From positions 3,764-67,763 of the forward strand of contig CAYING010000003.1 of NCBI GenBank assembly GCA_964364715.1: a DNA stretch of 64,000 nucleotides. Reading direction: 5' to 3'. The notes beneath the pieces were generated by a model. It did not search any database, was not told the origin of the DNA, and was given only the letters and a program-made list of their open reading frames with translations. Origin of the DNA: an uncultured Planctomycetales bacterium. Lineage in GTDB: Bacteria > Omnitrophota > Gorgyraeia > Zapsychrales > GWA2-47-8. Numbering within the stretch: the first letter of the stretch is position 1; each line of letters opens with the position of its first letter. This document shows positions 1 through 64,000 of this stretch, in pieces. The translations under genes were made by a program, and so were the position numbers.

Positions 1-1602
1 CGGCCTCATCAAAAGGGCCATCCCCTGCTGGGCGCGCGCTTCAACCGGCTCCGGGGTCCTCTGCTCGGGAAAAACCGCTTTATGAACTTTAAACATATCC
101 AAAGATGCTTTATACTCCCCGTCCACCGTTTTCGCAGACTTCCATGATATGTATTGAAAGATCCCGAAATCTCCCAAGGCGATCAATATCATCGCCGCGC
201 CGACGATCCATTGCGCATCTCCCAGCGATCGCGTTTCTTTTTTCCTGCCTTCGGTCAGCGCACAAAATACAGCGATCAATAAAAGCCCTGTCCCGTTCCA
301 GATCACTTTGAATGTATTCAAGTCCACCGGGATCTGCCTTATCCACTCGATCAGTGTGCGGCCGGAGACAATATTCTTTATATAAAGATCCGTCAGCCAA
401 GCTCCAGGGATCCGAAATGCATCAAACACAAAGATCAGGCCGGCCAAAAGGATCAGGATGGTCTTTATTTTTTGCCTTCCCCCCTGCTGCCAAAAATGAT
501 CCAGCCCAAACCCCGCGACGATCAAAATTAAGATATGCAAAAAATGGTACGTGTATCCGATGTGACGGTAATAAAACATCAACGGAAAATAATAAACAAG
601 GATCGCAAATATCCCGGCAAAGGACAGCCAAAGGATGCCCACCGCCGCTGAGGCAAAAGCCAGGAATATCTGCCCTCTCACTTTGAACAAGGCAAAAACA
701 AAAAAAACCAGCGTCAGGAATCCAACCGGCCGCTGAAAGATCTCCCAGCGCACGAAAGAGCCGAGGTCATAGATCCCGGCCCAGGTCAAAAACATCCCCA
801 AGCTGTTATGCCCGCCCGCATCGCGCGAACGCAGATCAACACTGACAATAAAATCTTTTAAGAGGACATAAAAACTGATGACCAGGCTGAGAAAGACGAG
901 AAAAAGCGCAAGATTGGCCCAGGACCGTTTGAACAGGCATTTAAAGACATCCTTTTGCCGCGGCCACAGGACAGCAAAAATGACCGTCAGCACAAAAAAC
1001 CACAGGCAGATATGATAGATCACCTCGCCTGTTTCCCAGAACATCACCGTGATCCCGGTCAGCCATAAATATTCCGGCTGTTTATTTTTAAAAAACATCA
1101 GCAGAAAATACGCGGCCATCGGGAACATATAAAATATGGAAAAGAAATAATACAGCTGGTAATACAGATCCGCACCGCAGGAAAAAGAAGCCAGGCAGAC
1201 GATAAAGGTTGTCGCCCGGCTGAAAAAGATCAGGCGGGAAAGTAAATACATTCCCAATAAGAATATAAATTGCTGAAAAAGAATAGAGAGTTTGAACAGC
1301 AGCAACACATTCTCAAAACGTACCACGGCCCCGATAAGCCCGGCCAGATAATTGAACGGCGTCAAGAACGCCAATTGCTCGTGGTTACTGAGAAGCCCGA
1401 AAGAATCATACGGCATCCATTGAGCGATCTCACCGTGGAAGAAAAAATTATTGTAAAAGAAATAAAACAGCTGAAAGCCGTACATCGAGTCGTGGGTCGG
1501 AACGTAAACATCCGGCAAATACGGAAGATTAATAAGGACTACGCTGAGGGCGAGAACCGCAAAATCCCAGCGCTGCAGTGTTTTTGTCAGATCTTTGAGC
1601 AT
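1..1602 (-). CDS. Large polytopic integral membrane protein, N-terminus in window and C-terminus beyond the window start (>530 aa); candidate GT-C/YfhO-like glycosyltransferase
   Basis: Manual minus-strand translation gives one uninterrupted frame from ATG at 1602 (MLKDLTKTLQRWDFAVLALSVVLINLPYLPDVYVP...) to position 1. It is rich in aromatic/aliphatic transmembrane stretches (FYMFPMAAYFLLMFF, WFFVLTVIFAVLW, ILILLAGLIFVF). It is absent from the supplied ORF track, apparently because it runs off the window edge. Its start overlaps the stop of the upstream GT2 gene by 16 nt. Confidence 0.7.
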   Translation of the reverse strand, partial: MLKDLTKTLQRWDFAVLALSVVLINLPYLPDVYVPTHDSMYGFQLFYFFYNNFFFHGEIAQWMPYDSFGLLSNHEQLAFLTPFNYLAGLIGAVVRFENVLLLFKLSILFQQFIFLLGMYLLSRLIFFSRATTFIVCLASFSCGADLYYQLYYFFSIFYMFPMAAYFLLMFFKNKQPEYLWLTGITVMFWETGEVIYHICLWFFVLTVIFAVLWPRQKDVFKCLFKRSWANLALFLVFLSLVISFYVLLKDFIVSVDLRSRDAGGHNSLGMFLTWAGIYDLGSFVRWEIFQRPVGFLTLVFFVFALFKVRGQIFLAFASAAVGILWLSFAGIFAILVYYFPLMFYYRHIGYTYHFLHILILIVAGFGLDHFWQQGGRQKIKTILILLAGLIFVFDAFRIPGAWLTDLYIKNIVSGRTLIEWIRQIPVDLNTFKVIWNGTGLLLIAVFCALTEGRKKETRSLGDAQWIVGAAMILIALGDFGIFQYISWKSAKTVDGEYKASLDMFKVHKAVFPEQRTPEPVEARAQQGMALLMRP

Positions 1603-3086
1603 ATCCGTCTTCCTGCCAGCCGGCATAACAGCCGGAAATAATTCGGCCCGGTCATCAGGATCTTGAACGACGACAAACCCATATTGGCCGAGCGGTTCAT
1701 CCAGGAGATCGGGACTTCCGCGACCTTGAATCCCATGAGCAAAGGCTTGATCCCGGTCTCGGCATTGGCCGCAAAGTCATTAAATTCTATATTAAGCTTT
1801 TCTGCGGCCTCGCGCTTCAATATTTTCAAATTATTGGTCAGGTCGCGAAAGTGCCTCCCAAGAAAAATATTTGCCAGGCAATGGAACGCGCGGTTAGCGA
1901 TGATCTTCGTGAACGGATAATTCAAAAGGACCGATTCCCGGGAAAAACGCGAGCCCACCGCCACCTCCGCCCCGTTTTTTACCGCATCAAAAAGGTCCCG
2001 CATCTCCGGGATGATCGCCCGGAAATCGCAATCCATCAGCACAATATAATCGCCTTTCGCGTTCTTAAGCCCGTCGCGCAACGCCGCCCCGACGCCGTTT
2101 ACGCCGGAACGCCTGACCAACCGCACTCGCTGATCGCGCGCCGCGGCCGTTTCCGTCATTTCCGCAGTTTTGTCCGTTGAGTTATCGTCGACAATAATGA
2201 TCTCCAGAATATAAGAATTATAAAAGTCCCGCAAACCATTGATCAGCGGCACAATGTTCATCTCTTCGTTGCGGCACGGAATGACGAAAGAAACTTTCCC
2301 TTGAAACATCGCGTGCTCGGCGAGGTCCATGACCGGAGGCTGATGATCATCCGCCGCGGAGTGCCGCGCCCAGATGAACAAGGACCCGGCAAAATTTCGG
2401 ATACCCGGACAATTTTCCATGATCAGGCTTAAATGTTGCGCCGGCCAAAGCAGGAATTTAGGAATCGGCGAATAAAGAAAATCGTACGGCAGGGCATGGA
2501 TTTGGGTAAAACCGATCTCGGAAAAAACGGAATAGATCTGCAGAAGATCCAGCGAAATAGATTCTGCCGGGCGTTTCCATTTGAACGGGAGTAATTTTTG
2601 AACAAAACGCCGCGCCCGGTAATACGGATTCCAGGGGTTCTGCTCAAACAACAATAATCCGCCGTCGGGGTTCATCAGCTTCTTGACTTCTTCCAGAAAA
2701 AGGTCCCTCACGTCGTTATTGAGCATCTGGTGGGCGACGACATAATCGAACCTTTCCTCTGCCAACTGTCCTGGAAAATCTTTCAAGAGACAGGGTTTCA
2801 CATTCTTTACGGGAGCGCTGGGCTCGAGGCGCTTCAGATATTCTTCGTCAAAAATAACCGCCGTGATCGGGCACTCATAACGGGTCGCCTTGGCCAGTTC
2901 CTTCGTGAATTTCCCGTCGCCGGCGCCGATCTCCAGGATCCTTTGCCCGGGAAGGATATGGAACAGATGCCGTGTGGTCGCCGCCCGCCAGAACATCCTT
3001 TGATCAATAAAATGATCATAATGGTCCCAATACCCCATCCTGGTTCTTTCCTGCATCGCCAGCTTCTCAGCGAGCTCTCGTCCCAT
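1587..3086 (-). CDS. Fusion protein: N-terminal class I SAM-dependent methyltransferase + C-terminal family-2 glycosyltransferase (polyprenyl-phosphate-sugar synthase-like)
   Basis: N-terminal half carries methyltransferase motif I (RILEIGAGDGKFT). C-terminal half carries GT2 signatures (KVSFVIPCRNEE, IIVDDNSTD, YIVLMDCDF, VAVGSRF). Confidence 0.8.
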   Translation of the reverse strand: MGRELAEKLAMQERTRMGYWDHYDHFIDQRMFWRAATTRHLFHILPGQRILEIGAGDGKFTKELAKATRYECPITAVIFDEEYLKRLEPSAPVKNVKPCLLKDFPGQLAEERFDYVVAHQMLNNDVRDLFLEEVKKLMNPDGGLLLFEQNPWNPYYRARRFVQKLLPFKWKRPAESISLDLLQIYSVFSEIGFTQIHALPYDFLYSPIPKFLLWPAQHLSLIMENCPGIRNFAGSLFIWARHSAADDHQPPVMDLAEHAMFQGKVSFVIPCRNEEMNIVPLINGLRDFYNSYILEIIIVDDNSTDKTAEMTETAAARDQRVRLVRRSGVNGVGAALRDGLKNAKGDYIVLMDCDFRAIIPEMRDLFDAVKNGAEVAVGSRFSRESVLLNYPFTKIIANRAFHCLANIFLGRHFRDLTNNLKILKREAAEKLNIEFNDFAANAETGIKPLLMGFKVAEVPISWMNRSANMGLSSFKILMTGPNYFRLLCRLAGRRICSKI

Positions 3087-3818
3087 CTACTTTGTCCCCC
3101 GAACCATAAAATACGGCGCGATCTTTTTTAACATTGCCTTTTTTTCCCAAGAACGCTCGACGTTCAAGAGCAGCGGAAATGCATCGATCAAAAACGGAGG
3201 AAAAAATCCGAATTGTTCATAAGCGACCTGCCGCAGATTGTTCCGCTGAAAGACGGCCTGGATATTCTCCGGCGTGCTTTTGGATTTATTTTTCTCCGCC
3301 TGCCATCCGCGGTCGAGGATCGTATCGATCATGTGCAGCGGATTCCCGGCATGCGGTTCCAAAAACGCCGCCGTCCCTCCGGTCCGTAGACACGGCAAAA
3401 GTTTTCTTAAATGATCTTCGACATCGTATAAATGGTGCAGGACATTGAACCCGATGATAAGGTCGAATTGCCCCGGAGACGGATCGAAATGATCGAGATC
3501 CGCGCAGATCAGCTCAAAACCTTTCAGATCCAACACAGCGGCATCTTCGCGGAATTTCTTGAGCATCCGTTCGGAGATATCGATCCCGGTCAGCTGGTAA
3601 CCGGATTTGATCAGCGGGATCGAATAGCGCCCGGCCCCGCAGCCGATCTCCAATATTTTCAGATCTCTCTTCAGCCCGGCAAATGCAATAAAACGCTCCA
3701 GGATATTACCTGCAAAGAATGAACGCTCCGAGAACCACATCCGCTTATGGTCCCGCTGATCATAAAATTGCTTTTGAGTTTCGTTCCAGTTTTGAATTAT
3801 CGGCTGTTCTGAAGGCAT
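3087..3818 (-). CDS. Class I SAM-dependent methyltransferase
   Basis: Motif I LEIGCGAGRYS and motif DLIIGFNVLHH. Its stop is adjacent to the start of the GT2 fusion gene (operon arrangement). Confidence 0.85.
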   Translation of the reverse strand: MPSEQPIIQNWNETQKQFYDQRDHKRMWFSERSFFAGNILERFIAFAGLKRDLKILEIGCGAGRYSIPLIKSGYQLTGIDISERMLKKFREDAAVLDLKGFELICADLDHFDPSPGQFDLIIGFNVLHHLYDVEDHLRKLLPCLRTGGTAAFLEPHAGNPLHMIDTILDRGWQAEKNKSKSTPENIQAVFQRNNLRQVAYEQFGFFPPFLIDAFPLLLNVERSWEKKAMLKKIAPYFMVRGTK

Positions 3819-3845
3819 ATCTGAAAAAATACCGTGCCAAGAAAC

Positions 3846-6557
3846 TTATAACAAAATACGAATATGGACATCCCCGTCTGCGTTAACGATCGCGGAACGG
3901 GAAATTTTAATGATGGTGCCGGATCCTTTTGCAACAGGGACAGCTGATCCGTTCAAAATGACCTCGGAGATCTGATAGTGAGGAAAGTCTTTTCGTCTCG
4001 AATTTAAATAAGCGATGTGAAGCTTTTTCCCTGCGAAATGGCACACGACACTCGCCTCGCCCTTTTTATTGAATTCTTCTTTGACCAATTTCGGGGACAG
4101 GATCAGATCGCCGCCTTCCCCGCGCACGCCGAAGGCCTGGGTCAATTGGGTCAAGACCAGCCAGCTCGCTGATCCGGTCAGATAGTGGTACATCCCTTTG
4201 CCGTTCGAATCGAAATATTCCGGGATGCCCGGATAAATCTTGCTTCGGCCGGTGTCCGCGCACATTTTAAAGATCGAATTCAAAACCTGATAACCTTCCC
4301 GGACAAACCCGCGTGAATAGAGCGCGTACGCGTACATCACGATCATATGGCTGAAAAAAGCGCCGTTCTCTTTTGTCCCGTAGGCAAAGCCGAACGCCCG
4401 CCCCAGATCAAGATAATGGTCCAAGCCGAAATCCGTGTTCAGACGGTATCCGCCGAGTTTTTTATCGCGCAGGAAACGATCCACGCTGGCAATGACATTC
4501 TTCGTTTCATTCTCATCCGCCAAGCCGCTCATCACCGCGAAGACCTGTCCGGTCAGCGTCATCCAGACGCGGCTGTCTTTCTTTCCTTCGACGCGCGCGC
4601 CGCTGTTGTCGTAGTAACCGTTGAACCAGGTGTAAGATTTTTGTTTTTCCTGAACGGAAACTTTTTCATGATGTTTGATGTGATTAAATATCCACGCCCC
4701 CTTGCGGCGGAGATCTTTCACCACGTCGGATATTTTCAATTTCTCCTGCGCCCCGCTTAACTCCGGTTGAACGCTGTTAAAATATTTTTGGCACAAAAGT
4801 TCGCGTTTAGCTTCCACTGAACCGTAATCGCACGGGGTTTCCGCCAAAGTATCCAAAAGCATTTTCAATTCCTGAGCGACAAAAACAGTGTCGATTTTAT
4901 TAACTTTGGCCAAATGCTCCAAAAGGTCAGCGATCCCGAGGAGGTTGCCGCCGTAAAAGGACATAAACGCCACACTCTCGCCGCGGTGCGGGGCCATATC
5001 GAGCCCGTCGTTCCAGTCGGCATTTTCCAAGCGCGTGATATTATGTTCGCCCACGTTAAAAAACTGCACCAAATTCTGCACAAGGATATGCTCGAGCACC
5101 GTCCCCTGATAAATGTGCCCTTCCTTGGATTTCAGTTTATTGCCGTACGCCGGATGCCAGGTGAGATCTTTTTCCTTGGCCCGGGATTGCTGGGTATCGC
5201 GAAAATAAGCGGCCTTTTCTAAAAGAAAATCATAATCCCCGGTCTGATTGATATATAAAAGGGTGGTCAGAAACGGCCAGGCGCCGTGATCCATCCAAAC
5301 GCGGGTAATCATATTACGGTCCGCGATAAATTCGCCCGGCTTGGAGCCGATGATCGTCGCGTTCGACCCGTCGATGCGCACGCCGGAGAAATTATTCAAA
5401 AGGCTTTCCCTGACGTGCTCCGGCTCGATCAAAAGCAAGGACAAAAGGTCCTGCCATAGATCGCGCCAGCCTTTGCCGCCTTTGCCGTAATCATGGTCGG
5501 GCAGATAAGAATTCCCGAAGATCCGCCGGAGGACCGGCTGTAAAGTTACCCAGCGCATCCAGGAATCGAATTCTTTATTTCCGGTCGAAAAAATAATAGA
5601 GCGGGTCTTATATTCCCAAAATGTTTTGTTGTTGATCAGGGCTTCGTCAAAATCCGCCGGGGTCTGGAATTCGCGGAACATTTTAAGCGCCTGCTCCTTG
5701 CTTTTGGCAACGCCCGACACCAGGAGATATTCACACGACTTCCCCGGCCGCAAAGTCTCATCGCTAAAACGCAGCGCCCCCGCGGCTTCTTTCCCGTCGG
5801 TCAGATTCTTAGGCAGCTTGGCGGGTTTTAAATTCTGCGCGACCGCTTTCGGCCTTGTCCACGTGCCCTCCTCCCCGCAGAAACTTTCTATCGTCGGGAA
5901 AGTCCCTGACGGTTTCTTGCCGCGGGAATTTATCCCGAACACGAAATACGCGCTGCCGCCGGCCAAATGCTCCTCTTCATTAAAAACCATCGTCGGAGCG
6001 ACTATCACCCCTTCCTTGAGCTGCTCTGTCCGCTGAAAAAGGGACGTGACGTGTTCGTGATCGTGTTTGTTCGCCAGCGCGCGGCCGAAAATGGGGACAA
6101 ACGCGGTCGGCGTGATCTTAAAAGATTTTCTCCCGCTATTTTTGACCGTCACCCGCATCAGCTCGACGGTCTCTCCGGAAATCGGGATAAAATTCACCGC
6201 CTGGATCTCCAGCCCGGCGGCCTTATGCCGGCGGATCAATTTATGCCACAGCTGTCCGGCTTCAATAGACGATTTATCTTCCTTATCGCTGGGGCAAGCT
6301 AAAGAAAAAATTCCTTTGCCGGCAACGTTCACAAAGAAATTCCTGACCGGAGTCCGCAGATCCTCGGTCGAAACCGGCTTGGTCAGGTAATGATATTTGT
6401 CGATCTTGATGTCGCCGCTCAAGTTGGGGCTGATCGAAGATTTGAGGCTGAAGGAATCGATCCCGCAGAGCGGCGCGTACACCGTGCGCAAGACCAAGGC
6501 CTTGCCGGATGTGAACGAAACTCCGTCGGGAAGATAGCTGTAAAGTTTATTTTTCAT
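3846..6557 (-). CDS. Large (903 aa) glycoside hydrolase/phosphorylase-like protein; exact family uncertain
   Basis: Long ORF with coding-like composition. Internal NADWNDGLDM and acidic motifs are reminiscent of (alpha/alpha)6-barrel glycosidases and phosphorylases. Family not assignable without a search. Confidence 0.5.
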   Translation of the reverse strand: MKNKLYSYLPDGVSFTSGKALVLRTVYAPLCGIDSFSLKSSISPNLSGDIKIDKYHYLTKPVSTEDLRTPVRNFFVNVAGKGIFSLACPSDKEDKSSIEAGQLWHKLIRRHKAAGLEIQAVNFIPISGETVELMRVTVKNSGRKSFKITPTAFVPIFGRALANKHDHEHVTSLFQRTEQLKEGVIVAPTMVFNEEEHLAGGSAYFVFGINSRGKKPSGTFPTIESFCGEEGTWTRPKAVAQNLKPAKLPKNLTDGKEAAGALRFSDETLRPGKSCEYLLVSGVAKSKEQALKMFREFQTPADFDEALINNKTFWEYKTRSIIFSTGNKEFDSWMRWVTLQPVLRRIFGNSYLPDHDYGKGGKGWRDLWQDLLSLLLIEPEHVRESLLNNFSGVRIDGSNATIIGSKPGEFIADRNMITRVWMDHGAWPFLTTLLYINQTGDYDFLLEKAAYFRDTQQSRAKEKDLTWHPAYGNKLKSKEGHIYQGTVLEHILVQNLVQFFNVGEHNITRLENADWNDGLDMAPHRGESVAFMSFYGGNLLGIADLLEHLAKVNKIDTVFVAQELKMLLDTLAETPCDYGSVEAKRELLCQKYFNSVQPELSGAQEKLKISDVVKDLRRKGAWIFNHIKHHEKVSVQEKQKSYTWFNGYYDNSGARVEGKKDSRVWMTLTGQVFAVMSGLADENETKNVIASVDRFLRDKKLGGYRLNTDFGLDHYLDLGRAFGFAYGTKENGAFFSHMIVMYAYALYSRGFVREGYQVLNSIFKMCADTGRSKIYPGIPEYFDSNGKGMYHYLTGSASWLVLTQLTQAFGVRGEGGDLILSPKLVKEEFNKKGEASVVCHFAGKKLHIAYLNSRRKDFPHYQISEVILNGSAVPVAKGSGTIIKISRSAIVNADGDVHIRILL

Positions 6558-6591
6558 TGAAAACTTATTGTATCATTTTTTCTGGAATCCG

Positions 6592-7214
6592 CTAGAAAAG
6601 AACCAAAAGATCACTCGGGTTTTGCAGCAAAAAATCCGGTTTATGTTCCGCCAGCGCGTCGCGTGAATTATAGCCCCACGTTACTGCCGCCACTTTTATT
6701 CCCAAACGTCTCGCTGCCACGACATCGCGGATCTCATCGCCGACATAAATGACCTCATCCTTCGGCAGTTTTCTTTGCCGGATCAAACTCTGAAGAGAGA
6801 TATTCTTCCCCCATATCCTGGACGTCGAATGGATGAATTCAAAAAAATCCAGCCCGTGCTGCTGCAGGACCAGCGAAACATTTTCCCGGGAATTCGACGA
6901 CAGTACCCCCATCCGGGCTCCCCGGGTTTTCAATTTTTCCAATGAATCCTTCAGCCCGTCAACAATCTCGATATTCCCGATACCTTTTTGATATTCTCTT
7001 TTCGCGCGGGCTGCAATGGCGGGGATCTTCAGTGTCGGCACATGGAGATAGGCGATGACCTCTTGAGAAGTCTTCCCTCTCAAAAACTCTATGTCCTTAG
7101 GCTCGATACGTTTATAACAAAATTCCCGGCAGATCCGGTTGCTGATCTCGCACATATACAGGTATGTATCCGCGATCGTCCCGTCAAAATCAAAAAGCAA
7201 AATGGAATTACTCA
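6592..7214 (-). CDS. HAD-superfamily hydrolase (phosphatase)
   Basis: Motif I FDFDGTIADT shortly after an internal ATG (MSNSILLFDFDGT). C-terminal motif III is VGDEIRDVVAARRLG. The track's extended N-terminus begins at a TTG at 7302 and is probably not used. Confidence 0.8.
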
Positions 7215-7380
7215 TACCGCTGTATGCTATCAATTCTTCCTCGAGATGTCTATAATTGTTTGAGTGTAAAGCATCTTTGCTGCGAATTAAGAAGCTGATC
7301 AATACTTAATTAATCATCTCCGCCGTAGAGTTCCGCACCCCTAATATCTTTTAGGTCATCAATAATAAGGATTTTCTTCA

Positions 7381-7496
7381 TCCCAATTTTCCTCTATAAA
7401 ATCCCAATTATCATTAGATGAAATTGGGATAAGTACCCCGCCAATGACGCGGGGCAGGCTTGTTACATCTAAAAATATCCAGGGAGAACAAGTACA
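7381..7496 (-). repeat. MITE-like hairpin repeat, copy A (full length, with a GC-rich nested insert)
   Basis: Sequence: CCCAATTTTCC..ATCCCAATT..AATTGGGAT..GTACC[ccccgccaatgacgcggggcaggc]TTGTTAC..AACAAGTAC. Shared with copies at 40998, 44812, 48044 and 48158. Confidence 0.8.
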
Positions 7497-7504
7497 TGGG
7501 CATT

Positions 7505-7744
7505 CTAACCGTTGATAAGCTTCACTTTTTTCTTTTTAGGCCAGCGTTTGATCTGGGCCTCGCGTTTCATGGCGCGGGATTGAGTGCGGAGTTTTGCGGT
7601 ATAGCGAAGTTCTTTGAACCCGAAGATCTTGGTGAATTTGGCGCCGCGGCCGGCCTTGTGGGCCTTCATCCGGCGTTCAACATTATTGGTAATGCCGGTG
7701 TACAATCTTCCGTCCATCGTTTCGAGAATATAGACGTACCACAT
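7505..7744 (-). CDS. GIY-YIG nuclease family protein
   Basis: WYVYILETMDGRLYTGITNNVERRMKAH matches the GIY-YIG core. An internal Met start (MWYVYIL) gives a 2-nt gap to msrA instead of a 37-nt overlap. Confidence 0.75.
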   Translation of the reverse strand: MWYVYILETMDGRLYTGITNNVERRMKAHKAGRGAKFTKIFGFKELRYTAKLRTQSRAMKREAQIKRWPKKKKVKLING

Positions 7745-7746
7745 TT

Positions 7747-8400
7747 TTAAGGGGATTTTTCTAACCTCTTCGGAAGAGGACAAACCAGAGGTTTTTTGTC
7801 CCAGGTTTCTTTAATAAAGCCTTCTCTACCGGAACCGATCCGGTACATCTTGTAATGGCCGGGCTGTTTTTTAGAATAGTCCTGGTGATATTCTTCCGCC
7901 GGATAAAATCTTGAGGCCATGCGGATCTCGGTCACGGCCGGCTTGCCGAACATCCCGCTCTTATCCAGATTTGCCTTGGATTCTTCGGCGATCTTTTCCT
8001 GTTCTTCAGTAAAATAACAAATGGCTGTCTGATATTGGGAACCGCGGTCGGCAAATTGTCCGCCCGCGTCGGTCGGGTCGATCTGCCGCCAAAAAACGTT
8101 CAAAAGTTCTTCATAAAAAATTTGCGCCGGATCGTAAGTGACCTCGACCGCTTCCAAATGTCCGGTCGCGCCGGAAGAAACTTCCGAGTAGGCCGGGTCT
8201 TGTTCATCGCCGCCGGTGTAACCGGAAACCGCGCCGACCACACCAGGCAATTCTTTAAAAACAGATTCAATGCACCAGAAACATCCGCCGGCAAAAATGG
8301 CTTTCTCAGGATCCATCGTTTTCTCCTCCTCAGCATGACCAGGGCCAATCATGTGGCACAGCAGGAACAACACTAATATAAGTTTTACTTTCATAAACAT
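7747..8400 (-). CDS. msrA: Peptide methionine sulfoxide reductase MsrA, with signal peptide
   Basis: Active-site motif GCFWC. N-terminal hydrophobic signal peptide (MFMKVKLILVLFLLCHMIG). Confidence 0.9.
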   Translation of the reverse strand: MFMKVKLILVLFLLCHMIGPGHAEEEKTMDPEKAIFAGGCFWCIESVFKELPGVVGAVSGYTGGDEQDPAYSEVSSGATGHLEAVEVTYDPAQIFYEELLNVFWRQIDPTDAGGQFADRGSQYQTAICYFTEEQEKIAEESKANLDKSGMFGKPAVTEIRMASRFYPAEEYHQDYSKKQPGHYKMYRIGSGREGFIKETWDKKPLVCPLPKRLEKSP

Positions 8401-8492
8401 ATCTTAACCGCAATTACCACCTTAGCAAATTAAAAATAAATCCTTCTCCTATTCCAGGAGGCGCATCATTGGCATTCAGCTTTTAATCTGAC

Positions 8493-8540
8493 GCACAATA
8501 TAAAAGGCGCCCGCCTTAGGCGGACGCCTTTTATATTGTG
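8493..8540. terminator. Bidirectional intrinsic terminator (long palindrome flanked by A/T runs)
   Basis: gcacaatataaaaggcgcccgccttaggcggacgccttttatattgtg lies just 3' of ccsA on the minus strand. Confidence 0.6.
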
Positions 8541-8559
8541 TCCATAAATCAAAAAAATC

Positions 8560-10515
8560 TTAAAACTTCATCCCTTTTTTGCCTAAAACGATCAGCCCGG
8601 CCGCGACAAAAATACTTTCTGCAATCACATACAGCGCCAAAGTATTCGCTATGCCCGACGTGAAACCATATGAATGCAAACCCACGCTCAGCAAATTCAC
8701 CCCGAACCACGCCCACATCACGACGATCAGCAAAAACACACTCCCGGCCGCCATGCCGAGCGGATTGATCAATTTACTGATCCGGGCATGCAGGAGAATA
8801 GCGCACCAGAGGACGATGAGCAAAGCACCGTTCTCTTTGGGGTCCCAACCCCAAAAACGCCCCCAGGATTGGTCCGCCCAGATACCGCCCAGCGCCGTTC
8901 CCAGCAAGGTCATGGTCAATCCGAACCCGATAATGCCGAACATATTGCTAAAAGTTATTTCCAAACGCTTTTTATCATTCGGTTTACTGAGGGCCTGCAG
9001 GATATAAATATGCCCCATGATGCCGGCCACACAGCACCCCGCATAACCGATGGTGATCGAGATCACATGCGTGCTCAGCCAAAAATTCGAGTTCAGGACC
9101 GCCACCAGCATCTGCATCGTATCCCCGTCGCTGTTAAATTTTCCAGCGACGAACAACGCAACCAGCCCGGAAACACCGGAGACCACCAGCCCCATCCAAT
9201 TTTTATTCACCATCTCAAGGATAAACCCTAACAAAACACTGATCAGGCCCACAAAGATGAACGTTTCATAAAGGTTACTCACCGGCGGACGGGACATGAT
9301 CAATATCCGCAAGATCAAAGCGCCCAAATGCGGAATGAATCCCGCGGCTACGGAAAATACCGCGGCGCGGTACAGCCATTTTTTATCGGACATAAGAGAA
9401 GACAAAAACAAGATAAAAACGGCCGCATAGAAAAGCTCTGCCCAGGCGAACAAATTCAGTTTATTATAGAGAAGCTCCAGCGGAAATCTTTTCACCGCGT
9501 TCTTTTCTTTGGAAGAAAGCCGTTTACCGACGGAATCCATAAAACTCCGCCCCGCCAGGTCAAATTCAAGCTGCGATCCTGACCAATACGCAAGCGTCAT
9601 ATCACGGATGCTTTTCACTTCCGAATGATATTCCGGATCAAAATACCCGATATTGATCGTGTCCATGGGGCTCATCCACTGCTCATCGTCGTGGCTCTTG
9701 GTGGGAATGATCCCCAAGGGGCAATTGGCATAATTCTGCGTCCAGAAGAACAGGCCGTTCACTAAACCGAGAAAGACTTTATCGGCATCGGTCCAGGATT
9801 CTTTAGGCTTTCGCTCTAACGGTTCCGTGACCTTCTGTAAAGGATCCGACTTCTCAAGAATATCAAAAAAGCTGAACTCGCTTTGGTCTTTCGGCAGTTC
9901 CAGCGCCTCAAGGACCTCGGGTGTCGTGATCGTAAAATCCGGATGATGGAAACCGTAACTGAACGCCCCGGACAATTGGACATAGAGCCGGAGGTTGCTG
10001 AAAACCCGCAGCAGCTCCCGGTCGACGACAGATTGGCTCTTTTCATCGATCGCATTGGCGCTCATCGCCAGCTCTTGAAGCTTTGCGTAACCCGGTTCCA
10101 GCTGCTGATAGGAATAGCGCCTCTTTTTATCCAGCTCGATCTGCAGGGCTTCGGCGATCTCCGGGTTATTGATCAAAAAAACCTTGTCCTTGAAGGTCGT
10201 CCGCGGGGCGAATAAAAACCGCGCGAACCACACGAGCGCGGATTCTTTCTCATAATGTTTTTTCCCGGAAAGCTGGATCAAAAAACTTTCGGCATATGTA
10301 TCCAGCGGCTTGATCCGGCCCTGGTTCACAATAGGGATCCGCTTAAAGGTTTCCAGCGAATTGGCCTTTTCGGGTTTAAGATTATTGAGCGGACAAAACT
10401 GCTGAGCGGAAATGGCCTGCGGGAACAAAATCCCCAGGAAGAACAGGACTGCTATGCATCCTGCGAAGCTCAATCGAATATTTTTATTTTCCTTCATCCA
10501 CATAAGGCGATTCAA
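8560..10515 (-). CDS. ccsA: Cytochrome c biogenesis protein CcsA (system II heme-handling subunit) with a ~330-aa N-terminal periplasmic extension
   Basis: Tryptophan-rich WWD motif WGRFWGWDPKENGALL. Multiple TM helices in the C-terminal half; signal peptide plus a soluble N-terminal domain. Overlaps ccsB by 32 nt. Confidence 0.8.
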   Translation of the reverse strand: MNRLMWMKENKNIRLSFAGCIAVLFFLGILFPQAISAQQFCPLNNLKPEKANSLETFKRIPIVNQGRIKPLDTYAESFLIQLSGKKHYEKESALVWFARFLFAPRTTFKDKVFLINNPEIAEALQIELDKKRRYSYQQLEPGYAKLQELAMSANAIDEKSQSVVDRELLRVFSNLRLYVQLSGAFSYGFHHPDFTITTPEVLEALELPKDQSEFSFFDILEKSDPLQKVTEPLERKPKESWTDADKVFLGLVNGLFFWTQNYANCPLGIIPTKSHDDEQWMSPMDTINIGYFDPEYHSEVKSIRDMTLAYWSGSQLEFDLAGRSFMDSVGKRLSSKEKNAVKRFPLELLYNKLNLFAWAELFYAAVFILFLSSLMSDKKWLYRAAVFSVAAGFIPHLGALILRILIMSRPPVSNLYETFIFVGLISVLLGFILEMVNKNWMGLVVSGVSGLVALFVAGKFNSDGDTMQMLVAVLNSNFWLSTHVISITIGYAGCCVAGIMGHIYILQALSKPNDKKRLEITFSNMFGIIGFGLTMTLLGTALGGIWADQSWGRFWGWDPKENGALLIVLWCAILLHARISKLINPLGMAAGSVFLLIVVMWAWFGVNLLSVGLHSYGFTSGIANTLALYVIAESIFVAAGLIVLGKKGMKF

Positions 10516-11653
10516 ACTTTCTCTTGGAAGTAAAGGCCATCATAATAAAATGGATCGTCAGCCCCGCGAATGTGACAAAGGTCGCAATATAGGGCAAAAT
10601 CCAGCCGCCATTCTTAACGACCGCCAGCGTCGAGGCCTCGTTCCCCATCTTATCGATCTGATAAGAAGATTGGTATAAAGTAAATTCTTTATCCCGCAAA
10701 GGATTATTCATTGAGATCAATTTCTCGCGCCACGCGTTATTTGTGTTGATGGCTACCTGGCTGCTGAAGCTGCGCGGGGTATCAGTCCCCGGATATTGTT
10801 CCTTAATGAAATCAATCATTTTCAGATGGAACGGCAATTGATGCCGCGCCTGCCGCAGCATCATGGCATAATTTTTTCCGCCGGCCTTAAACGAGAACGG
10901 AGTTTCCTCACTCCCGTAAAGCATTAGGTCAAAATTTTCTCCGTCTTTCGGCTGAATAGTGAAAATTCCGCCCGGGGTGTTTTTCTCCGGCTCTTTCTCG
11001 AGGTCCGCCGGCTGCAGCCGCTGGATCCCGGAAGCGCTCAATATCTTCTTTTCATCCGCCGGGCCTGAGTAGGCCAGGCAATTCCGGTAAAAATCTTTTA
11101 CGGTCAACTTAAAGCCCAGCTGGAAAACATCAACTTCCTGCCCCGTTTTTAGGCCGCCCGCATCGATCGCCGTGACCTCGCGGGTATACTGCAGAGGCTT
11201 TTCATCTTTCCCCGCTTCCCAAACCGCGACCTCCCAATTATGGTATGCCGTCGAGACATTGGAGCTTTGGCCTTCGTATAATGTGAGAAAACTTTCCCGC
11301 GAGCTATGGAGCACAATATAACCGGATATCAAGAAAAGCATAAGGCCGAAATGGATAATGATGATGCCGATATTCCGCCATTTGTAAACCAACCGGGTCA
11401 ATGCCACACATACCAAATTAATGAACAAGACCCACATCACCAGCTGAGCCCCGGGAAAAGGGATAAATCCCAGCACCAGAAAAAAGAACGATTCGAAGAA
11501 TCTCTCCTGGGCGATGTACAAACCCTGTTGAACCTGAGCGATCGTTCCCCAATACGTGAGGATGAACAACAAGATCAAACACACGACCGCCAATTTCACG
11601 GAGGAAAGTGATTTAATGATTTTATTCTTGCGGAGTTTTTGACGGAAATTCAT
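10484..11653 (-). CDS. ccsB: Cytochrome c biogenesis protein CcsB/ResB
   Basis: N-terminal TM helix, large periplasmic domain and C-terminal TM helices, as in the ResB family. Adjacent to and overlapping ccsA. Confidence 0.75.
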   Translation of the reverse strand: MNFRQKLRKNKIIKSLSSVKLAVVCLILLFILTYWGTIAQVQQGLYIAQERFFESFFFLVLGFIPFPGAQLVMWVLFINLVCVALTRLVYKWRNIGIIIIHFGLMLFLISGYIVLHSSRESFLTLYEGQSSNVSTAYHNWEVAVWEAGKDEKPLQYTREVTAIDAGGLKTGQEVDVFQLGFKLTVKDFYRNCLAYSGPADEKKILSASGIQRLQPADLEKEPEKNTPGGIFTIQPKDGENFDLMLYGSEETPFSFKAGGKNYAMMLRQARHQLPFHLKMIDFIKEQYPGTDTPRSFSSQVAINTNNAWREKLISMNNPLRDKEFTLYQSSYQIDKMGNEASTLAVVKNGGWILPYIATFVTFAGLTIHFIMMAFTSKRKFESPYVDEGK

Positions 11654-11657
11654 TGCA

Positions 11658-12434
11658 TTATTTCAAGTGAATGGATTTAACAAAACTCTTGAGCGTATCA
11701 CGGCTGCTCAAAACCGCCGGTTTCGGGCCGGTCATTTTAACAAAAATTTGAGAACCTTCTTTTTCAATGACCGCGGCGATCATGCTCGGGGCGTCCGGCG
11801 GAGAATCATTCTGCATCTGAGTAAGGTCGATCAGGGTGACGGGCATTCCCTTGTCCGTGGAAAATTTTTCCTGGCGCTGGATAAAGCTGTCCAATTCTTT
11901 GGCATCCGGGACCGGGATCTTGATCTGCTGGATCCAGCGCGCCACGTTTGCGCTCAGCCCGCCGGCTGATCCGCCTAATGAAACGATGGTTGTTTCGGTC
12001 TTGGGGTCGGTCGAGGTAAATGTCGCCAGCCGCAATCCGCCGCCTCTTTTTTCCGACCATCCCTTGGGCGTTTCCCATTCCAGAGGAGTTTGATCGGCGG
12101 AGGCGCTGATCTGCTGCTGCAGGGCAGGATCGTTCATTCCCTGCATCATGGGAGGTATGTCTTGCTGATTAGAACCCTTTAAGCCGGCGTGGATGTCATC
12201 GTCAGGCATGAGCCCGGCGCGAACGCCATCCTGGGGCATAAGCCCGGCATGGATATCGTCTTGCGGCATACCGGAGAACATTCCTCCGGTTGGCGGGGTC
12301 ATCTTCTTAGGAGCATCCCCGAAGACTTCTGTGTATTGACGGAGTTTGGCAGGCTGTTCACATCCCAGGAACAGAACTGATGTAAGGGAAATATATAAAA
12401 ATAAAAGGCCGAACCGGCCGGAAATCTGCAGCAT
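11658..12434 (-). CDS. Lipoprotein with a tandem peptide repeat (MPxDxIHAGL x3), function unknown
   Basis: Lipobox LFLGC. DNA tandem repeat of ~30 nt at about 12180-12270 encodes MPQDDIHAGLMPQDGVRAGLMPDDDIHAGL. Confidence 0.6.
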   Translation of the reverse strand: MLQISGRFGLLFLYISLTSVLFLGCEQPAKLRQYTEVFGDAPKKMTPPTGGMFSGMPQDDIHAGLMPQDGVRAGLMPDDDIHAGLKGSNQQDIPPMMQGMNDPALQQQISASADQTPLEWETPKGWSEKRGGGLRLATFTSTDPKTETTIVSLGGSAGGLSANVARWIQQIKIPVPDAKELDSFIQRQEKFSTDKGMPVTLIDLTQMQNDSPPDAPSMIAAVIEKEGSQIFVKMTGPKPAVLSSRDTLKSFVKSIHLK

Positions 12435-12517
12435 AAAAATTTTTCTCCCGAAAGTTGGTAGTATCCTAACAAAATGCCATTAAGAATTCAACAGGAAAAG
12501 ACCTTTCCGACAAAAAT

Positions 12518-14014
12518 CTAACTCCCGGAATGGCACTCTGAACAGTGCATTTCCTTCCACCCCTCATCTGTTTCATCCGGATGGCGAAACGGAAGACCGT
12601 CCGCGTTCTTCTCAGTGGCCCCGACGGGCCCCTGTTCAATAATGGAATGGCACTGATTGCAATCCTTGGACAAAACCTTCCCGTCCGATGTCTTATGCTT
12701 CTCATCATGGCACCGGAAGCATCCCGGGAAAATAAAATGCCCGATATTATCTGGGTACGCCTTCCACGATGCCTTCATCCGGGGAAAAATATTCATCTTA
12801 TAAATTTCCAAGATCGATGCCACCGCCTGGTCGACCAAGCTCCGGTTCTGAGAAAAAAATTCCGGATATTTTTTCTGATAAAATTTCTCGATTTTTTCTT
12901 TGATCGCGGATTCTGCCGCCTCTTCGGTCTCATACTCTGCGGATAAAACCTTCAACGCCTCCCGCTTGATATACGGGATGGAGTTGTCGATCGCGCCGCG
13001 AGCCAGCACCTCGTTGAGCGTTTTGTCCGGAGAGTTGTAAATGTGCGCAGGACGGTTATGACAGTCCATGCAATCCATCTGACGCAGTTCTCCCTCCGGC
13101 GGTTTCTCCGCAGAATATTTTGAGTCCTCATCAACGTAGATGTCCTCTTTGCCGTCGGCACGGACGACTTTGATCCAGGGAATCGTTTGCCGCTTTGCAT
13201 CTGTGGCGACATAATACACCTTGCTGTTGATATTCATATGCCAATGGATCCCCTCCTTCTTTCCATACGGAGGGTTCCCGCCGCCCACCAGCATCAGCAT
13301 CCTGCTCTTCCAGGCGGTATTTTTCTCATCGGACAAAAAATAAGTTTTATCTGCTTCAATTGCGCCGAAAAACTGCTGCGGCCAATGGCACTTTTCGCAG
13401 GTCTCTTGAGCCGGACGAAGATTTTTGACCGGGGTCTCTATCGGACGGCTATATTTCTTGAAAATGACAGAATAAACCTGATATGTCCCGGCAAGTTTCG
13501 ATCTGACGTACCAATCCACCCCATGCCCGATATGACAATGAACGCACGCCACCCGGGCATGCGGTGAATTCTGATAGGTCGTGAATTCCGGATGCATGAC
13601 TTGATGGCATGTCTTCCCGCAAAACGTCACCGATTCGGTAAATTCATAAGCCCGGTAACTCCCCACCGCCGTGAACAGCAAAAACGCCGTCACAACACAG
13701 ATTGTGACATACGCGATCCTCTGATGCATGGGATTATTGAAATCAATGTGAGGAAAACGCCGGGCATGACCGCGCTTGACCCTTAGCTTGCGCTCGAGCA
13801 TGGCGCCGATGGGGATCAGCAATAAAGAAATGATGAGGAAAATCGGAGCGATTAAATACGTAACCACCCCAAGGTACGGGTTCGCCTCTTTATTGCGGAA
13901 GTCTAGAATGAAAAATACGAGAATGACGGAAAAGCAGAAGCTGGAAAGGATGCCTCCGGCGACGCTGACCCAATTTTGAAAGAGACTCGGTTGTTTATTT
14001 TCGTCGGACTGCAT
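12518..14014 (-). CDS. Membrane-anchored heptaheme cytochrome c, NapC/NrfH-like quinol dehydrogenase type
   Basis: Seven CXXCH motifs (CGKTCH, CVHCH, CEKCH, CMDCH, CFRCH, CNQCH, CSECH). N-terminal TM helices lie immediately before the first heme motif. Confidence 0.8.
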   Translation of the reverse strand: MQSDENKQPSLFQNWVSVAGGILSSFCFSVILVFFILDFRNKEANPYLGVVTYLIAPIFLIISLLLIPIGAMLERKLRVKRGHARRFPHIDFNNPMHQRIAYVTICVVTAFLLFTAVGSYRAYEFTESVTFCGKTCHQVMHPEFTTYQNSPHARVACVHCHIGHGVDWYVRSKLAGTYQVYSVIFKKYSRPIETPVKNLRPAQETCEKCHWPQQFFGAIEADKTYFLSDEKNTAWKSRMLMLVGGGNPPYGKKEGIHWHMNINSKVYYVATDAKRQTIPWIKVVRADGKEDIYVDEDSKYSAEKPPEGELRQMDCMDCHNRPAHIYNSPDKTLNEVLARGAIDNSIPYIKREALKVLSAEYETEEAAESAIKEKIEKFYQKKYPEFFSQNRSLVDQAVASILEIYKMNIFPRMKASWKAYPDNIGHFIFPGCFRCHDEKHKTSDGKVLSKDCNQCHSIIEQGPVGATEKNADGLPFRHPDETDEGWKEMHCSECHSGS

Positions 14015-14092
14015 AAAAAGAGGCCTGCTAAATTCTCGCCGGCCGCGTCAAACTGGCGGGATCGTGAAAAGGGCAGAAATTCCGCTAAAAGT

Positions 14093-15529
14093 TTATTTAT
14101 ACCGTTCCTGAAACTGCTTTTGAGCTTCAAGCCGTTTCGCCGCCTCGGCCGGATCCATTTTGTTGATATACCATTTATGGTCCGCAGATTCCAGGACTTC
14201 CGATAATTTATTTTTTAACATCTGGGCTGCTTCTGATTCTTTCTTGTCCTTGGAGTCGATGTTCTTTTCAACAATCGCCTCAAGCGCCGGGATAAATTCG
14301 GCATAGAACCTTTTGGCGACCTCGTAGGTCCCGTGCCAATGCGTATAATCCGGCCCCATCATAGACGCGCCGTGCCTTGCCCTACGCCCTTCATGATGCC
14401 ACAGCTCATACCAGATAAAATCGATCTCATTACTGAATTCTACCGGCTTCAATAATGGCTGCGCCAATTTCATCAGCTCCTGACCCGGCCTGGCAAATTT
14501 CTCAGTATACAATTCCAACAGGCTGTCATATTGCAGATAAAAGCTGTCCACATAATTGGCGCTGTGGCATTCTGTGCAGACTTTCTTCATGTTCTTCCGG
14601 CGGGTTTCCCAGGACACGTCTTTCCCGGGGAGTCCCATCTTGCCATCGGAAACTTCCGGACGGATAGAAATAGCCGGCCGATTGTTCCAACTGATACGCA
14701 TCCCGACGTCGTGGGTGACATCCATATCCGGGGTCGCGCTCATATGGCAAGTCGCGCACGTCGGAGCAGCATTATAATCTTCGCCGAGAACCCATTTCTC
14801 ATTATCTAAATTCATTTTATGTTTATTCGCATGAAAGGCAATGCCGTGCTTCGATTCTTCGTAGATCTCGATCTGCGGATGGTCCGGCCCCATATGGCAT
14901 TTTCCGCAATTCTCCGGATTTCTGGCCTGTTCAACGGAAAATTTGTGCCGGGAATGGCATGCCGAGCAGGAACCTTCGGACCCATCGGGATTGATCCGGC
15001 CGATCCCGGTATTGGGCCACGTGGCCGGGTCCAGGGAACCGTCCTTCAAAACCTTAACTTCGGAGCCGTGGCATTGCCAGCAGCCGTTAACGGCAGCGGC
15101 GGAGACACCTTCCGGAAAACCAGGCGTTTTCATCATAAGATTGCCCTCGACGATATCCGCGAGGCGATTGTCCAAGGAGCCAAGAATCCTGGCGCCTTTG
15201 GAATGGTGAGACGAATTGAATTCGTTGACCTCTTTAGCATGGCAGCGGGAGCAATCCTGAGGCGAAACAATTATGGAGATGATCTCGCCGTAATGGTCAA
15301 TGGCATCCTTATCGGATTTATCGGCCTGATGGCATTCATAACATCCGACATTGCCCCTAAAATGCTTGCTGGCACCCCACTGCTGAACGATAACGGGCGT
15401 CTCTTCCCGGTGGCATTCAAGACAATCCTTGGACTTGACCGACAACTCGTCAAGACCGTAGGCACTGCGCCATACCAGAACAAAAGTTAATAATAAAAAA
15501 CATGCCCCCGAAAAGAAATATTTTTTCAT
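14093..15529 (-). CDS. Octaheme cytochrome c, hydroxylamine oxidoreductase (HAO)-like
   Basis: Eight CXXCH motifs (CLECH, CYECH, CSRCH, CWQCH, CSACH, CGKCH, CATCH, CTECH). Size ~480 aa. The signal peptide starts at the internal Met MKKYFFSGACFLLL; the track's 50-aa N-terminal extension is rejected. Confidence 0.8.
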   Translation of the reverse strand: MKKYFFSGACFLLLTFVLVWRSAYGLDELSVKSKDCLECHREETPVIVQQWGASKHFRGNVGCYECHQADKSDKDAIDHYGEIISIIVSPQDCSRCHAKEVNEFNSSHHSKGARILGSLDNRLADIVEGNLMMKTPGFPEGVSAAAVNGCWQCHGSEVKVLKDGSLDPATWPNTGIGRINPDGSEGSCSACHSRHKFSVEQARNPENCGKCHMGPDHPQIEIYEESKHGIAFHANKHKMNLDNEKWVLGEDYNAAPTCATCHMSATPDMDVTHDVGMRISWNNRPAISIRPEVSDGKMGLPGKDVSWETRRKNMKKVCTECHSANYVDSFYLQYDSLLELYTEKFARPGQELMKLAQPLLKPVEFSNEIDFIWYELWHHEGRRARHGASMMGPDYTHWHGTYEVAKRFYAEFIPALEAIVEKNIDSKDKKESEAAQMLKNKLSEVLESADHKWYINKMDPAEAAKRLEAQKQFQERYK

Positions 15530-15572
15530 AATCGTTCCGTCCATTGTTTTCCCGTCTAAATTTCTACGATAG

Positions 15573-16130
15573 TTACTCTTTCGGCACCGGGTGCTTGATC
15601 TGTTCGAGTCTTTCCTTGAAATCAAAAGATTTATATGTCGGGGCTTCGGGGTTGTGGCATTTCTTGCAAGTATTTTCATCAGGAATTACCAGGCCCTGCG
15701 CGACCGCTTCTTCCTCATCTTCCATAACGCTTTTCTTCATATAATCCTTGCCGGCGCCGTGACAGGATTCACAGGAAACCCCTTCCTCGACGGTAATCGC
15801 CTCGGTGGCCTTTGCTTCCGTGAAATTATAAGCCGTTGAATGGCATTTCAGGCATTTGCCGCTTGTGGACGGATCATCAATACCTAACTTAGCGGCCTGC
15901 TCTTTGGCCTCCGGGGTCTTTAAGGTCTCAAACGCTTTGGCATGTTTTGACTCCTGCCAGATTTTAAACTGTTCCCCCTGCTCCGGTTTTTTATGGCACA
16001 TGGAACATTTTGTAACTCCCACAAATTCGTGTTCCGCCTGGACGGCGGACATCTCAGCGCCCCACATAAGCATAACTGCACATCCCCCAAAAACTAATAC
16101 GGCATTAATGACTGTTAAGCCTCGTTTCAT
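15573..16130 (-). CDS. Tetraheme cytochrome c
   Basis: Four CXXCH motifs (CSMCH, CLKCH, CESCH, CKKCH). N-terminal signal/anchor. Confidence 0.8.
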   Translation of the reverse strand: MKRGLTVINAVLVFGGCAVMLMWGAEMSAVQAEHEFVGVTKCSMCHKKPEQGEQFKIWQESKHAKAFETLKTPEAKEQAAKLGIDDPSTSGKCLKCHSTAYNFTEAKATEAITVEEGVSCESCHGAGKDYMKKSVMEDEEEAVAQGLVIPDENTCKKCHNPEAPTYKSFDFKERLEQIKHPVPKE

Positions 16131-16161
16131 TTTTTATCCTCCTGTATTCCGGTGAATTAAT

Positions 16162-17313
16162 TTATTTTTCCTGAATCCCTTGATCCGGCTGCGCTGAGTG
16201 CGGAATGCCAAAAATATCAAATTTATATTCTTTGCCGAAAATTTTTTGTTTACTCTCCGAAATAAACCCTAAAACACCAAATACCAATAAAGACAACAAA
16301 ACCAAGACCCCTATGGTCACCGAGATCGGGCGTTTGAACGGATGCCGCTGAGGGCTTCTATCCAAAAAAGGCCACAATAAAAGCAAGACAGGCGCCAGAC
16401 CGACGACAAAAATCCCCAAAAGTTTAGAAAAATATTTCAAAACATGATACATCGGCAAAAAATACCACTCCGGCTTTATCCCCTCGGGAGTGCTTAACGG
16501 ATCGGCCTTTTCGCCCAATTCAAAAGGAGCCAGGATCGATAACGTGATCAAGATACCGAGCAGAATAAAAAAGACGACCCCTTCCTTGAGCATATGGTGC
16601 GGGAAGAACGGGATCCCGTCTTTTACCTTAGTCTCTTTCTCATCCCCCACCGGGTCCATCGTCGCGATCCCCTGAAACCTCACCAAAAATAGATGAATGG
16701 CAATCAAAAAGAAAACCGTCCAGGGAAGGATGATGACGTGGATCACAAAGAAACGGGAAAGAGTTTCTCCGCCGACCGACGTGCCCCCCCGCATCAATGT
16801 CTTCATCCATTCTCCGACAAACGGAATAGCGCCGGCGATCTCTGTCCCGACCGTCGTTGCCCAATACGCCAACTGGTTCCACGGCAGAAGATATCCCGTA
16901 AACCCGAAGACTAACGTCAAAACGAACAGAAAAACACCAATAAGCCAGGTTATTTCCCGCGGTCTTTTGAACGATCCGGTAAAAAATGTGCGCAGCATAT
17001 GCAGAAAGACAACGATCACCATCAAATTCGCCCCCCAGGCATGGACCTGACGGTATAACCACCCCATATACGGTGTGGTCATAATAAATTTAATGCTCTC
17101 AAAGGCTTCATCGACGGTGGGACGGTAATAGATCAAGAGCAATATCCCGGTCAGGACCTGGCTGACAAAAAGGAATAAGGACATGCTTCCGAGGGTATGA
17201 AACCAACCGGTACTTCTGGGAAGCGGTTTTTTGATCTGGTACTGCAGCGACCCTTCGATCTTCTCCAGATCGTAGCGCTTCGACAACCATTCTCTTAAAT
17301 TAAATTTCAGCAT
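16162..17313 (-). CDS. Cytochrome b (fused cytochrome b6 / subunit IV type) of a Rieske/cytochrome b complex
   Basis: Conserved cytochrome b segments: GWFHTLGSMSLFLFVSQVLTGILL, bis-His helix pairs, and PEWYFLPMY of the C-terminal portion. Confidence 0.9.
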   Translation of the reverse strand: MLKFNLREWLSKRYDLEKIEGSLQYQIKKPLPRSTGWFHTLGSMSLFLFVSQVLTGILLLIYYRPTVDEAFESIKFIMTTPYMGWLYRQVHAWGANLMVIVVFLHMLRTFFTGSFKRPREITWLIGVFLFVLTLVFGFTGYLLPWNQLAYWATTVGTEIAGAIPFVGEWMKTLMRGGTSVGGETLSRFFVIHVIILPWTVFFLIAIHLFLVRFQGIATMDPVGDEKETKVKDGIPFFPHHMLKEGVVFFILLGILITLSILAPFELGEKADPLSTPEGIKPEWYFLPMYHVLKYFSKLLGIFVVGLAPVLLLLWPFLDRSPQRHPFKRPISVTIGVLVLLSLLVFGVLGFISESKQKIFGKEYKFDIFGIPHSAQPDQGIQEK

Positions 17314-17345
17314 AAAAATTTTTGTTCCCTTCGCGGAAATTTCGG

Positions 17346-17816
17346 TTACACCTTCACCATGACTCTGCCGTTGACAACGCTCACTTCATGCGGCGGGAGC
17401 GGGCGCGGCGGAGGCCCTGCCACAACTTTTCCATCAAGATCAAAAAGGCCCGCATGGCAAGGGCAGATGATCTCCCGTTTCTTACCGTCCCACTCGACCA
17501 AACACCCTAAATGGGTGCAGATGGCAGAATAGGCCTTAAACCCTTGCGGCGTTCGGATAACCAGAATAGCGCTGCCTGCCACAATTACTTTTTTCCCTCC
17601 CCAGGCCGGAATATCATCCTCGGCGCCGACATCACTTAAACCCCCGGCCGGACCCCGACGGGTCACCGGCCAAAGATAAGCTAAGGCCGGGGCCACCATC
17701 CCGGCCAAGGTCGTGAACAGCCCCAGCCGGATGATCCATCCCAGAAAATCCCTGCGGCTCAAATTTTCCTTTTCCAAAACTGCGGTTTTTACGTGCCCCG
17801 GATTTTCATTTACCAT
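17346..17816 (-). CDS. Rieske [2Fe-2S] iron-sulfur protein
   Basis: Rieske boxes CTHLGC and CPCHAG. Canonical twin-arginine signal SRRDFLG. An internal start (MVNENPGH) abuts the upstream cytochrome gene. Confidence 0.85.
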   Translation of the reverse strand: MVNENPGHVKTAVLEKENLSRRDFLGWIIRLGLFTTLAGMVAPALAYLWPVTRRGPAGGLSDVGAEDDIPAWGGKKVIVAGSAILVIRTPQGFKAYSAICTHLGCLVEWDGKKREIICPCHAGLFDLDGKVVAGPPPRPLPPHEVSVVNGRVMVKV

Positions 17817-17817
17817 A

Positions 17818-19068
17818 TTATTGCCCACTCTTCTTTCGTGCATCCTCTTCAAGCTTTAACCGCTTATATTCCGCGTTCAACGCCAAAACCATGATCAAAA
17901 TGAAAATCCACAGAACAACCAGGCCGACCTTCCGCCACTTAAGCCCTTTGCGTTTACCGTCGATGCTGGCTTTAATTTCCTTGATCTTCACAGCGGATTG
18001 ATTATAAAGATCCGACAACTCATCATAGATCAATTTATGCTGCAGAGGCTGCATTTCCAAAACTTTTGATCTGACCTCCTCCAAAAGCGCTTCTTCCTCT
18101 TCGATAAAAAACCCTTCGATACCGGCCTGCTTAACGATTCCGCGGGTGTCCTTCAGTTCACTATCCGCTTTCTGCAGGATTTTCTTGATCGCCTGGCCTT
18201 GCTGGAACGCTTTGCTCTCCGGCGTATGGCATTTGACGCACGCCTGGTCATAAAGGGCAATGCTGACCGGCTGGACATCATGATTGCTGTGGCAGGAAAC
18301 ACATTCCGAAAATTTATCCCCCTCAGTGATCGAGGCATGGACGCTTTCCAAAAAACGGGCCTTCTCATTGATATGGCATTTACCGCACGTGGCGCCGACC
18401 TCTCTGAATCCAGGCGGAACCGCCCCGTGGCTGCCGTGACAGCTGGCGCAGTTGGCGGCCGAGGTATCGCCTTTTTCGAATAATGCTTTTCCGTGAACGC
18501 TGTTTTTGTATTTTTCGAATACATCCGACGGGAGGCCAAAGGAATGCATCAACTTTTCATTCCCGTGGCACTTGGCGCAGGTCTTAGGAAGATTGCCGGG
18601 ATAGACCGAACTGTTCGGGTCAGAGATCTTCAGGACTTCATGATATCCATGGCAATCACTGCAGACGGCAACTTTGGTATTACCCTCTTCCAAAAGTTTT
18701 TTGCCATGATGACTTGTCTTATATTGGGCGAGTTGATCGGTACGGGTCCCATAAAAATTCATGGTACTGACATCCGAATGACAATTGCCGCAGAGCTCCA
18801 TGGTCTGCTTTTTGTCCGGGATACCGATATAACCCGTTCCCGGGCCCTTGGCTAAGTCCTTGTCATCCTGGGCGGGATCACCGCCGTGGCATTTATTGCA
18901 GTAAATTCCCTGCTGAGAGTGAGCGCTCCCCTTGACCTCATCCCACATATCCGAATGACATGCAACGCAGGAATTCCCTCCAATTTCCTGCGAAAAAGTA
19001 AAATTGGCAAAGCTGAGAAATATAATTATTAGATAAATGATCTTCATAAATTTCCCTAAAAGGATCAA
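17818..19068 (-). CDS. Nonaheme cytochrome c with C-terminal transmembrane anchor (occupies the cytochrome c1 position)
   Basis: Nine CXXCH motifs. Signal peptide. C-terminal TM helix VGLVVLWIFILIMVLAL. Confidence 0.8.
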   Translation of the reverse strand: MILLGKFMKIIYLIIIFLSFANFTFSQEIGGNSCVACHSDMWDEVKGSAHSQQGIYCNKCHGGDPAQDDKDLAKGPGTGYIGIPDKKQTMELCGNCHSDVSTMNFYGTRTDQLAQYKTSHHGKKLLEEGNTKVAVCSDCHGYHEVLKISDPNSSVYPGNLPKTCAKCHGNEKLMHSFGLPSDVFEKYKNSVHGKALFEKGDTSAANCASCHGSHGAVPPGFREVGATCGKCHINEKARFLESVHASITEGDKFSECVSCHSNHDVQPVSIALYDQACVKCHTPESKAFQQGQAIKKILQKADSELKDTRGIVKQAGIEGFFIEEEEALLEEVRSKVLEMQPLQHKLIYDELSDLYNQSAVKIKEIKASIDGKRKGLKWRKVGLVVLWIFILIMVLALNAEYKRLKLEEDARKKSGQ

Positions 19069-19113
19069 AAAAGCAAATTCACAAGGCCTTCCTTAAAATA
19101 AAGACCTTTGGCT

Positions 19114-19896
19114 TCAAGCATAACTATGCAATGTTGAAAAAAACAAATTTACCCCAATGTAGGTAAAAAGAATAACTACAAACCCCAACATTGTTAAAAG
19201 AGCGGCATTAAGACCGCGTAAATTCCGTGTATGGCGCAAATGAAGACAGCCGGCATAGATCAACCACGTTGTTAATGCCCATATTTCTTTGGCATCCCAA
19301 TTCCAGAATCTTCCCCAGCTGATACTGGCCCATATAGAACCGCAGGCCAACCCCACCGTTAAGAAAGGGAACCCCCTGTCAAGCACTTGGAAAATCATCC
19401 CCTCAAGACTATCCAATAAAGCCTTATTATTACCGCGATAGCGCAAAATATTGATGATATAAACAAGGCTCAAACCAAAGGCTATCGCGAAACTGGCATA
19501 AGCAATAAGATAAGATCCCACATGAAAATAGAGCCAGCCGCTTCTCAATGACGGCATCAGCGGACGTATGGCATCATTAATAAAAAGGGAGAATACCAGC
19601 AAACACAACGCCACTACAATCCCCAGCAATTTGATCCAGCGGAACCCCAACCGGAACGCGGCATAAAAGCTCAACATCACAATCAGCCAGGCAAAAACGA
19701 TCAATGTTTCATACGTATCGGTTAATGGAAAACGCTGCGCTTCAATAGCTCGTTTGACAATCAAATAGCCGTGCAATCCCCACCCTGTCATCAAAAAAGA
19801 GCCTTCAATAACAGTAAAAAAATTTTCCCTAACCTTCCCGGCTATGAGGAAAAAAACCAGGGACAAAAAATAGAGGACAATGACTCCTATCATCAT
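19114..19896 (-). CDS. ccsA: Cytochrome c biogenesis protein CcsA (second, canonical-length copy)
   Basis: WWD motif WGRFWNWDAKEIWAL. Eight TM segments. Confidence 0.85.
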   Translation of the reverse strand: MMIGVIVLYFLSLVFFLIAGKVRENFFTVIEGSFLMTGWGLHGYLIVKRAIEAQRFPLTDTYETLIVFAWLIVMLSFYAAFRLGFRWIKLLGIVVALCLLVFSLFINDAIRPLMPSLRSGWLYFHVGSYLIAYASFAIAFGLSLVYIINILRYRGNNKALLDSLEGMIFQVLDRGFPFLTVGLACGSIWASISWGRFWNWDAKEIWALTTWLIYAGCLHLRHTRNLRGLNAALLTMLGFVVILFTYIGVNLFFSTLHSYA

Positions 19897-21236
19897 AACC
19901 CTTCCATCCTCCGCTCTATGTCCTTAACAATTTTTTGTATTTCCTTCTCAAAGGAAAATACATTTTTGCACTTCATGGCTCGAGCGCTAACATACGAGGT
20001 CATGTTTGAAATATCTTCTTTAACAGTGATAACCAAACCGCGATAAAACCGGTAACTGCTTAAAAAAGATCCGGCAACAAGCAAAATCAGCCCAAAATAT
20101 GTTATATACTCGCCGGGATTCTTCGCGTATTTTATGCCGGAGGTATACCGGGACTTAATGCCGTCCAGCATGAACCTCAATTTCTCCGGAGTCTCCGTGG
20201 ATCCTGTATGAGGCATCACTCCGCGGAAAACCCACTGCTCCCGAGCCGGCAAAGAAGAATTGGCCGGTGAATAAATCAAAAGATAACCGGCCGGATTCCT
20301 TAATATATGACTTCGGGTTGAAGGCTGGTTATTCTCATCGATAAAAAAATCCGGGATAAAATTTTTAACCTTTAAAGCGATATTCAACTCGGGAACAGCG
20401 ACCAGATTATCAACACCCATCGTCAAAATCTTAACCGGCTGACTTTCATTTTCACGGAAGATGGCAATGCGTAACTCGTCAATATCAAAACTAAATCTCT
20501 GCTGATAAAGCCTAACACCTTCGATTCTTAAGGGGCCATTGACTTTTAATGTGCGCCATTCTATGGGTTTTCCCGGACGGTTGATTCTTAAGCGGCTGGC
20601 ATAATCATCAGTTTTTTCTTTAGCGGCGCTTGGGATAACCGCGAATTTTTCCAGCGTTAATAAAGCGTCCGTCCCCTCCAACGGGATCGTTTCTCCTTCG
20701 CGAATGGAAAAATCATAAAACCTTCCGCCCCCGGCCGTAATTATGCCGGCTAACAACAATACCGCAACAGCCAGATGAACGATATGTGAACCGAAGATAT
20801 TAAATTTTGCTTTTTCATAAAAAAATCTCTCTTCGCCTTGGCCTGGCTCACAATAAGCCGTCTTACGATAACGCCATTGACTTAAGACCTGGTGAATATG
20901 CTCTGTGACAAGCTGTCTATTTTTTTTCTTAAAAGAAAAATTAAAAACTTCTTTCTCCGCTAACGAAGAGAAGAAATTGCGGAAGGATTCCTTATCTTGT
21001 ACAGAAGAAAATATTCTCTTATGGTATTGATAAAATTTGATGAGTCCCGGCCATCGTCTGACCGAACAATACCCCATCATCAAGACGATATAACACAAAT
21101 AGCCCAAAAACAAACGGTTTTGGAAAACCGCTCTGAAGGAAGGAGAAACGCCCAGCAGACTGATCAGTCCGAGAGAAAGGAGCAGGAAGATCGTTAAGGG
21201 GACAGATAGAAAGATCCTATCAAAAAATTTAAGCAT
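19893..21236 (-). CDS. ccsB: Cytochrome c biogenesis protein CcsB/ResB (second copy)
   Basis: ResB-like topology. 4-nt overlap with the downstream ccsA. Confidence 0.75.
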   Translation of the reverse strand: MLKFFDRIFLSVPLTIFLLLSLGLISLLGVSPSFRAVFQNRLFLGYLCYIVLMMGYCSVRRWPGLIKFYQYHKRIFSSVQDKESFRNFFSSLAEKEVFNFSFKKKNRQLVTEHIHQVLSQWRYRKTAYCEPGQGEERFFYEKAKFNIFGSHIVHLAVAVLLLAGIITAGGGRFYDFSIREGETIPLEGTDALLTLEKFAVIPSAAKEKTDDYASRLRINRPGKPIEWRTLKVNGPLRIEGVRLYQQRFSFDIDELRIAIFRENESQPVKILTMGVDNLVAVPELNIALKVKNFIPDFFIDENNQPSTRSHILRNPAGYLLIYSPANSSLPAREQWVFRGVMPHTGSTETPEKLRFMLDGIKSRYTSGIKYAKNPGEYITYFGLILLVAGSFLSSYRFYRGLVITVKEDISNMTSYVSARAMKCKNVFSFEKEIQKIVKDIERRMEGL

Positions 21237-21272
21237 CGAGTTACTATTAAACCATACTTTGTCCCCGATTAA

Positions 21273-23312
21273 TTAAAATTTTCTGTTATAAACGACTTCC
21301 GCGCCTACCCCATGATAATCATCAAAATCGTTATAACCGCCGTAGCCGACGGTCTTTGCATTAAAATTGTAGTATTCAAGACGGGCCGAAATGCTTGCAT
21401 CATCATTTAAACTATGGTTAGCGCTGAGCCAGAGTTTATCAAGGCTATTTCTGATCGTTCCATCAACTTCGTTATGTTGCAACCCAAAACCGGTTGACGT
21501 CTTATTCGTAAATCGATAACTTCCGCCGAGTAAGCCGACATAACGATTGACTTTATAATCAAAAGCCTTACCCCCCTGATAGAAGGTGGAATTGGTGGAA
21601 ATCCCCTCTCCGGGAGTATACAAACCCTGAAGTTCCCCCATCAGCATGAATGTAAGGGTAAATTTATCCGTTAAAAGACCCATCAAATTTCCTGAAATGG
21701 CATTGCGCATCATTTGCATGCCATTTTGACCTTGTTGACGTGCATACCCCAAGTCATTATCTTCATAAATATACTGCAGGCCGCCGTTCCATTTTTTAGT
21801 AATGCTGGCGTTGTAGCCTAAGGTGACTTGATCAATTGTCTGATCCGAACTCCCCATATAACCGGGATAGGATGCCGGCAAATTGTCCCTTACGTTTTCG
21901 TATTTTCTTCTTTTATCGGCATGTTTATACTTCGCCGTTACCTTTGATTTATCATTTAGCCTGGTTGAAAGTAGAAACGTATTAATAATATCGTTGTTCC
22001 GGATATTGGTTTCGCGGTCGATGGTCCTTTCTGCCCCTGTTACCGCATAGTCGCTAACCATTTCGTAACTGCTGATATCGGCCAGCTCGCTCCAATTCAA
22101 CTTTCTTTGTTCCAACTCCAGGGTATAAGACAGGTTGGTCTTTTTTATGCCGGTATAGGCCACAGAGAAAGTTTCCCCATACTGGTATTCCGACTGGTCG
22201 GACTCGGCTTTCCTCACCACAGTCCCCCCTCTAAACCCGTCTCCTTCAGCTTCCGTTTCCGCGTTCTCAAAACGCGTATTAAACCCGATACGGAGGTCTT
22301 TTATCAAACTATCTAAATTCACCAACCCCAAATTAAGGATATTGGCCTTCCGCTCATTACTTGTATCCGGGTTAATGAATTGATTCAAAGTGGTCCCGGA
22401 CGCGGCGACCCCGCCGGATATCGGCCGTAATTCCGTACGGGTCGTCCTGTTCTTTAAATCCTGAAAAAGATAGTTGGTCGCAAGATACGTCTTTTCAGAT
22501 AGAAAACTGTTATAGCTGGCATGCGTTAATGATTCCTGAAATTGCGGCTCATCGTAGTAGTTTCTTTGTTGGTTTAATGCCCCATTGGAATACCGCGAGG
22601 AAAGGATGGCCTGATCATCATGGTAAAGTTCGATCTGCTGTTTGAGGGCCACATTATGTTTTTCATTGATCTGCTTGGAGAGCTGAACAAAAGCCTTGTC
22701 GCTTACGCCATCGACATCCGCCGCGATCACACTGGAGCGCAGCGTGTTCAATCCGGTGAAAGCAACCTCCTCACCGCGCAACAATGTTTCCTGTCCATTA
22801 CGTGACCAGCGGGTATATCCGATGGTCACATCAGGAAGACTATCCAGTTTAATCCCGTATTCCACATCCGTATCAAACCGGTCCGTATAGGTATGATTAT
22901 CTTTCTTTTCAGCCGTTTCCCTTCCAAGCCCATAACTTGCCGGATCCCATGGTTCGTTGGAACCGTCATAATAGCGGCGGGTCAGCCGGGTATTCAGTTT
23001 AAGAAAATAAGAATCTTCTTTTGCTAAATCCAAATTCAATCCATAATCACCATCATAAAGAGCATGAGCTTCAATAGACAAAATGGCATCTTTAATATTG
23101 CCGCTCAGCATTAATTCCTCAAGCCCGCCGGAATAGTTATCGGTGACATAATTATCTTCCCTAAAGCGGCCCTCATCGCCGTCAATGACCATAAAACGGG
23201 AACCGATCTTGAAGGAATCCAAGGTCAAAGATGATTTTGCGTGGGCGACATCCCAAGACAAAAATACCGCCATACAAAGGAACAAATAGTGTAATATTAT
23301 TTTTCTATACAT
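21273..23312 (-). CDS. Outer-membrane beta-barrel protein (679 aa), candidate porin partner of the adjacent periplasmic multiheme cytochrome (MtrB/PioB-like role)
   Basis: Signal peptide. Alternating amphipathic beta-strand pattern throughout. C-terminal aromatic residue (…VVYNRKF). Lies immediately downstream of a periplasmic heptaheme cytochrome. Confidence 0.55.
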   Translation of the reverse strand: MYRKIILHYLFLCMAVFLSWDVAHAKSSLTLDSFKIGSRFMVIDGDEGRFREDNYVTDNYSGGLEELMLSGNIKDAILSIEAHALYDGDYGLNLDLAKEDSYFLKLNTRLTRRYYDGSNEPWDPASYGLGRETAEKKDNHTYTDRFDTDVEYGIKLDSLPDVTIGYTRWSRNGQETLLRGEEVAFTGLNTLRSSVIAADVDGVSDKAFVQLSKQINEKHNVALKQQIELYHDDQAILSSRYSNGALNQQRNYYDEPQFQESLTHASYNSFLSEKTYLATNYLFQDLKNRTTRTELRPISGGVAASGTTLNQFINPDTSNERKANILNLGLVNLDSLIKDLRIGFNTRFENAETEAEGDGFRGGTVVRKAESDQSEYQYGETFSVAYTGIKKTNLSYTLELEQRKLNWSELADISSYEMVSDYAVTGAERTIDRETNIRNNDIINTFLLSTRLNDKSKVTAKYKHADKRRKYENVRDNLPASYPGYMGSSDQTIDQVTLGYNASITKKWNGGLQYIYEDNDLGYARQQGQNGMQMMRNAISGNLMGLLTDKFTLTFMLMGELQGLYTPGEGISTNSTFYQGGKAFDYKVNRYVGLLGGSYRFTNKTSTGFGLQHNEVDGTIRNSLDKLWLSANHSLNDDASISARLEYYNFNAKTVGYGGYNDFDDYHGVGAEVVYNRKF

Positions 23313-23327
23313 GTTGCCCCCCTTCGT

Positions 23328-24149
23328 CTATCGATTAAGCGTTTTCCAAATATTTGAGCCATGCACGGCCCGGTGGTGGTCAATACATTCCTGACCCTTC
23401 CCAATATAATAATCTCCGCCTGATCCTGCTTTCGTACCATGCTGAATAGCGCCGATAGTGCCGGTTGACGTATTAAAAGAAGGTTCCCAGTGGCAACGCA
23501 GACACAAATTCGCCTGATCCGCGACCAGCATCTTATCGTAAACAGCGCCATGCGGGTTATGGCACGTCTGACATCCTTCACGCATAACGTCGTGTTCAAA
23601 CACAAACGGCCCCTTCATTTCCTTATGACATTTAAAGCACGATTGATCGGATTTCTGAAGAGAGACCGTATTCATCGTTTCAAGTTCCGTCCCATGAGGG
23701 TTGTGGCAGTCTGTACACTTCATGCGTCCCTCCACCACCGGATGATGGTACTGTAAAAGAAATTCTCCTTTTTTATCCATATGGCAACTGAAGCAATTCT
23801 CCGGATCATAGCGGACAATATCTTTTTTGCTTTGACTCTCCGCGTGTTTACTTCCCGCTCCGTGACAACTTTCACAACCTCCGCCCAAAACATCCTCCTT
23901 CTCCCCGAGAACTCGATAGTGAGAAGTTAAAGAAAACCGTTGAGCTTGTTCCTCATGACACGTGGCACAGGTCTCGGTGCCGACATACGTTGCCCCCTTG
24001 ATCGCCGGAGGCATAATCCCCTCACCCGAGAAAGAATTCTTCAAAAATACCGGGGCAAATAAAAACAAAGCGGTCAACAGACAAAGAGAAACTATTGCCA
24101 TCCGCTTGTGATGAGACCGCCCCGTTCCTGATTGAATCGTTTTGTCCAT
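23328..24149 (-). CDS. Periplasmic heptaheme cytochrome c (MtrA/DmsE-like electron shuttle candidate)
   Basis: Seven CXXCH motifs in 273 aa. N-terminal signal peptide. Confidence 0.8.
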   Translation of the reverse strand: MDKTIQSGTGRSHHKRMAIVSLCLLTALFLFAPVFLKNSFSGEGIMPPAIKGATYVGTETCATCHEEQAQRFSLTSHYRVLGEKEDVLGGGCESCHGAGSKHAESQSKKDIVRYDPENCFSCHMDKKGEFLLQYHHPVVEGRMKCTDCHNPHGTELETMNTVSLQKSDQSCFKCHKEMKGPFVFEHDVMREGCQTCHNPHGAVYDKMLVADQANLCLRCHWEPSFNTSTGTIGAIQHGTKAGSGGDYYIGKGQECIDHHRAVHGSNIWKTLNR

Positions 24150-24184
24150 ATTGACCCCCTTGTTCGCTTCCTATAAAAAGTTGC

Positions 24185-25222
24185 TTAGACTCCGACTTCC
24201 TCCATCGTGCTGATCTTTGCCAATTTCCCGTAAAATGCCGCGATCTTCTCTTGAATCATCGCTTCCACCTGCTTCACACATAACGAACGCTGCTGAACAC
24301 TCCCCTCAACGACCTTATCCAAATCATCGATCTCCTTTAAAATAACATTGGGGACATCCGCGACAGCCGGATCGATATTCCGCGGAATGGAAATATCGAT
24401 GCACAACAACTTTTTTTCACGGCAGGACATGATCTGCGCGATCAAATCCTTTTCAATCAGATAATGCGCACAGCTGGCCGAACAAATACACACATCCGCC
24501 TGTTCCAAGATTTCTTTGATCTGCCAGAACCCGGCGGCAACCCCGCCGTATTGCCGGGCTAGATCTTCGGCTTTTTCCTGGCTTCGGTTCATGACAAAAA
24601 TCTTTCCGATGCCCTTTTGCTGAAACTGACTGGCCGCCAATTTTCCCATCTTCCCGGCGCCCAGGATCAAAACGGATTTATCATTTAATTGACCCAAAAT
24701 ATTTTCCGCCATTTTTATGGCCGCCCAGCTGATCGAAGAACCGCCGGCATCGATCTCTGTTTCAGCCCTGGCCTTCTTCCCGATCCGGATGGCAAGGTTG
24801 GTCAGGATATTGAACTGTTTGCCCAGCATCCCTGCCGTGCGGCTCAATTCCGTCGCGACCTTCACCTGTCCCAAGATCTGTTTTTCGCCCAGGATAAGAG
24901 AATCCAGCCCGGTGGAAACAGAAAAAAGATGCCGAATGGCATCTTTCTCTTTTTTTACATAAAAATATTTCATAAGGTCATCGGAAAAATGGAGGTCCTT
25001 AATCTTAAAAAGCGACTTAACCAGAAGCGCCGGATCATCATCCAGAAGATGCGCGTAGATCTCAGTGCGGTTGCAGGTCGACAAGATCAGCGCTTCCACG
25101 ACCGAAGACTCGTTCTTTAAATGGGAAAGCAATAATTCTCTCTCAACGGTCCTCAAAAAGAATTTTTCTCTTATTTCAACCGGGCACTTTTTATGGCTGA
25201 CGCCGACAACGCACAGATGCAT
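24185..25222 (-). CDS. hemA: Glutamyl-tRNA reductase HemA
   Basis: Catalytic motif LSTCNRTEIY. NADPH-binding LILGAGKMGKLAA. Internal Met start (MHLCVVGVSHK) preferred over the track start at 25243. Confidence 0.85.
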   Translation of the reverse strand: MHLCVVGVSHKKCPVEIREKFFLRTVERELLLSHLKNESSVVEALILSTCNRTEIYAHLLDDDPALLVKSLFKIKDLHFSDDLMKYFYVKKEKDAIRHLFSVSTGLDSLILGEKQILGQVKVATELSRTAGMLGKQFNILTNLAIRIGKKARAETEIDAGGSSISWAAIKMAENILGQLNDKSVLILGAGKMGKLAASQFQQKGIGKIFVMNRSQEKAEDLARQYGGVAAGFWQIKEILEQADVCICSASCAHYLIEKDLIAQIMSCREKKLLCIDISIPRNIDPAVADVPNVILKEIDDLDKVVEGSVQQRSLCVKQVEAMIQEKIAAFYGKLAKISTMEEVGV

Positions 25223-25249
25223 TCTTCCCTCTCCTAGGTTCAATTAGGT

Positions 25250-25771
25250 TCAATGGTGAACGCTTAACTTCGAAATCAGGACATCCTGCTCTTCCGCCTT
25301 CAACCGGCGCATCATCTTGTAAATATTCTGCCCCTCGACTTGCAGATGATTGCGGACCAAACACACCAGATAGATCCCGTGGTCCCTCAATTTGGCGGCC
25401 AATTTTTGCTCTCCGGTGTCGGTCTTGGCCTTCTCAGCTTTTAAAAATAGCACTTCCAGCGCCTTAAATTCTTCTCTGATCTCAGCATGTTCCCCCTTAA
25501 AATACTCGAGAATCGGCTCATACTTAGGGATATGCTTTTGAAAAAACGGGAAAAGTTTATCGTCGTCAAACTTCATATGCGGGAAGAGATCCTTCTTTAT
25601 CGACCGTACGCTGCGGAATACATTCCGGATATTGCGCCGCACAAAGATCTTCCCTTCGTATTGAAGGTTGTTGAGCGCTGCGTAAAGTTTATTGACCTCT
25701 TTAAGCATTTCGGAATGTTCCGACTCTAAGCCCTGGATGGCTTTTTCTATCCTTGGATTCCGGCTGACCAT
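25250..25771 (-). CDS. Hemerythrin-like (HHE cation-binding domain) protein, paralog 1
   Basis: Four His/carboxylate helix motifs (ESEHSEM, HMKFDDDKLFP, GEHAEIREEF, RNHLQVEG). Paralogous to 59929..60567. Confidence 0.5.
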   Translation of the reverse strand: MVSRNPRIEKAIQGLESEHSEMLKEVNKLYAALNNLQYEGKIFVRRNIRNVFRSVRSIKKDLFPHMKFDDDKLFPFFQKHIPKYEPILEYFKGEHAEIREEFKALEVLFLKAEKAKTDTGEQKLAAKLRDHGIYLVCLVRNHLQVEGQNIYKMMRRLKAEEQDVLISKLSVHH

Positions 25772-25814
25772 AGAATTCTTTTAATTTTATTCTACTCAAA
25801 CCGGAGCTTTTGTC

Positions 25815-25830
25815 TGTGACTGCGGTCACA
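25815..25830. promoter_or_regulatory. Perfect CRP-type palindrome TGTGAC-N4-GTCACA between the Crp/Fnr gene and the hemerythrin-like gene
   Basis: tgtgactgcggtcaca, centred about 52 nt upstream of the ATG at 25771. It matches the TGTGA-N6-TCACA architecture. Confidence 0.5.
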
Positions 25831-25840
25831 AAGGCCTTAA

Positions 25841-26506
25841 CTATTTCAAAAGCTGTTTTTCCAGCGCCTCTTTATCGCATATAAGGATGCGCGGGGGCTT
25901 CAGGTCTACCAATGCCTTATCTTTAAGTTTTTTAAGATGCCGGGTGACTGTTTCACGAACCAAACCCAACCTTTGAGCGATCTCTTCGTGGGTAAATGAA
26001 ATACCGGGAACTGACTCGCTCATATTGAGCAGGAATTTGATCAAGCGTTTTTCCGGGGCATCCAAGGACACCTCTTCCACCAAAGAACTCATCCGGCATA
26101 AACGCTGGGCAAAAATGCGGGTTAAGGCTTGAGCCAGTGTGGAATTGCTTTTGACCATTTGCACATATTGGCTGCGGCTCACGATCCCCAGCTCGCAATC
26201 CGACATCGCCTGGGCCGATGAAGAACAGCTCCACTGCGTCGCGCCGGGGTTGCAGGCGCAGGTATCGCCGGACCCGAGGATCTCCAGGATCTGTTCCCGG
26301 CCATTGAGAGAAGTCCGGAATATTTTGACCCGCCCGGATAAGACAAAAAATATCTCCCGGCAGGATTCTCCGGCGGTCGAAATGACCTTATTTTTTTCAA
26401 AAATTTTTCGGATAATAGTGGGGGCGATCGCCTGCTTTTCCTTGAGCGACAAGTCGCGGAACAGTGATATGTTTTGGATCATATCTGGAGTAATGCGTGA
26501 CGACAT
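25841..26506 (-). CDS. Crp/Fnr-family transcriptional regulator with an internal Cys cluster, paralog 1
   Basis: cNMP-binding beta-roll plus C-terminal HTH (EIAQRLGLVRETVTRHLKKL). Conserved motif GDTCACNPG..WSCSSSAQA..DC. Start chosen by alignment with the paralog at 60718..61419. Confidence 0.85.
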   Translation of the reverse strand: MSSRITPDMIQNISLFRDLSLKEKQAIAPTIIRKIFEKNKVISTAGESCREIFFVLSGRVKIFRTSLNGREQILEILGSGDTCACNPGATQWSCSSSAQAMSDCELGIVSRSQYVQMVKSNSTLAQALTRIFAQRLCRMSSLVEEVSLDAPEKRLIKFLLNMSESVPGISFTHEEIAQRLGLVRETVTRHLKKLKDKALVDLKPPRILICDKEALEKQLLK

Positions 26507-26640
26507 TATTATGCAGTCCTCATTTAATATATATCTTACTGTATTCCTTTTTAATGGCAAATGAATTGAGAACTAATTTAAATCCTCTTCTGCTGCACTG
26601 GAACTTGAATACGCCAAACCACAGGAATATTATTAATCTA

Positions 26641-27639
26641 TTACAAAATAGTTCGGTAAGTCTTCAAAGCCCGCATATAATACGCCCGCTCAAATGACCC
26701 CGGGCTGGCGCAAGATTTCTGGCTCATACTCCCCTGCATCTGAGCAACGGAATCGTATTCGTGCTCTTCCATCCATTGCTCCAGTTCCTTTAAGATGGAA
26801 CGGAGTTCACTGATCCCATTTTTCAATAAAATAGAGCACATCATGGCCACATCCGCTCCGACCATCAGCATTTTAATAACATCGGCCGCCGAATGGACCC
26901 CGCTGGTCGCCGCCAAGCTTGCCTTGATCTGTTTGTGAAGGATCGCGATCCAGCGCAGCGGAAGCCGCATGGCCTGCGGCGTACTCAAAAGAATATTGGG
27001 CAAGATCTCTAAATTATCCAAATCTATATCCGGCTGGTAAAACCGGTTGAACAGGACCAGGGCATCGGCTCCGGCGTCGTCAAGGCGTTTGGCCATATTG
27101 GCCATGGAGCTGAAAAACGGCCCGATCTTTACGGCGACCGGGATCTTCACGTTCGATTTTACCGACTTAAGGATGTTTAAATATTTCTCTTCAACTTCGG
27201 CTGAACCGACGTTAATGTCGGTGGGAATAAAATAAATATTCAACTCCAAGGCATCCGCCCCCGCCTGCTCGATGAGCTTGGCGTAACGCGTCCATCCTCC
27301 GTCGGAATAACCGTTCAGGCTGGCGATCACGGGGATGCCGACCGATCTTTTCGCCTTAGCGATATGGTCCAGATATTCTTCCGGCCCGATGATCAGATCA
27401 GCCGGTTCAGGAAAATAGGTCAAGGACTCCGCGAAACTATCCGTCCCCTGAATGGAATAATTATAGAGTTCATACGTTTCACGCGTGATCTGCTCCTCAA
27501 AAATGGATTCATTAACGATCGCGGCGGCCCCCGCGTCTTCCAATTTTTTGAAATTATCCAGATTCTTCGTCAGCGGTGAGGCCGAGACCACCAGCGGATT
27601 TTTTAATTTCATTCCCATATAGCGTGTTGTAAGGTCCAT
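26641..27639 (-). CDS. Dihydroorotate dehydrogenase-like TIM-barrel flavoprotein
   Basis: PyrD-family segments (GADALELNIYF, PVAVKIGP, GADALVLFNR, ATSGVHSAADV). Confidence 0.65.
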   Translation of the reverse strand: MDLTTRYMGMKLKNPLVVSASPLTKNLDNFKKLEDAGAAAIVNESIFEEQITRETYELYNYSIQGTDSFAESLTYFPEPADLIIGPEEYLDHIAKAKRSVGIPVIASLNGYSDGGWTRYAKLIEQAGADALELNIYFIPTDINVGSAEVEEKYLNILKSVKSNVKIPVAVKIGPFFSSMANMAKRLDDAGADALVLFNRFYQPDIDLDNLEILPNILLSTPQAMRLPLRWIAILHKQIKASLAATSGVHSAADVIKMLMVGADVAMMCSILLKNGISELRSILKELEQWMEEHEYDSVAQMQGSMSQKSCASPGSFERAYYMRALKTYRTIL

Positions 27640-27669
27640 ACTTCCTCCCTGCCCCGCCTGTGGCGGGGC

Positions 27670-30600
27670 TCAAACTTTTGATTGCTCTGCCGGCGCGGGG
27701 GCATCATGGGTTTCCGCGGCCATCGCTTGATAGACCGCCCATCGGTCAAATATATCGTCCTGCGCCAGTGCCATCAATTGCTTGGCTCTCTCGGGATGGG
27801 TTTTAGCCAGCATCCGGAAACGGTTCTGCCGGTCGGCATATTCTTTGAACGGGATCTTCGGCGACTCTGAATCCAGGATCAGCGGATTCTTTCCTTGCTG
27901 GGCAAGCTCAGGGTTATAGCGGAACAACGGCCAATATCCGCTTAAGACAGCCGCTTTATGGTCCTGAAGGGCTTGCGTCATATTGATCCCGTGGGCGATG
28001 CAGTGAGAATAGGCGATGATCAGGGATGTGCCCTCGTAACGTTCAGCCTCGAGAAAGACTTTTAAAGTGTGTTCATCCTTGGCCCCGAAGGCGACCGCGG
28101 CCACATAAACATTCCCGTAGGTCATGGCAATGCGCGCCAGGTCTTTTTTAGGAGATGATTTTCCCGATGAAGCAAATTTGGCCACCGCGGAACGGGGAGT
28201 GGCCTTCGATGATTGCCCGCCGGTGTTGGAATAGACTTCCGTGTCCAAAACCAAAATATTGACATTGCGCCCGGCCGCCATCACATGGTCAAGCCCGCCG
28301 AAGCCGATGTCATACGCCCACCCGTCGCCGCCGATGATCCATACGCTCTTTTTAACCAATGTGTCGGCGAGGCTCATAAGCTGCGCGGCTTCGGGAGATC
28401 TTATTTTTCTGATCTTTTCTTTAAGGATCTCGACGCGCTTACGCTGTTCAAAAATATCCGCCTCATCTTTTTGCGGTGATCCCAGGATCGCCTGGATCAA
28501 TTCCGTGCCGATGTGCGATTCCATACCTTTAAGCAACTCTCCCGCGAATTGCTGCTGTTTATCCAAAGCAAGACGGAAGCCAAAACCGAATTCGGCATTG
28601 TCCTCAAACAAAGAATTCGACCAGGACGGCCCCCGCCCTTCTTTATTTTTTGTCCATGGGGTCGTGGGTAAATTCCCGCCGTAAATGGACGAGCATCCGG
28701 TCGCGTTGGCGATCATGGCCCGGTCACCGAAGAGCTGGCTCATTAATTTCAGATAAGGCGTCTCCCCGCAGCCGGAACACGCGCCGGAGAATTCAAATAA
28801 AGGCTCTAAGACCTGGACGCCGCGGACCGAATTCTGTTTGACCTGCGAACGGTCCATTTCCGGAAGATTTAAAAAGAAATCCCAATTTTGTTTTTCCGCT
28901 TCTTTTAACGGCGGCTGGGGATTCATGTTGAGAGCTTTTAATCTTGTTTCGGATTTATTCTTGACCGGACAAACCTCGACGCACAAACTGCATCCGGTAC
29001 AATCTTCCGGCGCCGCCTGGATCGTATAGGCCTTCCCCTGAAATTCACGGTCACGGGCGGCAACAGTTTTAAAAGTCTTCGGCGCCTCCGCGGCCAAGCC
29101 GGTTTCATAAACTTTAGAGCGGATAACCGAATGCGGGCAGACAAAAACACACTTTCCGCATTGGATGCATATGCTCTCATCCCAGACCGGGATCTCCAGA
29201 GTGATATTGCGTTTTTCATATTTTGCCGTCCCGACCGGATAAGTCCCATCCGCCGGCAAAACGCTCGTCGGGATCTGATCACCGCAGCCGACCATAATCC
29301 GGGCGGTCAATTTCTTGACGAATTCCGGCGCGGACGGTGATACCGCCGCCGGCTTCTCAATTGTGCTCGTGGCCTTTTGCGGGACTTCGATCTTATGCAG
29401 ATGAGCCAAGGCGTGATCGACCGCGTCATAATTCATCCGCACGATCTCCTCGCCTTTTTTGCTGTATGTTTTTTCGATATATTTCTTAATGGCATTGATC
29501 GCTTCTTCCTTAGGAAGGATCCCGGAGATGGCAAAGAAACATGTCTGCATAATGGTATTGATCCGTCCGGCCATACCGGATTCATACGCCACTTTATATC
29601 CGTCAATAACATAAAATCGGCATTTCTTGTCGATGATCTGCTGCTGGACATCGCGCGGAAGTTTATCCCAGGTCTTATCCGCTGCGATAGGGCTGTTGAG
29701 CAAAAATACCCCGCCTTCATCCAGCTTCTCGAGGACATCGTATTTTTCCAGGAATCCAAAAGCATGGCATCCCACAAAGTTAGCCCGGCTCACCAGATAA
29801 GAAGAATGGATCTGTTTAGGCCCAAAACGTAAATGCGAAACCGTGATCGACCCGGATTTCTTTGAATCATAAACAAAATACCCTTGCGTGAAATAATCGG
29901 TATTCTCGCCGATGATCTTGATGGTGCTTCTATTGGCGCTGACCGTTCCATCCGAGCCGAGCCCGTAAAAAATAGCCCTGACTCCCGTCGGGCTTTCGAT
30001 CGTAAAATCCTCATCATAGTCAAGGCTGGTCTGGGACAGGTCATCATTAATACCAACGGTAAAATGATTCTTCGGCTGCTTCTTGGCCGTCTCATCATAA
30101 ACCGCCTTGATCATCGCCGGCGTAAATTCCTTGGACGATAAGCCGTACCGCCCGCCGATGACAACCGGCAATTTCTTGAATTTACCGCTGCCGGCCTCAT
30201 AGAGCGCGCCGATCACGTCGAGATAAAGCGGTTCACCGACGCCGCCCGGTTCTTTCGTGCGGTCCAGGACAGCTAACACCTCTACGCTGGAAGGCAACTC
30301 CTGGATAAAATCCTTAATCGAAAATGGACGGAAAAGCCTGATCTTCAACAAACCCACCTTCTCGCCTTTAGCGGTCAATTTGTCGACGGTATCCTGCGCC
30401 GCCTCCGCGCCCGAACCCATGATCACAATGACCCGTTGAGCATCCTGCGGCCCATAATAATCAAATAATTTATATTTCCTCCCGGTCAATTGAAAAAATT
30501 TGTCCATCGACTTCTGGATGATCCCTGGGCAAACGGCATAATACGGATTGACCGTTTCGCGGGATTGAAAATAAACATCGGGATTTTGCGCGGTCCCGCG

Positions 30601-31245
30601 GATGACCGGCCGGTCCGGCGACAAGCCTCTTAAGCGATGCGCCAGGACCAGAGATTCATCGATCATGCTTCTGATCTGTTCATCGCTGACCGGTTCGATC
30701 TTGGCTATTTCATGAGAGGTGCGGAAACCATCGAAAAAATGAATGAAGGGAATGCGGGACTCTAATGTTGCGGCATGCGAGATGAGAGCAAAATCCATGA
30801 CTTCCTGTACGCTCGACGAGCACAACATCCCGAAACCGGTCGCGCGCGCCGCCATGACGTCGGAATGGTCCCCGAAAATCGACAGCGCCTGCGTGGCCAA
30901 CGACCGCGCCGCGACGTGAAAGACCGTCGGGGTCAATTCTCCGGCGATCTTGTACATATTCGGGATCATCAAAAGTAATCCCTGCGAACAGGTAAAGGTC
31001 GTGGTCAAGGCCCCGGTCTGTAACGCCCCGTGAATCGCGCCGGCGGCGCCGCCCTCGCTCTGCATCGGCTGAACCAAGGGAACCGTTCCCCAGAGATTTT
31101 TTTCGTCAGCCGCCATCAATTCGTCGGCTTTCTCTCCCATAGGCGAAGAAGGCGTAATGGGATAGATCGCGATCACCTCACTGACCTTAAAGGCGATCGC
31201 CGCGGCTGCTTCATTCCCTTCCACAATGACAAATTTATTTCTCAT
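27670..31245 (-). CDS. por: Pyruvate:ferredoxin (flavodoxin) oxidoreductase, single-chain PFOR
   Basis: 1191 aa. Ferredoxin-domain motifs CIQCGKCVFVCP and CTGCSLCVEVCP. TPP-binding GGDGWAYDIGFGGLDH. Confidence 0.95.
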   Translation of the reverse strand: MRNKFVIVEGNEAAAAIAFKVSEVIAIYPITPSSPMGEKADELMAADEKNLWGTVPLVQPMQSEGGAAGAIHGALQTGALTTTFTCSQGLLLMIPNMYKIAGELTPTVFHVAARSLATQALSIFGDHSDVMAARATGFGMLCSSSVQEVMDFALISHAATLESRIPFIHFFDGFRTSHEIAKIEPVSDEQIRSMIDESLVLAHRLRGLSPDRPVIRGTAQNPDVYFQSRETVNPYYAVCPGIIQKSMDKFFQLTGRKYKLFDYYGPQDAQRVIVIMGSGAEAAQDTVDKLTAKGEKVGLLKIRLFRPFSIKDFIQELPSSVEVLAVLDRTKEPGGVGEPLYLDVIGALYEAGSGKFKKLPVVIGGRYGLSSKEFTPAMIKAVYDETAKKQPKNHFTVGINDDLSQTSLDYDEDFTIESPTGVRAIFYGLGSDGTVSANRSTIKIIGENTDYFTQGYFVYDSKKSGSITVSHLRFGPKQIHSSYLVSRANFVGCHAFGFLEKYDVLEKLDEGGVFLLNSPIAADKTWDKLPRDVQQQIIDKKCRFYVIDGYKVAYESGMAGRINTIMQTCFFAISGILPKEEAINAIKKYIEKTYSKKGEEIVRMNYDAVDHALAHLHKIEVPQKATSTIEKPAAVSPSAPEFVKKLTARIMVGCGDQIPTSVLPADGTYPVGTAKYEKRNITLEIPVWDESICIQCGKCVFVCPHSVIRSKVYETGLAAEAPKTFKTVAARDREFQGKAYTIQAAPEDCTGCSLCVEVCPVKNKSETRLKALNMNPQPPLKEAEKQNWDFFLNLPEMDRSQVKQNSVRGVQVLEPLFEFSGACSGCGETPYLKLMSQLFGDRAMIANATGCSSIYGGNLPTTPWTKNKEGRGPSWSNSLFEDNAEFGFGFRLALDKQQQFAGELLKGMESHIGTELIQAILGSPQKDEADIFEQRKRVEILKEKIRKIRSPEAAQLMSLADTLVKKSVWIIGGDGWAYDIGFGGLDHVMAAGRNVNILVLDTEVYSNTGGQSSKATPRSAVAKFASSGKSSPKKDLARIAMTYGNVYVAAVAFGAKDEHTLKVFLEAERYEGTSLIIAYSHCIAHGINMTQALQDHKAAVLSGYWPLFRYNPELAQQGKNPLILDSESPKIPFKEYADRQNRFRMLAKTHPERAKQLMALAQDDIFDRWAVYQAMAAETHDAPAPAEQSKV

Positions 31246-31419
31246 AATACTTCCCAGGTTGAATTCCGGCCTCTTAATAGACCAAAAAGGAATTTCTTTA
31301 GTCTTCTGAAAAAAACATTATGCGGCAGGAAAAGATTTCCGGCCATTCGTAGTAATGGCAGAAAATCTAAGTAGTCCTACGGGTGATTATTCGAGAAATT
31401 GAAATTAACTTCTACCTCT

Positions 31420-32679
31420 TTAACGGCGTCTGCCTCTAAAACCGCCGCTGCTGCGCCCCCGGAAAGGCCTGCGGCTGTTGTAATGGAAACTCTGCTTCAC
31501 GGGCAATGAAAAATTTTCCGAAGGTATCTCCGGATGCTGGGAAATCGGCAATGTCCCCTTGAGGAACCGCTCGATCTTCGAAACATCGTCACGCTGATCG
31601 GACGTCGCGAATGAGATCGCGTGTCCGGGGCTTCCGGCGCGTCCGGTCCGTCCGATGCGATGGATATAATTCTCGGCATCGTCCGGCAGATCGTAATTGA
31701 TCACCAGTTCAATGCCTTTGACATCGATCCCGCGGGCCGCAATATCGGTCGCGACCAACACGCGGTATTTCCCTCGTTTAAATCCTTCCAGCGCTTCACG
31801 GCGCTGACCAAGCGAGCGGTCCGAATGGATCTCCGCGACGCTGTGCCCGTGCTGGCGAAGCGAAGCCGTAATTCTTCTTGCGCCGATCTTGGTCCGGCTG
31901 AACAAAAGGACCGAGCCGCGGAACTGGTGAAGAAGTTTTTCAAGCAAGGCCTTTTTCATTTCTCTTTTCACGATGAACAATTCATGCGTGATCGCTTCTA
32001 ACTTGGTCCCGGACGGCGCGATCTCAATAGAGACCGGTAATTTCATGTGCCGTTTGACGACCAACATAATTTCCTGTGGCATCGTTGCTGAAAAAAGCAA
32101 TGTCTGACGCTCATGCGGAAGAACTTTAAGGATCCGCTCGATCTGAGGCGCAAACCCCATATCGAACATCCGGTCCGCTTCATCTAATATCAATGTCTTG
32201 ATATCGTGCAGATGGACCTTGCGCTGTTCCATCAAATCGATCAGCCGTCCCGGTGTCGCGATGATCACACGCGGCTGAGCGCTTAACGCCCGTAACTGAA
32301 GGTGCATCGACTCTCCGCCGATCAAGACAGCAGTTTTGATATCAAATGGCCGTCCAATCTTGACGAAACTTTCGTCGACCTGGACCGCCAGTTCACGTGT
32401 CGGGACAACGACGAGGGCCCGTTCGCGGTTCTGCGCGAGCCGCTGGATCGTCGGTATGGCGAACGCCATGGTTTTACCCGTACCGGTTTGGGCGATGCCC
32501 ATCACATCCTTGCCTTCCAAAATAAGAGGAATGGCCTGATGCTGGATCGGGGTGGCTTGTTTAAATTTAAGTTTAGCTAACGTTTCGGTGATCTTCGGGG
32601 CAATGCCCAGACCAAAAAAATTGAGATTGGATTGTTCCAAGAAAAACTCCTTTTGATTATGCGCAAACTCGGCAGGCAT
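31420..32679 (-). CDS. DEAD-box ATP-dependent RNA helicase with RGG-rich C-terminal tail
   Basis: Motif I AQTGTGKT. DEAD box. SAT motif. Motif VI HRIGRTGRAG. Confidence 0.9.
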   Translation of the reverse strand: MPAEFAHNQKEFFLEQSNLNFFGLGIAPKITETLAKLKFKQATPIQHQAIPLILEGKDVMGIAQTGTGKTMAFAIPTIQRLAQNRERALVVVPTRELAVQVDESFVKIGRPFDIKTAVLIGGESMHLQLRALSAQPRVIIATPGRLIDLMEQRKVHLHDIKTLILDEADRMFDMGFAPQIERILKVLPHERQTLLFSATMPQEIMLVVKRHMKLPVSIEIAPSGTKLEAITHELFIVKREMKKALLEKLLHQFRGSVLLFSRTKIGARRITASLRQHGHSVAEIHSDRSLGQRREALEGFKRGKYRVLVATDIAARGIDVKGIELVINYDLPDDAENYIHRIGRTGRAGSPGHAISFATSDQRDDVSKIERFLKGTLPISQHPEIPSENFSLPVKQSFHYNSRRPFRGRSSGGFRGRRR

Positions 32680-32890
32680 TCTTAAAGCACGGCTCCAGTA
32701 TACCTTCCAATACTTCAGTTTCCAAATAAAAGATTCTAAATTAACAAAATGCTAAGGATAGAAAAAATTCTTTGTGTGGAACCTGAGGGTTCTTGCGGAA
32801 AAAATTGTTTAAAGAATCCCCCCGCCAAAGGCGGGGGGATAATTCGTACATATGATTTACGAGCGCTTCGCTCCGTAAATCATGCACTCA

Positions 32891-33091
32891 TTACAGCTTC
32901 ACCACATTAGCGGCTTGTTCACCTTTAGGACCGCGGGTGATTTCGAACTCCACCTTTTGGCCTTCATCCAAAGATTTGTAGCCTTCACCCTGGATAGCGC
33001 TGTGATGCACGAAAACATCATTGCCTGACTCCGGGGTAATGAAACCATAACCTTTTTGGTTGTTAAACCATTTGACTGTACCTTTTGCCAT
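32891..33091 (-). CDS. cspA: Cold-shock protein CspA family
   Basis: [18 protein letters not shown] with RNP motifs. The track's 9-aa N-terminal extension is rejected. Confidence 0.9.
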
Positions 33092-33258
33092 TTGACAAAA
33101 ACCTCCTTCTTCTAGCATTTTTTTGTCCCTCGGGCCTTAAGGCCTTCATCGGGACAAAGATATTTTGAGCTATAAAAAAAGCCGCAAGGCGATTAATGCT
33201 TCACCTTACGGCTTACAATTTCCATCTCCTTCGACTCACTGCTCAAAATTACATTCAA

Positions 33259-33287
33259 AGTATATATGCCGGCCTTTCGGCTGTCAA
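33259..33287 (-). promoter_or_regulatory. Sigma70-type promoter for cspA (TTGACA-17-TATACT) preceding a ~160-nt structured 5' UTR
   Basis: Minus-strand reading: ttgacagccgaaaggccggcatatatact. An A-rich UP-like stretch lies upstream. Several hairpins lie between the predicted TSS and the RBS AAGGAGG. Confidence 0.5.
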
Positions 33288-33316
33288 TGTTTTTTTATTT
33301 TTTATTTTACCAATGA

Positions 33317-35065
33317 TCATGGCATGATTTTTTGCTTGAATTCCAGCAAAATCCCTTCGGCGGGATAAACTTCCAGCAGATCGGTAAGGACCGCGCGTGC
33401 TTTTGGGATCTCCCCCATTGCCTGGTACGTCTGCAGAAGATACACGCGCGCGCTGAAAAGATCGCCGTCAAACCTGAACGCTTCATTAATGAAATGCAGC
33501 GCCTGCGGGAAATTGTTCTTCAGCAAAAAGGCCTTGCCCAAACTCGCATAGCCCTCGGCATAATCGGGTTTTAATTTTACCGCTTTGGTAAACGCATCGA
33601 TGGCCTTGTCGGGGTCGTTCACATAACATGTCCCGATCTGATGCCACGCAACGTATTCACCGGGAATGGCCCCGGCCAAATATGACTCCGGTTTATTTTC
33701 AATGTACTGACGGTAATGTGCCGCCGCTTCAGGATACATCCGTAACTCTTTGTAAATCGTTCCGAGGATAAGATAGGGATAGGCGCTGTCCGGATAACTT
33801 TGACGCATAGCTTCATGCATCGTAAAATTGTCTTTGTACTTGACGTTAAGTTGAACGGTAAACATCATACACGCGACGACAATCGTTGATTTGGCAATAA
33901 TCCGGTATAGTCTGTAATGTTTGTAGGTTTCGAAAAACCCGGCCGCCCAGCGCGTGAGCATCCCCAGAATCGCGAAGAGACCGATCGACGGGAGATAGAG
34001 ATACCGGTATCCCATCGGGTTGACCAGCGGGATGATGTTCGAGGTAGGCAGATAAGTGCTCCCAAACCAGAGGATCAGAAACGCGAACACTCCGCGTTTG
34101 CTTAAGCTTAATTTGATCCCGCAAAACGCCGCCGCGAGCAAAACGCCGGTAACGCTGAGCATCACGATCATTTGCGGATTGAGCGCGGGCGCGTAAAACG
34201 GGGGAACCACTTTGACGCCCAACGGCCAGACAACCGCCCAAACAGTATGCCCCATCATGTAAAAAAACAAAAACGCCTGCTCGAACACGGCCGGCCCGTT
34301 TAAAACATCCAAGGTCGCGTTGGAAAAAACAAAAAAATAAAGATAAAGGTAGATGCCGGGGATCACCCACCAAAGGATGTACAAACGCGCGTGTTTCCGA
34401 AACGCCCGGGCGGCGTTTGCGGTATTCACGAAAATGATATGATAAACCATGAGCATCGCGGGAAGTGTTATTGCGGTTTCTTTGGCCAGCAGCGCCAAAA
34501 TCATCGCGGCAAGCCCCCCGGCACAAAAGCAGAATTTTTTATTTTCGTCGTAGAGGATAAACGCGATCATGGTCAGACAATAAAACAGGACGGCCAGCAG
34601 GTCCGAGCGGTAACCGATGTTGTTAAGGAGTTCCGCCTGGATTGGGTGGACACCAAAAAGCAGCGCGGCTAATCCAGCCGCGCTTTTGCGCCTTAAAATC
34701 AAAAAGAGCATCCAGTAGACAAGCACGCTGTTAAGAATGTGCAGCAAAAGATTGGTGAAACGCAAGCCGTGCGGATTCAACTTCCAAACGGCAAAGTCAA
34801 GAAAATAACTTAAAGCAGTGACGGGGCGGTAGGCGACACAGCCGGAATAATTGTTCAGTCGTCCCGGCGCAGGTGACCGGCTTAATTCCTCCTGGGTGGT
34901 AATAAAATCCGGCGAGAATATCCGGCCGGCATTGTGCGGATCGCGATAATAACTGTTGCCCACAAACAGCAGAAAGTCATCACCGACAAAACTATTCGAG
35001 AGGGAATTGGCGAATGTTAAAGAAACCAGGCAGACGATAAGGACGATGATTTTGGAATGGCTCAT
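33317..35065 (-). CDS. TMTC/PMT-like polytopic membrane protein with C-terminal TPR repeats (candidate GT-C glycosyltransferase)
   Basis: About 11 TM helices in the N-terminal two thirds. C-terminal TPR-like repeats (YPYLILGTIYKELRMYPEAAAHYRQYI, AIDAFTKAVKLKPDYAEGYASLGKAFLL). Confidence 0.65.
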   Translation of the reverse strand: MSHSKIIVLIVCLVSLTFANSLSNSFVGDDFLLFVGNSYYRDPHNAGRIFSPDFITTQEELSRSPAPGRLNNYSGCVAYRPVTALSYFLDFAVWKLNPHGLRFTNLLLHILNSVLVYWMLFLILRRKSAAGLAALLFGVHPIQAELLNNIGYRSDLLAVLFYCLTMIAFILYDENKKFCFCAGGLAAMILALLAKETAITLPAMLMVYHIIFVNTANAARAFRKHARLYILWWVIPGIYLYLYFFVFSNATLDVLNGPAVFEQAFLFFYMMGHTVWAVVWPLGVKVVPPFYAPALNPQMIVMLSVTGVLLAAAFCGIKLSLSKRGVFAFLILWFGSTYLPTSNIIPLVNPMGYRYLYLPSIGLFAILGMLTRWAAGFFETYKHYRLYRIIAKSTIVVACMMFTVQLNVKYKDNFTMHEAMRQSYPDSAYPYLILGTIYKELRMYPEAAAHYRQYIENKPESYLAGAIPGEYVAWHQIGTCYVNDPDKAIDAFTKAVKLKPDYAEGYASLGKAFLLKNNFPQALHFINEAFRFDGDLFSARVYLLQTYQAMGEIPKARAVLTDLLEVYPAEGILLEFKQKIMP

Positions 35066-35091
35066 AAGACAAACCGGGGCTTAAGCTCGTT

Positions 35092-35496
35092 TCAAATTTT
35101 TGCCAAGCGAAAAAATGCCAGGACGCCGATCAAGTAGGTTGTCAGGGCTAACAAAAGAACCGCATTAAATCCGTAAAACTGCGCGATAAATATCGCCAGC
35201 ATCGAACCCAAGACGCTAAATCCCGCGTTAATGCCCCAGGCCCAAGCGATGGTGGACTCATAGTTTTTGCTGATCAGCTGGAGGCCGCAAGGGAAATAAA
35301 CTCCCAGGCATATTCCAAAAGGCAATAACAGCAAACAAACCAGAAAGATACGGGCCGCGAACGGGAATCCCATAAAGCTGTCAAAGATTTGCGTACCCAT
35401 TAAGACAAAGACCAACAGCAAGAAGCCGAGAACAATTGTTGCCCCCATAATGAGCTGTGAATCGTTAAATTTTCGCTGCCAATAAGGCAGAGCCAA
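35092..35496 (-). CDS. Small polytopic membrane protein, possibly a frameshifted C-terminal continuation of the upstream gene
   Basis: Four hydrophobic helices. Overlaps the upstream ORF by 32 nt in another frame. Confidence 0.45.
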   Translation of the reverse strand: MALPYWQRKFNDSQLIMGATIVLGFLLLVFVLMGTQIFDSFMGFPFAARIFLVCLLLLPFGICLGVYFPCGLQLISKNYESTIAWAWGINAGFSVLGSMLAIFIAQFYGFNAVLLLALTTYLIGVLAFFRLAKI

Positions 35497-37558
35497 GCTT
35501 CATCCCTGAAAACACCAAAAGCGCTGCCAAGGTTATAGAAAGTGAATAAATCGGGCTGCCCAAAAGCAGCCCAAAGCGCTGCATCATTGGTATTTCAATA
35601 AACATAAACCCCAGGCCTAAACAACTAAAATAAATAATAAATGGTTTTAAAAGAGAGGGCGGCAATGTTTTAATCCCGGATTTCTTGAAAAAAAGAAGCG
35701 GCAGAAAGATAAAGATGATGATAAATAGAACGGCTTGTAATAGAACCAACATTTGGCTCATGAAAATCACCGTTCCCGTATGGTGCACGACGGCTACGGC
35801 AAAGGGGTTAAAAAAATTTAATTTATAATATTTGTAAAAGAAGGGATCGTCATCGGTAATAACTGAGATATCAAAAGGGTAAAAATGGGCAAAAACATTT
35901 TCCTTGCCGTCAATAAACGCCTGGGCGTATTGGTCATAATAATTTGTGGTTTCGACGGCGGCGTTATTCTCCCAATTTTCGGTTGGAAAAATCAGTTCGG
36001 TTTCATGGGTTTTAAAATACTCTTTGACGGCTTGCTTTTCTTCCGCCGTGAATGGGGTTTTTTTGATCAAATTGATCGACCAGCGTTTATGCCCTCCGAT
36101 GATAATATGCTTCCAGGGTTCTTGGGCGCCGGCTTCCCGCAAGGCCTGTAAGCAAATAGCATGTAATTTTAGAGTCTCTCGCGGGTAATCGGCAAAAAGC
36201 CAGCGATTAAAATTTATCATACCATCATCGCTAAGGAGTTTCAGATAATCAATGACCGCGTTTTTTGTGTAGAGATAGCTTTCGGCGTAGGCATAAGCTC
36301 CGGTAGAAAGACCGGAAAAAGTATCAACACCGTTCAAAATAATCAGATCATAGCTGTTGGGTTGAAGAGTTTTGACCAAATGGCGGCCGTCAATATTAAA
36401 CACTTTGACGTTGTCGGCGGTATAAATTTGTCCTGAATATTCGTGGAGGCGGCCGCCTTTCGACATTTGTTCAAAGATGGCAGGATTAATCTCCGCGCCT
36501 ACAATGCCGGCCGCTCCATGAGTTTTGGCCATAAAAATATCGCGCCCGCCGCCCGTTCCGATAACAACAACTTTGGGTTCCCGCAGGATCGTGTAGGGAA
36601 CTTCCATGCCTTGCGAAAATAATTTGACTTGGGAATTATATTTTTGCAGTCCATCCGGCGCCATATTATATATCGGAGTCCCGGCAAGAAAATTCGTGGC
36701 AAAATACGAAAATTCCGGCGGCGGGTCAAGGTTAATTTCGAATGTCCCCGCCGAACTGTCAAAAATTGCCTGGCGTATCTGCGGATTTTTAATGCGATAT
36801 ATATCGGTACGTCCTAAGGGGTGCCACTCGGAGAAAAGGGTGTCGTAATCTTCCTTGGGATAGTAGCCCGGGATCCATTCCCAGCCTTTAGCTGGGTCAA
36901 TCGCATATTCTTTGATTTCAGGAACTAGGCGGGGTAGCAGGGCGCCGCATACAACAAAAATCGCAAGCAGGCCCAAGATGATTTGTCTATGATTTTTGCA
37001 TATGAAAAATAATATGGATAAGGCAAGGGTGAGCGAACTCAGCAGAAACAGGGAACGGAAGACCTCCAGCCAATTAATTAAAAAGAAAAACGCGGCCGCT
37101 CCCAAGCCTGCCCCCACGAGGTCAAAAAAATAAAGTTTATTGCTTTCGCTGGGTTTAAGGGAGAAGAAGTACGTTACCAAAAAACCAATAATAACAAAAG
37201 GCAGCATGACGAGCGTGTAAGCCTGGAGCAGCCTGGAGATTGCCGAAAGATTGGCAAAAAGATTCACCAGGTATTCAACGCGCAAAGGAAACCGGATCAG
37301 TAATAGGGTGCTGATGAGAATTATGGCCGACAAGGCCAGGAGGCTTACGGCAACGACCATGCGCTCTTTGAGGCGGAATATTTTTTCCTTAAAGATAAGG
37401 AGAAAATTCGCTCCGATCCCGTAACCTAAGATCGCGAACGGGATAATGATATAGACAATATGATTCCAGGCTTTAAAGTTGAGTATGCGAGTGAAAAAAA
37501 GTTCCAGCAAAATACATACGAAGGATATAAAAAAAATAACAAGGTGGCAGGATGGCAT
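35465..37558 (-). CDS. Spermidine synthase-like (aminopropyltransferase fold) domain fused to N- and C-terminal multi-TM domains
   Basis: Central Rossmann segment VVVIGTGGGRDIF … DLIILNGVD, typical of the SpeE-like fold. Extensive TM regions on both sides. Confidence 0.7.
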   Translation of the reverse strand: MPSCHLVIFFISFVCILLELFFTRILNFKAWNHIVYIIIPFAILGYGIGANFLLIFKEKIFRLKERMVVAVSLLALSAIILISTLLLIRFPLRVEYLVNLFANLSAISRLLQAYTLVMLPFVIIGFLVTYFFSLKPSESNKLYFFDLVGAGLGAAAFFFLINWLEVFRSLFLLSSLTLALSILFFICKNHRQIILGLLAIFVVCGALLPRLVPEIKEYAIDPAKGWEWIPGYYPKEDYDTLFSEWHPLGRTDIYRIKNPQIRQAIFDSSAGTFEINLDPPPEFSYFATNFLAGTPIYNMAPDGLQKYNSQVKLFSQGMEVPYTILREPKVVVIGTGGGRDIFMAKTHGAAGIVGAEINPAIFEQMSKGGRLHEYSGQIYTADNVKVFNIDGRHLVKTLQPNSYDLIILNGVDTFSGLSTGAYAYAESYLYTKNAVIDYLKLLSDDGMINFNRWLFADYPRETLKLHAICLQALREAGAQEPWKHIIIGGHKRWSINLIKKTPFTAEEKQAVKEYFKTHETELIFPTENWENNAAVETTNYYDQYAQAFIDGKENVFAHFYPFDISVITDDDPFFYKYYKLNFFNPFAVAVVHHTGTVIFMSQMLVLLQAVLFIIIFIFLPLLFFKKSGIKTLPPSLLKPFIIYFSCLGLGFMFIEIPMMQRFGLLLGSPIYSLSITLAALLVFSGMKLGSALLAAKI

Positions 37559-37651
37559 CCGTGTCCTTTCGATGGATGATCGCTATGATCGGTTTTATAA
37601 AAAGAGTATAAATATCATCACTCGTGAGAACAATCATTTTTTCAAATAATC

Positions 37652-39460
37652 CTATTGTTTCCTATAAACCCGCACACCGTCCTTCTCAAAAATAACTTCG
37701 CCAGGCAAGGTCTTCCCATCCGGCTGGATGATGTCTTCAACCGTTTTATTTTGATCAACAAGGATGTAGTCGCCTTTGCGGTTATCTTGGAGAAGAAAAT
37801 AATCATTCCGCGTCGAAACGTGAGAGACAAGATGTTTGGGGGCGCTGACCGAAGCATCTTCTGGAATAAGCGCAATCGCTTCTTTCATCACATTCAGATA
37901 AGCCGGATCCCTGGTGATGCGCAAGTAACCCCGCCAAAGAAAACAATGGCTCAGGACACAGAGACAGATGAACCATGCGCAGAGTTGTTGAATCTTCGAC
38001 GAGGAAATGGAAAAGCGGAATGGTGTTCCCAGGCGGCCGATCACGGCGGCGCAAGCGACCATAATAAAGCATCCGACCACAATATTATAATGCCATGTCG
38101 GATAAAAAAGCGGGATGCTGGCCAGCAGATTGATCAGCAATTCCGGCAGGCCCAGGAAGAAGATCGGGGACAGTAACGGGAAAACAATTCCAACGGGAGC
38201 GAGGAGCGTATAGATAAATATGAATGAAGAAAAACGCCCCATAACAGAATTTCCCGCGCCCCACAAAAGATTGTCTGCAACGGAATGCCCGGGCCGGATA
38301 AACCGGTCTTTAATGTTATCGATCAGCCACGCCGGAGAAGGATCCACCGAATAGATTTGCTGAAAGCAATGCATGATCCACAGTGAAAAGACAGCCCAAA
38401 GGAGGCCGATGATCACCGGTGTCAGAATCCACCGCCGGCTGCGTCTTAATAAAAACGCGTACAGGCCGAACATCACGGATACCAAGGCCATATGCTCTTT
38501 GATGGAAAGACAAAAAAACAAGAAAATTAAAAAATTTCTGAAATGCTGCGTTAGAAAAAAATAAAATGCAAATAAGAGAAACGGCGGCAAAAAACACACC
38601 TCATGCGGCGCGTTAAAATGCTGGCCGATCAGAAAGGGATAAAAGAGATACGCGGCCATGAGCGGCCAAATGGCTGCAGGAGAGACACACCGTTTGAGAA
38701 TCAAATAAAAGGGAACGGCGGAGACGGTCAAAAAGATCGACTTCATGAACAGTAATGTGGCCGGATGCGGATAAACGGCGTACAGCGGTGAAAGGAGAAT
38801 CAGGAAAGGAGAATTGTGAGTCACAAAGTTAGAGCCGCTGATAGAGCTTTGATAGAAACGGCCGTGAATGTTATTCCATTGAATTTGATTATATAAGGCG
38901 ACATCAAAGGAACTGGTGTCCTGAAAATTCAGATGCCGCAGGACAGCAATGGCGCCAAAGAATAGCGCATACCCCGAGAGAAACAGCGCGAACAGCGGTA
39001 TGGATATCGGCGGCCTCCTCAAGGGATGCTCGGGCCGCCGAAGGATACTATTAAACATAATACATCCCACGGCCACAATAAAAATAGCCGCAGCTGGCTG
39101 GTTGCCATCGGGGAGGGGGTAAAAAAAATTGTAAGGAATCAGCAGAAGTAAAATGAAAGATGGGATTAACGAGAGGCGGGCATATGGTAAAGCCGTTTCG
39201 GACGGATCGGCGGCAATGAGGCCGGCCCAGAACAGAACGACAGCGAGAATAACGGCAGCCAACAAAAGAATAGCCGAGGCGCAACTAAGATAAACGGCCG
39301 ATGCAAAACTGGTGACAATGAAAAAAACAACAGTAAAGCTGACAACAATGAGAAGACCGGCATCTTTCCAGGATGCTTTTGCCAAACGTTGCCGGGTTTC
39401 CCTATACTTTAACAGTACCAGTACTTTGTTAAAAAAATATTTTTTGACACATAAATTCAA
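37652..39460 (-). CDS. Large polytopic membrane protein (DUF2079-like) with C-terminal soluble domain
   Basis: More than 12 predicted TM helices followed by a ~100-aa hydrophilic C-terminal domain. Confidence 0.65.
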   Translation of the reverse strand: MNLCVKKYFFNKVLVLLKYRETRQRLAKASWKDAGLLIVVSFTVVFFIVTSFASAVYLSCASAILLLAAVILAVVLFWAGLIAADPSETALPYARLSLIPSFILLLLIPYNFFYPLPDGNQPAAAIFIVAVGCIMFNSILRRPEHPLRRPPISIPLFALFLSGYALFFGAIAVLRHLNFQDTSSFDVALYNQIQWNNIHGRFYQSSISGSNFVTHNSPFLILLSPLYAVYPHPATLLFMKSIFLTVSAVPFYLILKRCVSPAAIWPLMAAYLFYPFLIGQHFNAPHEVCFLPPFLLFAFYFFLTQHFRNFLIFLFFCLSIKEHMALVSVMFGLYAFLLRRSRRWILTPVIIGLLWAVFSLWIMHCFQQIYSVDPSPAWLIDNIKDRFIRPGHSVADNLLWGAGNSVMGRFSSFIFIYTLLAPVGIVFPLLSPIFFLGLPELLINLLASIPLFYPTWHYNIVVGCFIMVACAAVIGRLGTPFRFSISSSKIQQLCAWFICLCVLSHCFLWRGYLRITRDPAYLNVMKEAIALIPEDASVSAPKHLVSHVSTRNDYFLLQDNRKGDYILVDQNKTVEDIIQPDGKTLPGEVIFEKDGVRVYRKQ

Positions 39461-39645
39461 AAATTTCTCGACGCTGTGAAGCGTTGCAATGCGCTGCGTG
39501 CAGTTCTAATCAACGCTTTAAGGCTTGTTAACCATCTGGGATTCAATGGGTTACGTTATAAAAAGAGCTGAATTTTAACAAACTACTGTCAAGTATATAC
39601 TGTGCCCGACGTGATGTCGAATTTTATTGCCGGTTATTGCCGGAA

Positions 39646-40668
39646 TCACCCGAATCTTTCCGTATGCTCAATGATCTGGCGCATCATGCGGACACACTTG
39701 ACGGGAAAAGACCCCACCGCGGTCTCACCCGAAAGCATCGCATAATCGGTCCCGTCCAGAATAGCGTTCGCCACATCGCTCACCTCGGCGCGGGTCGGGC
39801 GGGAATTTTCCGTCATACTTTCCAGCATCTGGGTCGCGGTCACGACCACCTTATCGCTGATATTGCAATGAAGAATGATCTCCTTTTGGATCAAAGGGAT
39901 CTGATAGATCGGCAAGGAAACGCCCAAGTCTCCCCTCGCCACCATGACACCGTCACAGGCGTCGATAATACTCATCATATTTTTGACACCGTCCTGATTT
40001 TCGATCTTGGCAATGATCTGACAGCGGGGTAAATGCGGTTTGACCAGGCGGCTCACCTTAAGAATATCCTGTTTATTCCGGACAAATGACTGCGAAATAA
40101 AATCAACTTTATGGCGGATACCGAAAGCAATATCCCGCTTGTCCTTATCCGTAAGAATATCCGAGCTGAGTTTAAGCGCCGGGATATTTACCCCTTTACG
40201 GGACTTAATCATCCCTCCCTGCCGGACTTCCAAACGGACACCATTTTTCGACCGGCCCATGACCTTTAAATGGACCTTGCCGTCGTCGATGAAAATATCC
40301 ATTCCCTTTTTCAGATGATTGACGGCAATATCGGAATCGAGCGGGATCTCAAAAACATTGCTCGCTCCGCTCGCCTCGCTCGCCTTGCTCTTCATCCACA
40401 CCGGCTGGTATTTCATAAGTTCGACCGGGTATTTGAGTTCCCCTAAACGCAGGCGGTACCCTTCCAGGTCCTGCAGAATTTTGATCTTGAGTTTTGCCTC
40501 GCGGTTGGCGGCTCGGATGGTCTTGATCAGTTTGAGATGGTCCGCGCGGCTTCCGTGGGAAAAATTGATGCGGGCGACATCCATCCCCTCGCGGGCCATC
40601 TTGATAATAGTATCCTTGCGCTGACTCGCCGGACCCAAAGTGCAGATGATCTTTGTCTTACGCAGCAT
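39646..40668 (-). CDS. Pyruvate kinase-like protein lacking the C-terminal regulatory domain
   Basis: N-terminal KTKIICTLGPAS, MDVARINFSHG and MVARGDLG motifs. Only 340 aa. Confidence 0.8.
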   Translation of the reverse strand: MLRKTKIICTLGPASQRKDTIIKMAREGMDVARINFSHGSRADHLKLIKTIRAANREAKLKIKILQDLEGYRLRLGELKYPVELMKYQPVWMKSKASEASGASNVFEIPLDSDIAVNHLKKGMDIFIDDGKVHLKVMGRSKNGVRLEVRQGGMIKSRKGVNIPALKLSSDILTDKDKRDIAFGIRHKVDFISQSFVRNKQDILKVSRLVKPHLPRCQIIAKIENQDGVKNMMSIIDACDGVMVARGDLGVSLPIYQIPLIQKEIILHCNISDKVVVTATQMLESMTENSRPTRAEVSDVANAILDGTDYAMLSGETAVGSFPVKCVRMMRQIIEHTERFG

Positions 40669-40999
40669 TGAGATTGAGCAAACCCTTCAGGCGGTTGGAG
40701 GAACCGGGATCCATTTGCGTGAAATAGATCGCGATCCCCTCGCCGGCAGCGATCCGCGAGATACGCGCCAACCCCTGCACCGATTCCTCAGGATTTGTGG
40801 AAGCGCATTGGATCGCGAAACTGATCTCGTCGTTGTTCTGCAGATAAATATTGGTCTTGATCTTAACGAACGCGCTTTTGAGGGAAAGGTCTTTCAGCTG
40901 GCCTTGGAGGGTGATCTGCGTGCCCAGGCTGATCTGGATAGGGAAACTCAACGCGGCGCGCTGAGTTTCCCGTTGATTGCGGAATGAATCCGGATACAT
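40658..40999 (-). CDS. PilZ-domain protein (c-di-GMP receptor candidate)
   Basis: RxxxR (RETQRA) and D-x-S-x-x-G-like (DLSLKSAFV) motifs. Its ATG abuts the end of repeat copy B. Confidence 0.65.
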   Translation of the reverse strand: MYPDSFRNQRETQRAALSFPIQISLGTQITLQGQLKDLSLKSAFVKIKTNIYLQNNDEISFAIQCASTNPEESVQGLARISRIAAGEGIAIYFTQMDPGSSNRLKGLLNLNAA

Positions 41000-41090
41000 C
41001 CCAATTTTCCTCTATATTATCCCAATTATCGTTAGATGAAATTGGGATAAGTACTTGTTACATCTAAAATTAGTCATGGAAAACAAGTAC
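40998..41090 (-). repeat. MITE-like hairpin repeat, copy B (no GC insert)
   Basis: ATCCCAATTTTCCTCTATATTATCCCAATTATCGTTAGATGAAATTGGGATAAGTACTTGTTACATCTAAAATTAGTCATGGAAAACAAGTAC. Confidence 0.8.
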
Positions 41091-41093
41091 CTT

Positions 41094-41540
41094 TTACTCG
41101 TCCCACGCCACTGCGGCTTCGGAGGAAGGTTCCGCGGCGGCCGGGGCTTCCGAGAACGCGGAACCGTTGCCTGAAGAACCGTTCCCTGAGGAAGCGTTGC
41201 CTGACGCATCATCTCTCTTGGCCGGCAGGAAATGAATATTGTTCGCTGAAATTCTGACACGGCTTTGGGTCTTGCCGTCTTTTTCCCAGCGGTCCTGCCG
41301 TAAACGCCCCTCGACGATGATGCCGCGGCCTTTGGCCAAATATTTGGCGCAATTCTCGGCGACGACACCCCAGACCTCGACGTCAAAATACGAGACCTCG
41401 GTGACTTTCTGCCCGTTACTGGTATACACCCGGTTGTTGGCGACCGACAGATTACAAACAGCCTTCCCTGACGCGATGTACTTCAATTCCGGATCCCTCG
41501 TAAGATTCCCCATAATTTGAACACTGTTCAGACTCATCAC
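41094..41540 (-). CDS. ssb: Single-stranded DNA-binding protein with atypical C-terminal tail
   Basis: OB-fold N-terminus MMSLNSVQIMGNLTRDPELKY. Gly/Ser-rich linker. The tail ends …AAVAWDE instead of DDDIPF. Confidence 0.85.
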   Translation of the reverse strand: MMSLNSVQIMGNLTRDPELKYIASGKAVCNLSVANNRVYTSNGQKVTEVSYFDVEVWGVVAENCAKYLAKGRGIIVEGRLRQDRWEKDGKTQSRVRISANNIHFLPAKRDDASGNASSGNGSSGNGSAFSEAPAAAEPSSEAAVAWDE

Positions 41541-41552
41541 GTTCTCCTTAAT

Positions 41553-41620
41553 GACCCCGCCGCTTCGCAGAGGCGGGGGAATTACTCCCGCCGCTTTCGC
41601 TAGAGGCGGGACTTCCTTAT
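41553..41620. repeat. GC-rich double-hairpin repeat (CCCCGCCGCTTCGCAGAGGCGGGGGAATT family), copy 1
   Basis: Near-identical to 49771..49845. Lies just 5' of the ssb RBS. Confidence 0.7.
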
Positions 41621-41803
41621 TTAGCCCCTTTTCCCCTTTTTAATATTTTTCTCAATTTCCGTGATTTTCTTTTTGGTCGATCTTTGTACATCACCGCTGT
41701 TGTCCTTTGCGGCCCCTTTACCGTGCTCCGGCAAGACCCCGCAATATTCACAGACGATCGAAAACTTATCGAGTTCTTTCTGGCATTCTGCACACTTTTT
41801 CAT
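41621..41803 (-). CDS. Small zinc-ribbon protein (CxxC…CxxC)
   Basis: MKKCAECQKELDKFSIVCEYCG, followed by a Lys-rich tail. Confidence 0.4.
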   Translation of the reverse strand: MKKCAECQKELDKFSIVCEYCGVLPEHGKGAAKDNSGDVQRSTKKKITEIEKNIKKGKRG

Positions 41804-41806
41804 AAA

Positions 41807-42538
41807 CTACCCCTTTGTATTGATCACTGAGCCGGATAAAAGTTCCCGCACGCCGTTTTTGTCCTGCACATAAACCTCCGGAGGAAATTCGATCGATCTC
41901 GGGATCTGAGCGTCTAAAAGCTTTTTCAACCTCTCCTGCTGCAGCGCATCGTTCGGATCAAAAAGCGGCTGCTGGCTCAGATCATTCAATAATAGAATAG
42001 CAGGGTCATGGCTAAATTCAAAATCTTTAATTAGTCGTTTGACCAAAAGGTCCAGGAACGCCGGCTTGTCGCTGAACACTTCCATCGCCGCTTTAAATAC
42101 GATCTTGCCCCAATCCTCGTGCGCCATTTTCTGCAGAAGGCCGTAGACGGAAGAATATTTCACCAGCCGCACCTGGCCCGGCGCAAGTTTACGCGAGTGG
42201 TTGATGATCGTTTCGGAAAGTTCATTCGGATTAAAGGTCTTTATTTCATTATGGATATCGATCGTCAAAAGGTCGAAAACATAAATCCCGTGGACACCGA
42301 AGGCCGCCTGCGACACACTGCGCGCCAAAAGGTCCTCGAGCGCGCGCCAGATCACATCTTCGTCTTTGCGGATGACGTTCAAGGCCGAGACTTGGCATGG
42401 CTGGTCTTCACGCACCGCCTTAAATTTCCGCACCTTCCCATCCGCCATCCCTTCATAAAGAATATCGTCGAACAAAGGCATATGGGCGAACAGATTCGAA
42501 TGCTGTATGCCGCCGGTGATCAAATTATAAACAGCCAT
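41807..42538 (-). CDS. Hypothetical protein (243 aa)
   Basis: Intact ORF, no overlaps. No recognisable motif. Confidence 0.55.
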   Translation of the reverse strand: MAVYNLITGGIQHSNLFAHMPLFDDILYEGMADGKVRKFKAVREDQPCQVSALNVIRKDEDVIWRALEDLLARSVSQAAFGVHGIYVFDLLTIDIHNEIKTFNPNELSETIINHSRKLAPGQVRLVKYSSVYGLLQKMAHEDWGKIVFKAAMEVFSDKPAFLDLLVKRLIKDFEFSHDPAILLLNDLSQQPLFDPNDALQQERLKKLLDAQIPRSIEFPPEVYVQDKNGVRELLSGSVINTKG

Positions 42539-42562
42539 CGATATAATTAACCTCGCAAAATC

Positions 42563-44236
42563 TTAACGCATCAGCGCCAGCACCATCGCCTGCGCCGCCA
42601 CGACCCTCAACAGTATGACCAAAGGATAGACCGTTGAATACGCGACCGAGACCGCGTTGGTCTTCACCTGCGCGTTAGCAAAAGCCAAGGCCGGCGGATC
42701 GGTCATCGCCCCGGCGAGCAGGCCGCAAATTTTCAGGTAATTGATTTTCCCAAAACGCCACGCGATCAAACCGACGATCAAAAGCGGCAAAAGCGTGATG
42801 GCTGATGCCAGCGCCATCCAATAAATCCCCTGCCCGGTCAAAAGTGTCGCAATAAATTGATCGCCGGAACGCAAGCCCACGCACGCCAAGAATAACGCGA
42901 TGCCCACTTCCCTCAACATATAATTGGCGCCCATCGGCATATACCAGATCAATCCGGCCCAATGCCCCAAGCGGCTTAAAATGATCGCCGCTAAAAGCGG
43001 ACCACCGGCCAGCCCCAATTTGACCGGCGAAGGGATCCCCGGCAATTGGATCGGCCAGCTGCCGATGATGATCCCCAACACAATACCCACAAAAAGAGAC
43101 ATCAAATGCGGAACGTCCAGATCCTGGCGCGAATCGCCCAAGACCGACGCCAGCCGGCGCATGGAATCCTCTTGCCCGACGATCGTCAAGACATCCGCAT
43201 ATTGAATTTTCAACTCCGGATCCGCGGGGAACTCAACGCCGGCACGGTTGACCCGCGTGACCGTCAGATCAGACATACTCATCAATAAAACTTCTCCAAT
43301 CGTTTTACCGACCATCAGGGGCTTGCTCACCAGGATCGTCCGCGCGATTAAATCCGACGAAACATCCGTCGACAAATTAATAGCGCTTTGACTCCCGATG
43401 ATCAACACAGCTTCTTTCAATTTATCTTTAGGGCCGACAAGATGAATAATATCCCCGATGTGGATGGCACTCTCGGGTTTTGCCACAGAGATTTCCTCAT
43501 GATGTAAAATGCGCGAGGCGACCACGCCAAACTTCGACAAAAGAGGGATGTCCTTGAACGCTATTCCGTGAAGATTCTTATTTTCAACATTCACATCGAC
43601 CGCGAACAAACGGCCGGCATGAACGGGATGTTCTTTTTCAAATGCCTGCACCTGCTGTGTGACATCGATCTTAAAAAACTTACGGATCAAGACCATCGTC
43701 AAAATGATCCCGATGATGCCGAAGGGATACGCCATCGCATAAGCGAGGCCCGGAAGTTTCTGCATATCGGGATCCGTCTGAGGGAGGAGTTGAAGCGCCT
43801 CCTGCGCCGCCGCAAGGCTGGGAGTGTTGGTCGTCCCTCCGGAGAAAAGCCCCACTGCCGTTGGAAGCGGCACCAGGCCGGTGATGACATATAAGACCGT
43901 TATCCCCGCCCCCATCAAAACGATCGAGGCCGCCAGGATATTGAGCGTCAGGCCTTCTTTCTTCATAGAAGAAAAAAATCCAGGACCGACCTGCATCCCG
44001 ATCGTGAAGACAAAGAGGACCAGCCCAAACTCGCGGATAAATTCCAATAAATGCGGATCAATGGACAGCCGAAGGTGGCCGAACAAAAGCCCGGCAAAAA
44101 GAACACCGGCCACACCGAGCTTAATCCCCCAAACCCTGATATTGCCGATGGCAATCCCGCCCGCGATCACCAAGCTGAGGATGAACACAGCGTGCGCGGA
44201 GGAAGTGCCGGTTAAAAGATTCGTTAAAAATTCCAT
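42563..44236 (-). CDS. AAE-family (YidE/YbjL/AspT-like) transporter with two TrkA-C (RCK_C) domains
   Basis: Duplicated membrane halves separated by two soluble regulatory domains. 557 aa. Confidence 0.75.
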   Translation of the reverse strand: MEFLTNLLTGTSSAHAVFILSLVIAGGIAIGNIRVWGIKLGVAGVLFAGLLFGHLRLSIDPHLLEFIREFGLVLFVFTIGMQVGPGFFSSMKKEGLTLNILAASIVLMGAGITVLYVITGLVPLPTAVGLFSGGTTNTPSLAAAQEALQLLPQTDPDMQKLPGLAYAMAYPFGIIGIILTMVLIRKFFKIDVTQQVQAFEKEHPVHAGRLFAVDVNVENKNLHGIAFKDIPLLSKFGVVASRILHHEEISVAKPESAIHIGDIIHLVGPKDKLKEAVLIIGSQSAINLSTDVSSDLIARTILVSKPLMVGKTIGEVLLMSMSDLTVTRVNRAGVEFPADPELKIQYADVLTIVGQEDSMRRLASVLGDSRQDLDVPHLMSLFVGIVLGIIIGSWPIQLPGIPSPVKLGLAGGPLLAAIILSRLGHWAGLIWYMPMGANYMLREVGIALFLACVGLRSGDQFIATLLTGQGIYWMALASAITLLPLLIVGLIAWRFGKINYLKICGLLAGAMTDPPALAFANAQVKTNAVSVAYSTVYPLVILLRVVAAQAMVLALMR

Positions 44237-44263
44237 ACAATGATTATAACAGATTTTCAGTTT

Positions 44264-44764
44264 TCAATAATATTTCACCCTGCCCTCGGGCTCATTCCAG
44301 CGGAGGGTCTTGACCTCATCCCTCGGGATATACACATCGCCCTCGCCGCTGACATACCAGTCCTGAAAATGTTCCGGATAGACCGCGATGTCGACCAAGG
44401 GCAGAGAGATCATATCCTTGGACATCCGGTCCAATTGTTTTTGAAAGTTGGCGACGTCCCGTTCTTCTTTGACGAACACAAAATGCGCCTGACGGTATTT
44501 TTTAAAAAGCTTCTCGATCTTGCTGATCGAGACATTCCCGACCTCGGACCAAAACAGCATCGTGCCGTCGTAACCTTCCGCGCTCAAATCCGGCTGGAAG
44601 CGGTCCTCGATCTTCGCCTCCACCCGGATCGTCGGGTATTCCTTATGGTACAGCGCGAAGACGAGCGCTTTGGCATGGGGATGGAATTCCGATTCATAGG
44701 AGAGCTTGCTGATGATGATCTTCTTATCCTTGAAACGGAACGTATATTTCCGATTATGTTCCAT
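44264..44764 (-). CDS. Hypothetical protein
   Basis: Start moved to the internal Met (MEHNRKYTF). The track's N-terminal 26 aa are the translation of repeat copy D (FRENWGKLG = GGGAAAATTGGGG…). Confidence 0.5.
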   Translation of the reverse strand: MEHNRKYTFRFKDKKIIISKLSYESEFHPHAKALVFALYHKEYPTIRVEAKIEDRFQPDLSAEGYDGTMLFWSEVGNVSISKIEKLFKKYRQAHFVFVKEERDVANFQKQLDRMSKDMISLPLVDIAVYPEHFQDWYVSGEGDVYIPRDEVKTLRWNEPEGRVKYY

Positions 44765-44811
44765 ATTAATGACTTTGAAAAGCATTGTACACGGCACCAA
44801 AACCTTAAGCA

Positions 44812-44872
44812 ATCCCAATTTTCCCCAATTTTCCCTGAACAAAATTATAATATTAGAAGTAATTGGGATTAG
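44812..44872 (-). repeat. MITE-like hairpin repeat, degenerate copy D
   Basis: ATCCCAATTTTCCCCAATTTTCCC…AATTGGGAT retains the CCCAATT/AATTGGG arms. Lacks the GTACTTGTT…AACAAGTAC hairpin. Confidence 0.6.
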
Positions 44873-44931
44873 CTCTGATTTCCTCTAATAATGTCTATTG
44901 AGGAATAATCAGGCAAGGTTTACATTACAGT

Positions 44932-45633
44932 TTACATCTCGCCTTTCTCCGCGAAGGAATAAAATTCGCCGTCCCCGACAATGATATGGTCCATCACCTT
45001 GATCCCGAGGGTGATCCCGGCATCGACCAGTTTCCGCGTGAAAGCCCGGTCTTCGGCGCTCGGCAAGGCTTTTCCCGACGGATGATTGTGCGCGCAGATA
45101 ATCGACACGCTGAAATTCTGCAAAGCCTTCTGAAAGATCTCGCGGATGACCGGCGAGGCGTAATTGACCGTGCCTTCATCCTCTTCCTCGATCGAGATCA
45201 AACGGTTCTGGCTGTCGAGGTGGGCAGTTTTAAAGACTTCTTTTTTAAGGTCGCGCATCCGCGGCATCAAGATCGCCGCCAGATCCTGCGCGCATTTGAT
45301 CGCCGGGCGCTCTTCGCGCGCTTCATCTTCTCGAAAGCGCCGCGCGATCTCAAGCGCCGCTTTGATCTGCGCGAGTTTCGCCGGGCCAAGCCCTTTGAAA
45401 TCTTCCCAATCCCGGCTGTCGGTGTGGCTCATATTACGGAAAGTTTTAAACTTCGCTAATAATTTTCGCGCCAGGTCGATCGCGTTTTCACCTTTGGTGC
45501 CGGTCCGCAAAAGGATCGCCAGCAATTCGGAATTGCTCAAATGATGTTCGCCGTATTTGGCCAAACGTTCACGCGGACGGTCCTCGGCGGGCCAAGAACA
45601 GATGGATGAATTGTATTCTGTGGAATGTGACAT
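44932..45633 (-). CDS. radC: RadC-like JAB-domain protein
   Basis: Helix-hairpin-helix N-terminal region. JAMM motif HNHPSG. Confidence 0.9.
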   Translation of the reverse strand: MSHSTEYNSSICSWPAEDRPRERLAKYGEHHLSNSELLAILLRTGTKGENAIDLARKLLAKFKTFRNMSHTDSRDWEDFKGLGPAKLAQIKAALEIARRFREDEAREERPAIKCAQDLAAILMPRMRDLKKEVFKTAHLDSQNRLISIEEEDEGTVNYASPVIREIFQKALQNFSVSIICAHNHPSGKALPSAEDRAFTRKLVDAGITLGIKVMDHIIVGDGEFYSFAEKGEM

Positions 45634-45786
45634 GAAGTTCCCTTTCTGTGGAAGTCCCGCTGGCGCGGGCCATTTGGCCCCGCTGCATTCTTGCTGAATG
45701 CAAGAAGCGGGGCTAATTCGCCCAACAAACTTATGTCATCAAAATCATTCCATAAGTTTGGGGCTCATTAGGGGAACCGAGGAAGG

Positions 45787-45823
45787 ACAAAAAAGGCCTG
45801 TCCGTCTAGAGAGGACAGGCCTT
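45787..45823 (-). terminator. Intrinsic terminator downstream of the AT-rich secreted-protein gene
   Basis: Minus strand: aaaggcctgtcctctctagacggacaggccttttttg. Confidence 0.6.
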
Positions 45824-45828
45824 TGATT

Positions 45829-47169
45829 CTAAAGCCAAAAGAAATTTAAATCAATAAAATCACCATTATGCTGATTAAATACAGCACCGGGGACCCAATT
45901 ATTGCCAACTAAATTAAATAATTTAAGCTGTATAACGGTCAGAATGCCATATATTGGATGATTAATCCTATCACGATCCGTATATCCAATGACTAAGGAA
46001 GGCAATGTACCGTTTGTCGGTCGAGAGGTTTCGGTAATTCCTACATTCCGAAAACTACTGTATGGAGAAGTGTGCGCAGCCAAAGTTTGCGAATTCACCT
46101 GCCCCTGGGAGTAAGTATAAAGTTGAAGATCCTGTGCGACGGAGGGAAATCCGGAGTAAGGTCCTTCAAGTGTCGGTATATAAATTGTGGCCGTTGAAGG
46201 ATCATATCCCAAAGCACAGGCAAAACCCGTGGGAGAAAGACTAACCGGCGCTCCCCATTGCTGTCCATTCCATGCTCTGAATCCAATACCGATAAAACTA
46301 TTAGGAGTAGAATTGTAAGTCATAAATTTTATCGGATTAAAAGGAGATGGAACAATGTACGTTTTTCGTTCCGCCCCGCCAGGGCCTATTAGCGTAGGAT
46401 TAATCGCCATCGTATTCATTCCTGAGTATACAAAATTGCCGTTGATTTCCTGGAATTCCGCCTCCTCATAGTTTCCGTTACCTACAAGCACCACATTCTC
46501 AATATAATACGCTAACCATACCTTGCCGGAGACACTATCCTTTTCTATTTGAAACTTCTTTAATACAGGCACAAAAAGAAATCCAGAATATGGTATTGTT
46601 GTTACTAATTGGATATTATTAAATGTTGCCGCGGTGGCTGCTTTTTTTCCTAAAAAAATATTGATCAATCTCAGTATATTATCATACTGAGCTATAGCGA
46701 TATAAGCTTCGCCCGTTGGAGACATATCCAAGCTGACGGACAAAAAATCAGCAACATTTATGTTGCCCGGCAATGAGATATTTTGATGGACTGCCTGGTT
46801 CGCTCCCTTAGGGATCATAAAATACTTTAAATATTTAAGATTCGCGGGATTTGGCCAAGGCGCTAGTTGCAAAACCGTTCCTTCAATATTGCCAGTAACC
46901 GGGTTAGATTTCGCAGTGAGGTTGGATAGCGGGAGGTAAAGGCCGAGCGATAGCATCGTTGAAGTATAAGTTGATGCAGCAGAATCAATGCGATGATACA
47001 TAAGGTATGGATTCCAAGATCCAGTTCCGGCGATAGATATGAGTCCTAAATCTGCCGGAGGGATGAGTGGGTCACGGGAACGCGCAAAAGCCGGCGAAAC
47101 AGTACTCAAAACCAGGATTATAGCTTGGACAACTAATACATATCTGAACATCGGTGATCTTCGTTTCAT
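45829..47169 (-). CDS. Secreted hypothetical protein (446 aa), encoded in an AT-rich segment
   Basis: Signal peptide MFRYVLVVQAIILVLSTVSPAFA. Visibly lower GC and different codon usage than the flanking genes. Confidence 0.65.
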   Translation of the reverse strand: MKRRSPMFRYVLVVQAIILVLSTVSPAFARSRDPLIPPADLGLISIAGTGSWNPYLMYHRIDSAASTYTSTMLSLGLYLPLSNLTAKSNPVTGNIEGTVLQLAPWPNPANLKYLKYFMIPKGANQAVHQNISLPGNINVADFLSVSLDMSPTGEAYIAIAQYDNILRLINIFLGKKAATAATFNNIQLVTTIPYSGFLFVPVLKKFQIEKDSVSGKVWLAYYIENVVLVGNGNYEEAEFQEINGNFVYSGMNTMAINPTLIGPGGAERKTYIVPSPFNPIKFMTYNSTPNSFIGIGFRAWNGQQWGAPVSLSPTGFACALGYDPSTATIYIPTLEGPYSGFPSVAQDLQLYTYSQGQVNSQTLAAHTSPYSSFRNVGITETSRPTNGTLPSLVIGYTDRDRINHPIYGILTVIQLKLFNLVGNNWVPGAVFNQHNGDFIDLNFFWL

Positions 47170-47274
47170 TTCTTGCCTCCGTTTAAAGATTATAGAAATT
47201 TACCTTAAAAATACTCTGACTGGAAATATATAACATATAATCTCCTAAAAGGCAAAAATACTTTCTAACGGGCT

Positions 47275-48045
47275 TTACACCAAGCCTAAGGCTAAAAGAA
47301 GGGCGATCACAGCCAGCATGGCCGAGACAATTTTCTGTACGGCCGCCATCGTGATCTTTTTCAAAAGGCGTGTTCCGGCAAAAACCCCGGTGAACGCGGC
47401 CAGTGTTGCAGAGAGCAGCAATAATTTATTCTCTCCGACGCTGGAAGATAAATGCCCGGAGTAGACAAAGATCCGGCTCACATCGACCAAACAGGCGATC
47501 ACCACACCGGTTGCGATAAAACTTTCCTTGCTCAAATTGCACCGGACCAAAAACGCCGCGCGTAGCGCCCCTTGATGCCCGGAAAGCCCGCCCAAGAATC
47601 CACTCACCGCACCACCCACCGGTAAAAATTTTAATGGAAAAGAAATTTTAGAAAACGCCGGGCTCATTTCGAGGACTAAAAAAAGAATGATCAGAGCCGC
47701 GACCGCCAATTTTATAAACGTCACTTCGAATATCCGTCCACCCAAACTGTACGACAGAACCGGCGTTACGCTTTCCAATAAAAATAATATTTTGGCCCCC
47801 AAAAATGCCGCCGCAAAAGCCGAGGCGCCAAATCTTAAAACCACGTCCCGGCGCGCGGATCTTCCCAGTAAAATTAATTTAAAGAAATTATTCGCGAAAT
47901 GAACAACCGCGGTCAACGCGATCGCCGTGTCGAGCGGAAAAAAAATTGCCATGGCCGGCATGAGGATCGTTCCCAGGCCGAACCCGGAAAACAGCGTCAA
48001 AAGCGATGCCCCTAACGCGACGAGGCAGATAAAAAAAACTTCCAT
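47275..48045 (-). CDS. TauE/SafE (TSUP, DUF81) family membrane exporter
   Basis: Eight TM segments with duplicated GxxxG-rich halves. ATG fused to the end of repeat copy C1. Confidence 0.75.
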   Translation of the reverse strand: MEVFFICLVALGASLLTLFSGFGLGTILMPAMAIFFPLDTAIALTAVVHFANNFFKLILLGRSARRDVVLRFGASAFAAAFLGAKILFLLESVTPVLSYSLGGRIFEVTFIKLAVAALIILFLVLEMSPAFSKISFPLKFLPVGGAVSGFLGGLSGHQGALRAAFLVRCNLSKESFIATGVVIACLVDVSRIFVYSGHLSSSVGENKLLLLSATLAAFTGVFAGTRLLKKITMAAVQKIVSAMLAVIALLLALGLV

Positions 48046-48157
48046 CCCAATTTTCCTTTATAATCCCAAATTATCATATAGATGAAATTGGGATAAGTAC
48101 CTGCCTACCGGCAGGCAGGCTTGTTACATCTAATGCTATTTTAGGGAGAACAAGTAC
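48044..48157 (-). repeat. MITE-like hairpin repeat, copy C1 (with GC-rich nested insert)
   Basis: Tandem with C2. Insert ctgcctaccggcaggcaggc lies between GTACC and TTGTTAC. Confidence 0.8.
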
Positions 48158-48270
48158 ATCCCAATTTTCCTTTATTAATCCCATTTATCGTATAGATGAA
48201 ATTGGGATAAGTACCTGCCTACCGGCAGGCAGGCTTGTTACATCTAATATTTTTAGGGAAAACAAGTACA
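48158..48270 (-). repeat. MITE-like hairpin repeat, copy C2
   Basis: Head-to-tail with C1. About 95 percent identical. Confidence 0.8.
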
Positions 48271-48279
48271 TAAAAAAAC

Positions 48280-49197
48280 CTACGTTTTCTTGCTTTTCCA
48301 GCGACGGTGCAGCCATCCGCCCCATTCCGCGGGATAACGGCGGACATAACTTTCGATCACCTTCGAAAGCTGCGCAACATTACGTGTCGTATCTTCTTCG
48401 CTTCCCTGCGTCGCTTCCAGGACGACCGGCGGGTCGATGTGGATCTTAAAATGGTCTTTGCCGTCGCGGGTGATAAAGGTCGGTAAGATCGGCGAGCCCA
48501 ATCGCTGCGAAAAGATCACCGGGCCGGTTCCCGTCGCGGCCGGCTGTCCGAAAAAATCCACGAACACACGCCCGTCATCGCCGTAATTCTGGTCGAGCAG
48601 GATAAAAAGGGCCTCATTCGCTCTCAAACTCTTCAACGAGTTCACAATACATTCTCGGTGCGGCAAAGAATGGATCGTATGGATCCCGTTTTTAGCACGA
48701 AGGTTAAAAGTATATTTTTCAAACTCCGGGTCCCGCATCCGCCGCATAATGCAGTTGATTTTATACCCTTCCGCGGCGAGCCGCATCATCATCAGAACAA
48801 AATTCCCGAAATGGGCGCTCAACAAGACCACGCCGTTGCCTTTTGCTAAAGCCGCATCAAGGTTTTCCTTCCCTTGAATAGTGACTTTCTTGATGACTTC
48901 CTTTGGTTTATCCAAAAAATAGACAAGCTCGATCATCCCCAGACCGAAATTATCAAAGGCCTTTTGCGCCAGCTCACGGATCTCTTGCTCCGACTTCTCC
49001 TTACCGAAGGCCATCCGCAAATTTTCCAAGGTTAAACGTTTCTTGCTCTGCAGGGCCAGTTGACCGATCGCGATAAAGACAAAGGCCATGGCCTTATAGA
49101 CCGGGTACGGCAGACGGCGGATAATAAAATGCGCGGTCTTAAGCGCCTTGCGGCCCAGCGAACGCGAGAACCTTGCCTGAAATGAATCTGAACTCAT
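48280..49197 (-). CDS. Lipid A biosynthesis (Kdo2-lipid IVA) lauroyl/myristoyl acyltransferase, LpxL/HtrB family
   Basis: N-terminal TM anchor, then acyltransferase family segments (LLSAHFGNF, LLDQNYG, PATGTGPV). ATG at 49197 is preceded by AAGGGG. The track's GTG start at 49251 lies inside a terminator T-run. Confidence 0.7.
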   Translation of the reverse strand: MSSDSFQARFSRSLGRKALKTAHFIIRRLPYPVYKAMAFVFIAIGQLALQSKKRLTLENLRMAFGKEKSEQEIRELAQKAFDNFGLGMIELVYFLDKPKEVIKKVTIQGKENLDAALAKGNGVVLLSAHFGNFVLMMMRLAAEGYKINCIMRRMRDPEFEKYTFNLRAKNGIHTIHSLPHRECIVNSLKSLRANEALFILLDQNYGDDGRVFVDFFGQPAATGTGPVIFSQRLGSPILPTFITRDGKDHFKIHIDPPVVLEATQGSEEDTTRNVAQLSKVIESYVRRYPAEWGGWLHRRWKSKKT

Positions 49198-49248
49198 AAA
49201 AATTTCCCCTTGATAAATATTTCTCAAAAATGTGCCAACATTGTAGCA

Positions 49249-49285
49249 CAAAAAAGAGGACAGCTCACCAAGAACTGTCCTCTTT
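49249..49285 (-). terminator. Intrinsic terminator immediately followed by an extended -10 promoter (TGcTACAAT) for the acyltransferase gene
   Basis: Minus strand: aagaggacagttcttggtgagctgtcctcttttttgtgctacaatg. Confidence 0.55.
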
Positions 49286-49457
49286 CAGGTACGCATATGA
49301 GGCATAATGCTGATTCCTCCTCGACCTTTCGTCAATGATCATTCACTCTATTCCAGCAGAGAAGAAAGGTCGTTATATTGACGACCTCTGATCATTTAGA
49401 AAAGTCAATCCTGATTTCCTCTAAATAATTTATTAAGGAAAATCATGGATCAATAGT

Positions 49458-49700
49458 TTAAAAACGCCGACGAGCATTATTTTGATTTGCCTCATTGCCG
49501 TTGCCTTTCAGCCGGCGGATGTACGACGCAAGCACCGTGCTGATCTCGGTCTGTCCGACGCCGAGCTCTTTAGCCGAGCCGATCAGTTCAGTGCACTCTT
49601 CGTAACGCTCCGCTGCCAAGGCCTCCTGCAGATACAAGAGGGCCGTGACTTGAAGCGCGTTTTCCGCCGTCTGATTGTTTTGCACCATTACATTACGCAT
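49458..49700 (-). CDS. Small hypothetical protein (about 80 aa)
   Basis: ATG preceded by AGGAGG at 8-nt spacing. No known motif. Confidence 0.45.
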   Translation of the reverse strand: MRNVMVQNNQTAENALQVTALLYLQEALAAERYEECTELIGSAKELGVGQTEISTVLASYIRRLKGNGNEANQNNARRRF

Positions 49701-49770
49701 TTTTTTCACCTCCTTTCAATGAGCGCTTGACTTACGGAAGCTTTAGCGACGTAAGTCAATTGCGCGAATT

Positions 49771-49845
49771 GACCCCGCCGGCTTCGCAGAGGCGGGGGAA
49801 TTGATCCCGCCTCTTGCGAAGCGGCGGGATGTTTTCCGGCAGTAA
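49771..49845. repeat. GC-rich double-hairpin repeat, copy 2
   Basis: gaccccgccggcttcgcagaggcgggggaattgatcccgcctcttgcgaagcggcggga. Compare 41553..41620. Confidence 0.7.
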
Positions 49846-49908
49846 TTTACGTTTCCGCCTGATGCGGATCCGCCTCAGGCGGACATTGCATTCCGTAAAT
49901 TACGCCGT

Positions 49909-50131
49909 CAAACAAAAACCCCCGCTCCTTGTTTCGCAAGAAGCGGGGGTTTCAAAATTCAGAATCTGTTCTGTTTATTTACCTAACGAATCCGGAAACA
50001 CCCCTTCCCGCGCGCTTTCTCCAAACCGGGAAAAGCATAATGGTGCAGGTCGCGCAGTGTTTATGATTCGTTAATTTTTGCATTTGATCTTCCCTGCCCC
50101 GCCACAGGCGGGGCTTAATGTTCTTAACAGC
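49909..50131 (-). ncRNA. Candidate small RNA or micropeptide transcript, bounded by a consensus promoter and an intrinsic terminator
   Basis: Promoter TTGACA-17-TATATT at 50138..50166 (minus strand). Terminator cccccgcttcttgcgaaacaaggagcgggggtttttgttt at about 49909..49950. Internal nested hairpins. Optional 34-codon ORF at 49979..50083 (MQKLTNHKHCATCTIMLFPVWRKRAGRGVSGFVR). Confidence 0.4.
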
Positions 50132-50137
50132 GTTTAA

Positions 50138-50166
50138 AATATACCACGGTCGACCAACCCTGTCAA
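50138..50166 (-). promoter_or_regulatory. Near-consensus sigma70 promoter (TTGACA-N17-TATATT), divergent from the amidase promoter
   Basis: Plus strand: aatata(50138-50143) + 17 nt + tgtcaa(50161-50166). Confidence 0.55.
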
Positions 50167-50170
50167 CGGC

Positions 50171-50216
50171 TGAAATTGAACGTGAAATTGAACGTGAAAT
50201 TGAACAGTGAACAGTG
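50171..50216. repeat. Tandem direct repeats (3 x TGAAATTGAACG plus GTGAACAGTGAACAGTG) between two divergent promoters
   Basis: tgaaattgaacg tgaaattgaacg tgaaattgaaca gtgaacagtg. Confidence 0.8.
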
Positions 50217-50234
50217 CCCGCGGCCGGCATTTTA

Positions 50235-50243
50235 TGCTAAAAT
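50235..50243 (+). promoter_or_regulatory. Extended -10 element TGcTAAAAT, 9 nt upstream of the amidase ATG (near-leaderless transcript)
   Basis: tgctaaaat, then acggcaata, then ATG at 50253. No Shine-Dalgarno sequence. Confidence 0.4.
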
Positions 50244-50252
50244 ACGGCAATA

Positions 50253-50978
50253 ATGGCCAAGGCAAACAAGTTCATCCCATTCTTAATTTTTCTCGCCCTG
50301 ACGGCAGCCTCATGCTCGACGGTCCCGAAAAAACCGGTCACGGCCCCTGTCCCGCCCCCCGGGCGCTCCACCGTTAAACATGTCGTCGGCCCCGGAGAAA
50401 CGCTGTGGCGCATCAGTAAAATTTACGACGTTCCCGCCGCGGCGATCCTGCAGGCGAATAGTTTAAAAAGCCGAAACCTCGCAATGGGAAGCACGCTCCG
50501 GATCCCGAAGGCCAAGGACGCCGAACAGCCGATCACTCTTTATCCGTCGAGAAAATGGAAATACATCATCATCCACCACAGCGCGACGAAAAAGGGAAGT
50601 TCGCTTGCGTTCAATAAAGCTCACCAGGCAAAAGGCTGGGACATGGTCGGGTACGATTTCATCATCGACAACGGCAGCGGCGGGAAACCGGACGGTTTTA
50701 TCGAGATCACTCCTCGCTGGCTGAAACAACTCGACGGGGCGCATTGCAAGGCCTCGGACATGAACTCCAAGGCGATCGGGATCTGTTTGGTGGGAGATTT
50801 CAATGAAGACCGGTTATCCTTCGCCCAGCGCAGATCTTTGGACGAACTCGTGAACAAACTGCGCGCCTATTACAAGATCCCGGGGAAGAACATTTTACGC
50901 CACGGTGAAGTCCGCGGCGCCCATACCGACTGCCCGGGTAAAAAATTCCCTTGGGAAAAATTTAAACACGGACTTTGA
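50253..50978 (+). CDS. Lipoprotein with LysM domain and N-acetylmuramoyl-L-alanine amidase (Amidase_2/PGRP) domain
   Basis: Lipobox LTAASC. LysM (HVVGPGETLWRISKIYDV). Amidase_2 motifs (IIHHSAT, GYDFIID, HTDCPG). The only convincing plus-strand gene. Confidence 0.85.
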   Translation: MAKANKFIPFLIFLALTAASCSTVPKKPVTAPVPPPGRSTVKHVVGPGETLWRISKIYDVPAAAILQANSLKSRNLAMGSTLRIPKAKDAEQPITLYPSRKWKYIIIHHSATKKGSSLAFNKAHQAKGWDMVGYDFIIDNGSGGKPDGFIEITPRWLKQLDGAHCKASDMNSKAIGICLVGDFNEDRLSFAQRRSLDELVNKLRAYYKIPGKNILRHGEVRGAHTDCPGKKFPWEKFKHGL

Positions 50979-51121
50979 GTACTTTATTCCCTCGACTCAA
51001 AAGTATTATAAATCTCAAATTTTAACGACCGCGGCGACGCCCGGATATCCGGACGGTTGCGCGCTTTAACTTCTCTTCATCAGGTTGCGTCCCAAAGCTC
51101 TCTGAGCCTGTTGAAATTTCT

Positions 51122-51607
51122 TCAAAAAATATCTTCATTCTCTTTCGAAACCAAAAATTCTATAACCTCAATTGTTTCGCCTGTTTTAAGAATTCCTTCT
51201 TTAAGAACCCGCGCATACATCCCATGCTTACCGGCAGCGTCTTCTTTAAGCCGCGGATGGATAGCATCCATCACATAACAGGGTTTTCGAATTTTTGATA
51301 TTTCTAATATTACACCGCCGGAGAATTTAAGAATAGCCCCCATCGGGAGTTCATTCACATTAAGATTTTTTACCGTTAAATTTTCTCCGGCTTGGCCCGG
51401 GCTTAAGATATAACCGTTTTGGCTGAGTTCGGCTAATTTTTCTAAATCCTGGATACAAACAGCTTGAAAAGGCGTGTTATGTTTAGCGTGATTATGCCCG
51501 TCGCCTTCTAATCCGGCAACAGTTAATCGAATCGAAGGAACAGGGATCTTGGGAATTCCTCCTTCAGAAATATTAATAGAAAGAACTATGGGAACATTAT
51601 TCTGCAC
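51122..51607 (-). CDS. MOSC-domain protein (YiiM-like)
   Basis: MOSC beta-barrel segments (GENLTVKNLNVNELPMGAILKFSGGVILEISKIRKPC). Confidence 0.65.
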   Translation of the reverse strand: MQNNVPIVLSINISEGGIPKIPVPSIRLTVAGLEGDGHNHAKHNTPFQAVCIQDLEKLAELSQNGYILSPGQAGENLTVKNLNVNELPMGAILKFSGGVILEISKIRKPCYVMDAIHPRLKEDAAGKHGMYARVLKEGILKTGETIEVIEFLVSKENEDIF

Positions 51608-51618
51608 CTATGCGCTCC

Positions 51619-52350
51619 TTACGACGTTTCTTTACTTCTTCTCTGTGTTAACATCACAATGCCTATGGAAATCACATAAAGAATAAAAATCGGCATGGCC
51701 ATAAACGCCATATTAAAGGCATCCGGTGTCGGCGTGATAAAAGCCGAAAAAATTATCGAGCCGGCGACAGCAATCTTCCAATGACGGATCATTGTTTGAG
51801 CTGTTAAAATATTTAATTTGGCTAAAAAAAACGCTAAAAGAGGTATTTCAAAAACAAGCCCGCCGGCCAGCATAAAGAGAAGAACAAAAGAAATATAAGA
51901 ATCCAAAGATATAAGAAACTGCAGCTCTCCTCTTCCAATGTTTAAAAGAAATTTTAGCGAGGCAGGAATTAAGAAATAAAAACTCAACAGCGCCCCCATG
52001 ATAAAAAGCCCTGTCCCTGAAAAAATAAGAAGCGCGCCATACCACGCCAGCGATTCCTCTACGGCTGGACGTATAAACATCCAGATTTCATATAACAAAA
52101 CGGGCAGAGCAAAAATAAGACCAAAGAAAAATGCCATCTTGAAAAAAGTGAGGATAGCTGCGGTAGGACTAAACACGGAAAGAGTCCCCAGATAATGCCC
52201 TCCGGGAATTTTCAACCATTGCAAAAGGCCTTCACTAAAATAAAAACCCGCCATCGAAGAAATAACAAAAACGATGATAATAATAAATAATCTTTTTCTA
52301 ATTTCGTCCAAATGCTCTAACATCGGAAGTCTTAAATCTTTTCCTGCCAT
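51619..52350 (-). CDS. tatC: Twin-arginine translocase subunit TatC
   Basis: Six TM helices with TatC family segments (HLDEIRKRL, FIRPAV, PTPD). Confidence 0.9.
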   Translation of the reverse strand: MAGKDLRLPMLEHLDEIRKRLFIIIIVFVISSMAGFYFSEGLLQWLKIPGGHYLGTLSVFSPTAAILTFFKMAFFFGLIFALPVLLYEIWMFIRPAVEESLAWYGALLIFSGTGLFIMGALLSFYFLIPASLKFLLNIGRGELQFLISLDSYISFVLLFMLAGGLVFEIPLLAFFLAKLNILTAQTMIRHWKIAVAGSIIFSAFITPTPDAFNMAFMAMPIFILYVISIGIVMLTQRRSKETS

Positions 52351-53343
52351 TTATCCCCCGATCTGATACATCGGCTGCTCAATATGATCAATCCGGCTTA
52401 ATGGTTTCATTTTCAAAACGGTTTTTAGAATTCCCCGATATTCTTCCCGCGGCACACCGCGCAAATTTACCCCGGCCTCAGACATAATACAGGCTCTTAA
52501 CTTGCCCGTTGCCGTCAGCCGCAGGCGGGAACAGAAAGAACAAAAGGCTTGCGATTCTGAGGCAATGAATCCAACTTTCGCGCCTGCCGGAGTCGTGAAA
52601 TTAAAAGAGGTGGAATCCCGATTGACCGACTGCGGTAATAATGTTTCGGATTCTTCGATCTTTTTTATAATCTCCCGGGCCGGCATAAAATTAAGGCTGT
52701 GATTTTGATGGGAACAGCCTATTTTCATTAACTCCAAGAATCGGACTTCAATAGCGTGATCGGCGGAAAATTTAACAAAATCCATGATCTCGTCATCATT
52801 GACCCCGCGCATCACCACAGTATTGACCTTTACCTTAAACCCTTGCGCCTTTGTTTGAAGAACGGCTTCATAAACTTTTTGAAAATATTTTGTCTTTGTA
52901 ATCTCATGGAATCGCCCGGCTCGCAGGCTGTCTAAGCTTATATTAATATGCTGACAGCGTGTTTGCTTTAAAAATTCAAGTTTCTCTACCAATAAAAAAC
53001 CATTCGTCGTTAGTCCTATCTTTCTTAACGGCAGCCTGGAAAGTCCTTCGACAATCGATTCAAAGTCTTTTCTTAAAGTAGGCTCTCCGCCTGAAATTCT
53101 TATCTCATCGATCCCGAAATCAGCCAAGGCGGAGCATATTTCCAGCAACTCACCGGAGGAAAGAAGCGCTGAGGAGGGTAAAAATTCAGGCGTCAAAGGC
53201 ATGCAATAAAAACAGCGGAAATTGCAGGCATCGGTTAGTTGAACCCGCAACTTATGAATTTGCCGGCCATGAGCGTCGGCTAAAATTGACTTCGATTCCA
53301 TCTTTTCCTTTCCGATCACGGGAAGCCGCATTGTTTCCAACAC
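52351..53343 (-). CDS. moaA: GTP 3',8-cyclase MoaA (radical SAM, molybdenum cofactor biosynthesis)
   Basis: Radical SAM motif CNFRCFYC. C-terminal second cluster CSFCSRLRLTATGKLRAC. The true start may be the internal Met at about 53301. Confidence 0.9.
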   Translation of the reverse strand: MLETMRLPVIGKEKMESKSILADAHGRQIHKLRVQLTDACNFRCFYCMPLTPEFLPSSALLSSGELLEICSALADFGIDEIRISGGEPTLRKDFESIVEGLSRLPLRKIGLTTNGFLLVEKLEFLKQTRCQHINISLDSLRAGRFHEITKTKYFQKVYEAVLQTKAQGFKVKVNTVVMRGVNDDEIMDFVKFSADHAIEVRFLELMKIGCSHQNHSLNFMPAREIIKKIEESETLLPQSVNRDSTSFNFTTPAGAKVGFIASESQAFCSFCSRLRLTATGKLRACIMSEAGVNLRGVPREEYRGILKTVLKMKPLSRIDHIEQPMYQIGG

Positions 53344-53441
53344 AGCCGTCAGCCTCTACTATCAGTCAGCTCGCAGGGGCATCGTCCTTAAGACCATGGC
53401 CGAAGCTTCAGGTCTTAAGGATTAGGGAATTTGATGTTTAT

Positions 53442-53642
53442 TTAAACATTCTTTGGCGTCGAATCTTTATATTTATCTTCTTTTGTATCGGCTGCATCAT
53501 CATTGATACTTTTAAAAGCATTCTTGAATTCTTTAAAACCTTTACCGAGTCCCTTAGCAATTTCAGGAATATTCTTGGCGCCAAATAAAAGAAAAATTAT
53601 TAAAAAGATTACTATAAGTTCTTGCATCCCCAAGCCAAACAT
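53442..53642 (-). CDS. tatA: Twin-arginine translocase subunit TatA/E, copy 1
   Basis: MFGLGMQELIVIFLIIFLLFGAKNIPEIAKGLGKGFKEFK. Confidence 0.85.
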   Translation of the reverse strand: MFGLGMQELIVIFLIIFLLFGAKNIPEIAKGLGKGFKEFKNAFKSINDDAADTKEDKYKDSTPKNV

Positions 53643-53724
53643 AAACCGGCTCCTTTATTAGTCTATCAACTTTAACTGCTTTTCGGGCATTTTTCCCAAA
53701 TCGATCATTTATCAAAATCAAACA

Positions 53725-54387
53725 TTAAAATCGAATAACATAATTTAGTTTAATTGTTGATACATTATCCTTCCCGGATTGTGTCGGGAATGACACCCAG
53801 CTTTCAAGAAGGAAATTGCCTCCTATGTCATAAATAAAACCGGCGCTGGAAGTCACATTATGACGGTCGTTTGTTTGAATAAGATCCGTTCTTAAAGTAA
53901 AATCGCGTTCAAACAATTTTACGGTTTTATCTAGGCCGACAAAACCACCCTCATTGTCTCGCTGCAGTGTTCCTCCGATATGAAAACGAACAACATTAAA
54001 ATCATGACTAAAGGCCAGATAATAATCTTCCCACCCTAATCTAGCCCGGTCACCGAGGTTAGCAACGCCGACAGCAACAGCCGTTTTTTCATCAAGCGCA
54101 AAACGGTATTTAATCTGGCCCCTCAGTGTTTCCTCAAGCGCCGGTTCAGGGAATATCCGGCCATCCAAGCCCACTTCGAGATTCTTTATAATACCATATT
54201 TAAATCCCGTAAAATAATCAGGCTTATTATTTTTGCCGACTTCGGTAATGACCTGCACAACGAGGACTTTCTCCGGAACAACATCCGCCGTTGGGATGTT
54301 GTTTAATCCTGTTGGTGTTGCAAAACTTGTTTGCGCAGTCAACAAAAGAAGAGTTCCAACAATTCCTAACGACCGTTTTCCCGACAT
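53725..54387 (-). CDS. Small outer-membrane beta-barrel protein
   Basis: Signal peptide. Amphipathic strands. C-terminal …NYVIRF. Confidence 0.5.
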   Translation of the reverse strand: MSGKRSLGIVGTLLLLTAQTSFATPTGLNNIPTADVVPEKVLVVQVITEVGKNNKPDYFTGFKYGIIKNLEVGLDGRIFPEPALEETLRGQIKYRFALDEKTAVAVGVANLGDRARLGWEDYYLAFSHDFNVVRFHIGGTLQRDNEGGFVGLDKTVKLFERDFTLRTDLIQTNDRHNVTSSAGFIYDIGGNFLLESWVSFPTQSGKDNVSTIKLNYVIRF

Positions 54388-54405
54388 ACGATATCCCCTT
54401 TTTTT

Positions 54406-55704
54406 CTAGAATTTGATGACGATATCCGCTTCGAGAACTTGATCATTAGCCTTCGCGCCGCTGATCACTCGAGAATTATAATAATCCAACCCTAATGCGA
54501 CATTGTCCATAAGGCCGTAATCGATAATGAATTCCCAGCCTCTGGCGTTGGTACCGCCGCTATTTAAGTCCGCATCCGGGAAAATATCAACAAAAGAATC
54601 GTTTTCGAGCCTCGAATATTGGCCCAGGACCATCCAATCTCTCTTCTTTTTGACCTTTTTCCCGAATTGAACTCCCGCGCGCCAAGCGTCATTTTTTTTG
54701 TCATTGGTGACAGCTAAATTATCCGCATATTCACCGATCAACGTGATAGGAACGCCTACACCTAATGGATCATTAAAGGTAAGCTCGACGGTTGGACTGA
54801 GCACGTTAAAATCTTCCAAGATTCTTGCAACACCAACGGTAGTTGAGGTATTGGTGCTCTTTTTTTCTTCCAATTTACTTGTTACATACCCTTCCATATT
54901 ATGAAAATTATAATAGGCTAATCCGGATTTCAATTTGGCCGTTTCCCCGATTTTCATTTCTTCCCCAAACTGAAAGACCGACAAGGCCAAATCGGATGCC
55001 CCAGCGGTATTATTATCCAGCGGGAAATATCCGCTAACCAAAAATAATTCTGTTTCAGGCAACTTGGTGCCTTTAAAAACAGTCTTTTTAGATTTCACCG
55101 CGAAACCGTCAAAGCGGATGTCTGAATCCCATAACATGTCTGTATGAAAAAATGGGCTTTCAAATTTACCACCGAGAAAAGTTAACCATTTCGTTGGTTC
55201 ATACTGGGCATAAGCATAATTAAGCCATATGGCCTTGGATTGAAATTCCTGTTCCAAAGTTTGATTGGTTGAGGTCGGAGCGTCGCTGCTGCCGGTCGCA
55301 AGACCAAAACCGATTTTAAGCTGATCATTAACTTTTGTCTTGGCGCCATAACGGAATCTTACTCTCGTGCGGTTATCATTCTCACCGCCTGGGCCCGGCT
55401 TCTCGATCATCTCATAACGAAGGCGCAAATCACCGCTGAATTCCGTGTTCTTAACCCATTTAGGCGTGTCTTTTGCGTTTTTCTCTAAGGCAGTCACCCG
55501 CTCCTCGACACCTTCCGGAACCTCCGCCTTCTTATCCGTCTTGACTTCTTGAGCGGCGCTATCGATATCGGATTGAGTAATAATGCCCTTATTAATAAGG
55601 GCTTTTAAAATAATTTCTGCCTGTTGGTCGGCAAACGTGTTTTGGCTAGAAGCCAAAAATAAACTTAAAAACAAAATAATAATTAATATTCCTTTTTTGT
55701 GCAT
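54406..55704 (-). CDS. Outer-membrane porin-like beta-barrel protein
   Basis: Start at the internal Met MHKKGILIIILFLSLFLASS, preceded by AGGAGGGAG. Ends …EADIVIKF. The track's upstream extension would overlap the molybdoenzyme gene. Confidence 0.6.
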   Translation of the reverse strand: MHKKGILIIILFLSLFLASSQNTFADQQAEIILKALINKGIITQSDIDSAAQEVKTDKKAEVPEGVEERVTALEKNAKDTPKWVKNTEFSGDLRLRYEMIEKPGPGGENDNRTRVRFRYGAKTKVNDQLKIGFGLATGSSDAPTSTNQTLEQEFQSKAIWLNYAYAQYEPTKWLTFLGGKFESPFFHTDMLWDSDIRFDGFAVKSKKTVFKGTKLPETELFLVSGYFPLDNNTAGASDLALSVFQFGEEMKIGETAKLKSGLAYYNFHNMEGYVTSKLEEKKSTNTSTTVGVARILEDFNVLSPTVELTFNDPLGVGVPITLIGEYADNLAVTNDKKNDAWRAGVQFGKKVKKKRDWMVLGQYSRLENDSFVDIFPDADLNSGGTNARGWEFIIDYGLMDNVALGLDYYNSRVISGAKANDQVLEADIVIKF

Positions 55705-55753
55705 GTGTTCTCTCCCTCCTATTTTGAAAGTGAATCTATTCGATTCGAACAAT

Positions 55754-58700
55754 TTATACTTTAACCAGTTCAACTTTGGTATCATAAAAACTAACACTCC
55801 CGCCAACTGGATCAAGTAGACAGGTATTGTTGCGCAGGCTTGGGTCGGTCCACATAGCGGCGTTGGCATGAATCCCTGTTGCCCGCCGAGGATCACCCTT
55901 AACCACTTGGCCGTCAACGGTAATATCTTCAGCGCCCGTGGCCCAATGCCCCCAGCCTAAAGCAAAACTGATCACTCCCGGCATCATAGTTTCAGTTAAT
56001 TTAACCTTTCCTATCATAAACTTCTTCCCGTGATTCTTAAGATCCCAAACACCTTCCATGTTTGTTTTGCTGACCACTTTCACTTCTTGGCCATCTTTGA
56101 TCCCCTTTCTGTCCGCGTCAATAGGGTTGATCAAAATATTATTTTCCGGCATAATCGGCTGCAGCCAATAGTTGCCGATGGTCCGGCTCTTGGTCGCCGT
56201 GACCGTACGATTCGTGATCATATGCAAGTCATATCCATTAGATAATTCTTCCAAAGTATTCCCTGCGTAATCTTTTTGAGGGATATATTTCGCGATCCCT
56301 GAGTATGATTTCCCTGTCCCTGCATATTTTGCACCGGCTGTTTTTTCCTGATAAAGATTTAATAATTTTCCATACCGATTTTTGAGGCGTTTACCGTCAA
56401 AACTTTTAGCGTGTTCTTCAAACTTACCGCCGCGATTCAACAGATAAATGACCTTCGGCCACATTTTTTCACCGACGATATTTTTCCATTTGACTTCATC
56501 AAAGACAGTCGCCGGCAAATGCCGTCTGGACTTTAAAAAGATTTCAATTTCTTTCTGACCCGCATCAGGGACAGCATCCGCCATCTCAGGTTTCTCACCG
56601 GCGGCAAAATTAGCCACGGCGCGTAAATAAAAGTCTTCCGGCCGGTTCAAGTCCAGGTTTTCCCCCAAGGCATTTTTGCCGAATGTCTTTAGCCCGAGCT
56701 TTTCACTTAAAGCCATAAGCGTTGACTCAAGACTGATCGGCACTTCTTCCCCGTAAACGTTGACCGCCTCAGGAATCGGCCCCACGACCGGCTGGCGGAT
56801 CGGCGCGACTTTGTGCGGCATATTAGGATGCGATCCCTGGAATTCCCATCGTTCCAGAAAAGTCAGATCCGGAAAAATATAATCCGCGTACATGCTGGTC
56901 GTCCCAACCGTAACATCACTCACAAAAAATAACGGCAGTTTATTCACATCCGAAAGGACATCTATATTGGTGTGTCCCGCCGGCAAAGCATAGACAGGCG
57001 TTCCTTTATATAAAAACAAGGCTTTCACCGCATAGGGATATGCTTCACCGATCGATGGCACAATTTCTTCATAAACATCGCTCGCCAAAGGATACCAATT
57101 TCTTTTGGCGGGATAACCTTCAAAGATAGTTGTTTCTTCATATTTTTTTTCATGCCTGATAATGCTAAGGCCGAATCCTTTTAATTTTCCCGGATAATCC
57201 GCAAGCTTAAATACTCCTCCTTTTGATCCGTCATAACTGTAGGTGCTGGGACTGCTCATACCGCCCTTCCAGTCGAAATTTCCTAAAAGCATATTAACGC
57301 TCATCCAGGCAAAGATATTATAAAAACCGTTCGTATGCTGGGCGGGGCCGCGATGGACATCGACTCCAGCTCTTTTTCCGTAACTGGTCAACTGTTTGAC
57401 TACATGAAGAGCATCATTACTATTTATCCCCGCGATGGCGCACCATTCATCAAAGGTGTGTTCATAAGCCGATTCCTTCAAGATCTGAAGTGAGGATTTA
57501 ACTTTAACAGTTTTGCCTGCTGGCCCCACAATTTCACTGTCAACAAACAGATCCCCCATAACCGCTTCTTTTTTATCATTAGGGTCAAACACCGCCGGCT
57601 TGCCGTCCTTCATCACAAGCATGAACTTTTCTACATACTCAATCGTCTTCTCTTTATCTTTGGGGTCAGGAATTGTTCTTTTATCCGCGACAGCCAGCGC
57701 GACATCGACGGCGCGCAGAAATTTGCCCGGCTTCCCGTCCTTGATCTCTACCAGCCACGTCGCGTTCGTGTAAGACGTTTCATTATTCTCTTTTGCCGCT
57801 GCCGCATTTGCTGACTTCAGGAACTTGGCATCATAACGTTTATTATCAATCATCCAGCGGATCATCGCCATGGCCAAAGCGGCGTCCTCTCCCGGCTTAA
57901 TCGGCAGCCAGGTTTCAGCTTTGCTGGCCAGTTTAGAATAGCGCGGATCAACGACCGCTATTTTGGTGCGTTTATTAACTAAATTTTCGCTCAAGCGGAC
58001 CGTCCTATTCGTAGGGCCATAATTGGCTTCAAACAAATTAGCCCCCACAAAAAGAATATAACGGGCATTTTCGGTATCGGCCTGCCAATAGAATTTCTTC
58101 CCTTCGGAAAATTTACCCGCGATATATTGTTCGCTGATCGCCTTACAAGTGAAATAAAGCGATCCCTGGCAGACAGTTGTGTGGCCATGCAAATTGATCG
58201 TTCCGTAACCAGCGCCGAATTTCGAAATGAAATCCTTCCGCCCATCCTTCAGACGTCCCCAGGCCATAACAAACTGATTATTTTTTAAACCAAGATCAGG
58301 ATGATTAGGATCGATAAGATAATTTAAGCTATCTTTATGTTTGTTTTTGAATTCTTCAACAAGGGCTTTCTGTTTGTCCTTGTCTTTTTCCTTGAGAATA
58401 CCGTCAACATCATGGGACATTTCTTTGGCAATGTTGTTATCCTCGAGAGCTCTTATAGAGCGGAGGCCTTCAACCTCGCGGCTTTCCTCACCCGAAACGT
58501 TAGTGAACAACCGGCCGCCCTCGACGATTTCTTCGATCGCTTTATCAAAGGGTATCGTAACCCATTTGTTTTCGCCTCTTTTTCCCGCTCTTTTTAAAAC
58601 CATTTTTAAACGGTACGGATCATAGACCGTTTGAATCCCCGCCTGCCCTTTGGGACATAGCCCCCCATCTATTCTTGCGGCATCTTCGAGGGAAACTGTC

Positions 58701-59011
58701 ATGGGAAGATGAGGCACCAGTGTCCACGGGCTATACCCGTTCCCGTCGATCTTTCTTAAAAGACCATCTTTGATCTTACACTTGATCCCGCAACCCGTAT
58801 TACAATTCAAACAAGTTGAATAGATGATATTTTCAGGATCATTAAGGTCATAGGGAGAATCCGGCCGTTTGCTTTGAAGGATTTTTTGTTGTACTTCTTC
58901 AGCCGCGGCATCTCCGGCCAGCGCGCTCATGAGAAGTCCGCTGCCTAAGAAAGCGGTGTGTTCCAAAAATCTTTTACGGGAAATGCCTGTTTTCTCATTA
59001 TTCTCATTCAT
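55754..59011 (-). CDS. Molybdopterin (bis-MGD) oxidoreductase catalytic subunit, 1085 aa, Tat-exported; substrate unknown (TtrA-like size class)
   Basis: Tat-type signal ISRKRFLEHTAFLGSGLLMSALAG. N-terminal 4Fe-4S motif CLNCNTGCGIKC. Long MopB-type body. Confidence 0.85.
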   Translation of the reverse strand: MNENNEKTGISRKRFLEHTAFLGSGLLMSALAGDAAAEEVQQKILQSKRPDSPYDLNDPENIIYSTCLNCNTGCGIKCKIKDGLLRKIDGNGYSPWTLVPHLPMTVSLEDAARIDGGLCPKGQAGIQTVYDPYRLKMVLKRAGKRGENKWVTIPFDKAIEEIVEGGRLFTNVSGEESREVEGLRSIRALEDNNIAKEMSHDVDGILKEKDKDKQKALVEEFKNKHKDSLNYLIDPNHPDLGLKNNQFVMAWGRLKDGRKDFISKFGAGYGTINLHGHTTVCQGSLYFTCKAISEQYIAGKFSEGKKFYWQADTENARYILFVGANLFEANYGPTNRTVRLSENLVNKRTKIAVVDPRYSKLASKAETWLPIKPGEDAALAMAMIRWMIDNKRYDAKFLKSANAAAAKENNETSYTNATWLVEIKDGKPGKFLRAVDVALAVADKRTIPDPKDKEKTIEYVEKFMLVMKDGKPAVFDPNDKKEAVMGDLFVDSEIVGPAGKTVKVKSSLQILKESAYEHTFDEWCAIAGINSNDALHVVKQLTSYGKRAGVDVHRGPAQHTNGFYNIFAWMSVNMLLGNFDWKGGMSSPSTYSYDGSKGGVFKLADYPGKLKGFGLSIIRHEKKYEETTIFEGYPAKRNWYPLASDVYEEIVPSIGEAYPYAVKALFLYKGTPVYALPAGHTNIDVLSDVNKLPLFFVSDVTVGTTSMYADYIFPDLTFLERWEFQGSHPNMPHKVAPIRQPVVGPIPEAVNVYGEEVPISLESTLMALSEKLGLKTFGKNALGENLDLNRPEDFYLRAVANFAAGEKPEMADAVPDAGQKEIEIFLKSRRHLPATVFDEVKWKNIVGEKMWPKVIYLLNRGGKFEEHAKSFDGKRLKNRYGKLLNLYQEKTAGAKYAGTGKSYSGIAKYIPQKDYAGNTLEELSNGYDLHMITNRTVTATKSRTIGNYWLQPIMPENNILINPIDADRKGIKDGQEVKVVSKTNMEGVWDLKNHGKKFMIGKVKLTETMMPGVISFALGWGHWATGAEDITVDGQVVKGDPRRATGIHANAAMWTDPSLRNNTCLLDPVGGSVSFYDTKVELVKV

Positions 59012-59087
59012 ATTATTTTAGCCTCCTTGGCTTGCGATAACGCGACTCTTTTTTTATATTCAATATATCGGCCTTGCGCAAGGCTTT

Positions 59088-59972
59088 TCATACAAGATAT
59101 GTTACTTGCGGTTTTGTCCCTTTTTCTTCAAGCAATTTAAGCTGATTGATTTCACGGCTTTTTTGAGCAACTAAACTATTCGAATCATTGGCATCGCCAA
59201 AATAATTTGCTCGCGCGATACAGGTTGTCACACACTGGGGCAGCTCCCCTTTTTCCAAACGATGTACACAAAAATGACATTTGCGGGCATTCCCGACAGG
59301 AGAGCCTTGCTTATTGCGATCCCATGATTTACCGTATTCATTATTCGATTGAATTTCATAAGGCTGTTTTTGCGGCGTATTATCCGTGTAATTCTGTCCT
59401 TCATCATAGGTTCGAGCGCCGTAAGGACAAGCTTCAATACAAAGTTTGCACCCGATACATGTATCATAATCAATGACAACAACCCCATCCGGTCGTTTCC
59501 ACGTCGCGTCAGCCGGGCAAACAGGAACACAAACAGGATTGTCACAGTGCATGCAAGGACGAGGGAAAAATTTCAATTGGACGTTGGGAAAAGTGCCGGA
59601 CTCTTCTAGAACTACCGGACGGTAAACGACCCCGGGGGGAAGTTTATTCTCTGATATACAAGCTACGGTGCACGCGTGACAGCCAACGCATTTGCGGGTA
59701 TCAATAATCATCTTCCATTTTCGTTGTTCAATGGGCTTGGCCATGGCCTTGCGCAATTCTTTCTGCATGCGGATTAAAGGATCGACCCGATTTCCTTTGA
59801 CAGTTAAAAATTTCGGTATCTCACGGATAGTCTGATCGCCGGTCAAGTCATGAATAGCTGTTTCTGAGTGTGCTTTATCCGAAACAACGGCCGAGATGGC
59901 GAGCCCAGAGACAGTCAATGCAGCGCCTTTAATAAAATCTTTTCTGGATATCGTATCTTTTTCTTCTTCCAT
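59088..59972 (-). CDS. 4Fe-4S ferredoxin-type electron-transfer subunit (four-cluster, PsrB/TtrB-like), Tat-exported
   Basis: Signal [23 protein letters not shown]. Four Cys clusters ([57 protein letters not shown]). Confidence 0.85.
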
Positions 59973-60567
59973 ACATCCCTCCGCTTATTTTTTCTTGCTT
60001 AAATGTTTCTTCGCCCAAGAATACACGGCCACGGTTGAAGGGAAACCGATCGTCCCCGCTGCCCATTTTCATATACTTCTGTATCAAACGGAATAACTCC
60101 TTTTTTTCAACAAACTTAAGTCTTTGATCAAGAACCTTGTAAATGCCCTCAATTTCTGCCTGCATATGATTTCTCACAATGCAAACAACATAGATGCCTT
60201 TCTCGCGCATTTTTTCTAAAAGCATATAATTTGCAACACCCGTTTTATGCTGAATAAATTCCTGAAACAGAACTTCAAAGGACTCCAATTGCGCGATGAA
60301 TTCATTACGTTCAGCTTTCAAGAAATTGATCATAGGTTCGAGGATCGGGATGTTGTTGCTGGCGAAGGGAAAAATGACTTGATCATCAAGATTCATGTGA
60401 TTCGCTAATATCGGTTTTAATTGCTGAACTGTTTCATTAATGATTCTCATATTTTTCGAAAAAGACATTTTGCCTTCGTAATGAAGGTTTTGTATCGAAT
60501 CATAAAGCAGGTCAAATTTTTCAAGGACAAGATTTTTTTCCTCCTCAAAGGACCTGAGAATATACAT
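59929..60567 (-). CDS. Hemerythrin-like (HHE) domain protein, paralog 2, with C-terminal extension overlapping the FeS-subunit gene
   Basis: Homologous to 25250..25771 (shared GIY.VC.VRNH.Q.E). ATG at 60567 is preceded by AGGAG. The track's TTG-start extension is rejected. Its 3' end overlaps the start of the 59088..59972 gene by 44 nt. Confidence 0.5.
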
Positions 60568-60628
60568 TTGCGCACTCCTTATTATGTTTAATTTTTGGTA
60601 ATCATATAATAAAAAGCGTCCTAAAGTC

Positions 60629-60644
60629 TGTATCTGGAGATACA
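60629..60644. promoter_or_regulatory. Palindrome TGTATC-N4-GATACA upstream of hemerythrin-like paralog 2 (candidate operator of the adjacent Crp/Fnr paralog)
   Basis: tgtatctggagataca. Same 6-4-6 architecture as the TGTGAC-N4-GTCACA site at 25815, but with different half-site bases. Confidence 0.45.
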
Positions 60645-60717
60645 AAATAGAAAAAAAATAAATGGTATCTTTAATGTACTCTATTGATACATATAAACTT
60701 GCGGATGAGGAGATGGA

Positions 60718-61419
60718 TTAAAGAAGCGCTTCTTGGAGGCTGTCTTTATCCAGGATAGTAATCTGCTGGGCTTGGTAGGATATCAGTTTTAGCTCTTGTA
60801 ATTGGCGAAGATGCCGGGCGACTGTCACCCGTACGAGACCCAATCGTTGCGCAACTTCTTCTTGAGTCATCGTCACGCAGATGCAGTTTTCTCTCCCACA
60901 TTGACACTCTTGGCGATTTGCCATCTCCAATATAAATTTAATCAGGCGTTTGCGGGGGGCATCCAGGGAAACTTTTTCAATTAGGGAACTAAACCGGCAC
61001 AGCCTCTCGGCAAAAATGCGGTTTAAGGTATGCGCCATGCGGGAATTACTTTTAACCATCTGAACATAGTTGAAGCGGGATAGAATCCAAACCGAACAAT
61101 CGGTTAATGCCTGGGCCGAGGCTGAGCATGACCAATGGACTTGTCCGGGATTGCAGGCGCAGGTATCTCCCGGCCCTAAAACCTCCAAAATTTGTTCACG
61201 GCCCGCGGAGGAAAGGCGGAATATTTTAATACGGCCTGACTGAACGATAAAAACCCGTTCGCACGCCATCCCTTCAGAAAAAAGGATTTCTCCTTTTTTA
61301 AATGCGGTTTCCTTTAAACATTTTCCTGTAACATTGCGTTCCTGCAAAGAAAGGTCTTGAAAAATGGAAATGTCTTTTAATTGAATCGTCTTGTTATCGG
61401 CTGAATTCATAATGAACAT
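60718..61419 (-). CDS. Crp/Fnr-family transcriptional regulator with internal Cys cluster, paralog 2
   Basis: GDTCACNPGQVHWSCSASAQALTDC. HTH EVAQRLGLVRVTVARHLRQL. Confidence 0.85.
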   Translation of the reverse strand: MFIMNSADNKTIQLKDISIFQDLSLQERNVTGKCLKETAFKKGEILFSEGMACERVFIVQSGRIKIFRLSSAGREQILEVLGPGDTCACNPGQVHWSCSASAQALTDCSVWILSRFNYVQMVKSNSRMAHTLNRIFAERLCRFSSLIEKVSLDAPRKRLIKFILEMANRQECQCGRENCICVTMTQEEVAQRLGLVRVTVARHLRQLQELKLISYQAQQITILDKDSLQEALL

Positions 61420-61468
61420 CGCGATTCATAGAAATGCCTTCTTTAACGTAATTCTATCATAACAATAA

Positions 61469-61672
61469 TTATGTTATATTTTTTGGCGTCGAATCTTTAT
61501 TTTTATCTTCTTTAGTTTCGGAGACGTCATCATGCATGCTTCTTAAAGCGTTCTTGAATTCTTTGATGCCTTTCCCCAGCCCCTTGGCGATTTCCGGCAG
61601 ATTTTTGGCACCGAACAAAAGAAAGATTATCAAAAATATAACAACTAACTCTTGCATCCCTAAGCCAAACAT
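61469..61672 (-). CDS. tatA: Twin-arginine translocase subunit TatA/E, copy 2
   Basis: MFGLGMQELVVIFLIIFLLFGAKNLPEIAKGLGKGIKEFK. About 85 percent identical to copy 1, including at the DNA level. Confidence 0.85.
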   Translation of the reverse strand: MFGLGMQELVVIFLIIFLLFGAKNLPEIAKGLGKGIKEFKNALRSMHDDVSETKEDKNKDSTPKNIT

Positions 61673-61684
61673 ACGGCACCTCCT

Positions 61685-62074
61685 TTAAATGAGCACCTGT
61701 GTTACGCTTTTATAAATCATTTTTATTGCCGGCCGGTCATTAACGGTCCGGCAGGCCGTCACACACTTGGCGCATCCATCACAGAATAAAATATTAACAA
61801 TCGGTTTCTGGTCGTCCAAAGTAATAGCCTTATCTCGCAAAGGACATACAACATAACAAAACTGGCAATTTCCTCCACCCCAGGCAAGGCAATGTTCTGA
61901 CTCTAACTGTACCACTTTGGCCTTGATATGTGTCGAATTTTCTTCTGATGTTTCTGACACACTGTCATTTGATAAATTCAATCGCCCCTGGAGAAGTGAA
62001 CGCGCATTTTGAACCACATATCTAGGGATAAATTTCAAGAATTCTTGCCGGCTGACTTCCTTTGAATTTTCCAT
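61685..62074 (-). CDS. 2x[4Fe-4S] ferredoxin-like protein with vestigial Tat-like motif (NapF-like maturation ferredoxin candidate)
   Basis: Cys motifs CLAWGGGNCQFCYVVCP and CDGCAKCVTAC. N-terminal SRQEFLKF is not followed by a hydrophobic h-region. Confidence 0.55.
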   Translation of the reverse strand: MENSKEVSRQEFLKFIPRYVVQNARSLLQGRLNLSNDSVSETSEENSTHIKAKVVQLESEHCLAWGGGNCQFCYVVCPLRDKAITLDDQKPIVNILFCDGCAKCVTACRTVNDRPAIKMIYKSVTQVLI

Positions 62075-62080
62075 CTTCGT

Positions 62081-62995
62081 TTAAACCTTTGCTTTTGTTT
62101 TTAAATCATAAAGGTCGAAACACTGCGGACAAATCCCCCGCTTCGGTTCCCAACGCGGATAATCCTTTTTAATCTCATTAACGACCGGAAGTGCCGCTGC
62201 GTCCCAATGCTCAACAGGATCAAAACTTGTAAAATCACACAGCGGACAACGCAATCCTCCTTCGCCTAGAACTTTTATACTTCGCGGGTCCCCCGCCCAA
62301 TTCAGCAGATCGATCTGCAGGAGGCTTTCACAGCCCTGAATCTTGCAAAGTATCGGCTCGCGTTCCGATGATGCCAAAAAGAAGAATTTTTTTTCGAATT
62401 CTTCCTTTTGCTCTTCATAGGACTTAAGGGTTTTAAAACCCCTGCCCCTTAAGCGGGCATCAATATAAAAATCCCACAATAAGCGGAAACGTTCACGGAT
62501 CAGGTTGTTTTCGATCTCATTCTTGCCGCCGAGCACCGGATGAGGAGAATATTGAAAATTAAAGCTAAGCATATCCGAAATCCGCGTCAGCTCGTGCCGT
62601 AAAAATGATTCAAGGAAAGTTAAATCCAGCATCCGGCGCGCCAAAATCCCCAGATAAACCGTTTTTTGGCGCGGCTGGACATAAAGCTCAGCCTCTTCAT
62701 GTTTCTTATCCCAAACTCTTTTAACAACGACCCTGATCTCCGGCTTATGAAGTTGTGAAAAATCTTTGCAGATGTTATTTAAAAAATCCTGCAGCCCAAG
62801 GATTAGAAAATATTTTTCATAGAGCAATTTAAACGCGCCCTCACGCTCATCGCTAGAGACAGCCTTCTGATAAATTTCCTCTTTCTCGTTACAAAAATTC
62901 CTATAAAGTTTGTCGCCCTGTTTAGTTCTCATCAACAAAAAAACAGCTTCTTCAACAAACGTCGGATCAAAATCGATTTGCAGAGAATTATTCAT
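62081..62995 (-). CDS. Hypothetical protein with C-terminal zinc-ribbon motifs
   Basis: CKIQGC…CPLC…CPQC near the C-terminus. No known domain recognised. Confidence 0.5.
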   Translation of the reverse strand: MNNSLQIDFDPTFVEEAVFLLMRTKQGDKLYRNFCNEKEEIYQKAVSSDEREGAFKLLYEKYFLILGLQDFLNNICKDFSQLHKPEIRVVVKRVWDKKHEEAELYVQPRQKTVYLGILARRMLDLTFLESFLRHELTRISDMLSFNFQYSPHPVLGGKNEIENNLIRERFRLLWDFYIDARLRGRGFKTLKSYEEQKEEFEKKFFFLASSEREPILCKIQGCESLLQIDLLNWAGDPRSIKVLGEGGLRCPLCDFTSFDPVEHWDAAALPVVNEIKKDYPRWEPKRGICPQCFDLYDLKTKAKV

Positions 62996-63004
62996 CGGAA
63001 TGCC

Positions 63005-63772
63005 TTATCGGGGAGTTGCCGGCCGCAGAGAACAATTTACACAGCCGCTGTCTTCTTTTTCCTGGACAGGACGAATAGGGAGACTTTCGGGTCCGGCCGG
63101 CACCCCCAGCCATTCACAGTCCTGCACAATATACAAAAAAGTAAAATCCGCCAGATCTTTTAAAAAACCTTGGCTGGCATACCGGCCAAGTTTTAACGCA
63201 AAGGAAGGAGCCCATCGGCCCAAATGCTCCCTAAGAAAACGCGTTGAAGCTTCACGGCATATCGCGGCATTCTCTATTTCCGTATTGGATAAGGCATAGA
63301 CTTCTTTGAAAAGCAAGTAATGCATAAATTCACATTCAATAGCGATATGATCAACGCGCTCGAAATTGTCCCCTCTTACCTTTAAGCCAAAAGCATTATA
63401 GAAGGAGGAAATATCGCTCAGCTGCTGCGGCTCACGATGCGTATGTTCTTCGCCGTATTCAAGCTCATAACAAGGGACCGGGCCGTTTGCGGTATACCCA
63501 AAACAATCTTCATATTGTCTGACCCGATCTTTATAGGCTGTCTGGTTTAGTTTTTCTGACAGTTCCTTCAGGCGCCTGATCAGCTGTTCTTTATTCTTGA
63601 GGGGGAGCGCCTCGGCGATCTCATCCCACGGCAGGCCCATATTCTCCTTTTCAAGATCTGCTCTATTTACATTTGGCCGACGGAAAGAATACGCGATGAA
63701 ACGATAGATATGACTTCGAACCATAAGAGAACTGATCTCAGATGGAGTTTTGGTGTTTGTCTGGCCTGACAT
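63005..63772 (-). CDS. NarJ/TorD/DmsD-family molybdoenzyme-specific chaperone (redox enzyme maturation protein)
   Basis: Family segment DHIAIECEFMHYLLFKE. All-helical composition. Start placed at an internal Met; the upstream extension overlaps another ORF. Confidence 0.6.
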   Translation of the reverse strand: MSGQTNTKTPSEISSLMVRSHIYRFIAYSFRRPNVNRADLEKENMGLPWDEIAEALPLKNKEQLIRRLKELSEKLNQTAYKDRVRQYEDCFGYTANGPVPCYELEYGEEHTHREPQQLSDISSFYNAFGLKVRGDNFERVDHIAIECEFMHYLLFKEVYALSNTEIENAAICREASTRFLREHLGRWAPSFALKLGRYASQGFLKDLADFTFLYIVQDCEWLGVPAGPESLPIRPVQEKEDSGCVNCSLRPATPR

Positions 63773-63977
63773 AAAACGGCTCCTCGACTTGTGTCCGGAA
63801 AATTTCTCCTCCGGCTTTATTGTAAGCAATAATCGTATCGTTATATAACGTAAACGGTTTGCCATGAATCTGTGTTTCAAAAACTTTCGGCCCTTCTTGA
63901 ATCTCATAGCGGAATATGATCTGGTTCGATCGGCGGAACATCTGCAGGACCGCTAAAAGTTCGCGGTCAGGGACCAT
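63738..63977 (-). CDS. Hypothetical ORF at the window edge (may extend beyond the window)
   Basis: 79 codons with no recognisable motif. Very close to the window end. Confidence 0.3.
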   Translation of the reverse strand: MVPDRELLAVLQMFRRSNQIIFRYEIQEGPKVFETQIHGKPFTLYNDTIIAYNKAGGEIFRTQVEEPFYVRPDKHQNSI

Positions 63978-64000
63978 ATAGGATTCAATGGCCTGATCGA

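What the first reader, a model, noticed from the sequence alone, without database searches (positions are those of the whole stretch)
14093..15529. HAO-like octaheme: cross-link Tyr question decides oxidative vs reductive chemistry
The protein has exactly eight CXXCH motifs, with the spacing typical of the hydroxylamine oxidoreductase family. Its C-terminal segment HGASMMGPDYTHWHG contains a tyrosine in a conserved-looking context. In true hydroxylamine/hydrazine-oxidising HAOs, a C-terminal Tyr cross-links to the catalytic heme P460. Reductive HAO-like enzymes (epsilon-Hao, anammox bc-associated paralogs) lack it. Whether this Tyr aligns with the cross-linking residue determines whether the complex oxidises NH2OH or N2H4, or reduces nitrite/NO.
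Basis: partly seen in the sequence, partly recalled or inferred. Interest (0 to 1): 0.7.

Follow-up and report, generated by a model that had tools for sequence, protein, structure and literature searches.

The report
HAO-like octaheme reductase without cross-link
The gene encodes an eight-heme enzyme of the hydroxylamine-oxidoreductase family.

Summary
Window 14093-15529 (minus strand) encodes a secreted 478-aa protein with exactly eight CXXCH motifs, an HAO-family Pfam hit and the motif HGASMMGPDYTHWHG.

- Three mutually consistent profile-profile alignments and a 66-sequence MAFFT alignment place Tyr395 opposite NeHAO Trp465, an aromatic position.
- The cross-linking Tyr467 falls on His397.
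- Two published analyses agree: reductive HAOs carry His or Trp at that site.
- Tyr395 is replaced by Ile, Phe or Trp in 14 of 82 species-level orthologs, although the surrounding motif hardly changes. Tyr467 is invariant in 119 of 119 oxidative HAOs of similar divergence.

The nearest solved structure is IhOCC, a nitrite/hydroxylamine reductase without a cross-link.

Orthologs sit behind quinol-oxidising modules, and sometimes next to nar or nap genes:
- an NrfCD-like module in 59 of 82 loci;
- Rieske/cytochrome b here and in two relatives.

Here the gene lies between a cytochrome c554-like tetraheme and a NrfH-like membrane cytochrome.

Best reading: a reductive terminal N-oxide reductase with no P460 cofactor. 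It is a new member of a large known clade.

Residual doubt: no residue-level structural superposition was possible, and one secondary-structure anchor is ambiguous.

The parts
14093..15529 (-). HAO-like octaheme cytochrome c gene. 478 aa, signal peptide, eight CXXCH; heme 4 motif is C150WQCH154.
   Evidence: PDB best hit is 4qo5 IhOCC (E 7e-54; 1.5e-64 with a profile), then NeHAO at 3e-23.
14330..14374 (-). End of helix B and the B-C loop, HGASMMGPDYTHWHG (residues 386-400). Tyr395 is codon 14345-14347. His397 is codon 14339-14341 and is the residue aligned with the NeHAO cross-link Tyr467.
14879..14884 (-). Asp216-His217, aligned with the distal-pocket Asp267-His268 pair of NeHAO.
   Evidence: The role of the pair in NeHAO is from established knowledge of the HAO structures.
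15573..16130 (-). Secreted tetraheme cytochrome (185 aa, 4 CXXCH), cytochrome c554-like, 43 bp upstream of the octaheme gene.
   Evidence: Pfam PF13435, 66.7 bits. Best PDB hit is N. europaea cytochrome c554, E 2e-9. Heme count.
16162..17313 (-). Cytochrome b (383 aa, about 7 predicted TM segments, N- and C-terminal b domains fused).
   Evidence: PF00033 188 bits, PF00032 69.7 bits
17346..17852 (-). Rieske [2Fe-2S] protein (168 aa; N-terminal SRRDFL Tat-like motif followed by a TM segment).
   Evidence: PF00355 48.6 bits
17818..19068 (-). Nine-CXXCH multiheme cytochrome (416 aa) with a C-terminal hydrophobic segment. Candidate replacement for the c1/f subunit.
12518..14014 (-). Membrane-anchored NapC/NirT/NrfH-like multiheme cytochrome (498 aa, 3 predicted TM segments, 6 CXXCH plus one CX3/4CH-type variant motif at residue 132), 78 bp downstream of the octaheme gene.
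   Evidence: PF03264 34.2 bits against cut-off 24.1. TIGR03153 NrfH at 1e-12, below its cut-off..
11658..12434 (-). 258-aa putative lipoprotein of unknown function in the same gene string. It has 31-47% identical counterparts near the octaheme gene in L002 and L018.
8560..11653 (-). ResB-like plus CcsA-like genes (System II cytochrome c maturation), second pair.
19114..21236 (-). ResB plus CcsA genes (System II cytochrome c maturation), first pair.
25250..26560 (-). Crp/Fnr-family regulator and hemerythrin-domain protein at the head of the gene string. Possible anaerobic or N-oxide-responsive control (inferred).

Best explanation
The gene encodes a periplasmic, probably trimeric, octaheme cytochrome c of the HAO superfamily. 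It belongs to the large reductive IhOCC/epsilon-Hao-like branch and has no tyrosine-heme (P460) cross-link. Tyr395 of the PDYTHW loop occupies the aromatic position two residues before the cross-link site. The site itself is His397.

Proposed electron path (inferred): quinol is oxidised by the adjacent Rieske/cytochrome b pair, and possibly also by the NrfH-like membrane cytochrome. Electrons pass through the 9-heme and c554-like tetraheme cytochromes to the octaheme. At the five-coordinate heme 4, with the Asp216/His217 distal pair, the enzyme reduces nitrite and/or NO or hydroxylamine, to ammonium or NO.

In effect this is a reverse-HURM/Nrf-like terminal reductase wired to a bc-type complex.

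Shown here: family membership, the residue alignment, the variability of Tyr395 and the conserved gene neighbourhoods.

Inferred: the direction of catalysis, the substrate and physical complex formation.
For: 1. Alignment.
- hhalign of C-terminal-domain profiles gives P393=P462, Y395=W465, T396=T466, H397=Y467 and G400=G470 (query family against oxidative HAOs).
- Query GPDYTHWHG aligns ungapped to kustc0458-type QPDVSWWWG. That register scores 14.7; the next best scores -3.4.
- The kustc0458-type profile against NeHAO (probability 99.6%) puts the first Trp on Tyr467.
- All three alignments agree, and so does MAFFT L-INS-i of 66 sequences.
- Predicted helix B coincides exactly under this alignment: query 368-390 equals NeHAO 437-459.

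2. Position 465 in oxidative HAOs is aromatic (W 60, F 37, Y 22 of 119). This matches Y/F/W/I at position 395.

3. Conservation control.
- Tyr467 is present in 119 of 119 oxidative HAOs that are 62-95% identical to NeHAO.
- Residue 395 is Y 91, I 21, F 1 among 113 close homologs.
- It is Y 68, I 10, W 3, F 1 in 82 species loci.
- Eight of the ten Ile loci keep the same NrfCD operon.

4. Literature.
- Reductive HAOs outside the anammox major clade have His at the key site (PMC12758564).
- Trp occupies the Tyr467 position in a kuste2479-type HAO (bioRxiv 10.64898/2026.07.28.741245).
- Enzymes without the cross-link are reductases (PMC8042395).
- IhOCC has no P460 cofactor and is a nitrite reductase (PMC9250108).

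5. Nearest structure: IhOCC is the top hit by sequence and by Foldseek.

6. Genomic context.
- 59 of 82 ortholog loci have a small cytochrome, NrfC-like and NrfD-like genes adjacent.
- narGHJI plus two MFS transporter genes (NarK-like, inferred) lie upstream in L001.
- A nap-like cluster is adjacent in L084.
- The order cyt b, c554-like, HAO-like, NrfH-like is kept in the window, in L086 (94% identical) and in L018 (81% identical).
- A Crp/Fnr regulator and a hemerythrin gene lie upstream.
Against: - No residue-level structural superposition was possible. The heme-less AF2 monomer is poor: pLDDT 69, loop about 54, TM-score 0.3 to PDB structures.
- Counting back from the predicted start of helix C, Tyr395 is at -4 (helix from H399). 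Tyr467 is also at -4 (helix from W471). That anchor favours equivalence.
- In the ungapped register scan the Y395=Y467 register is second best, only about 3 score units behind, both directly and via the kustc0458 type.
- Tyr is still the majority residue, at about 82%.
- No nitrate reductase, nir, nor or hcp gene was seen in the window. The only Mo-enzyme is TtrA-like.
- No member of this exact clade has been characterised biochemically. IhOCC is only about 27% identical.
Confidence: 0.75

Rival explanations
1. Oxidative P460 enzyme. Tyr395 is the structural equivalent of NeHAO Tyr467 and cross-links to heme 4 of the neighbouring subunit. The complex would then oxidise hydroxylamine or hydrazine and feed electrons into the quinone pool through c554 and the NrfH/cM552-like cytochrome, as a forward HURM.
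For: - A Tyr lies in the helix B-C loop in a conserved context.
- It sits at -4 from the predicted start of helix C, like Tyr467.
- The Y395=Y467 register is the second-best ungapped register.
- The neighbours are a c554-like and a NapC/NrfH-like cytochrome, the same trio as the AOB HURM.
- The Asp-His distal pair is conserved.
Against: - All gapped alignments put Tyr467 on His397.
- The alternative register pairs family-invariant residues wrongly (G470 with W398, W471 with H399).
- Tyr395 is Ile, Phe or Trp in 14 of 82 orthologs that keep the same operon. A true cross-link Tyr is invariant in 119 of 119.
- Published alignments find His or Trp, not Tyr, at this site in such proteins.
- No amo, hzs or other source of NH2OH or N2H4 is evident in the window.
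Confidence: 0.05
2. Mainly an electron-transfer hub rather than an N-oxide enzyme. The octaheme would relay electrons between the Rieske/cytochrome b complex and the MtrA/DmsE-like cytochrome plus putative outer-membrane protein encoded just upstream. The cluster would then serve extracellular metal reduction or oxidation.
For: - A DmsE/MtrA-family multiheme gene (23328-24149) and a 679-aa secreted protein with no detectable homologs (21273-23312) are in the same gene string.
- The cluster encodes 35 heme-attachment motifs in total (34 CXXCH plus one CX3/4CH-type variant in the NrfH-like protein) and two dedicated maturation systems.
Against: - The heme 4 motif and the Asp-His distal pair of catalytic HAOs are retained. 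Asp-His is invariant in close homologs and present in 48/45 of 66 broader family sequences.
- In 59 of 82 loci the ortholog is the last soluble component behind an NrfCD-type quinol dehydrogenase, with no Mtr-like genes.
- Two orthologs sit next to nar or nap genes.
Confidence: 0.1
3. A reductase for a sulfur oxyanion (sulfite, tetrathionate or thiosulfate) rather than a nitrogen oxide, by analogy with MccA and OTR and with the sulfite activity of NrfA and ONR.
For: - The window carries a TtrA/TtrB-like molybdoenzyme pair and a TauE/SafE sulfite-exporter family gene, and no recognisable nitrate reductase.
- Multiheme nitrite reductases are known to turn over sulfite (established knowledge; PMC8840924, for ONR).
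Against: - Those genes lie 32-45 kb away and belong to separate units.
- Orthologs are repeatedly linked to nar or nap genes, and to GDH/GltS in one case.
- The closest characterised relatives (IhOCC, epsilon-Hao, HAOr) are all N-oxide reductases.
- No CX15CH or copper-site features of MccA were seen.
Confidence: 0.08

Closest known systems
IhOCC (Igni_0955), octaheme cytochrome c of Ignicoccus hospitalis, PDB 4QO5
   Same: - Best sequence hit (E 7e-54; 1.5e-64 with a profile) and best fold hit.
- The heme 4-to-5 stretch (query 155-187), which is 28 residues longer than in NeHAO, aligns continuously with IhOCC.
- The C-terminal helix-loop-helix is alignable (GTAMNGQDWTTF against GASMMGPDYTHW).
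- No P460 cross-link, and described as a nitrite reductase.
   Different: - Only about 27% identical.
- IhOCC has Trp, Thr and Phe where this protein has Tyr395, His397 and Trp398.
- IhOCC has Asp-Val instead of the Asp-His distal pair (DPDVP against GPDHP).
- It lacks the WHHEGRRARHG signature.
- It is archaeal and membrane-associated.
Epsilon-Hao / reverse-HURM module (Nautilia profundicola HaoA plus NapC/NrfH-type cM552; Campylobacter epsilon-Hao)
   Same: - An octaheme HAO homolog lacking the cross-link Tyr, paired with a NapC/NrfH-family quinol dehydrogenase and linked to nitrate reduction.
- Reduces nitrite and hydroxylamine in vitro (PMC3701875; PMC8042395).
- This window also has the c554-like third component of the HURM.
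   Different: - Orthology to epsilon-Hao was not tested, because no epsilon-Hao sequence was in hand.
- The NrfH-like protein here is much larger (498 aa, 3 TM segments, 6-7 hemes).
- A Rieske/cytochrome b pair is added.
Kuenenia stuttgartiensis HAOr (kustc0458/0457, PDB 6H5L) and the Rieske/cyt b complex R/b-3 (kuste4569-4574) with HAO-like Kuste4574
   Same: - HAO-family octahemes without the Tyr cross-link. HAOr reduces nitrite to NO.
- Kuste4574 is an HAO-like subunit encoded with Rieske and cytochrome b genes and is proposed, though untested, to reduce nitrite.
- The CHMGPDHP distal motif is identical.
   Different: - Distant in sequence: 74-84 bits against 187-222 bits for IhOCC.
- The cross-link position holds Trp (SWWWG) in the kustc0458 type and His here.
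- No FAD- or NAD(P)-binding subunit was seen in this cluster.
- The window is not from an anammox context; no hzs or hdh genes were seen.
Nitrosomonas europaea HAO (PDB 4FAS/1FGJ) and anammox HOX/HDH (4N4J, 6HIF): oxidative P460 enzymes
   Same: - Eight hemes in the same order.
- Spacings of hemes 2-4 and 5-7 match.
- The Asp-His distal pair is shared.
- C-terminal helices, with helix B aligning end to end.
- Partnered with a c554-type cytochrome and a NapC/NrfH-type cytochrome.
   Different: - His397 stands in place of the invariant cross-link Tyr467/Tyr451.
- Arg284 stands in place of NeHAO Tyr334.
- About 20% identity.
- The C-terminus was not alignable by phmmer or a plain HMM.
- The enzyme is wired to quinol-oxidising rather than quinone-reducing partners in most genomes.
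NrfABCD-type cytochrome c nitrite reductase system
   Same: In 59 of 82 ortholog loci the octaheme follows a small multiheme cytochrome, an NrfC-like Fe-S protein and an NrfD-like membrane protein. This is the NrfB-C-D logic, with the octaheme in the place of NrfA.
   Different: - The catalytic subunit is an HAO-type octaheme with a His-ligated heme 4 (CXXCH), not a pentaheme with a CXXCK heme.
- In this window the NrfCD module is replaced by Rieske/cytochrome b.
Caldithrix abyssi nap-Rieske/cyt b-epsilon-Hao cluster (Cabys_2564-2556)
   Same: A Rieske protein and cytochrome b without a monoheme c1, encoded next to an HAO-like octaheme that lacks the Tyr and is proposed to act as a nitrite reductase (PMC5317091).
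   Different: - No nap genes adjoin the cluster here.
- Extra 9-heme, c554-like, NrfH-like and MtrA-like cytochromes are present.
- The sequence relationship to Cabys_2556 was not tested.

Membership tests
HAO superfamily of octaheme cytochromes c (Pfam PF13447 type) | Eight c-type heme attachment motifs in the HAO order and spacing | tested here: met
   Eight CXXCH at residues 36, 63, 93, 150, 188, 208, 258 and 318. Spacings match NeHAO for hemes 2-4 and 5-7.
HAO superfamily of octaheme cytochromes c (Pfam PF13447 type) | Significant profile and sequence similarity to solved HAO-family structures | tested here: met
   PF13447 scores 92.2 bits against cut-off 21.9. All 8 PDB sequence hits are HAO-family. 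The Foldseek top 9 are HAO-family only.
HAO superfamily of octaheme cytochromes c (Pfam PF13447 type) | Distal Asp-His pair next to catalytic heme 4 (NeHAO Asp267/His268) | tested here: met
   D216/H217 align to D267/H268. The role of the pair is from established knowledge.
HAO superfamily of octaheme cytochromes c (Pfam PF13447 type) | Homotrimer built on long C-terminal helices | tested here: inconclusive
   AF2 predicts long helices 324-359, 368-390 and 399-423 with high confidence. The oligomeric state cannot be tested with these tools.
Oxidative P460-type HAO (NeHAO, HOX, HDH) | Tyr at the cross-link position (NeHAO Tyr467, KsHOX Tyr451) | tested here: not met
   Tyr467 aligns to His397, and Tyr395 aligns to Trp465. 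Caveat: the alignment is sequence-based, and one secondary-structure anchor is ambiguous.
Oxidative P460-type HAO (NeHAO, HOX, HDH) | Invariance of that Tyr among orthologs | tested here: not met
   Tyr467 is present in 119 of 119 oxidative HAOs. Residue 395 is Y 68, I 10, W 3, F 1 in 82 species loci and Y 91, I 21, F 1 among 113 close homologs.
Oxidative P460-type HAO (NeHAO, HOX, HDH) | 460-475 nm Soret band of the reduced enzyme and a covalently linked trimer | not testable with these tools
   Needs the expressed protein.
Reductive HAO-like enzymes (IhOCC, epsilon-Hao, HAOr) | No Tyr at the cross-link site; His or Trp there instead | tested here: met
   His397 is at the site. Literature: His in reductive outgroups and Trp in a kuste2479-type HAO.
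Reductive HAO-like enzymes (IhOCC, epsilon-Hao, HAOr) | Genetic linkage to a quinol-oxidising electron-donor module and/or to nitrate reductase | tested here: met
   Rieske/cyt b plus an NrfH-like cytochrome here. An NrfCD-like module in 59 of 82 loci. nar in L001 and a nap-like cluster in L084.
Reductive HAO-like enzymes (IhOCC, epsilon-Hao, HAOr) | Nitrite, NO or NH2OH reductase activity with negligible NH2OH or N2H4 oxidation | not testable with these tools
   Needs enzyme assays.
Anammox R/b-3-type complex (kuste4569-4574) | Rieske, cytochrome b, multiheme cytochrome(s) and an HAO-like octaheme encoded together | tested here: met
   Genes at 19068-12518 lie on one strand with gaps of -35 to 78 bp.
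Anammox R/b-3-type complex (kuste4569-4574) | HAO-like subunit of the HAOr/Kuste4574 clade | tested here: not met
   Kuste4574 is described as a close homolog of HAOr. The query scores 74-84 bits to kustc0458 and 187-222 bits to IhOCC. Kuste4574 itself was not aligned.
Anammox R/b-3-type complex (kuste4569-4574) | NAD(P)/FAD-binding oxidoreductase subunits in the operon (recalled from the anammox literature) | tested here: not met
   No flavoprotein or NAD(P)-oxidoreductase domain was found among cluster ORFs 8560-24149. The defining feature is taken from memory, not from a paper read here.
HURM (hydroxylamine:ubiquinone redox module: HAO + cytochrome c554 + cM552) | Cytochrome c554-type tetraheme partner | tested here: met
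   The 185-aa protein has 4 CXXCH. PF13435 scores 66.7 bits. Best PDB hit is NeHAO partner c554, E 2e-9. NCBIfam Cyt554 scores 54 bits, far below the equivalog cut-off of 400.
HURM (hydroxylamine:ubiquinone redox module: HAO + cytochrome c554 + cM552) | NapC/NirT/NrfH-family membrane quinone/quinol-interacting cytochrome | tested here: met
   PF03264 scores 34.2 bits against cut-off 24.1. Three predicted TM segments. TIGR03153 is below its cut-off.

The most novel reading that the evidence does not exclude
The window may encode a non-anammox counterpart of the enigmatic anammox R/b-3 complex. In this reading, multiheme cytochromes (9-heme plus c554-like) replace the c1/f subunit of a Rieske/cytochrome b complex and dock an HAO-type octaheme directly. 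Quinol oxidation would then be coupled electrogenically to nitrite or NO reduction in one supercomplex. His397, at the old cross-link position, would project into the neighbouring subunit's active site as a catalytic or proton-relay residue specific to this very large reductive clade.
Probability: 0.3. Interest if true: 0.55.

Novelty: new member of a known kind. Interest (0 to 1): 0.27.

Why it matters

A tyrosine two residues away, in a conserved loop, is an easy source of mis-annotation. This family is very large:
- more than 8000 database hits;
- members in Planctomycetota, Verrucomicrobiota, Omnitrophota, Hydrogenedentota and others;
- routinely labelled 'hydroxylamine oxidoreductase/dehydrogenase'.

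Fixing the register (W/F/Y-T-Y-T-x-G in oxidisers, Y/I/F/W-T-H-W-H-G here) keeps these genes out of ammonia-oxidation budgets and into nitrite-reduction ones.

The rarer Rieske/cytochrome b linkage gives a comparative handle on how bc-type complexes feed HAO-like reductases. That question is still open for the anammox R/b-3 complex.

Tried and rejected
- **PDB searches.** phmmer and a family HMM aligned only residues up to about 332-339 with NeHAO and kustc0458. The C-terminal loop could not be read off directly.
- **Reference sequence.** I used the NeHAO sequence from memory only after checking it: 546 of 546 identical to 4fas_A. The same call gave the KsHOX alignment, where chain Tyr415 (Tyr451 in precursor numbering, from memory) aligns to Tyr467.
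- **kustc0458 fragment search.** It returned only 8 partial proteins. Four of them (P0271, P0272, P0274, P0278) carried the C-terminus and served as the bridge.
- **AF2 models without hemes.** Both have pLDDT about 69, and TM-score is only about 0.3 to crystal structures. No coordinates or residue maps were available, so I used only the secondary-structure boundaries. These agree on helix B and disagree by 2 residues on the start of helix C. I report this as evidence against.
- **Ungapped register scan.** It is decisive for the query against the kustc0458 type. It gives only about a 3-unit margin against NeHAO.
- **Exact look-up of the window protein.** Not on record. The source organism is unknown. 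The nearest relatives are an unbinned contig (94%) and Omnitrophota MAGs (81%).
- **'An ortholog of Kuste4574'.** Rejected on score grounds.
- **'An ONR/NrfA-type enzyme'.** Rejected. There is no CXXCK motif, and Thioalkalivibrio ONR appears only at Foldseek E > 1.
- **The 679-aa protein at 21273-23312.** No hit in Pfam, NCBIfam or PDB.
Full report
**1. What is there**

Window 14093-15529 is a gene on the minus strand. It encodes a 478-aa protein with an N-terminal signal-peptide-like segment (MKKYFFSGACFLLLTFVLVWRSAYG) and exactly eight CXXCH motifs, at residues 36, 63, 93, 150, 188, 208, 258 and 318. No variant heme motifs are present.

Family evidence:
- Pfam PF13447 is hit well above threshold.
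- All PDB sequence hits are HAO-family octahemes: IhOCC 4QO5 at E 7e-54, NeHAO at 3e-23, kustc0458 at 1e-19, HOX at 3e-14 and HDH at 1e-12.

Motif spacings are 27, 30, 57, 38, 20, 50, 60 here and 66, 27, 57, 10, 20, 51, 50 in NeHAO. The architecture is the same. The query has 28 extra residues between hemes 4 and 5, in the stretch (155-187) where the IhOCC alignment is continuous. The segment HGASMMGPDYTHWHG is residues 386-400.

**2. Is Tyr395 the cross-link tyrosine?**

*Reference sequences.* Plain HMM searches did not align the C-terminus with NeHAO. I verified the NeHAO mature sequence (546 of 546 identical to 4fas_A). The known cross-link Tyr467 lies in HVNPGGWTY467TEGWGP, and KsHOX Tyr (chain residue 415; Tyr451 in precursor numbering, from memory) aligns to it. 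I then collected:
- 120 oxidative HAOs, 62-95% identical to NeHAO;
- 150 cluster representatives related to the query, 33-86% identical over the matched stretch;
- four C-termini of the kustc0458 type, reading ...AHAQPDVSWWWGQAPM....

*Profile-profile alignments.* hhalign of the C-terminal domains gave three results:
- Query family against oxidative HAOs: P393=P462, Y395=W465, T396=T466, H397=Y467, G400=G470.
- Query family against the kustc0458 type: ungapped, GPDYTHWHG against QPDVSWWWG.
- kustc0458 type against NeHAO (probability 99.6%): the first Trp falls on Tyr467. The alignment then runs ungapped through helix C to the shared IQxE motif.

The three are transitive and agree with a MAFFT L-INS-i alignment of 66 sequences.

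*Secondary structure.* AF2 secondary structure for both proteins makes helix B coincide exactly under this alignment: query 368-390 and NeHAO 437-459.

*The aromatic position.* Position 465 of oxidative HAOs is itself aromatic (W 60, F 37, Y 22 of 119). This explains why Tyr395 looks conserved.

*Published analyses.* Two independent papers reach the same residue type.
- Reductive HAOs outside the anammox major clade carry His at the key site (PMC12758564).
- A kuste2479-type HAO carries Trp at the Tyr467 position (bioRxiv 10.64898/2026.07.28.741245).

**3. Conservation test**

Tyr467 is invariant in 119 of 119 oxidative HAOs. At a similar level of divergence, residue 395 varies:
- Y 91, I 21, F 1 among 113 close homologs;
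- Y 68, I 10, W 3, F 1 in 82 species-representative genomes.

Meanwhile GPD-x-THWHG is otherwise nearly invariant. Eight of the ten Ile loci keep the same operon. The three Trp cases are in anammox-lineage MAGs. A residue that forms a catalytic covalent cofactor would not behave this way.

**4. Caveats**

- No residue-level 3D superposition was possible. The heme-less AF2 models are poor (TM-score about 0.3).
- Counted from the predicted start of helix C, both Tyr395 and Tyr467 are at -4.
- The Y395=Y467 register is second best in an ungapped scan, about 3 units behind.
- That register pairs invariant G470 with invariant W398 and needs compensating indels, so I consider it unlikely. I put it at about 15% for equivalence and about 5% for an actual cross-link.

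**5. Surroundings**

One co-directional gene string runs from about 26.5 kb down to about 8.5 kb, with gaps of -35 to 83 bp. In order:
1. Crp/Fnr regulator
2. hemerythrin-domain protein
3. HemA
4. DmsE/MtrA-like multiheme cytochrome
5. unknown 679-aa secreted protein
6. ResB and CcsA
7. 9-heme cytochrome
8. Rieske protein
9. cytochrome b
10. tetraheme cytochrome, whose best PDB hit is N. europaea cytochrome c554
11. the octaheme
12. a 498-aa NapC/NrfH-like membrane cytochrome
13. a putative lipoprotein
14. a second ResB/CcsA pair

The trio of c554-like, HAO-like and NrfH-like genes has the same composition as the HURM of ammonia oxidisers. It also matches the proposed reverse-HURM of Nautilia (PMC3701875).

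**6. Relatives elsewhere**

The family is very large: more than 8000 hits, many at 67-94% identity. Members occur in Planctomycetota, Verrucomicrobiota, Omnitrophota, Hydrogenedentota, Sumerlaeota, Myxococcota and Bdellovibrionota-like genomes.

Neighbourhoods:
- In 59 of 82 loci the gene follows a small multiheme cytochrome, an NrfC-like Fe-S protein and an NrfD-like membrane protein.
- narGHJI plus two MFS transporter genes (NarK-like, inferred) lie upstream in an Omnitrophota MAG (L001).
- A nap-like cluster is adjacent in L084.
- GDH and glutamate synthase genes are adjacent in L085.
- The arrangement cyt b, c554-like, HAO-like, NrfH-like is a minority form. It occurs in the window, in L086 (94% identical) and in L018 (Omnitrophica WOR_2, 81% identical).

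A Rieske/cyt b plus epsilon-Hao cluster has already been described in Caldithrix abyssi (PMC5317091). Kuste4574 of the anammox R/b-3 complex is a distant architectural parallel whose activity is unknown (PMC12485887).

**7. Mechanism**

Shown:
- HAO fold family.
- A conserved heme 4 motif.
- The Asp216/His217 pair, aligned to NeHAO Asp267/His268.
- No conserved cross-link Tyr.
- Consistent linkage to quinol-oxidising modules.

Inferred:
- Electrons flow from quinol through Rieske/cyt b (and/or the NrfH-like protein) and the 9-heme and c554-like cytochromes to the octaheme.
- The octaheme reduces nitrite, NO or hydroxylamine.
- The product (NH4+ or NO) cannot be called from sequence.
- Arg284 replaces NeHAO Tyr334. 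It is invariant in close homologs but variable in the wider family, so I give it little weight.

**8. Verdict**

This is an ordinary member of a very large, already recognised class of reductive HAO-like octahemes. Its hook-up to a bc-type complex is less common but has been described before.

Noticed in passing
window 21273-24149 (-): A DmsE/MtrA-family multiheme cytochrome (273 aa, 7 CXXCH; TIGR03508 E 2e-49, below cut-off) is followed by a 679-aa secreted protein with no Pfam, NCBIfam or PDB hit. The pair looks like a porin-cytochrome module and sits directly upstream of the Rieske/cyt b genes.
   Followed up: partly
window 19114-21236 (-) and 8560-11653 (-): Two separate ResB/CcsA (System II cytochrome c maturation) pairs lie inside one cytochrome gene string. 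The second CcsA-like protein is unusually long (651 aa).
   Followed up: no
window 24185-25243 (-); L001 12033-13124: A glutamyl-tRNA reductase (HemA) gene adjoins the cluster here. Another follows the HAO-like gene in the Omnitrophota locus L001. This suggests a recurring link between heme synthesis and these heme-rich operons.
   Followed up: no
window 14375-14407 (-), residues 377-387: The signature W-HHEGRRARHG at the end of helix B is nearly invariant in this family: 8 of its 11 positions are invariant and the other 3 are at least 90% conserved in 60 close homologs. It is absent from NeHAO, KsHOX, the kustc0458 type and IhOCC. Its role is unknown. By its position in the alignment just before the loop that aligns with the NeHAO Tyr467 loop, it may lie near the neighbouring subunit's active site (inference only; no structural mapping was possible).
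   Followed up: no
P0150 (representative with 45% identity to the query over the matched stretches): This relative reads PNHSYWEG in the loop. It has a Tyr in the column aligned with NeHAO Tyr467. It could be an independent His-to-Tyr switch of the kind PMC12758564 reports in Desulfobacterota.
   Followed up: no
L065, L076, L080 (Brocadiaceae and Scalindua MAGs); P0121 cluster: Anammox-lineage genomes carry an ortholog of this family (62-65% identical) that reads GPDWTHWHG, with Trp at position 395. L076 and L080 have an NrfD-like gene just upstream. This is presumably one of the anammox HAO paralogs that lie outside the major clade.
   Followed up: partly
window 51619-63907 (-): A second respiratory unit is present. 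It comprises a TtrA-like molybdoenzyme (1085 aa), a TtrB/DsrO-like Fe-S protein, a Porin_5 protein, a TorD-like chaperone, an Fnr-like regulator, MoaA and TatC. A TauE/SafE exporter gene lies at 47275-48045.
   Followed up: partly
P0036 (alignment A1, columns 306-358): A 53-residue internal duplication surrounds HDIGLRISWNNRP in one homolog. It is probably an assembly or gene-calling artefact.
   Followed up: no
L018 2686-5505: The Omnitrophica WOR_2 relative has cyt b and c554-like genes upstream of the octaheme. Downstream it has three ORFs (2686-5505) of the sizes of a small cytochrome, an NrfC-like and an NrfD-like protein; only the NrfC-like one was matched by tblastn (34% identity). If so, two alternative quinol modules sit in one locus.
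   Followed up: no
window 14819-15490 (+): A 223-aa ORF on the opposite strand lies entirely within the octaheme gene. It is most likely a shadow ORF.
   Followed up: no

Follow-up and report, generated by a model that had tools for sequence, protein, structure and literature searches.

A candidate MtrAB/PioAB-type outer-membrane conduit with an atypical CxxHH terminal site, encoded in one gene string with Rieske/cytochrome b and HAO-family proteins

Among the described systems closest to the gene pair analyzed here are the Fe(II)-oxidising conduits PioAB of Rhodopseudomonas palustris TIE-1 and MtoAB of Sideroxydans lithotrophicus. Both PioA and MtoA carry ten hemes at canonical motifs, small periplasmic cytochromes (PioC and MtoD) are encoded near PioAB and MtoAB, and the inner-membrane partner of these conduits is CymA/ImoA or a general bc1 complex. 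The Pcc conduit of Geobacter is built around a porin-like protein that is smaller, at about 20 strands, and has no sequence relation to the Mtr proteins. At the inner membrane, the Rieske/cytochrome b complexes of anammox bacteria, with their multiheme and HAO-like subunits, resemble the gene string described below. System II synthases that serve single atypical heme sites are exemplified in Wolinella by NrfI, for a CXXCK motif, and by CcsA1, for the CX15CH site of MccA. MtrB forms a 26-strand sheath with MtrA held in its lumen (PMC7198977), and a published survey found the MtrCAB cluster confined to three phyla (PMC8805035). PMC6976685 describes dedicated lyases for atypical heme motifs, one serving NrfA with its CXXCK motif and one serving the atypical SirA site, and gives NrfEFG and SirEFG, from Shewanella and E. 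coli, as System I examples.

The window analyzed here, which is the whole 64-kb stretch of DNA under study, contains a string of genes in the order hemA, cytochrome, barrel, ResB, CcsA, nine-heme cytochrome, Rieske protein, cytochrome b, c554-like cytochrome, HAO-like cytochrome, NrfH-like cytochrome, a 258-aa open reading frame, a second ResB and a second CcsA. All genes from hemA to the second CcsA run in the same direction and are separated by no more than 83 nt. The main features are as follows.

24185-25243, minus strand: hemA, for glutamyl-tRNA reductase, at the head of the string; Pfam GlutR_N, 1.1e-43
23328-24149, minus strand: short MtrA-like multiheme cytochrome c, 273 aa, with seven canonical CxxCH motifs and one atypical site; open reading frame, Paired_CXXCH_1 and MtrA match
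23373-23387, minus strand: CIDHH, atypical eighth heme-site motif, residues 255-259 of the cytochrome; translation and alignment to MtrA heme A10 (CLNCH)
21273-23312, minus strand: outer-membrane beta-barrel resembling MtrB, 679 aa and about 26 strands, predicted cytochrome sheath; predicted fold and transitive homology
19893-21236, minus strand: ResB/CcsB-like protein, one subunit of the System II cytochrome c synthase in the four-gene cassette; Pfam ResB, 1.7e-25
19114-19896, minus strand: CcsA/ResC-like subunit of that synthase, heme-handling and with a WWD domain; Pfam Cytochrom_C_asm, 1.2e-40
17818-19068, minus strand: nine-heme cytochrome c with a membrane helix at its C-terminus, presumably the c-type subunit that goes with the Rieske and cytochrome b proteins; nine CxxCH motifs and a C-terminal hydrophobic helix
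17346-17852, minus strand: Rieske 2Fe-2S protein; Pfam Rieske, 7.7e-13
16162-17313, minus strand: cytochrome b of the fused b6/subunit IV type; Pfam Cytochrome_B, 2e-55, and Cytochrom_B_C, 2.8e-19
15573-16130, minus strand: tetraheme c554-like periplasmic cytochrome, candidate shuttle; Pfam Cytochrome_C554, 3.6e-18
14093-15679, minus strand: HAO-family octaheme cytochrome, context rather than part of the conduit; eight CxxCH motifs and PDB matches
12518-14014, minus strand: NapC/NrfH-like multiheme cytochrome of the membrane, its first motif a conserved Cx3CH, also context; Pfam Cytochrom_NNT
8560-11653, minus strand: second ResB/CcsA pair, 389 aa and a long CcsA of 651 aa, at the end of the string; Pfam

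This gene order confirms the sequence-only reading in placing the cytochrome and barrel upstream of the bc/HAO genes. The best PDB match of the octaheme protein is 4qo5_A, a "hypothetical multiheme protein" (1.4e-53), while its match to HAO is near 4e-23. The cytochrome b falls in a 90%-identity cluster with an Omnitrophica WOR_2 sequence, which points to an Omnitrophota source. A scan of the window string for promoters and terminators gave results no better than those from shuffled sequence. A terminator-like hairpin lies just past the second CcsA gene, at about 8522-8504.

The 273-aa cytochrome begins with a hydrophobic segment, and inspection suggests a possible Sec signal with a candidate cleavage site between SFS and GEG. 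Its CxxCH motifs start at residues 61, 92, 119, 145, 171, 193 and 216. A secreted seven-heme cytochrome had been read at this place, on the minus strand from 24149 to 23328, and its seven canonical motifs are all present; the count nevertheless omitted a conserved eighth site, CIDHH, which emerged from family comparison. The protein matches Pfam Paired_CXXCH_1 (4.6e-27) and falls under the cutoffs of two NCBIfam families, scoring 168.6 bits against 192.2 for DmsE (TIGR03508) and 176.4 bits against 325 for the GSU2203 decaheme family. In a search of PDB sequences it matched MtrA (6r2q_A) with an E-value of 1.8e-30. Specifically, six of its motifs pair one-to-one with hemes 5-10 of MtrA and two with hemes 1-2, leaving two of the ten MtrA hemes with no counterpart, and the protein has fewer than the ten CxxCH motifs that mark the MtrA/DmsE family. 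By these comparisons it is a true MtrA/DmsE homolog and a member of a short eight-site family with two hemes fewer than MtrA. MtrA was also the sole significant fold match when a model of the cytochrome was searched with Foldseek. The C-terminal half of the cytochrome modeled alone has low confidence, with pLDDT below 50 from about residue 200 onward, a region that includes the CxxHH site; therefore, the model is silent on the geometry of that site. Many homologs possess a lipobox, as judged by inspection, which is compatible with an outer-membrane location. The alternative that the cytochrome might be lipid-anchored elsewhere was not borne out, as it is an MtrA/DmsE homolog for which no other anchoring was predicted.

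The barrel gene begins 15 nt past the cytochrome stop codon. As had been noted from the sequence, an open reading frame of about 680 codons with a signal peptide and a C-terminal Phe lies here; it encodes 679 aa on the minus strand from 23312 to 21273. At its N-terminus, MYRKIILHYLFLCMAVFLSWDVAHA followed by KSS looks on inspection like a classical signal peptide. The protein ends in VVYNRKF, and nearly all homologs examined share the C-terminal Phe; three end otherwise. The proposal that it is a beta-barrel is backed by an AlphaFold2 model (pLDDT 78.7, pTM 0.70) in which DSSP assigned 27 strand elements between residues 27 and 678. The strands begin right after the signal peptide and the model contains no plug; a predicted barrel of this kind, with about 26 strands, could enclose a cytochrome. 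It is neither an ordinary porin nor an autotransporter by this prediction, but has the form expected of an MtrB sheath; the autotransporter reading was dropped because of the plug-less model of about 26 strands. Family models gave a mixed outcome for the suggested kinship with MtrB and PioB. The window barrel itself has no match in Pfam, MtrB_PioB (PF11854) included, or in NCBIfam, while relatives do pass: a profile search reached 452 of them, and MtrB_PioB matches six of the 68 scanned, with P0058 at 30.3 bits (cutoff 23) and the homolog in locus L022 also matching. Searches of PDB sequences with phmmer and with a 15-sequence family profile returned nothing useful. The only match, ACE2 (E=0.041), was judged spurious. 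The assignment of the window protein as an MtrB-like outer-membrane barrel comes from its predicted fold and from transitive homology.

The cytochrome and barrel genes are adjacent in every related locus examined, across about 20 distinct lineages of Omnitrophota, Planctomycetota, Elusimicrobia and Poribacteria. Pattern scans yielded at least 6 loci from genomes and at least 8 from metagenomes. In all loci with both ends present (L001-L029), the gene for a 255-280 aa cytochrome comes immediately before that for a 646-728 aa barrel. Because the adjacency recurs and barrel homologs keep their length down to 27-30% identity, both open reading frames are real genes and not chance. The pair is also found in many genomic contexts, some of them without any bc/HAO genes. 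The 64-kb window encodes no extracellular cytochrome, whether of the MtrC/OmcA type or another, and its other open reading frames with multiple CxxCH motifs are all periplasmic or membrane cytochromes of the operon. The pair is a non-canonical MtrAB, with an eight-site cytochrome, no MtrC-like partner in the window and CIDHH at the heme 10 position. Based on the MtrA homology, the predicted MtrB-like fold and the recurrent adjacency, the suggested MtrAB/PioAB-type arrangement and a porin-cytochrome function for the pair are supported.

The coupling of this pair to a quinol-oxidising complex, which had been proposed from the shared operon, fits the co-directional string and is strengthened because the Rieske/cytochrome b linkage recurs: these genes adjoin the pair in four loci (the window, L004, L006 and L024) that carry three different variants of the cytochrome. 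The operon of L024 is a close relative of that of the window (cytochrome b, 6e-195; NrfH-like protein, 8e-238), and there the position between hemA and the bc genes is taken by a different conduit cassette. The hemA gene likewise lies ahead of the cassette in L004, L014 and L024, and the nine-heme cytochrome is syntenic in L004, L024 and L018. In six loci (L007, L008, L013, L017, L025 and L026), a c554-like gene is directly upstream of the conduit cytochrome.

The eighth site of the cytochrome aligns with the tenth heme motif of MtrA, which is the extracellular end. When the last 32 residues of each homolog were scored, the terminal motif was CxxHH in 65 of the 120 closest homologs and CxxCH or Cx4CH in others, and the three forms occupy exactly one alignment column and are exchangeable across the family. 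ResB is conserved beside CxxHH-type pairs, and the conduit travels as a cassette of cytochrome, barrel, ResB and CcsA. Of 11 CxxHH lineages, 10 have an orthologous ResB/CcsA pair next to the conduit genes (CcsA orthologs at E<=1e-46); of eight CxxCH lineages, none does. Locus L013, of the CxxCH type, has a distant, convergently oriented CcsA; counting it gives 10/11 against 1/8, for which a hand-computed Fisher exact test that ignores phylogeny yields p of about 0.001. The single Cx4CH locus, L024, possesses a ResB/CcsA pair of the long type directly upstream of the conduit cytochrome. As a comparative-genomic association, the synthase genes are linked specifically to apocytochromes with the atypical motif, and from this we infer that the ResB/CcsA of the cassette is a dedicated synthase for the atypical terminal heme.

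Taken together, the sequence comparisons and models make it likely that the pair is a two-component trans-outer-membrane conduit of the MtrAB/PioAB type, wired to the bc complex and the HAO-family enzyme, with the cassette synthase loading the CxxHH heme. In the proposed mechanism, an eight-site heme wire of the MtrA family would be threaded through the MtrB-like barrel of about 26 strands. The CxxHH site would take the place of the canonical outermost heme motif (the A10 position), its heme facing an extracellular substrate, and the System II synthase of the cassette would be required to load heme onto this site. The c554-like and nine-heme periplasmic cytochromes would link the conduit with the Rieske/cytochrome b complex and the HAO-family octaheme enzyme of the same string.

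Other explanations can be offered for each part of this proposal. The 679-aa protein could be an ordinary large outer-membrane channel or transporter with no electron-transfer role, the cytochrome being only a periplasmic carrier for the bc/HAO proteins and the adjacency incidental. While the window protein lacks a sequence-family match and TonB-dependent receptors are among its high-scoring fold matches, MtrB was the best match by both methods of fold comparison, with 550 residues covered against about 400 for the receptors. A TonB-dependent receptor was itself rejected, given the short alignment and the lack of both a plug and a match to the Pfam plug or TonB_dep_Rec models. The absence of an N-terminal plug also speaks against an ordinary channel or transporter, as do the relatives that pass MtrB_PioB and the adjacency kept across several phyla with or without bc/HAO genes nearby, and this explanation appears highly improbable. 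A second alternative accepts the conduit but holds that the CxxHH site is free of heme, either a conserved non-heme metal or substrate site formed by Cys, His and His or a structural remnant, so that a seven-heme wire ends inside the barrel. Cysteine with two histidines is a frequent set of metal ligands. The second cysteine, normally required for the second thioether bond, is absent, and a full-text literature search found no published CxxHH heme-binding motif. Nevertheless, the bona fide heme motifs CxxCH and Cx4CH replace CxxHH at the exact same column, the proximal histidine H259 is invariant and C255 nearly so among the homologs, and a heme-attachment machine co-occurs with CxxHH, pointing to heme chemistry. 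A heme-free site therefore seems unlikely.

The synthase association can likewise be read differently. If the adjacent ResB/CcsA served general cytochrome c maturation, hitch-hiking with a heme-rich, horizontally mobile cassette or supplying the whole multiheme operon, the conduit assignment would still be right but the pair would have no special relation to CxxHH. In the CcsA of the cassette, the WWD domain is ordinary, its motif and histidines intact, and alignment of this CcsA with other types revealed no residue change that accounts for an altered specificity. In one CxxHH lineage (L028/L029), no ResB/CcsA was found within about 5 kb. The occurrence of the cassette in unrelated genomic contexts would fit a self-sufficient mobile unit. 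Moreover, the majority of CxxHH sequences fall in one large clade of the cytochrome tree, a simple neighbor-joining tree with no support values, and because of this the association is partly shared ancestry and the synteny may simply be inherited. On the other hand, three independent sister contrasts on that tree agree (L019 with L022/L006, L005 with L007/8/12/25, and L026 with L023), since between loci that are otherwise alike the CxxHH member has the pair and the CxxCH member lacks it; L026 and L023, for example, both have an MCP gene downstream and yet differ in the pair. The linkage also survives rearrangement, since the synthase genes follow the conduit genes in most loci but precede them in L026 and, in divergent orientation, in L005. 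Finally, the window and L004, which shares the arrangement of the second pair, each have two different synthase pairs within one gene string, which would be redundant if both were general. A general synthase is accordingly the somewhat unlikely reading. A more specific proposal, made tentatively and with somewhat less than even confidence, is that CxxHH is an undescribed motif for covalent heme attachment. Heme would be held by a single thioether, possibly together with a His-vinyl bond or with a metal or substrate ligand next to it. The motif would mark the terminal, outward-facing heme of a short MtrA family that is widespread, and its maturation would fall to a dedicated System II synthase (ResB/CcsA) travelling with the conduit in a mobile cassette of four genes.

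Should this assignment be correct, conduits of the MtrAB type reach far past the few phyla catalogued for MtrCAB, into Omnitrophota, Planctomycetota, Elusimicrobia and Poribacteria, where they would take a compact eight-site form whose Rieske/cytochrome b complex and HAO-family enzyme are hard-wired partners. This would provide a genetic handle on extracellular electron exchange in uncultured lineages of groundwater and sediment. The more unexpected part is a terminal heme site that comes in three exchangeable forms. The usual pairing of CxxHH with its own System II synthase genes makes a testable prediction of new heme-attachment chemistry and of substrate specificity in a CcsBA-type synthase, and this chemistry would concern the very heme that contacts the extracellular substrate.

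Compared with MtrAB of the Shewanella MtrCAB complex (6R2Q), the pair has a cytochrome homologous to MtrA, the same order of cytochrome and then barrel, a predicted barrel fold that best matches the 26-strand MtrB, and a barrel of the same size class (679 aa, against a chain of 649 residues). It differs in having eight heme sites instead of ten, with CxxHH at the heme-10 site, in the lack of an encoded MtrC or OmcA in the 64-kb window, in a barrel unmatched by the MtrB_PioB Pfam model and in the presence of its own ResB/CcsA genes. The distribution differs as well, as the pair occurs in Omnitrophota, Planctomycetota, Elusimicrobia and Poribacteria whereas MtrCAB was found in three phyla (PMC8805035). 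With PioAB and MtoAB the pair shares a two-component layout with no extracellular decaheme partner, an MtrA-family cytochrome, a barrel that is here a distant relative of the MtrB/PioB family, and often a nearby gene for a small periplasmic cytochrome (c554-like here, MtoD or PioC there). In contrast to the CymA/ImoA or general bc1 partners of those conduits, the Rieske/cytochrome b and HAO-family operon appears dedicated. To our knowledge, dedicated synthase genes do not accompany PioAB or MtoAB. Membership in the Geobacter Pcc type (OmaB/OmbB/OmcB) was dropped, as that system includes an extracellular 12-heme lipoprotein cytochrome and the proteins here are clearly MtrA-like and MtrB-like. 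As in the anammox complexes, genes for a Rieske protein, cytochrome b, a multiheme cytochrome c and an HAO-family octaheme protein are encoded together, but the octaheme protein is closest to PDB 4qo5 and not to anammox HAO/HDH; we know of no anammox cluster that includes an outer-membrane conduit. The dedicated heme lyases offer the nearest parallel for the synthase, since there (PMC6976685) a synthase gene also lies beside an apocytochrome with one non-canonical among canonical motifs, a likeness that for the present cassette is a comparative-genomic association. Despite this, CxxHH, in which His replaces the second Cys, is not among the motifs found described in the full-text literature search, and the predicted substrate is an electron-wire cytochrome where the known lyases serve the heme of an enzyme active site.

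Fourteen co-directional genes lie in one string on the minus strand of the window; they are never more than 83 nt apart, and several overlap. Among them are a multiheme cytochrome and a neighboring barrel protein that are predicted here to form an electron conduit of the MtrAB type.

Genes of the string, with family labels from Pfam and NCBIfam scans
25243-24185, minus strand: hemA
24149-23328, minus strand: multiheme cytochrome, 273 aa
23312-21273, minus strand: protein without family assignment, 679 aa (barrel)
21236-19893, minus strand: ResB
19896-19114, minus strand: CcsA
19068-17818, minus strand: nine-heme cytochrome with C-terminal membrane helix
17852-17346, minus strand: Rieske protein
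17313-16162, minus strand: cytochrome b
16130-15573, minus strand: tetraheme c554-like cytochrome
15679-14093, minus strand: HAO-family octaheme
14014-12518, minus strand: NapC/NrfH-like cytochrome
12434-11658, minus strand: ORF without family assignment, 258 aa
11653-10484, minus strand: second ResB
10515-8560, minus strand: long second CcsA, 651 aa

The sequence-only reading had described a secreted seven-heme cytochrome followed by a ~680-aa protein with a signal peptide and a C-terminal Phe, and it was correct in every particular. The cytochrome has seven CxxCH motifs and an N-terminal hydrophobic signal segment. By inspection, a lipobox is common in its homologs (e.g., …FIGAC and …ILSC), and the window cytochrome has none. 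When compared with all PDB chains by phmmer, the cytochrome matches 6r2q_A, the MtrA of the Shewanella baltica MtrCAB structure (E=1.8e-30), and other chains far more weakly. MtrA is also the sole significant Foldseek match of the AF2 model, which was built from 70 sequences and is good in its N-terminal half only (pLDDT 68 overall). MtrA carries four heme motifs in residues 62-169 and six in residues 179-324. The first two motifs of the window cytochrome align to MtrA motifs 1 and 2, while CFSCH, CTDCH, CFKCH, CQTCH and CLRCH align to five consecutive motifs within residues 179-324, so that two of the ten hemes of MtrA are missing. A second, overlapping alignment is a trace of the internal duplication in MtrA. 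Scores for the NCBIfam DmsE family (168.6 bits, cutoff 192.2) and the GSU2203 decaheme family (176.4 bits, cutoff 325) place the cytochrome as a relative of these curated families that falls outside them. Judged from the alignments, it is a shortened MtrA homolog with eight predicted heme sites.

At the column of the tenth MtrA motif (CLNCH, heme A10), the window cytochrome reads CIDHH. In the MtrA crystal structure, no heme other than A10 is exposed on the extracellular side, and A10 contacts MtrC (PMC7198977). Among the 120 closest homologs, this terminal site is CxxHH in 65 (middle residues ID, VD, LD, AD, AS, LN or MS), CxxCH in 30 and neither in 25, most of which have Cx4CH; the latter motif occurs in 21 of the 131 sequences of the cytochrome tree. 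The His of the site is invariant in the homolog alignment and the first Cys nearly so. A full-text literature search for CXXHH or CX2HH found no paper.

By inspection, the 679-aa protein begins with a signal peptide of the classical kind (…VAHA/KSS), and it ends in Phe. It has no match in Pfam, in NCBIfam or in the PDB by phmmer or by family profile. A word-seeded homology search found only 16 relatives, and a profile search run exhaustively over 1.84 billion representatives found 452 at E<=1e-3, mostly of 650-810 aa. The AF2 model (15 sequences, pLDDT 78.7, pTM 0.70) consists of beta-strand over residues 27-678 and has no plug domain, in support of the proposal that the protein is a beta-barrel. 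Two of its 27 DSSP strand elements, 245-254 and 257-270, lie only two residues apart and probably represent a single kinked strand, for a total of about 26. MtrB has 26 strands and ensheathes MtrA, insulating it through the thickness of the outer membrane (PMC7198977). In a Foldseek search of the PDB, MtrB is the top match of the model (6r2q_B, E=3.6e-16, TM 0.62/0.64), and all matches below it are 22-strand TonB-dependent receptors (E about 5e-11, TM about 0.4). The suggested MtrB/PioB assignment held only in part at the level of family profiles, failing for the window barrel itself and succeeding for its relatives. Pfam MtrB_PioB is matched by six of the 68 relatives scanned (best E=1.6e-10); P0058, a relative with E=2.5e-34 to the barrel family profile, passes it with 30.3 bits against a cutoff of 23, and the homolog at locus L022 (phmmer 5e-78 from the window barrel) is annotated as MtrB_PioB. 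The protein is thus classed as MtrB-like through its predicted fold and transitive homology rather than a direct family match. Some relatives of about 800-850 aa (P0072, P0103, P0122 and P0160) have an N-terminal PSCyt1, the 'planctomycete cytochrome c' monoheme domain, fused to an MtrB-like barrel, and we know of no description of a fusion of this type.

Related loci (L numbers) were taken from one species-representative genome scan, one metagenome scan and exact-protein look-ups. At each related locus among the matches listed, the gene immediately before the barrel encodes a cytochrome of 255-280 aa. This pairing, the MtrA homology and the MtrB-like predicted fold support the MtrAB/PioAB-type interpretation first offered from the sequence. 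Source names of related loci and sequences include Elusimicrobia, Planctomycetales, Phycisphaerae, Planctomycetota, Omnitrophica/Omnitrophota and Poribacteria. The cytochrome b of the window clusters at 90% identity with a sequence from 'Omnitrophica WOR_2 bacterium GWA2_47_8', and a groundwater Omnitrophota genome is, with moderate certainty, the probable origin of the window. In L019 (9001-17997; record named Candidatus Poribacteria), two tandem CxxHH cytochrome-barrel pairs precede a single ResB-CcsA pair. Because its neighbors vary across loci (two-component regulators; Nqr/Rnf and quinone-biosynthesis genes; YHS/CsoR; chemotaxis genes), the four-gene cassette of cytochrome, barrel, ResB and CcsA is modular. 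YHS-domain and CsoR-like (Trns_repr_metal) genes adjoin cassettes at two unrelated loci, L020 (14190-18810) and L023 (123-837); read as copper-related, they may hint at a substrate or regulator metal other than iron.

The grouping of the conduit with a quinol-oxidising complex, also proposed earlier, recurs: the pair has Rieske and cytochrome b genes as neighbors in the window, L004, L006 and L024. L004, from a Planctomycetales MAG, has the same order from hemA to the bc genes, and in L006 the order is Rieske, cytochrome b, HAO-like, cytochrome and barrel, with the HAO-like gene directly upstream of the pair. The operon of L024 is a close relative of that in the window (cytochrome b 6e-195, NrfH-like 8e-238, nine-heme cytochrome 1e-169). 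The slot between hemA and the bc genes, however, holds a different cassette in L024 (5585-11900), with long ResB/CcsA upstream, a Cx4CH cytochrome and a divergent barrel (only 2e-22), from that in the window (19114-24149), with a CxxHH cytochrome, barrel and short ResB/CcsA. By this comparison, the entire conduit module has been exchanged at the same position. Finding two non-orthologous conduit modules in one operon slot is good comparative support for a functional partnership between the conduit and the bc complex.

The CxxHH site is associated with the synthase genes of the cassette. Counting lineages with adequate flanking sequence among the matches listed, an orthologous ResB and CcsA pair is adjacent in 10 of 11 CxxHH lineages (the window, the L002 group, L004, L005, L009, L018, L019, L020, L021 and L026), the exception being the transposase-flanked L028/L029 locus. 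That pair is found in none of eight CxxCH lineages (L006, L007, L008, L010, L013, L022, L023 and L025); in L013 a CcsA is present, but it is distant and lies in convergent orientation. The one Cx4CH locus examined has long-type ResB/CcsA directly upstream. A conservative, hand-computed Fisher exact comparison of 10/11 with 1/8 gives p about 0.001, a statistic that ignores phylogeny. On a neighbor-joining tree of the 131 cytochromes, about seven motif-class changes are needed, and three sister contrasts (L019 vs L022/L006; L005 vs L007/L008/L012/L025; L026 vs L023) all point in the same direction. Two distinct synthase pairs share a gene string both in the window and in L004. Dedicated System II lyases include Wolinella NrfI and CcsA1. 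That a lyase can be reserved for one atypical heme motif is an established principle, seen with the CXXCK of NrfA and the atypical SirA site (PMC6976685). A synthase dedicated to the CxxHH heme site would fit these patterns, and we infer it with about an even chance of being right, because of the L028/L029 exception, the placement of most CxxHH sequences in one large clade and the cassette CcsA, whose alignment reveals no visible active-site change.

The NapC/NrfH-like cytochrome of ~500 aa, with homologs in L004, L018 and L024, has a conserved Cx3CH first heme motif (CGKTCH, CGLVCH, CGRVCH across the window and the homologs) followed by six CxxCH. In the window, L004 and L024 it shares the gene string with the long-type second ResB/CcsA, and this may be another atypical motif with a synthase of its own. 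The cytochrome-assembly domain of the second CcsA is confined to residues 412-614 of 651, with no family assigned to the N-terminal 400 residues; L004 (555 aa) and L024 (531 aa) have long forms as well. The 258-aa ORF that separates the NrfH-like gene from the second ResB has no match in a Pfam scan; its N-terminus resembles a lipobox (…LFLGC), and it contains short repeats (GLMPQDGVRAGLMPDDDIHAGL). Directly upstream of hemA are a hemerythrin-domain protein and a Crp/Fnr-type regulator (25250-26560, minus strand). The cassette of the Omnitrophica locus L018 (14106-18545) is likewise flanked by a Crp-family regulator and a hemerythrin gene. These neighbors suggest control responsive to O2 or NO. 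L018 also has a GH94 glycosyl hydrolase gene as a neighbor. Farther upstream of the operon, a 1191-aa ORF (27670-31245, minus strand) is pyruvate:ferredoxin oxidoreductase-like by inspection only, and a 903-aa ORF (3846-6557, minus strand) lies downstream.

In the proposed mechanism, the cytochrome would be exported and then threaded into the barrel. The ten hemes of MtrA extend over 80 Å (PMC7198977); by scaling, a chain of eight would measure about 60-65 Å, long enough to cross an outer membrane of about 40 Å. The CxxHH heme would be the outer end of the wire, and on the periplasmic side the wire would trade electrons with two cytochromes of the bc complex, the c554-like and the nine-heme one. 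Electrons could be exported from quinol to extracellular acceptors or, alternatively, imported from Fe(II) or a partner to the HAO-family enzyme, with reverse flow through the bc complex. The nearest PDB chain to the HAO-family octaheme is 4qo5 ('hypothetical multiheme protein', 1.4e-53), which we take to be the reductive Ignicoccus octaheme enzyme, and matches to bacterial and anammox HAO are weaker (about 1e-23). This affinity would be compatible with a reductive chain that branches and equally with electron uptake linked to nitrite. As listed, the octaheme gene shares 107 nt with the c554-like gene, so translation probably begins at a later Met (MDGTIMKKYFF…).

Three features go beyond the sequence-only reading: a cytochrome family with eight sites, a modular cassette of four genes and an atypical site at the end of the wire. 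No description of the short cytochrome family, its bc/HAO linkage or the CxxHH site was found in the literature. In a published survey of MtrCAB, no more than three phyla had the cluster (PMC8805035). The Geobacter Pcc complex was rejected as the identity of the window pair. The pair falls below curated family thresholds and lacks the full ten hemes and, unlike MtrCAB, an MtrC partner. Since no MtrC/OmcA-like cytochrome occurs within the 64-kb window, the organization is two-component, as in PioAB and MtoAB. Overall, the pair is homologous to MtrAB, PioAB and MtoAB and is predicted to work likewise.

Follow-up and report, generated by a model that had tools for sequence, protein, structure and literature searches.

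In CooA, the heme-ligand pair is Cys75/His77, and FLP and CprK are Crp/Fnr members with redox-active cysteine pairs. The classic position of a class II CRP/FNR activator is -41.5. Of the NO-responsive Crp-family factors of Desulfovibrio, HcpR1 binds TGTGA-N6-TCACA and HcpR2 contains an Fe-S cluster (PMC5701242). Hemerythrin-, ferredoxin-, or cytochrome-like genes turn up frequently in predicted HcpR regulons, and in these regulators the recognition helix coevolves with the operator (PMC1274295). A literature search for a Crp/Fnr-hemerythrin system in Omnitrophota returned nothing relevant; the pairing of regulator and hemerythrin-like protein described below has so far been the subject of no experimental study, yet it is assembled from familiar parts. 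Omnitrophota are a widespread but little-known phylum with hardly any cultivated members, and to our knowledge nothing is known about the regulation of respiration in this phylum.

Two paralogous regulatory modules

Two modules with a common layout were found on the minus strand of the window, by which we mean the whole 64-kb stretch of DNA that was analyzed. In each module, the gene for a Crp/Fnr-family regulator is followed by a perfect 6-4-6 palindrome, a hemerythrin-like gene, and a respiratory operon. The features are as follows, beginning with module 1:

25841..26506, minus strand: R1, Crp/Fnr-family regulator of 221 aa (Pfam cNMP_binding and HTH_Crp_2)
25815..25830: operator 1, a perfect palindrome with half-sites TGTGAC and GTCACA around CGCA (TGTGACCGCAGTCACA)
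25789..25794, minus strand: predicted -10 hexamer TAGAAT of module 1 (promoter scan, CAGACA-16-TAGAAT)
25250..25771, minus strand: H1, single-domain hemerythrin-like (RIC/YtfE-like) protein, first gene of the operon (Pfam Hemerythrin, E = 1.2e-11)
24185..25243, minus strand: hemA, glutamyl-tRNA reductase, 6 nt downstream of H1 (Pfam GlutR_N and Shikimate_DH)
8560..24149, minus strand: codirectional genes for multiheme cytochromes c, two ResB/CcsA pairs, Rieske and cytochrome b subunits, and a NapC/NirT-like protein (Pfam)
60718..61419, minus strand: R2, paralogous regulator (Pfam)
60629..60644: operator 2, a perfect palindrome with half-sites TGTATC and GATACA around TCCA (TGTATCTCCAGATACA)
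60601..60609, minus strand: predicted -10 region of module 2, TATATG or TATGAT (read from the sequence)
59929..60567, minus strand: H2, hemerythrin-like paralogue (BLASTP against H1; below the Pfam gathering threshold)
59088..59972, minus strand: TtrB/DsrO-like 4Fe-4S subunit (Pfam, NCBIfam)
55754..59011, minus strand: TtrA-like molybdopterin oxidoreductase (Pfam, NCBIfam)

The initial annotation had described two copies of one layout, and this was borne out, with both the regulators (53% identity; E = 3e-85) and the hemerythrin-like proteins (38% identity; E = 3e-34, BLASTP) being paralogous pairs. The half-sites it had read, TGTGAC..GTCACA and TGTATC..GATACA, did form perfect palindromes, and the hemerythrin-like gene that it had placed after each operator was identified in both modules, H1 by a score above the Pfam threshold and H2 through its paralogy to H1. 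Pfam and NCBIfam matches likewise agreed with its assignment of one module to the head of a hemA/cytochrome operon and of the other to the head of a molybdoenzyme operon, both operons being respiratory. The gap of about 70 nt in which the palindromes had been said to lie held for module 1, where 69 nt separate the regulator and hemerythrin-like genes, and had to be revised to 150 nt for module 2. The H2 start was assigned to the ATG at 60567, which has an AAGGAG ribosome-binding site ahead of it, the listed TTG start of the open reading frame at 60645 being overextended. The H1 start was uncertain, with two gene calls giving 173 aa and 152 aa.

Conservation of gene order and of the downstream operons

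In about 50 of 70 loci, the regulator gene had a hemerythrin-like gene directly after it; in the remaining loci, about 20, none was detectable directly after the regulator, and some of those contigs were truncated. The order regulator, hemerythrin-like gene, hemA, and cytochrome was found in six loci besides module 1, and in three more loci hemA either directly followed the regulator or occurred without a confidently called regulator. The gene order of module 2, with an FeS subunit and a molybdoenzyme, was also present in L004, L018, L023, and L082. Genes that recurred downstream included the following: hemA and cytochrome genes; FeS subunit and molybdoenzyme genes; MoaA genes; and Rieske and cytochrome b genes. 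No classical NO-detoxification genes were found in the regulon, which makes NO a less likely signal than O2 or redox state.

Invariant cysteines in place of the cyclic-nucleotide pocket

R1 and R2 matched both Pfam PF00027 and PF13545 above threshold, placing them in the Crp/Fnr superfamily, and the AF2 model of R1 (pLDDT, 88) aligned with structures of CRP, GlxR, Clr, and FNR at Foldseek TM scores of 0.83 to 0.86. None of R1, R2, H1, and H2 reached the cutoff of any NCBIfam family. A cluster of five cysteines within one motif had been noted, lying in the effector domain and not in an FNR-type N-terminal position. The conserved cluster and its location stood, with no cysteine present in the N-terminal extension of R1 or R2, and the count was amended: the motif in R1 contains four cysteines (C83, C85, C94, and C104), and a further invariant cysteine, C49, lies upstream of it. 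When conservation in orthologs was checked, C49, C83, C85, and C94 were present in 100% of 120 homologs, with C104 in only 85%. R2 has the same set of cysteines as R1 plus an additional C-x-C-x4-C-x-C insertion.

The four-cysteine set marked the boundary of a sharply delimited clade of about 28 clusters, nearly all from Omnitrophota: the top 28 or so cluster representatives carried it, and the outgroup lacked it, with Glu in the C85 column (the CRP E72 equivalent). The stretch from C83 to C94 aligns with the phosphate-binding cassette of CRP, and the pocket cysteines read CACH in many family members. Because the cAMP-binding residues are replaced, with Cys standing where the outgroup has Glu, comparison of the sequences makes a cyclic nucleotide unlikely as the effector of this clade. 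The likeliest role of the four invariant cysteines is to bind an Fe-S cluster, or some other metal center with thiolate ligands, through which O2, redox state, or NO would be reported.

Two other functions for the cysteines were considered. That they ligate heme, as in a thiolate-heme sensor of the CooA or HcpR kind that senses CO, NO, or heme availability, seems to us quite unlikely. The pocket C-x-C or C-x-C-H does recall the Cys/His pair of CooA, and hemA and cytochrome c maturation genes follow the regulator in module 1 and in eight other loci, mostly directly after the hemerythrin-like gene, where heme-responsive control would be sensible; HcpR1, moreover, is thought to use heme (PMC5701242). 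Heme ligation, however, needs fewer than four invariant cysteines, and many of the modules control molybdoenzymes or MoaA and contain no heme genes. We also assign a low probability to a structural Zn site or an FLP/CprK-like thiol-disulfide switch that involves no Fe-S cluster. Four cysteines are a classic ligand set for Zn, redox-active pairs do occur in FLP and CprK, and the invariance of the cysteines by itself does not discriminate among an Fe-S cluster, Zn, and a thiol switch; nevertheless, the cysteine site replaces the effector pocket itself, which points to a role in sensing rather than in structure, and an Fe-S cluster better fits the finding that the regulator is constantly paired with a RIC-like di-iron protein, a protein with relatives that act on Fe-S clusters.

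Operator conservation and promoter geometry

The palindromes were found at the equivalent place in about 55 independent loci, and this recurrence rules out chance as their origin. In most loci the operator was found de novo downstream of the regulator. A motif of the operator 1 type was present there in about 49 loci, with GTGA and TCAC invariant. Across these 49 loci the cores of the half-sites were fixed and the 4-nt spacer was freely variable, a pattern that fits recognition by a protein rather than an RNA hairpin. A further 26 copies of the palindrome were present elsewhere in approximately 700 kb of loci, against a chance expectation, by our own estimate, of about 1.5; among the 20 of these sites examined in Omnitrophota loci, 17 were intergenic and upstream of a gene, many of them with the same spacing to a -10 hexamer. 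For the genome under study, the recurrence search covered the 64-kb window, in which there was no second perfect copy of either palindrome. A site of the R1 type with one mismatch (10571..10586) lies inside a ResB-like open reading frame, has no -10 hexamer at +21, and is probably due to chance.

In 39 of the 55 sites, a TAnnnT hexamer begins exactly 21 nt past the palindrome, and from this spacing the center of the palindrome is predicted to lie at -41.5. The hexamer of module 1, TAGAAT, begins 20 nt after the palindrome, for a predicted operator center at about -40.5 to -41.5. From the predicted -10 region of module 2, operator 2 would be positioned at around -41.5 to -42.5, and in the orthologous promoters TATACT begins exactly 21 nt past the palindrome.

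The same geometry bears on the direction of control. It is very doubtful that the regulator is a repressor that covers the -35 region, with derepression once the cofactor is lost, the model put forward for Desulfovibrio desulfuricans HcpR2 (PMC5701242). The 3' end of the palindrome and a conserved GAC(A) do make up a partial -35 hexamer (CAGACA) that the site overlaps, a placement from which repression would also be possible, but this hexamer is weak, with no more than four of six matches, as expected of activator-dependent promoters, and a predicted center fixed at -41.5 in 39 of 55 promoters is a hallmark of class II activation, which is the reading we prefer. An RNA hairpin or terminator of the regulator transcript, suggested by the location of the palindromes just past the regulator stop codon and by the potential of the arms to pair over 6 bp around a loop of 4 nt, is extremely improbable and was rejected: no T-run follows either palindrome and a terminator scan reported nothing at either, the arms are invariant and free of compensatory changes around a variable loop in 49 loci, the spacing is fixed relative to the -10 hexamer and varies relative to the stop codon (-4 to >300 nt), and the palindromes also occur upstream of other genes.

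Recognition helices and operator specificity

The recognition helices, which had been compared as ETVTRHL and VTVARHL, are present as given: R184-E185-T-V-T-R189 (RETVTRHL) in R1 and R197-V198-T-V-A-R202 (RVTVARHL) in R2. R184, E185, and R189 of R1 align with R180, E181, and R185 of CRP, respectively, and V198 of R2 aligns with E181. Equivalents of all three CRP residues were found in R1 and in 106 of 120 homologs, R2 departing from the set at position 181; an R-V/I/L helix was found in 11 of the 120. The E-type helix goes with GTGAC and the V/I/L-type helix goes with GTATC. TGTGAC-N4-GTCACA recurred downstream of regulators with a CRP-like R-E-x-x-x-R helix, and R-V/I/L regulators had TGTATC-N4-GATACA, identical or nearly so, in all loci examined (L004, L023, L082, L083, and L086).

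In R2 and its orthologs, the change from the Glu equivalent to CRP E181 to Val, Ile, or Leu is accompanied by a change of operator from GTGAC to GTATC, and it parallels the classical E181 specificity mutants of CRP. From the two changes together, the paralogues are predicted to read different sites. Positions 180 and 181 have been described as coevolving with operator bases in the Crp/Fnr family (PMC1274295). Insulation of this kind is not general in the family, since most paralogues in other genomes share a GTGAC operator. The switch of helix and operator corresponds to about one evolutionary event in one subclade, and the covariation is phylogenetically a single case (n = 1). A third specificity class, considered for L041 and other unmatched helices, was rejected, these regulators having R-E helices and degenerate GTGAC-type sites.

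The hemerythrin-like partner

H1 scored 45.6 bits against Pfam PF01814 (gathering threshold, 25.3), and H2 scored 20.7 bits (E = 6e-4), below that threshold. All of the ligand-position residues are present in H1 (H19, E39, H65, D69/70, H80, H95, H142, and E146); H2, with K19, N80, and R95, is missing two or three of the customary His ligands. A word-indexed homolog search with H1 returned H1 alone, and the family was assembled from the regulator loci. Pfam Hemerythrin was matched by 50 of 51 members (E <= 0.01). H65, H80, H142, E39, and E146 were each conserved in 47 to 54 of 56 members, H95 was conserved in 39 of 56, and H19 was conserved in only 20 of 56. Since 14 of the 56, as well as H2, lack His at ligand positions, the di-iron site may not be universal in the family. 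The best PDB match of the family profile was YtfE, the alignment covering the H129/E133/H160 region in which the di-iron ligands of YtfE lie. A Pfam search found no match to the ScdA_N domain in the hemerythrin-like proteins, and the NCBIfam FeS_repair_RIC score of 22.8 bits was below the cutoff of 204.7, with only the di-iron domain resembling YtfE. A mirror-tree comparison of the regulator and hemerythrin-like families gave a moderate correlation (r = 0.47) that is confounded by phylogeny and was not taken as evidence of physical interaction.

Proposed mechanism and significance

We think it probable that these regulators are metal- or Fe-S-based sensors of redox state, O2, or NO that activate anaerobic respiratory operons headed by a RIC/YtfE-like di-iron protein. 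Each module would act as a self-contained regulatory unit. The regulator would be a dimeric factor of the CRP/FNR fold in which four invariant cysteines have replaced the cyclic-nucleotide pocket. In its active state it would bind the 16-bp palindrome centered at about -41.5 and turn on a class II promoter, which would drive the di-iron hemerythrin protein first and the respiratory operon next. The predicted output of module 1 is heme synthesis, cytochrome c maturation, multiheme cytochromes, and a Rieske/cytochrome b complex, and that of module 2 is a TtrBA-like molybdoenzyme. Feedback would come from the hemerythrin-like protein, which probably acts on the metal center of the regulator by protecting, repairing, or tuning it, or else buffers O2/NO.

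A bolder proposal, which we regard as unlikely, is that the pair forms a previously unrecognized CRP/FNR sensor class, with a Cys4 metal or Fe-S center in the pocket and an obligate, coinherited di-iron hemerythrin acting as a two-protein relay, in which the hemerythrin would bind O2/NO and control whether the cluster is oxidized or assembled. Were such a relay to operate, an entire uncultivated phylum would have it as its principal circuit for controlling respiration, duplicated and readdressed operon by operon. The module is a testable regulatory code, consisting of two operators, a fixed promoter geometry, and a specificity-determining residue. The putative metal site of the sensor family is at a location new to the CRP/FNR fold, and the family may serve as a natural experiment in the repurposing of a ligand pocket and the insulation of paralogues by a single helix substitution. 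The operator motif can be used to predict regulons in Omnitrophota metagenome-assembled genomes.

Comparison with known systems

R1 resembles CRP in its equivalents of R180, E181, and R185, and operator 1 matches the CRP half-sites TGTGA..TCACA. It differs in that the cAMP contacts G71, E72, R82, and S83 are replaced by a C83-A-C85...C94 loop; the residues of a cAMP receptor are thus not retained, and the NCBIfam CRP score was 59 bits against a cutoff of 266. The likeness to FNR, the [4Fe-4S] O2 sensor of the E. coli and A. fischeri type, lies in the CRP fold (Foldseek TM score of about 0.82 to holo-FNR), in cysteine-based sensing, which is presumed in both, and in the control of anaerobic respiratory operons from class II promoters at -41.5, a position that is predicted here. 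The ligands of FNR are the N-terminal C20, C23, and C29 together with C122, whereas R1 and R2 have their invariant cysteines in the beta2-beta3 loop and in the segment of the phosphate-binding cassette. FNR has a V-E-x-x-S-R helix with no Arg at position 180 and reads TTGAT-N4-ATCAA, whereas R1 has R-E-x-x-x-R and TGTGA-N6-TCACA. R1 and R2 have neither the N-terminal cysteine cluster nor the helix and site of FNR sensu stricto, and their NCBIfam Fnr scores were 39.8 and 58.9 bits, respectively, against a cutoff of 228. Bacillus subtilis Fnr, with C-terminal Fe-S ligands plus one Asp, is a precedent for moved ligands in FNR-like sensors; in R1 and R2 the cysteines are instead inside the beta-roll pocket.

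Operator 1 shares the TGTGA-N6-TCACA site with HcpR1. As a difference from HcpR, no hcp gene was noticed among the window annotations or among the locus genes matching window proteins, most locus genes being unannotated. The cysteine motif separates the Omnitrophota clade from all other Crp/Fnr representatives compared, HcpR2 being likened by description only. As in the YtfE-NsrR, DnrN-DnrD, and NorA-NorR pairs of a RIC-family di-iron protein and an NO or redox regulator, the hemerythrin-like gene is a predicted direct target of a sensor regulator, like dnrN and ytfE. Compared with RIC proteins, the hemerythrin-like protein is a single domain of about 150 to 190 aa lacking ScdA_N, and part of its family, including H2, lacks His ligands. 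Unlike in the RIC pairs, the hemerythrin-like gene is built into the module of its regulator as the first gene of the respiratory operon.

Two regulator modules in the window

The two modules comprised the following features, and every gene in both was on the minus strand.

25841..26506, minus strand: R1, the Cys-cluster Crp/Fnr-family regulator of module 1, 221 aa
25815..25830: perfect palindrome TGTGACCGCAGTCACA, within the 69-nt gap between R1 and H1
25250..25771, minus strand: H1, hemerythrin-like protein, 3' of the gap
24185..25243, minus strand: hemA, 6 nt after H1, with a multiheme cytochrome gene next
60718..61419, minus strand: R2, the paralogous regulator of module 2
60629..60644: palindrome TGTATCTCCAGATACA, within the 150-nt gap between R2 and H2
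59929..60567, minus strand: H2, hemerythrin-like protein, with its real ATG 3' of an AAGGAG ribosome-binding site (the listed TTG start of this ORF is over-extended)

A regulator clade defined by its Cys set

R1 and R2 were 53% identical. The recognition helices described in the initial annotation were present in both, and its Cys motif was also present as described, except that it contained four Cys residues and not five; a further invariant Cys, C49 (R1 numbering), lay upstream. Conservation of the motif in orthologs held: among 120 homologs, C49, C83, C85, and C94 were conserved at 100% and C104 at 85%. A profile-guided scan with one genome per species yielded ~72 loci, nearly all from Candidatus Omnitrophota MAGs or PVC-labeled TPA bins, and an identical copy of R1 was found on Hainich groundwater metagenome contigs. 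In a full HMMER search against 1.84 billion cluster representatives, the four Cys were confined to the best ~28, and the next-best Crp/Fnr proteins lacked C83, C85, and C94, typically having Glu in the C85 column, the equivalent of CRP E72. Because the four Cys stopped after these ~28 representatives, they define a sharply bounded clade, which no NCBIfam model or PDB entry represents.

The AF2 model of R1 (pLDDT 88) had the canonical CRP fold, with TM values of 0.83 to 0.86 against MtbCRP, GlxR, Clr, and holo-FNR. When the family was aligned with CRP and FNR of E. coli, C83 to C94 mapped to the phosphate-binding-cassette segment and C49 to the beta2-beta3 loop, which packs against the cassette in cyclic-nucleotide-binding domains. 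A Cys-ligated metal center, most likely Fe-S, would occupy the former nucleotide pocket; CooA-like heme-thiolate sensing is a rival explanation of the Cys set, as is a Zn site or a thiol-disulfide switch. Outside the clade, distant Crp/Fnr proteins from Treponema (loci L073 and L074) and Eubacterium rectale (PDB 3dv8) had Cys in the columns of C49 and C83, with one more Cys a few residues on (…ESC-x5-C…), a hint of an earlier and incomplete form of the site in HcpR-like regulators.

Operator recurrence and promoter geometry

The palindrome proposed as an operator recurred across loci: a de novo search for any 6-4-6 palindrome 3' of the regulator stop codon recovered TGTGAC-N4-GTCACA (<=1 mismatch) in most of them. 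GTGA and TCAC were invariant over 49 sites, partly because the selection criterion enforced it, and the 4-nt spacer was free. This pattern indicates recognition by a protein rather than RNA structure, and the palindrome as a hairpin or terminator is effectively excluded. A TAnnnT hexamer started exactly 21 nt after the palindrome at 39 of 55 sites, with every other offset represented by <=8 sites. If the hexamer occupies -12 to -7, the center of the palindrome falls at -41.5, where activators bind at classical class II CRP/FNR promoters. The R1 site in the window had TAGAAT at +20, and the R2 site had TATATG or TATGAT at +20 to +22. The CRP-fold dimer would activate a class II promoter; the rival to activation is repression via occlusion of the -35 region.

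A further 26 sites were found elsewhere in ~700 kb of loci, against a chance estimate of ~1.5. Of 20 examined in Omnitrophota loci, 17 were intergenic, lying 34 to 390 nt upstream of a co-directional gene and often keeping the -10 spacing. A one-mismatch copy in the window, TGCGACCTTTGTCACA (10571..10586, minus strand), was within a ResB-like ORF, at its 3' end, ~56 nt upstream of a CcsA-like gene; it is probably a chance occurrence, because TAnnnT was missing at +21. TGTGAC-type sites are not unique to the Omnitrophota clade, since three Acidobacteriota loci (L076, L077, and L078) had TGTGAC-N4-(G/A)TCACA-type sites, one mismatch from the consensus, ~150 to 200 nt upstream of the start of their own Crp/Fnr genes. 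These genes are unrelated and lack the Cys loop.

A switch in operator specificity

R184, E185, and R189 of R1 aligned with R180, E181, and R185 of CRP, and R2 had Val at the E181 position. The R-E helix type was found in 106 of 120 homologs and the R-V, R-I, or R-L type in 11. As the initial annotation had supposed, the operators differed along with the helices: each R-V/I/L locus examined (the window and the homologous loci L004, L023, L082, L083, and L086) had TGTATCTCCAGATACA, or a variant differing at one or two bases, within a conserved promoter. R180 and the G that it contacts were retained in this type; the base changes in the TGTATC-N4-GATACA operator were G to A and A to T, at the bases that CRP genetics assigns to residue 181. 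A comparative analysis of HcpR, DNR, and NnrR likewise assigns the changed bases to this residue (PMC1274295). All R-V/I/L proteins formed one subclade, so the switch was essentially a single evolutionary event. The predicted insulation is specific to this subclade, because paralogs in other genomes mostly shared the GTGAC site.

R2 also contained an extra Cys-rich insertion, C-x-C-x4-C-x-C (QECQCGRENCICV; residues ~171 to 183, window 60880..60920), between the dimerization-helix region and the HTH. Orthologs of R2, including those of L004 and L023, shared the insertion, which was absent from R1 and most of the family; a second metal site, restricted to the subclade with the switched operator, is one possible role.

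The hemerythrin-like partner

H1 and H2 were 38% identical, and H2 was a weak hemerythrin match under the Pfam threshold. The gene immediately 3' of the regulator was a same-strand H1/H2 homolog in ~50 of 70 loci, and 50 of 51 regulator-adjacent homologs had a Pfam Hemerythrin match. The best solved relative of the family profile was YtfE (RIC), aligned over its H129/E133/H160 ligand region; no ScdA_N domain was found in the family. Conserved positions were E39, N47, H65, E/D69-70, F74-P75, H80, P82, E94-H95, Y134, H142, E146, and E161, and H19 was poorly conserved. At the family His ligand positions, H2 and its orthologs had Lys at 19 and Arg at 95, and H2 alone, not its orthologs, had Asn at 80. 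Arg replaced H95 in 14 of 56 members, among them H2 and every one of its orthologs, so a di-iron center may be missing from part of the family.

Operon content

Genes 3' of the hemerythrin-like gene were variable and recurrently respiratory. In 6 loci, the regulator and the hemerythrin-like gene preceded genes for hemA, cytochromes, and an unknown protein of 679 aa, and 3 more loci had hemA without the full pair. In L004, L018, L023, and L082, the products were a 411-aa protein, an FeS subunit, a protein of 383 aa, and a TtrA-like enzyme. MoaA was encoded in 4 loci, and Rieske and cytochrome b subunits were encoded in 3.

The genes 3' of module 1 in the window encoded multiheme cytochromes, a NapC-like protein, Rieske and cytochrome b subunits, and two ResB/CcsA pairs for cytochrome c maturation by system II. 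The two pairs were separate within one co-directional cluster (8560..21236), and the second CcsA-like protein was unusually long (651 aa). The hemA product was short (352 aa); its Pfam matches were limited to GlutR_N and the Shikimate_DH NADP domain, with none to the C-terminal dimerization domain. Directly upstream of R1 (26641..31245) were a 1191-aa ORF resembling pyruvate:ferredoxin oxidoreductase and a gene for a dihydroorotate-dehydrogenase-like protein (NF005741); R1 had these neighbors on the Hainich contig L001 as well.

H2 was followed by a TtrB/DsrO-like 4Fe-4S protein, a 1085-aa TtrA-like molybdopterin oxidoreductase, and, further 3', a Porin_5 protein, MoaA, and TatC; TatA, a NapG-like ferredoxin, and a TorD-like chaperone were encoded upstream of R2. 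The H2 and FeS genes overlapped by 44 nt. Within 53725..59972, the TtrA-like enzyme and the TtrB/DsrO-like subunit were followed by the Porin_5 protein of the outer membrane and by an unknown protein of 220 aa, unusual partners for a Ttr/Psr-type enzyme.

Proposed mechanism and comparison with known systems

The putative Fe-S center would gate DNA binding by the dimer, and the activated promoter would express the RIC-like di-iron protein and then genes for anaerobic respiration and cofactor biosynthesis. O2 or redox, as with FNR, is favored over NO as the signal, because the regulon comprised heme, cytochrome c maturation, Mo enzyme, Moco, and Tat genes, with no classical NO-detoxification gene among those annotated. 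The constant first position of the hemerythrin-like gene suggests that its product feeds back on the sensor, either by repairing or protecting the cluster or by buffering O2 or NO. We infer the cofactor and the signal, as well as whether regulation is positive or negative and what the hemerythrin-like protein does.

YtfE-NsrR and DnrN-DnrD are analogous to the pairing of regulator and hemerythrin-like protein (PMC1274295, PMC5701242). No description of the clade or of the pairing was found in the literature searched. The CRP fold, the CRP-type operator, the class II geometry, and the RIC-like di-iron domain are known parts; the Cys placement, the fixed hemerythrin-like partnership, and the restriction to one phylum set the system apart.
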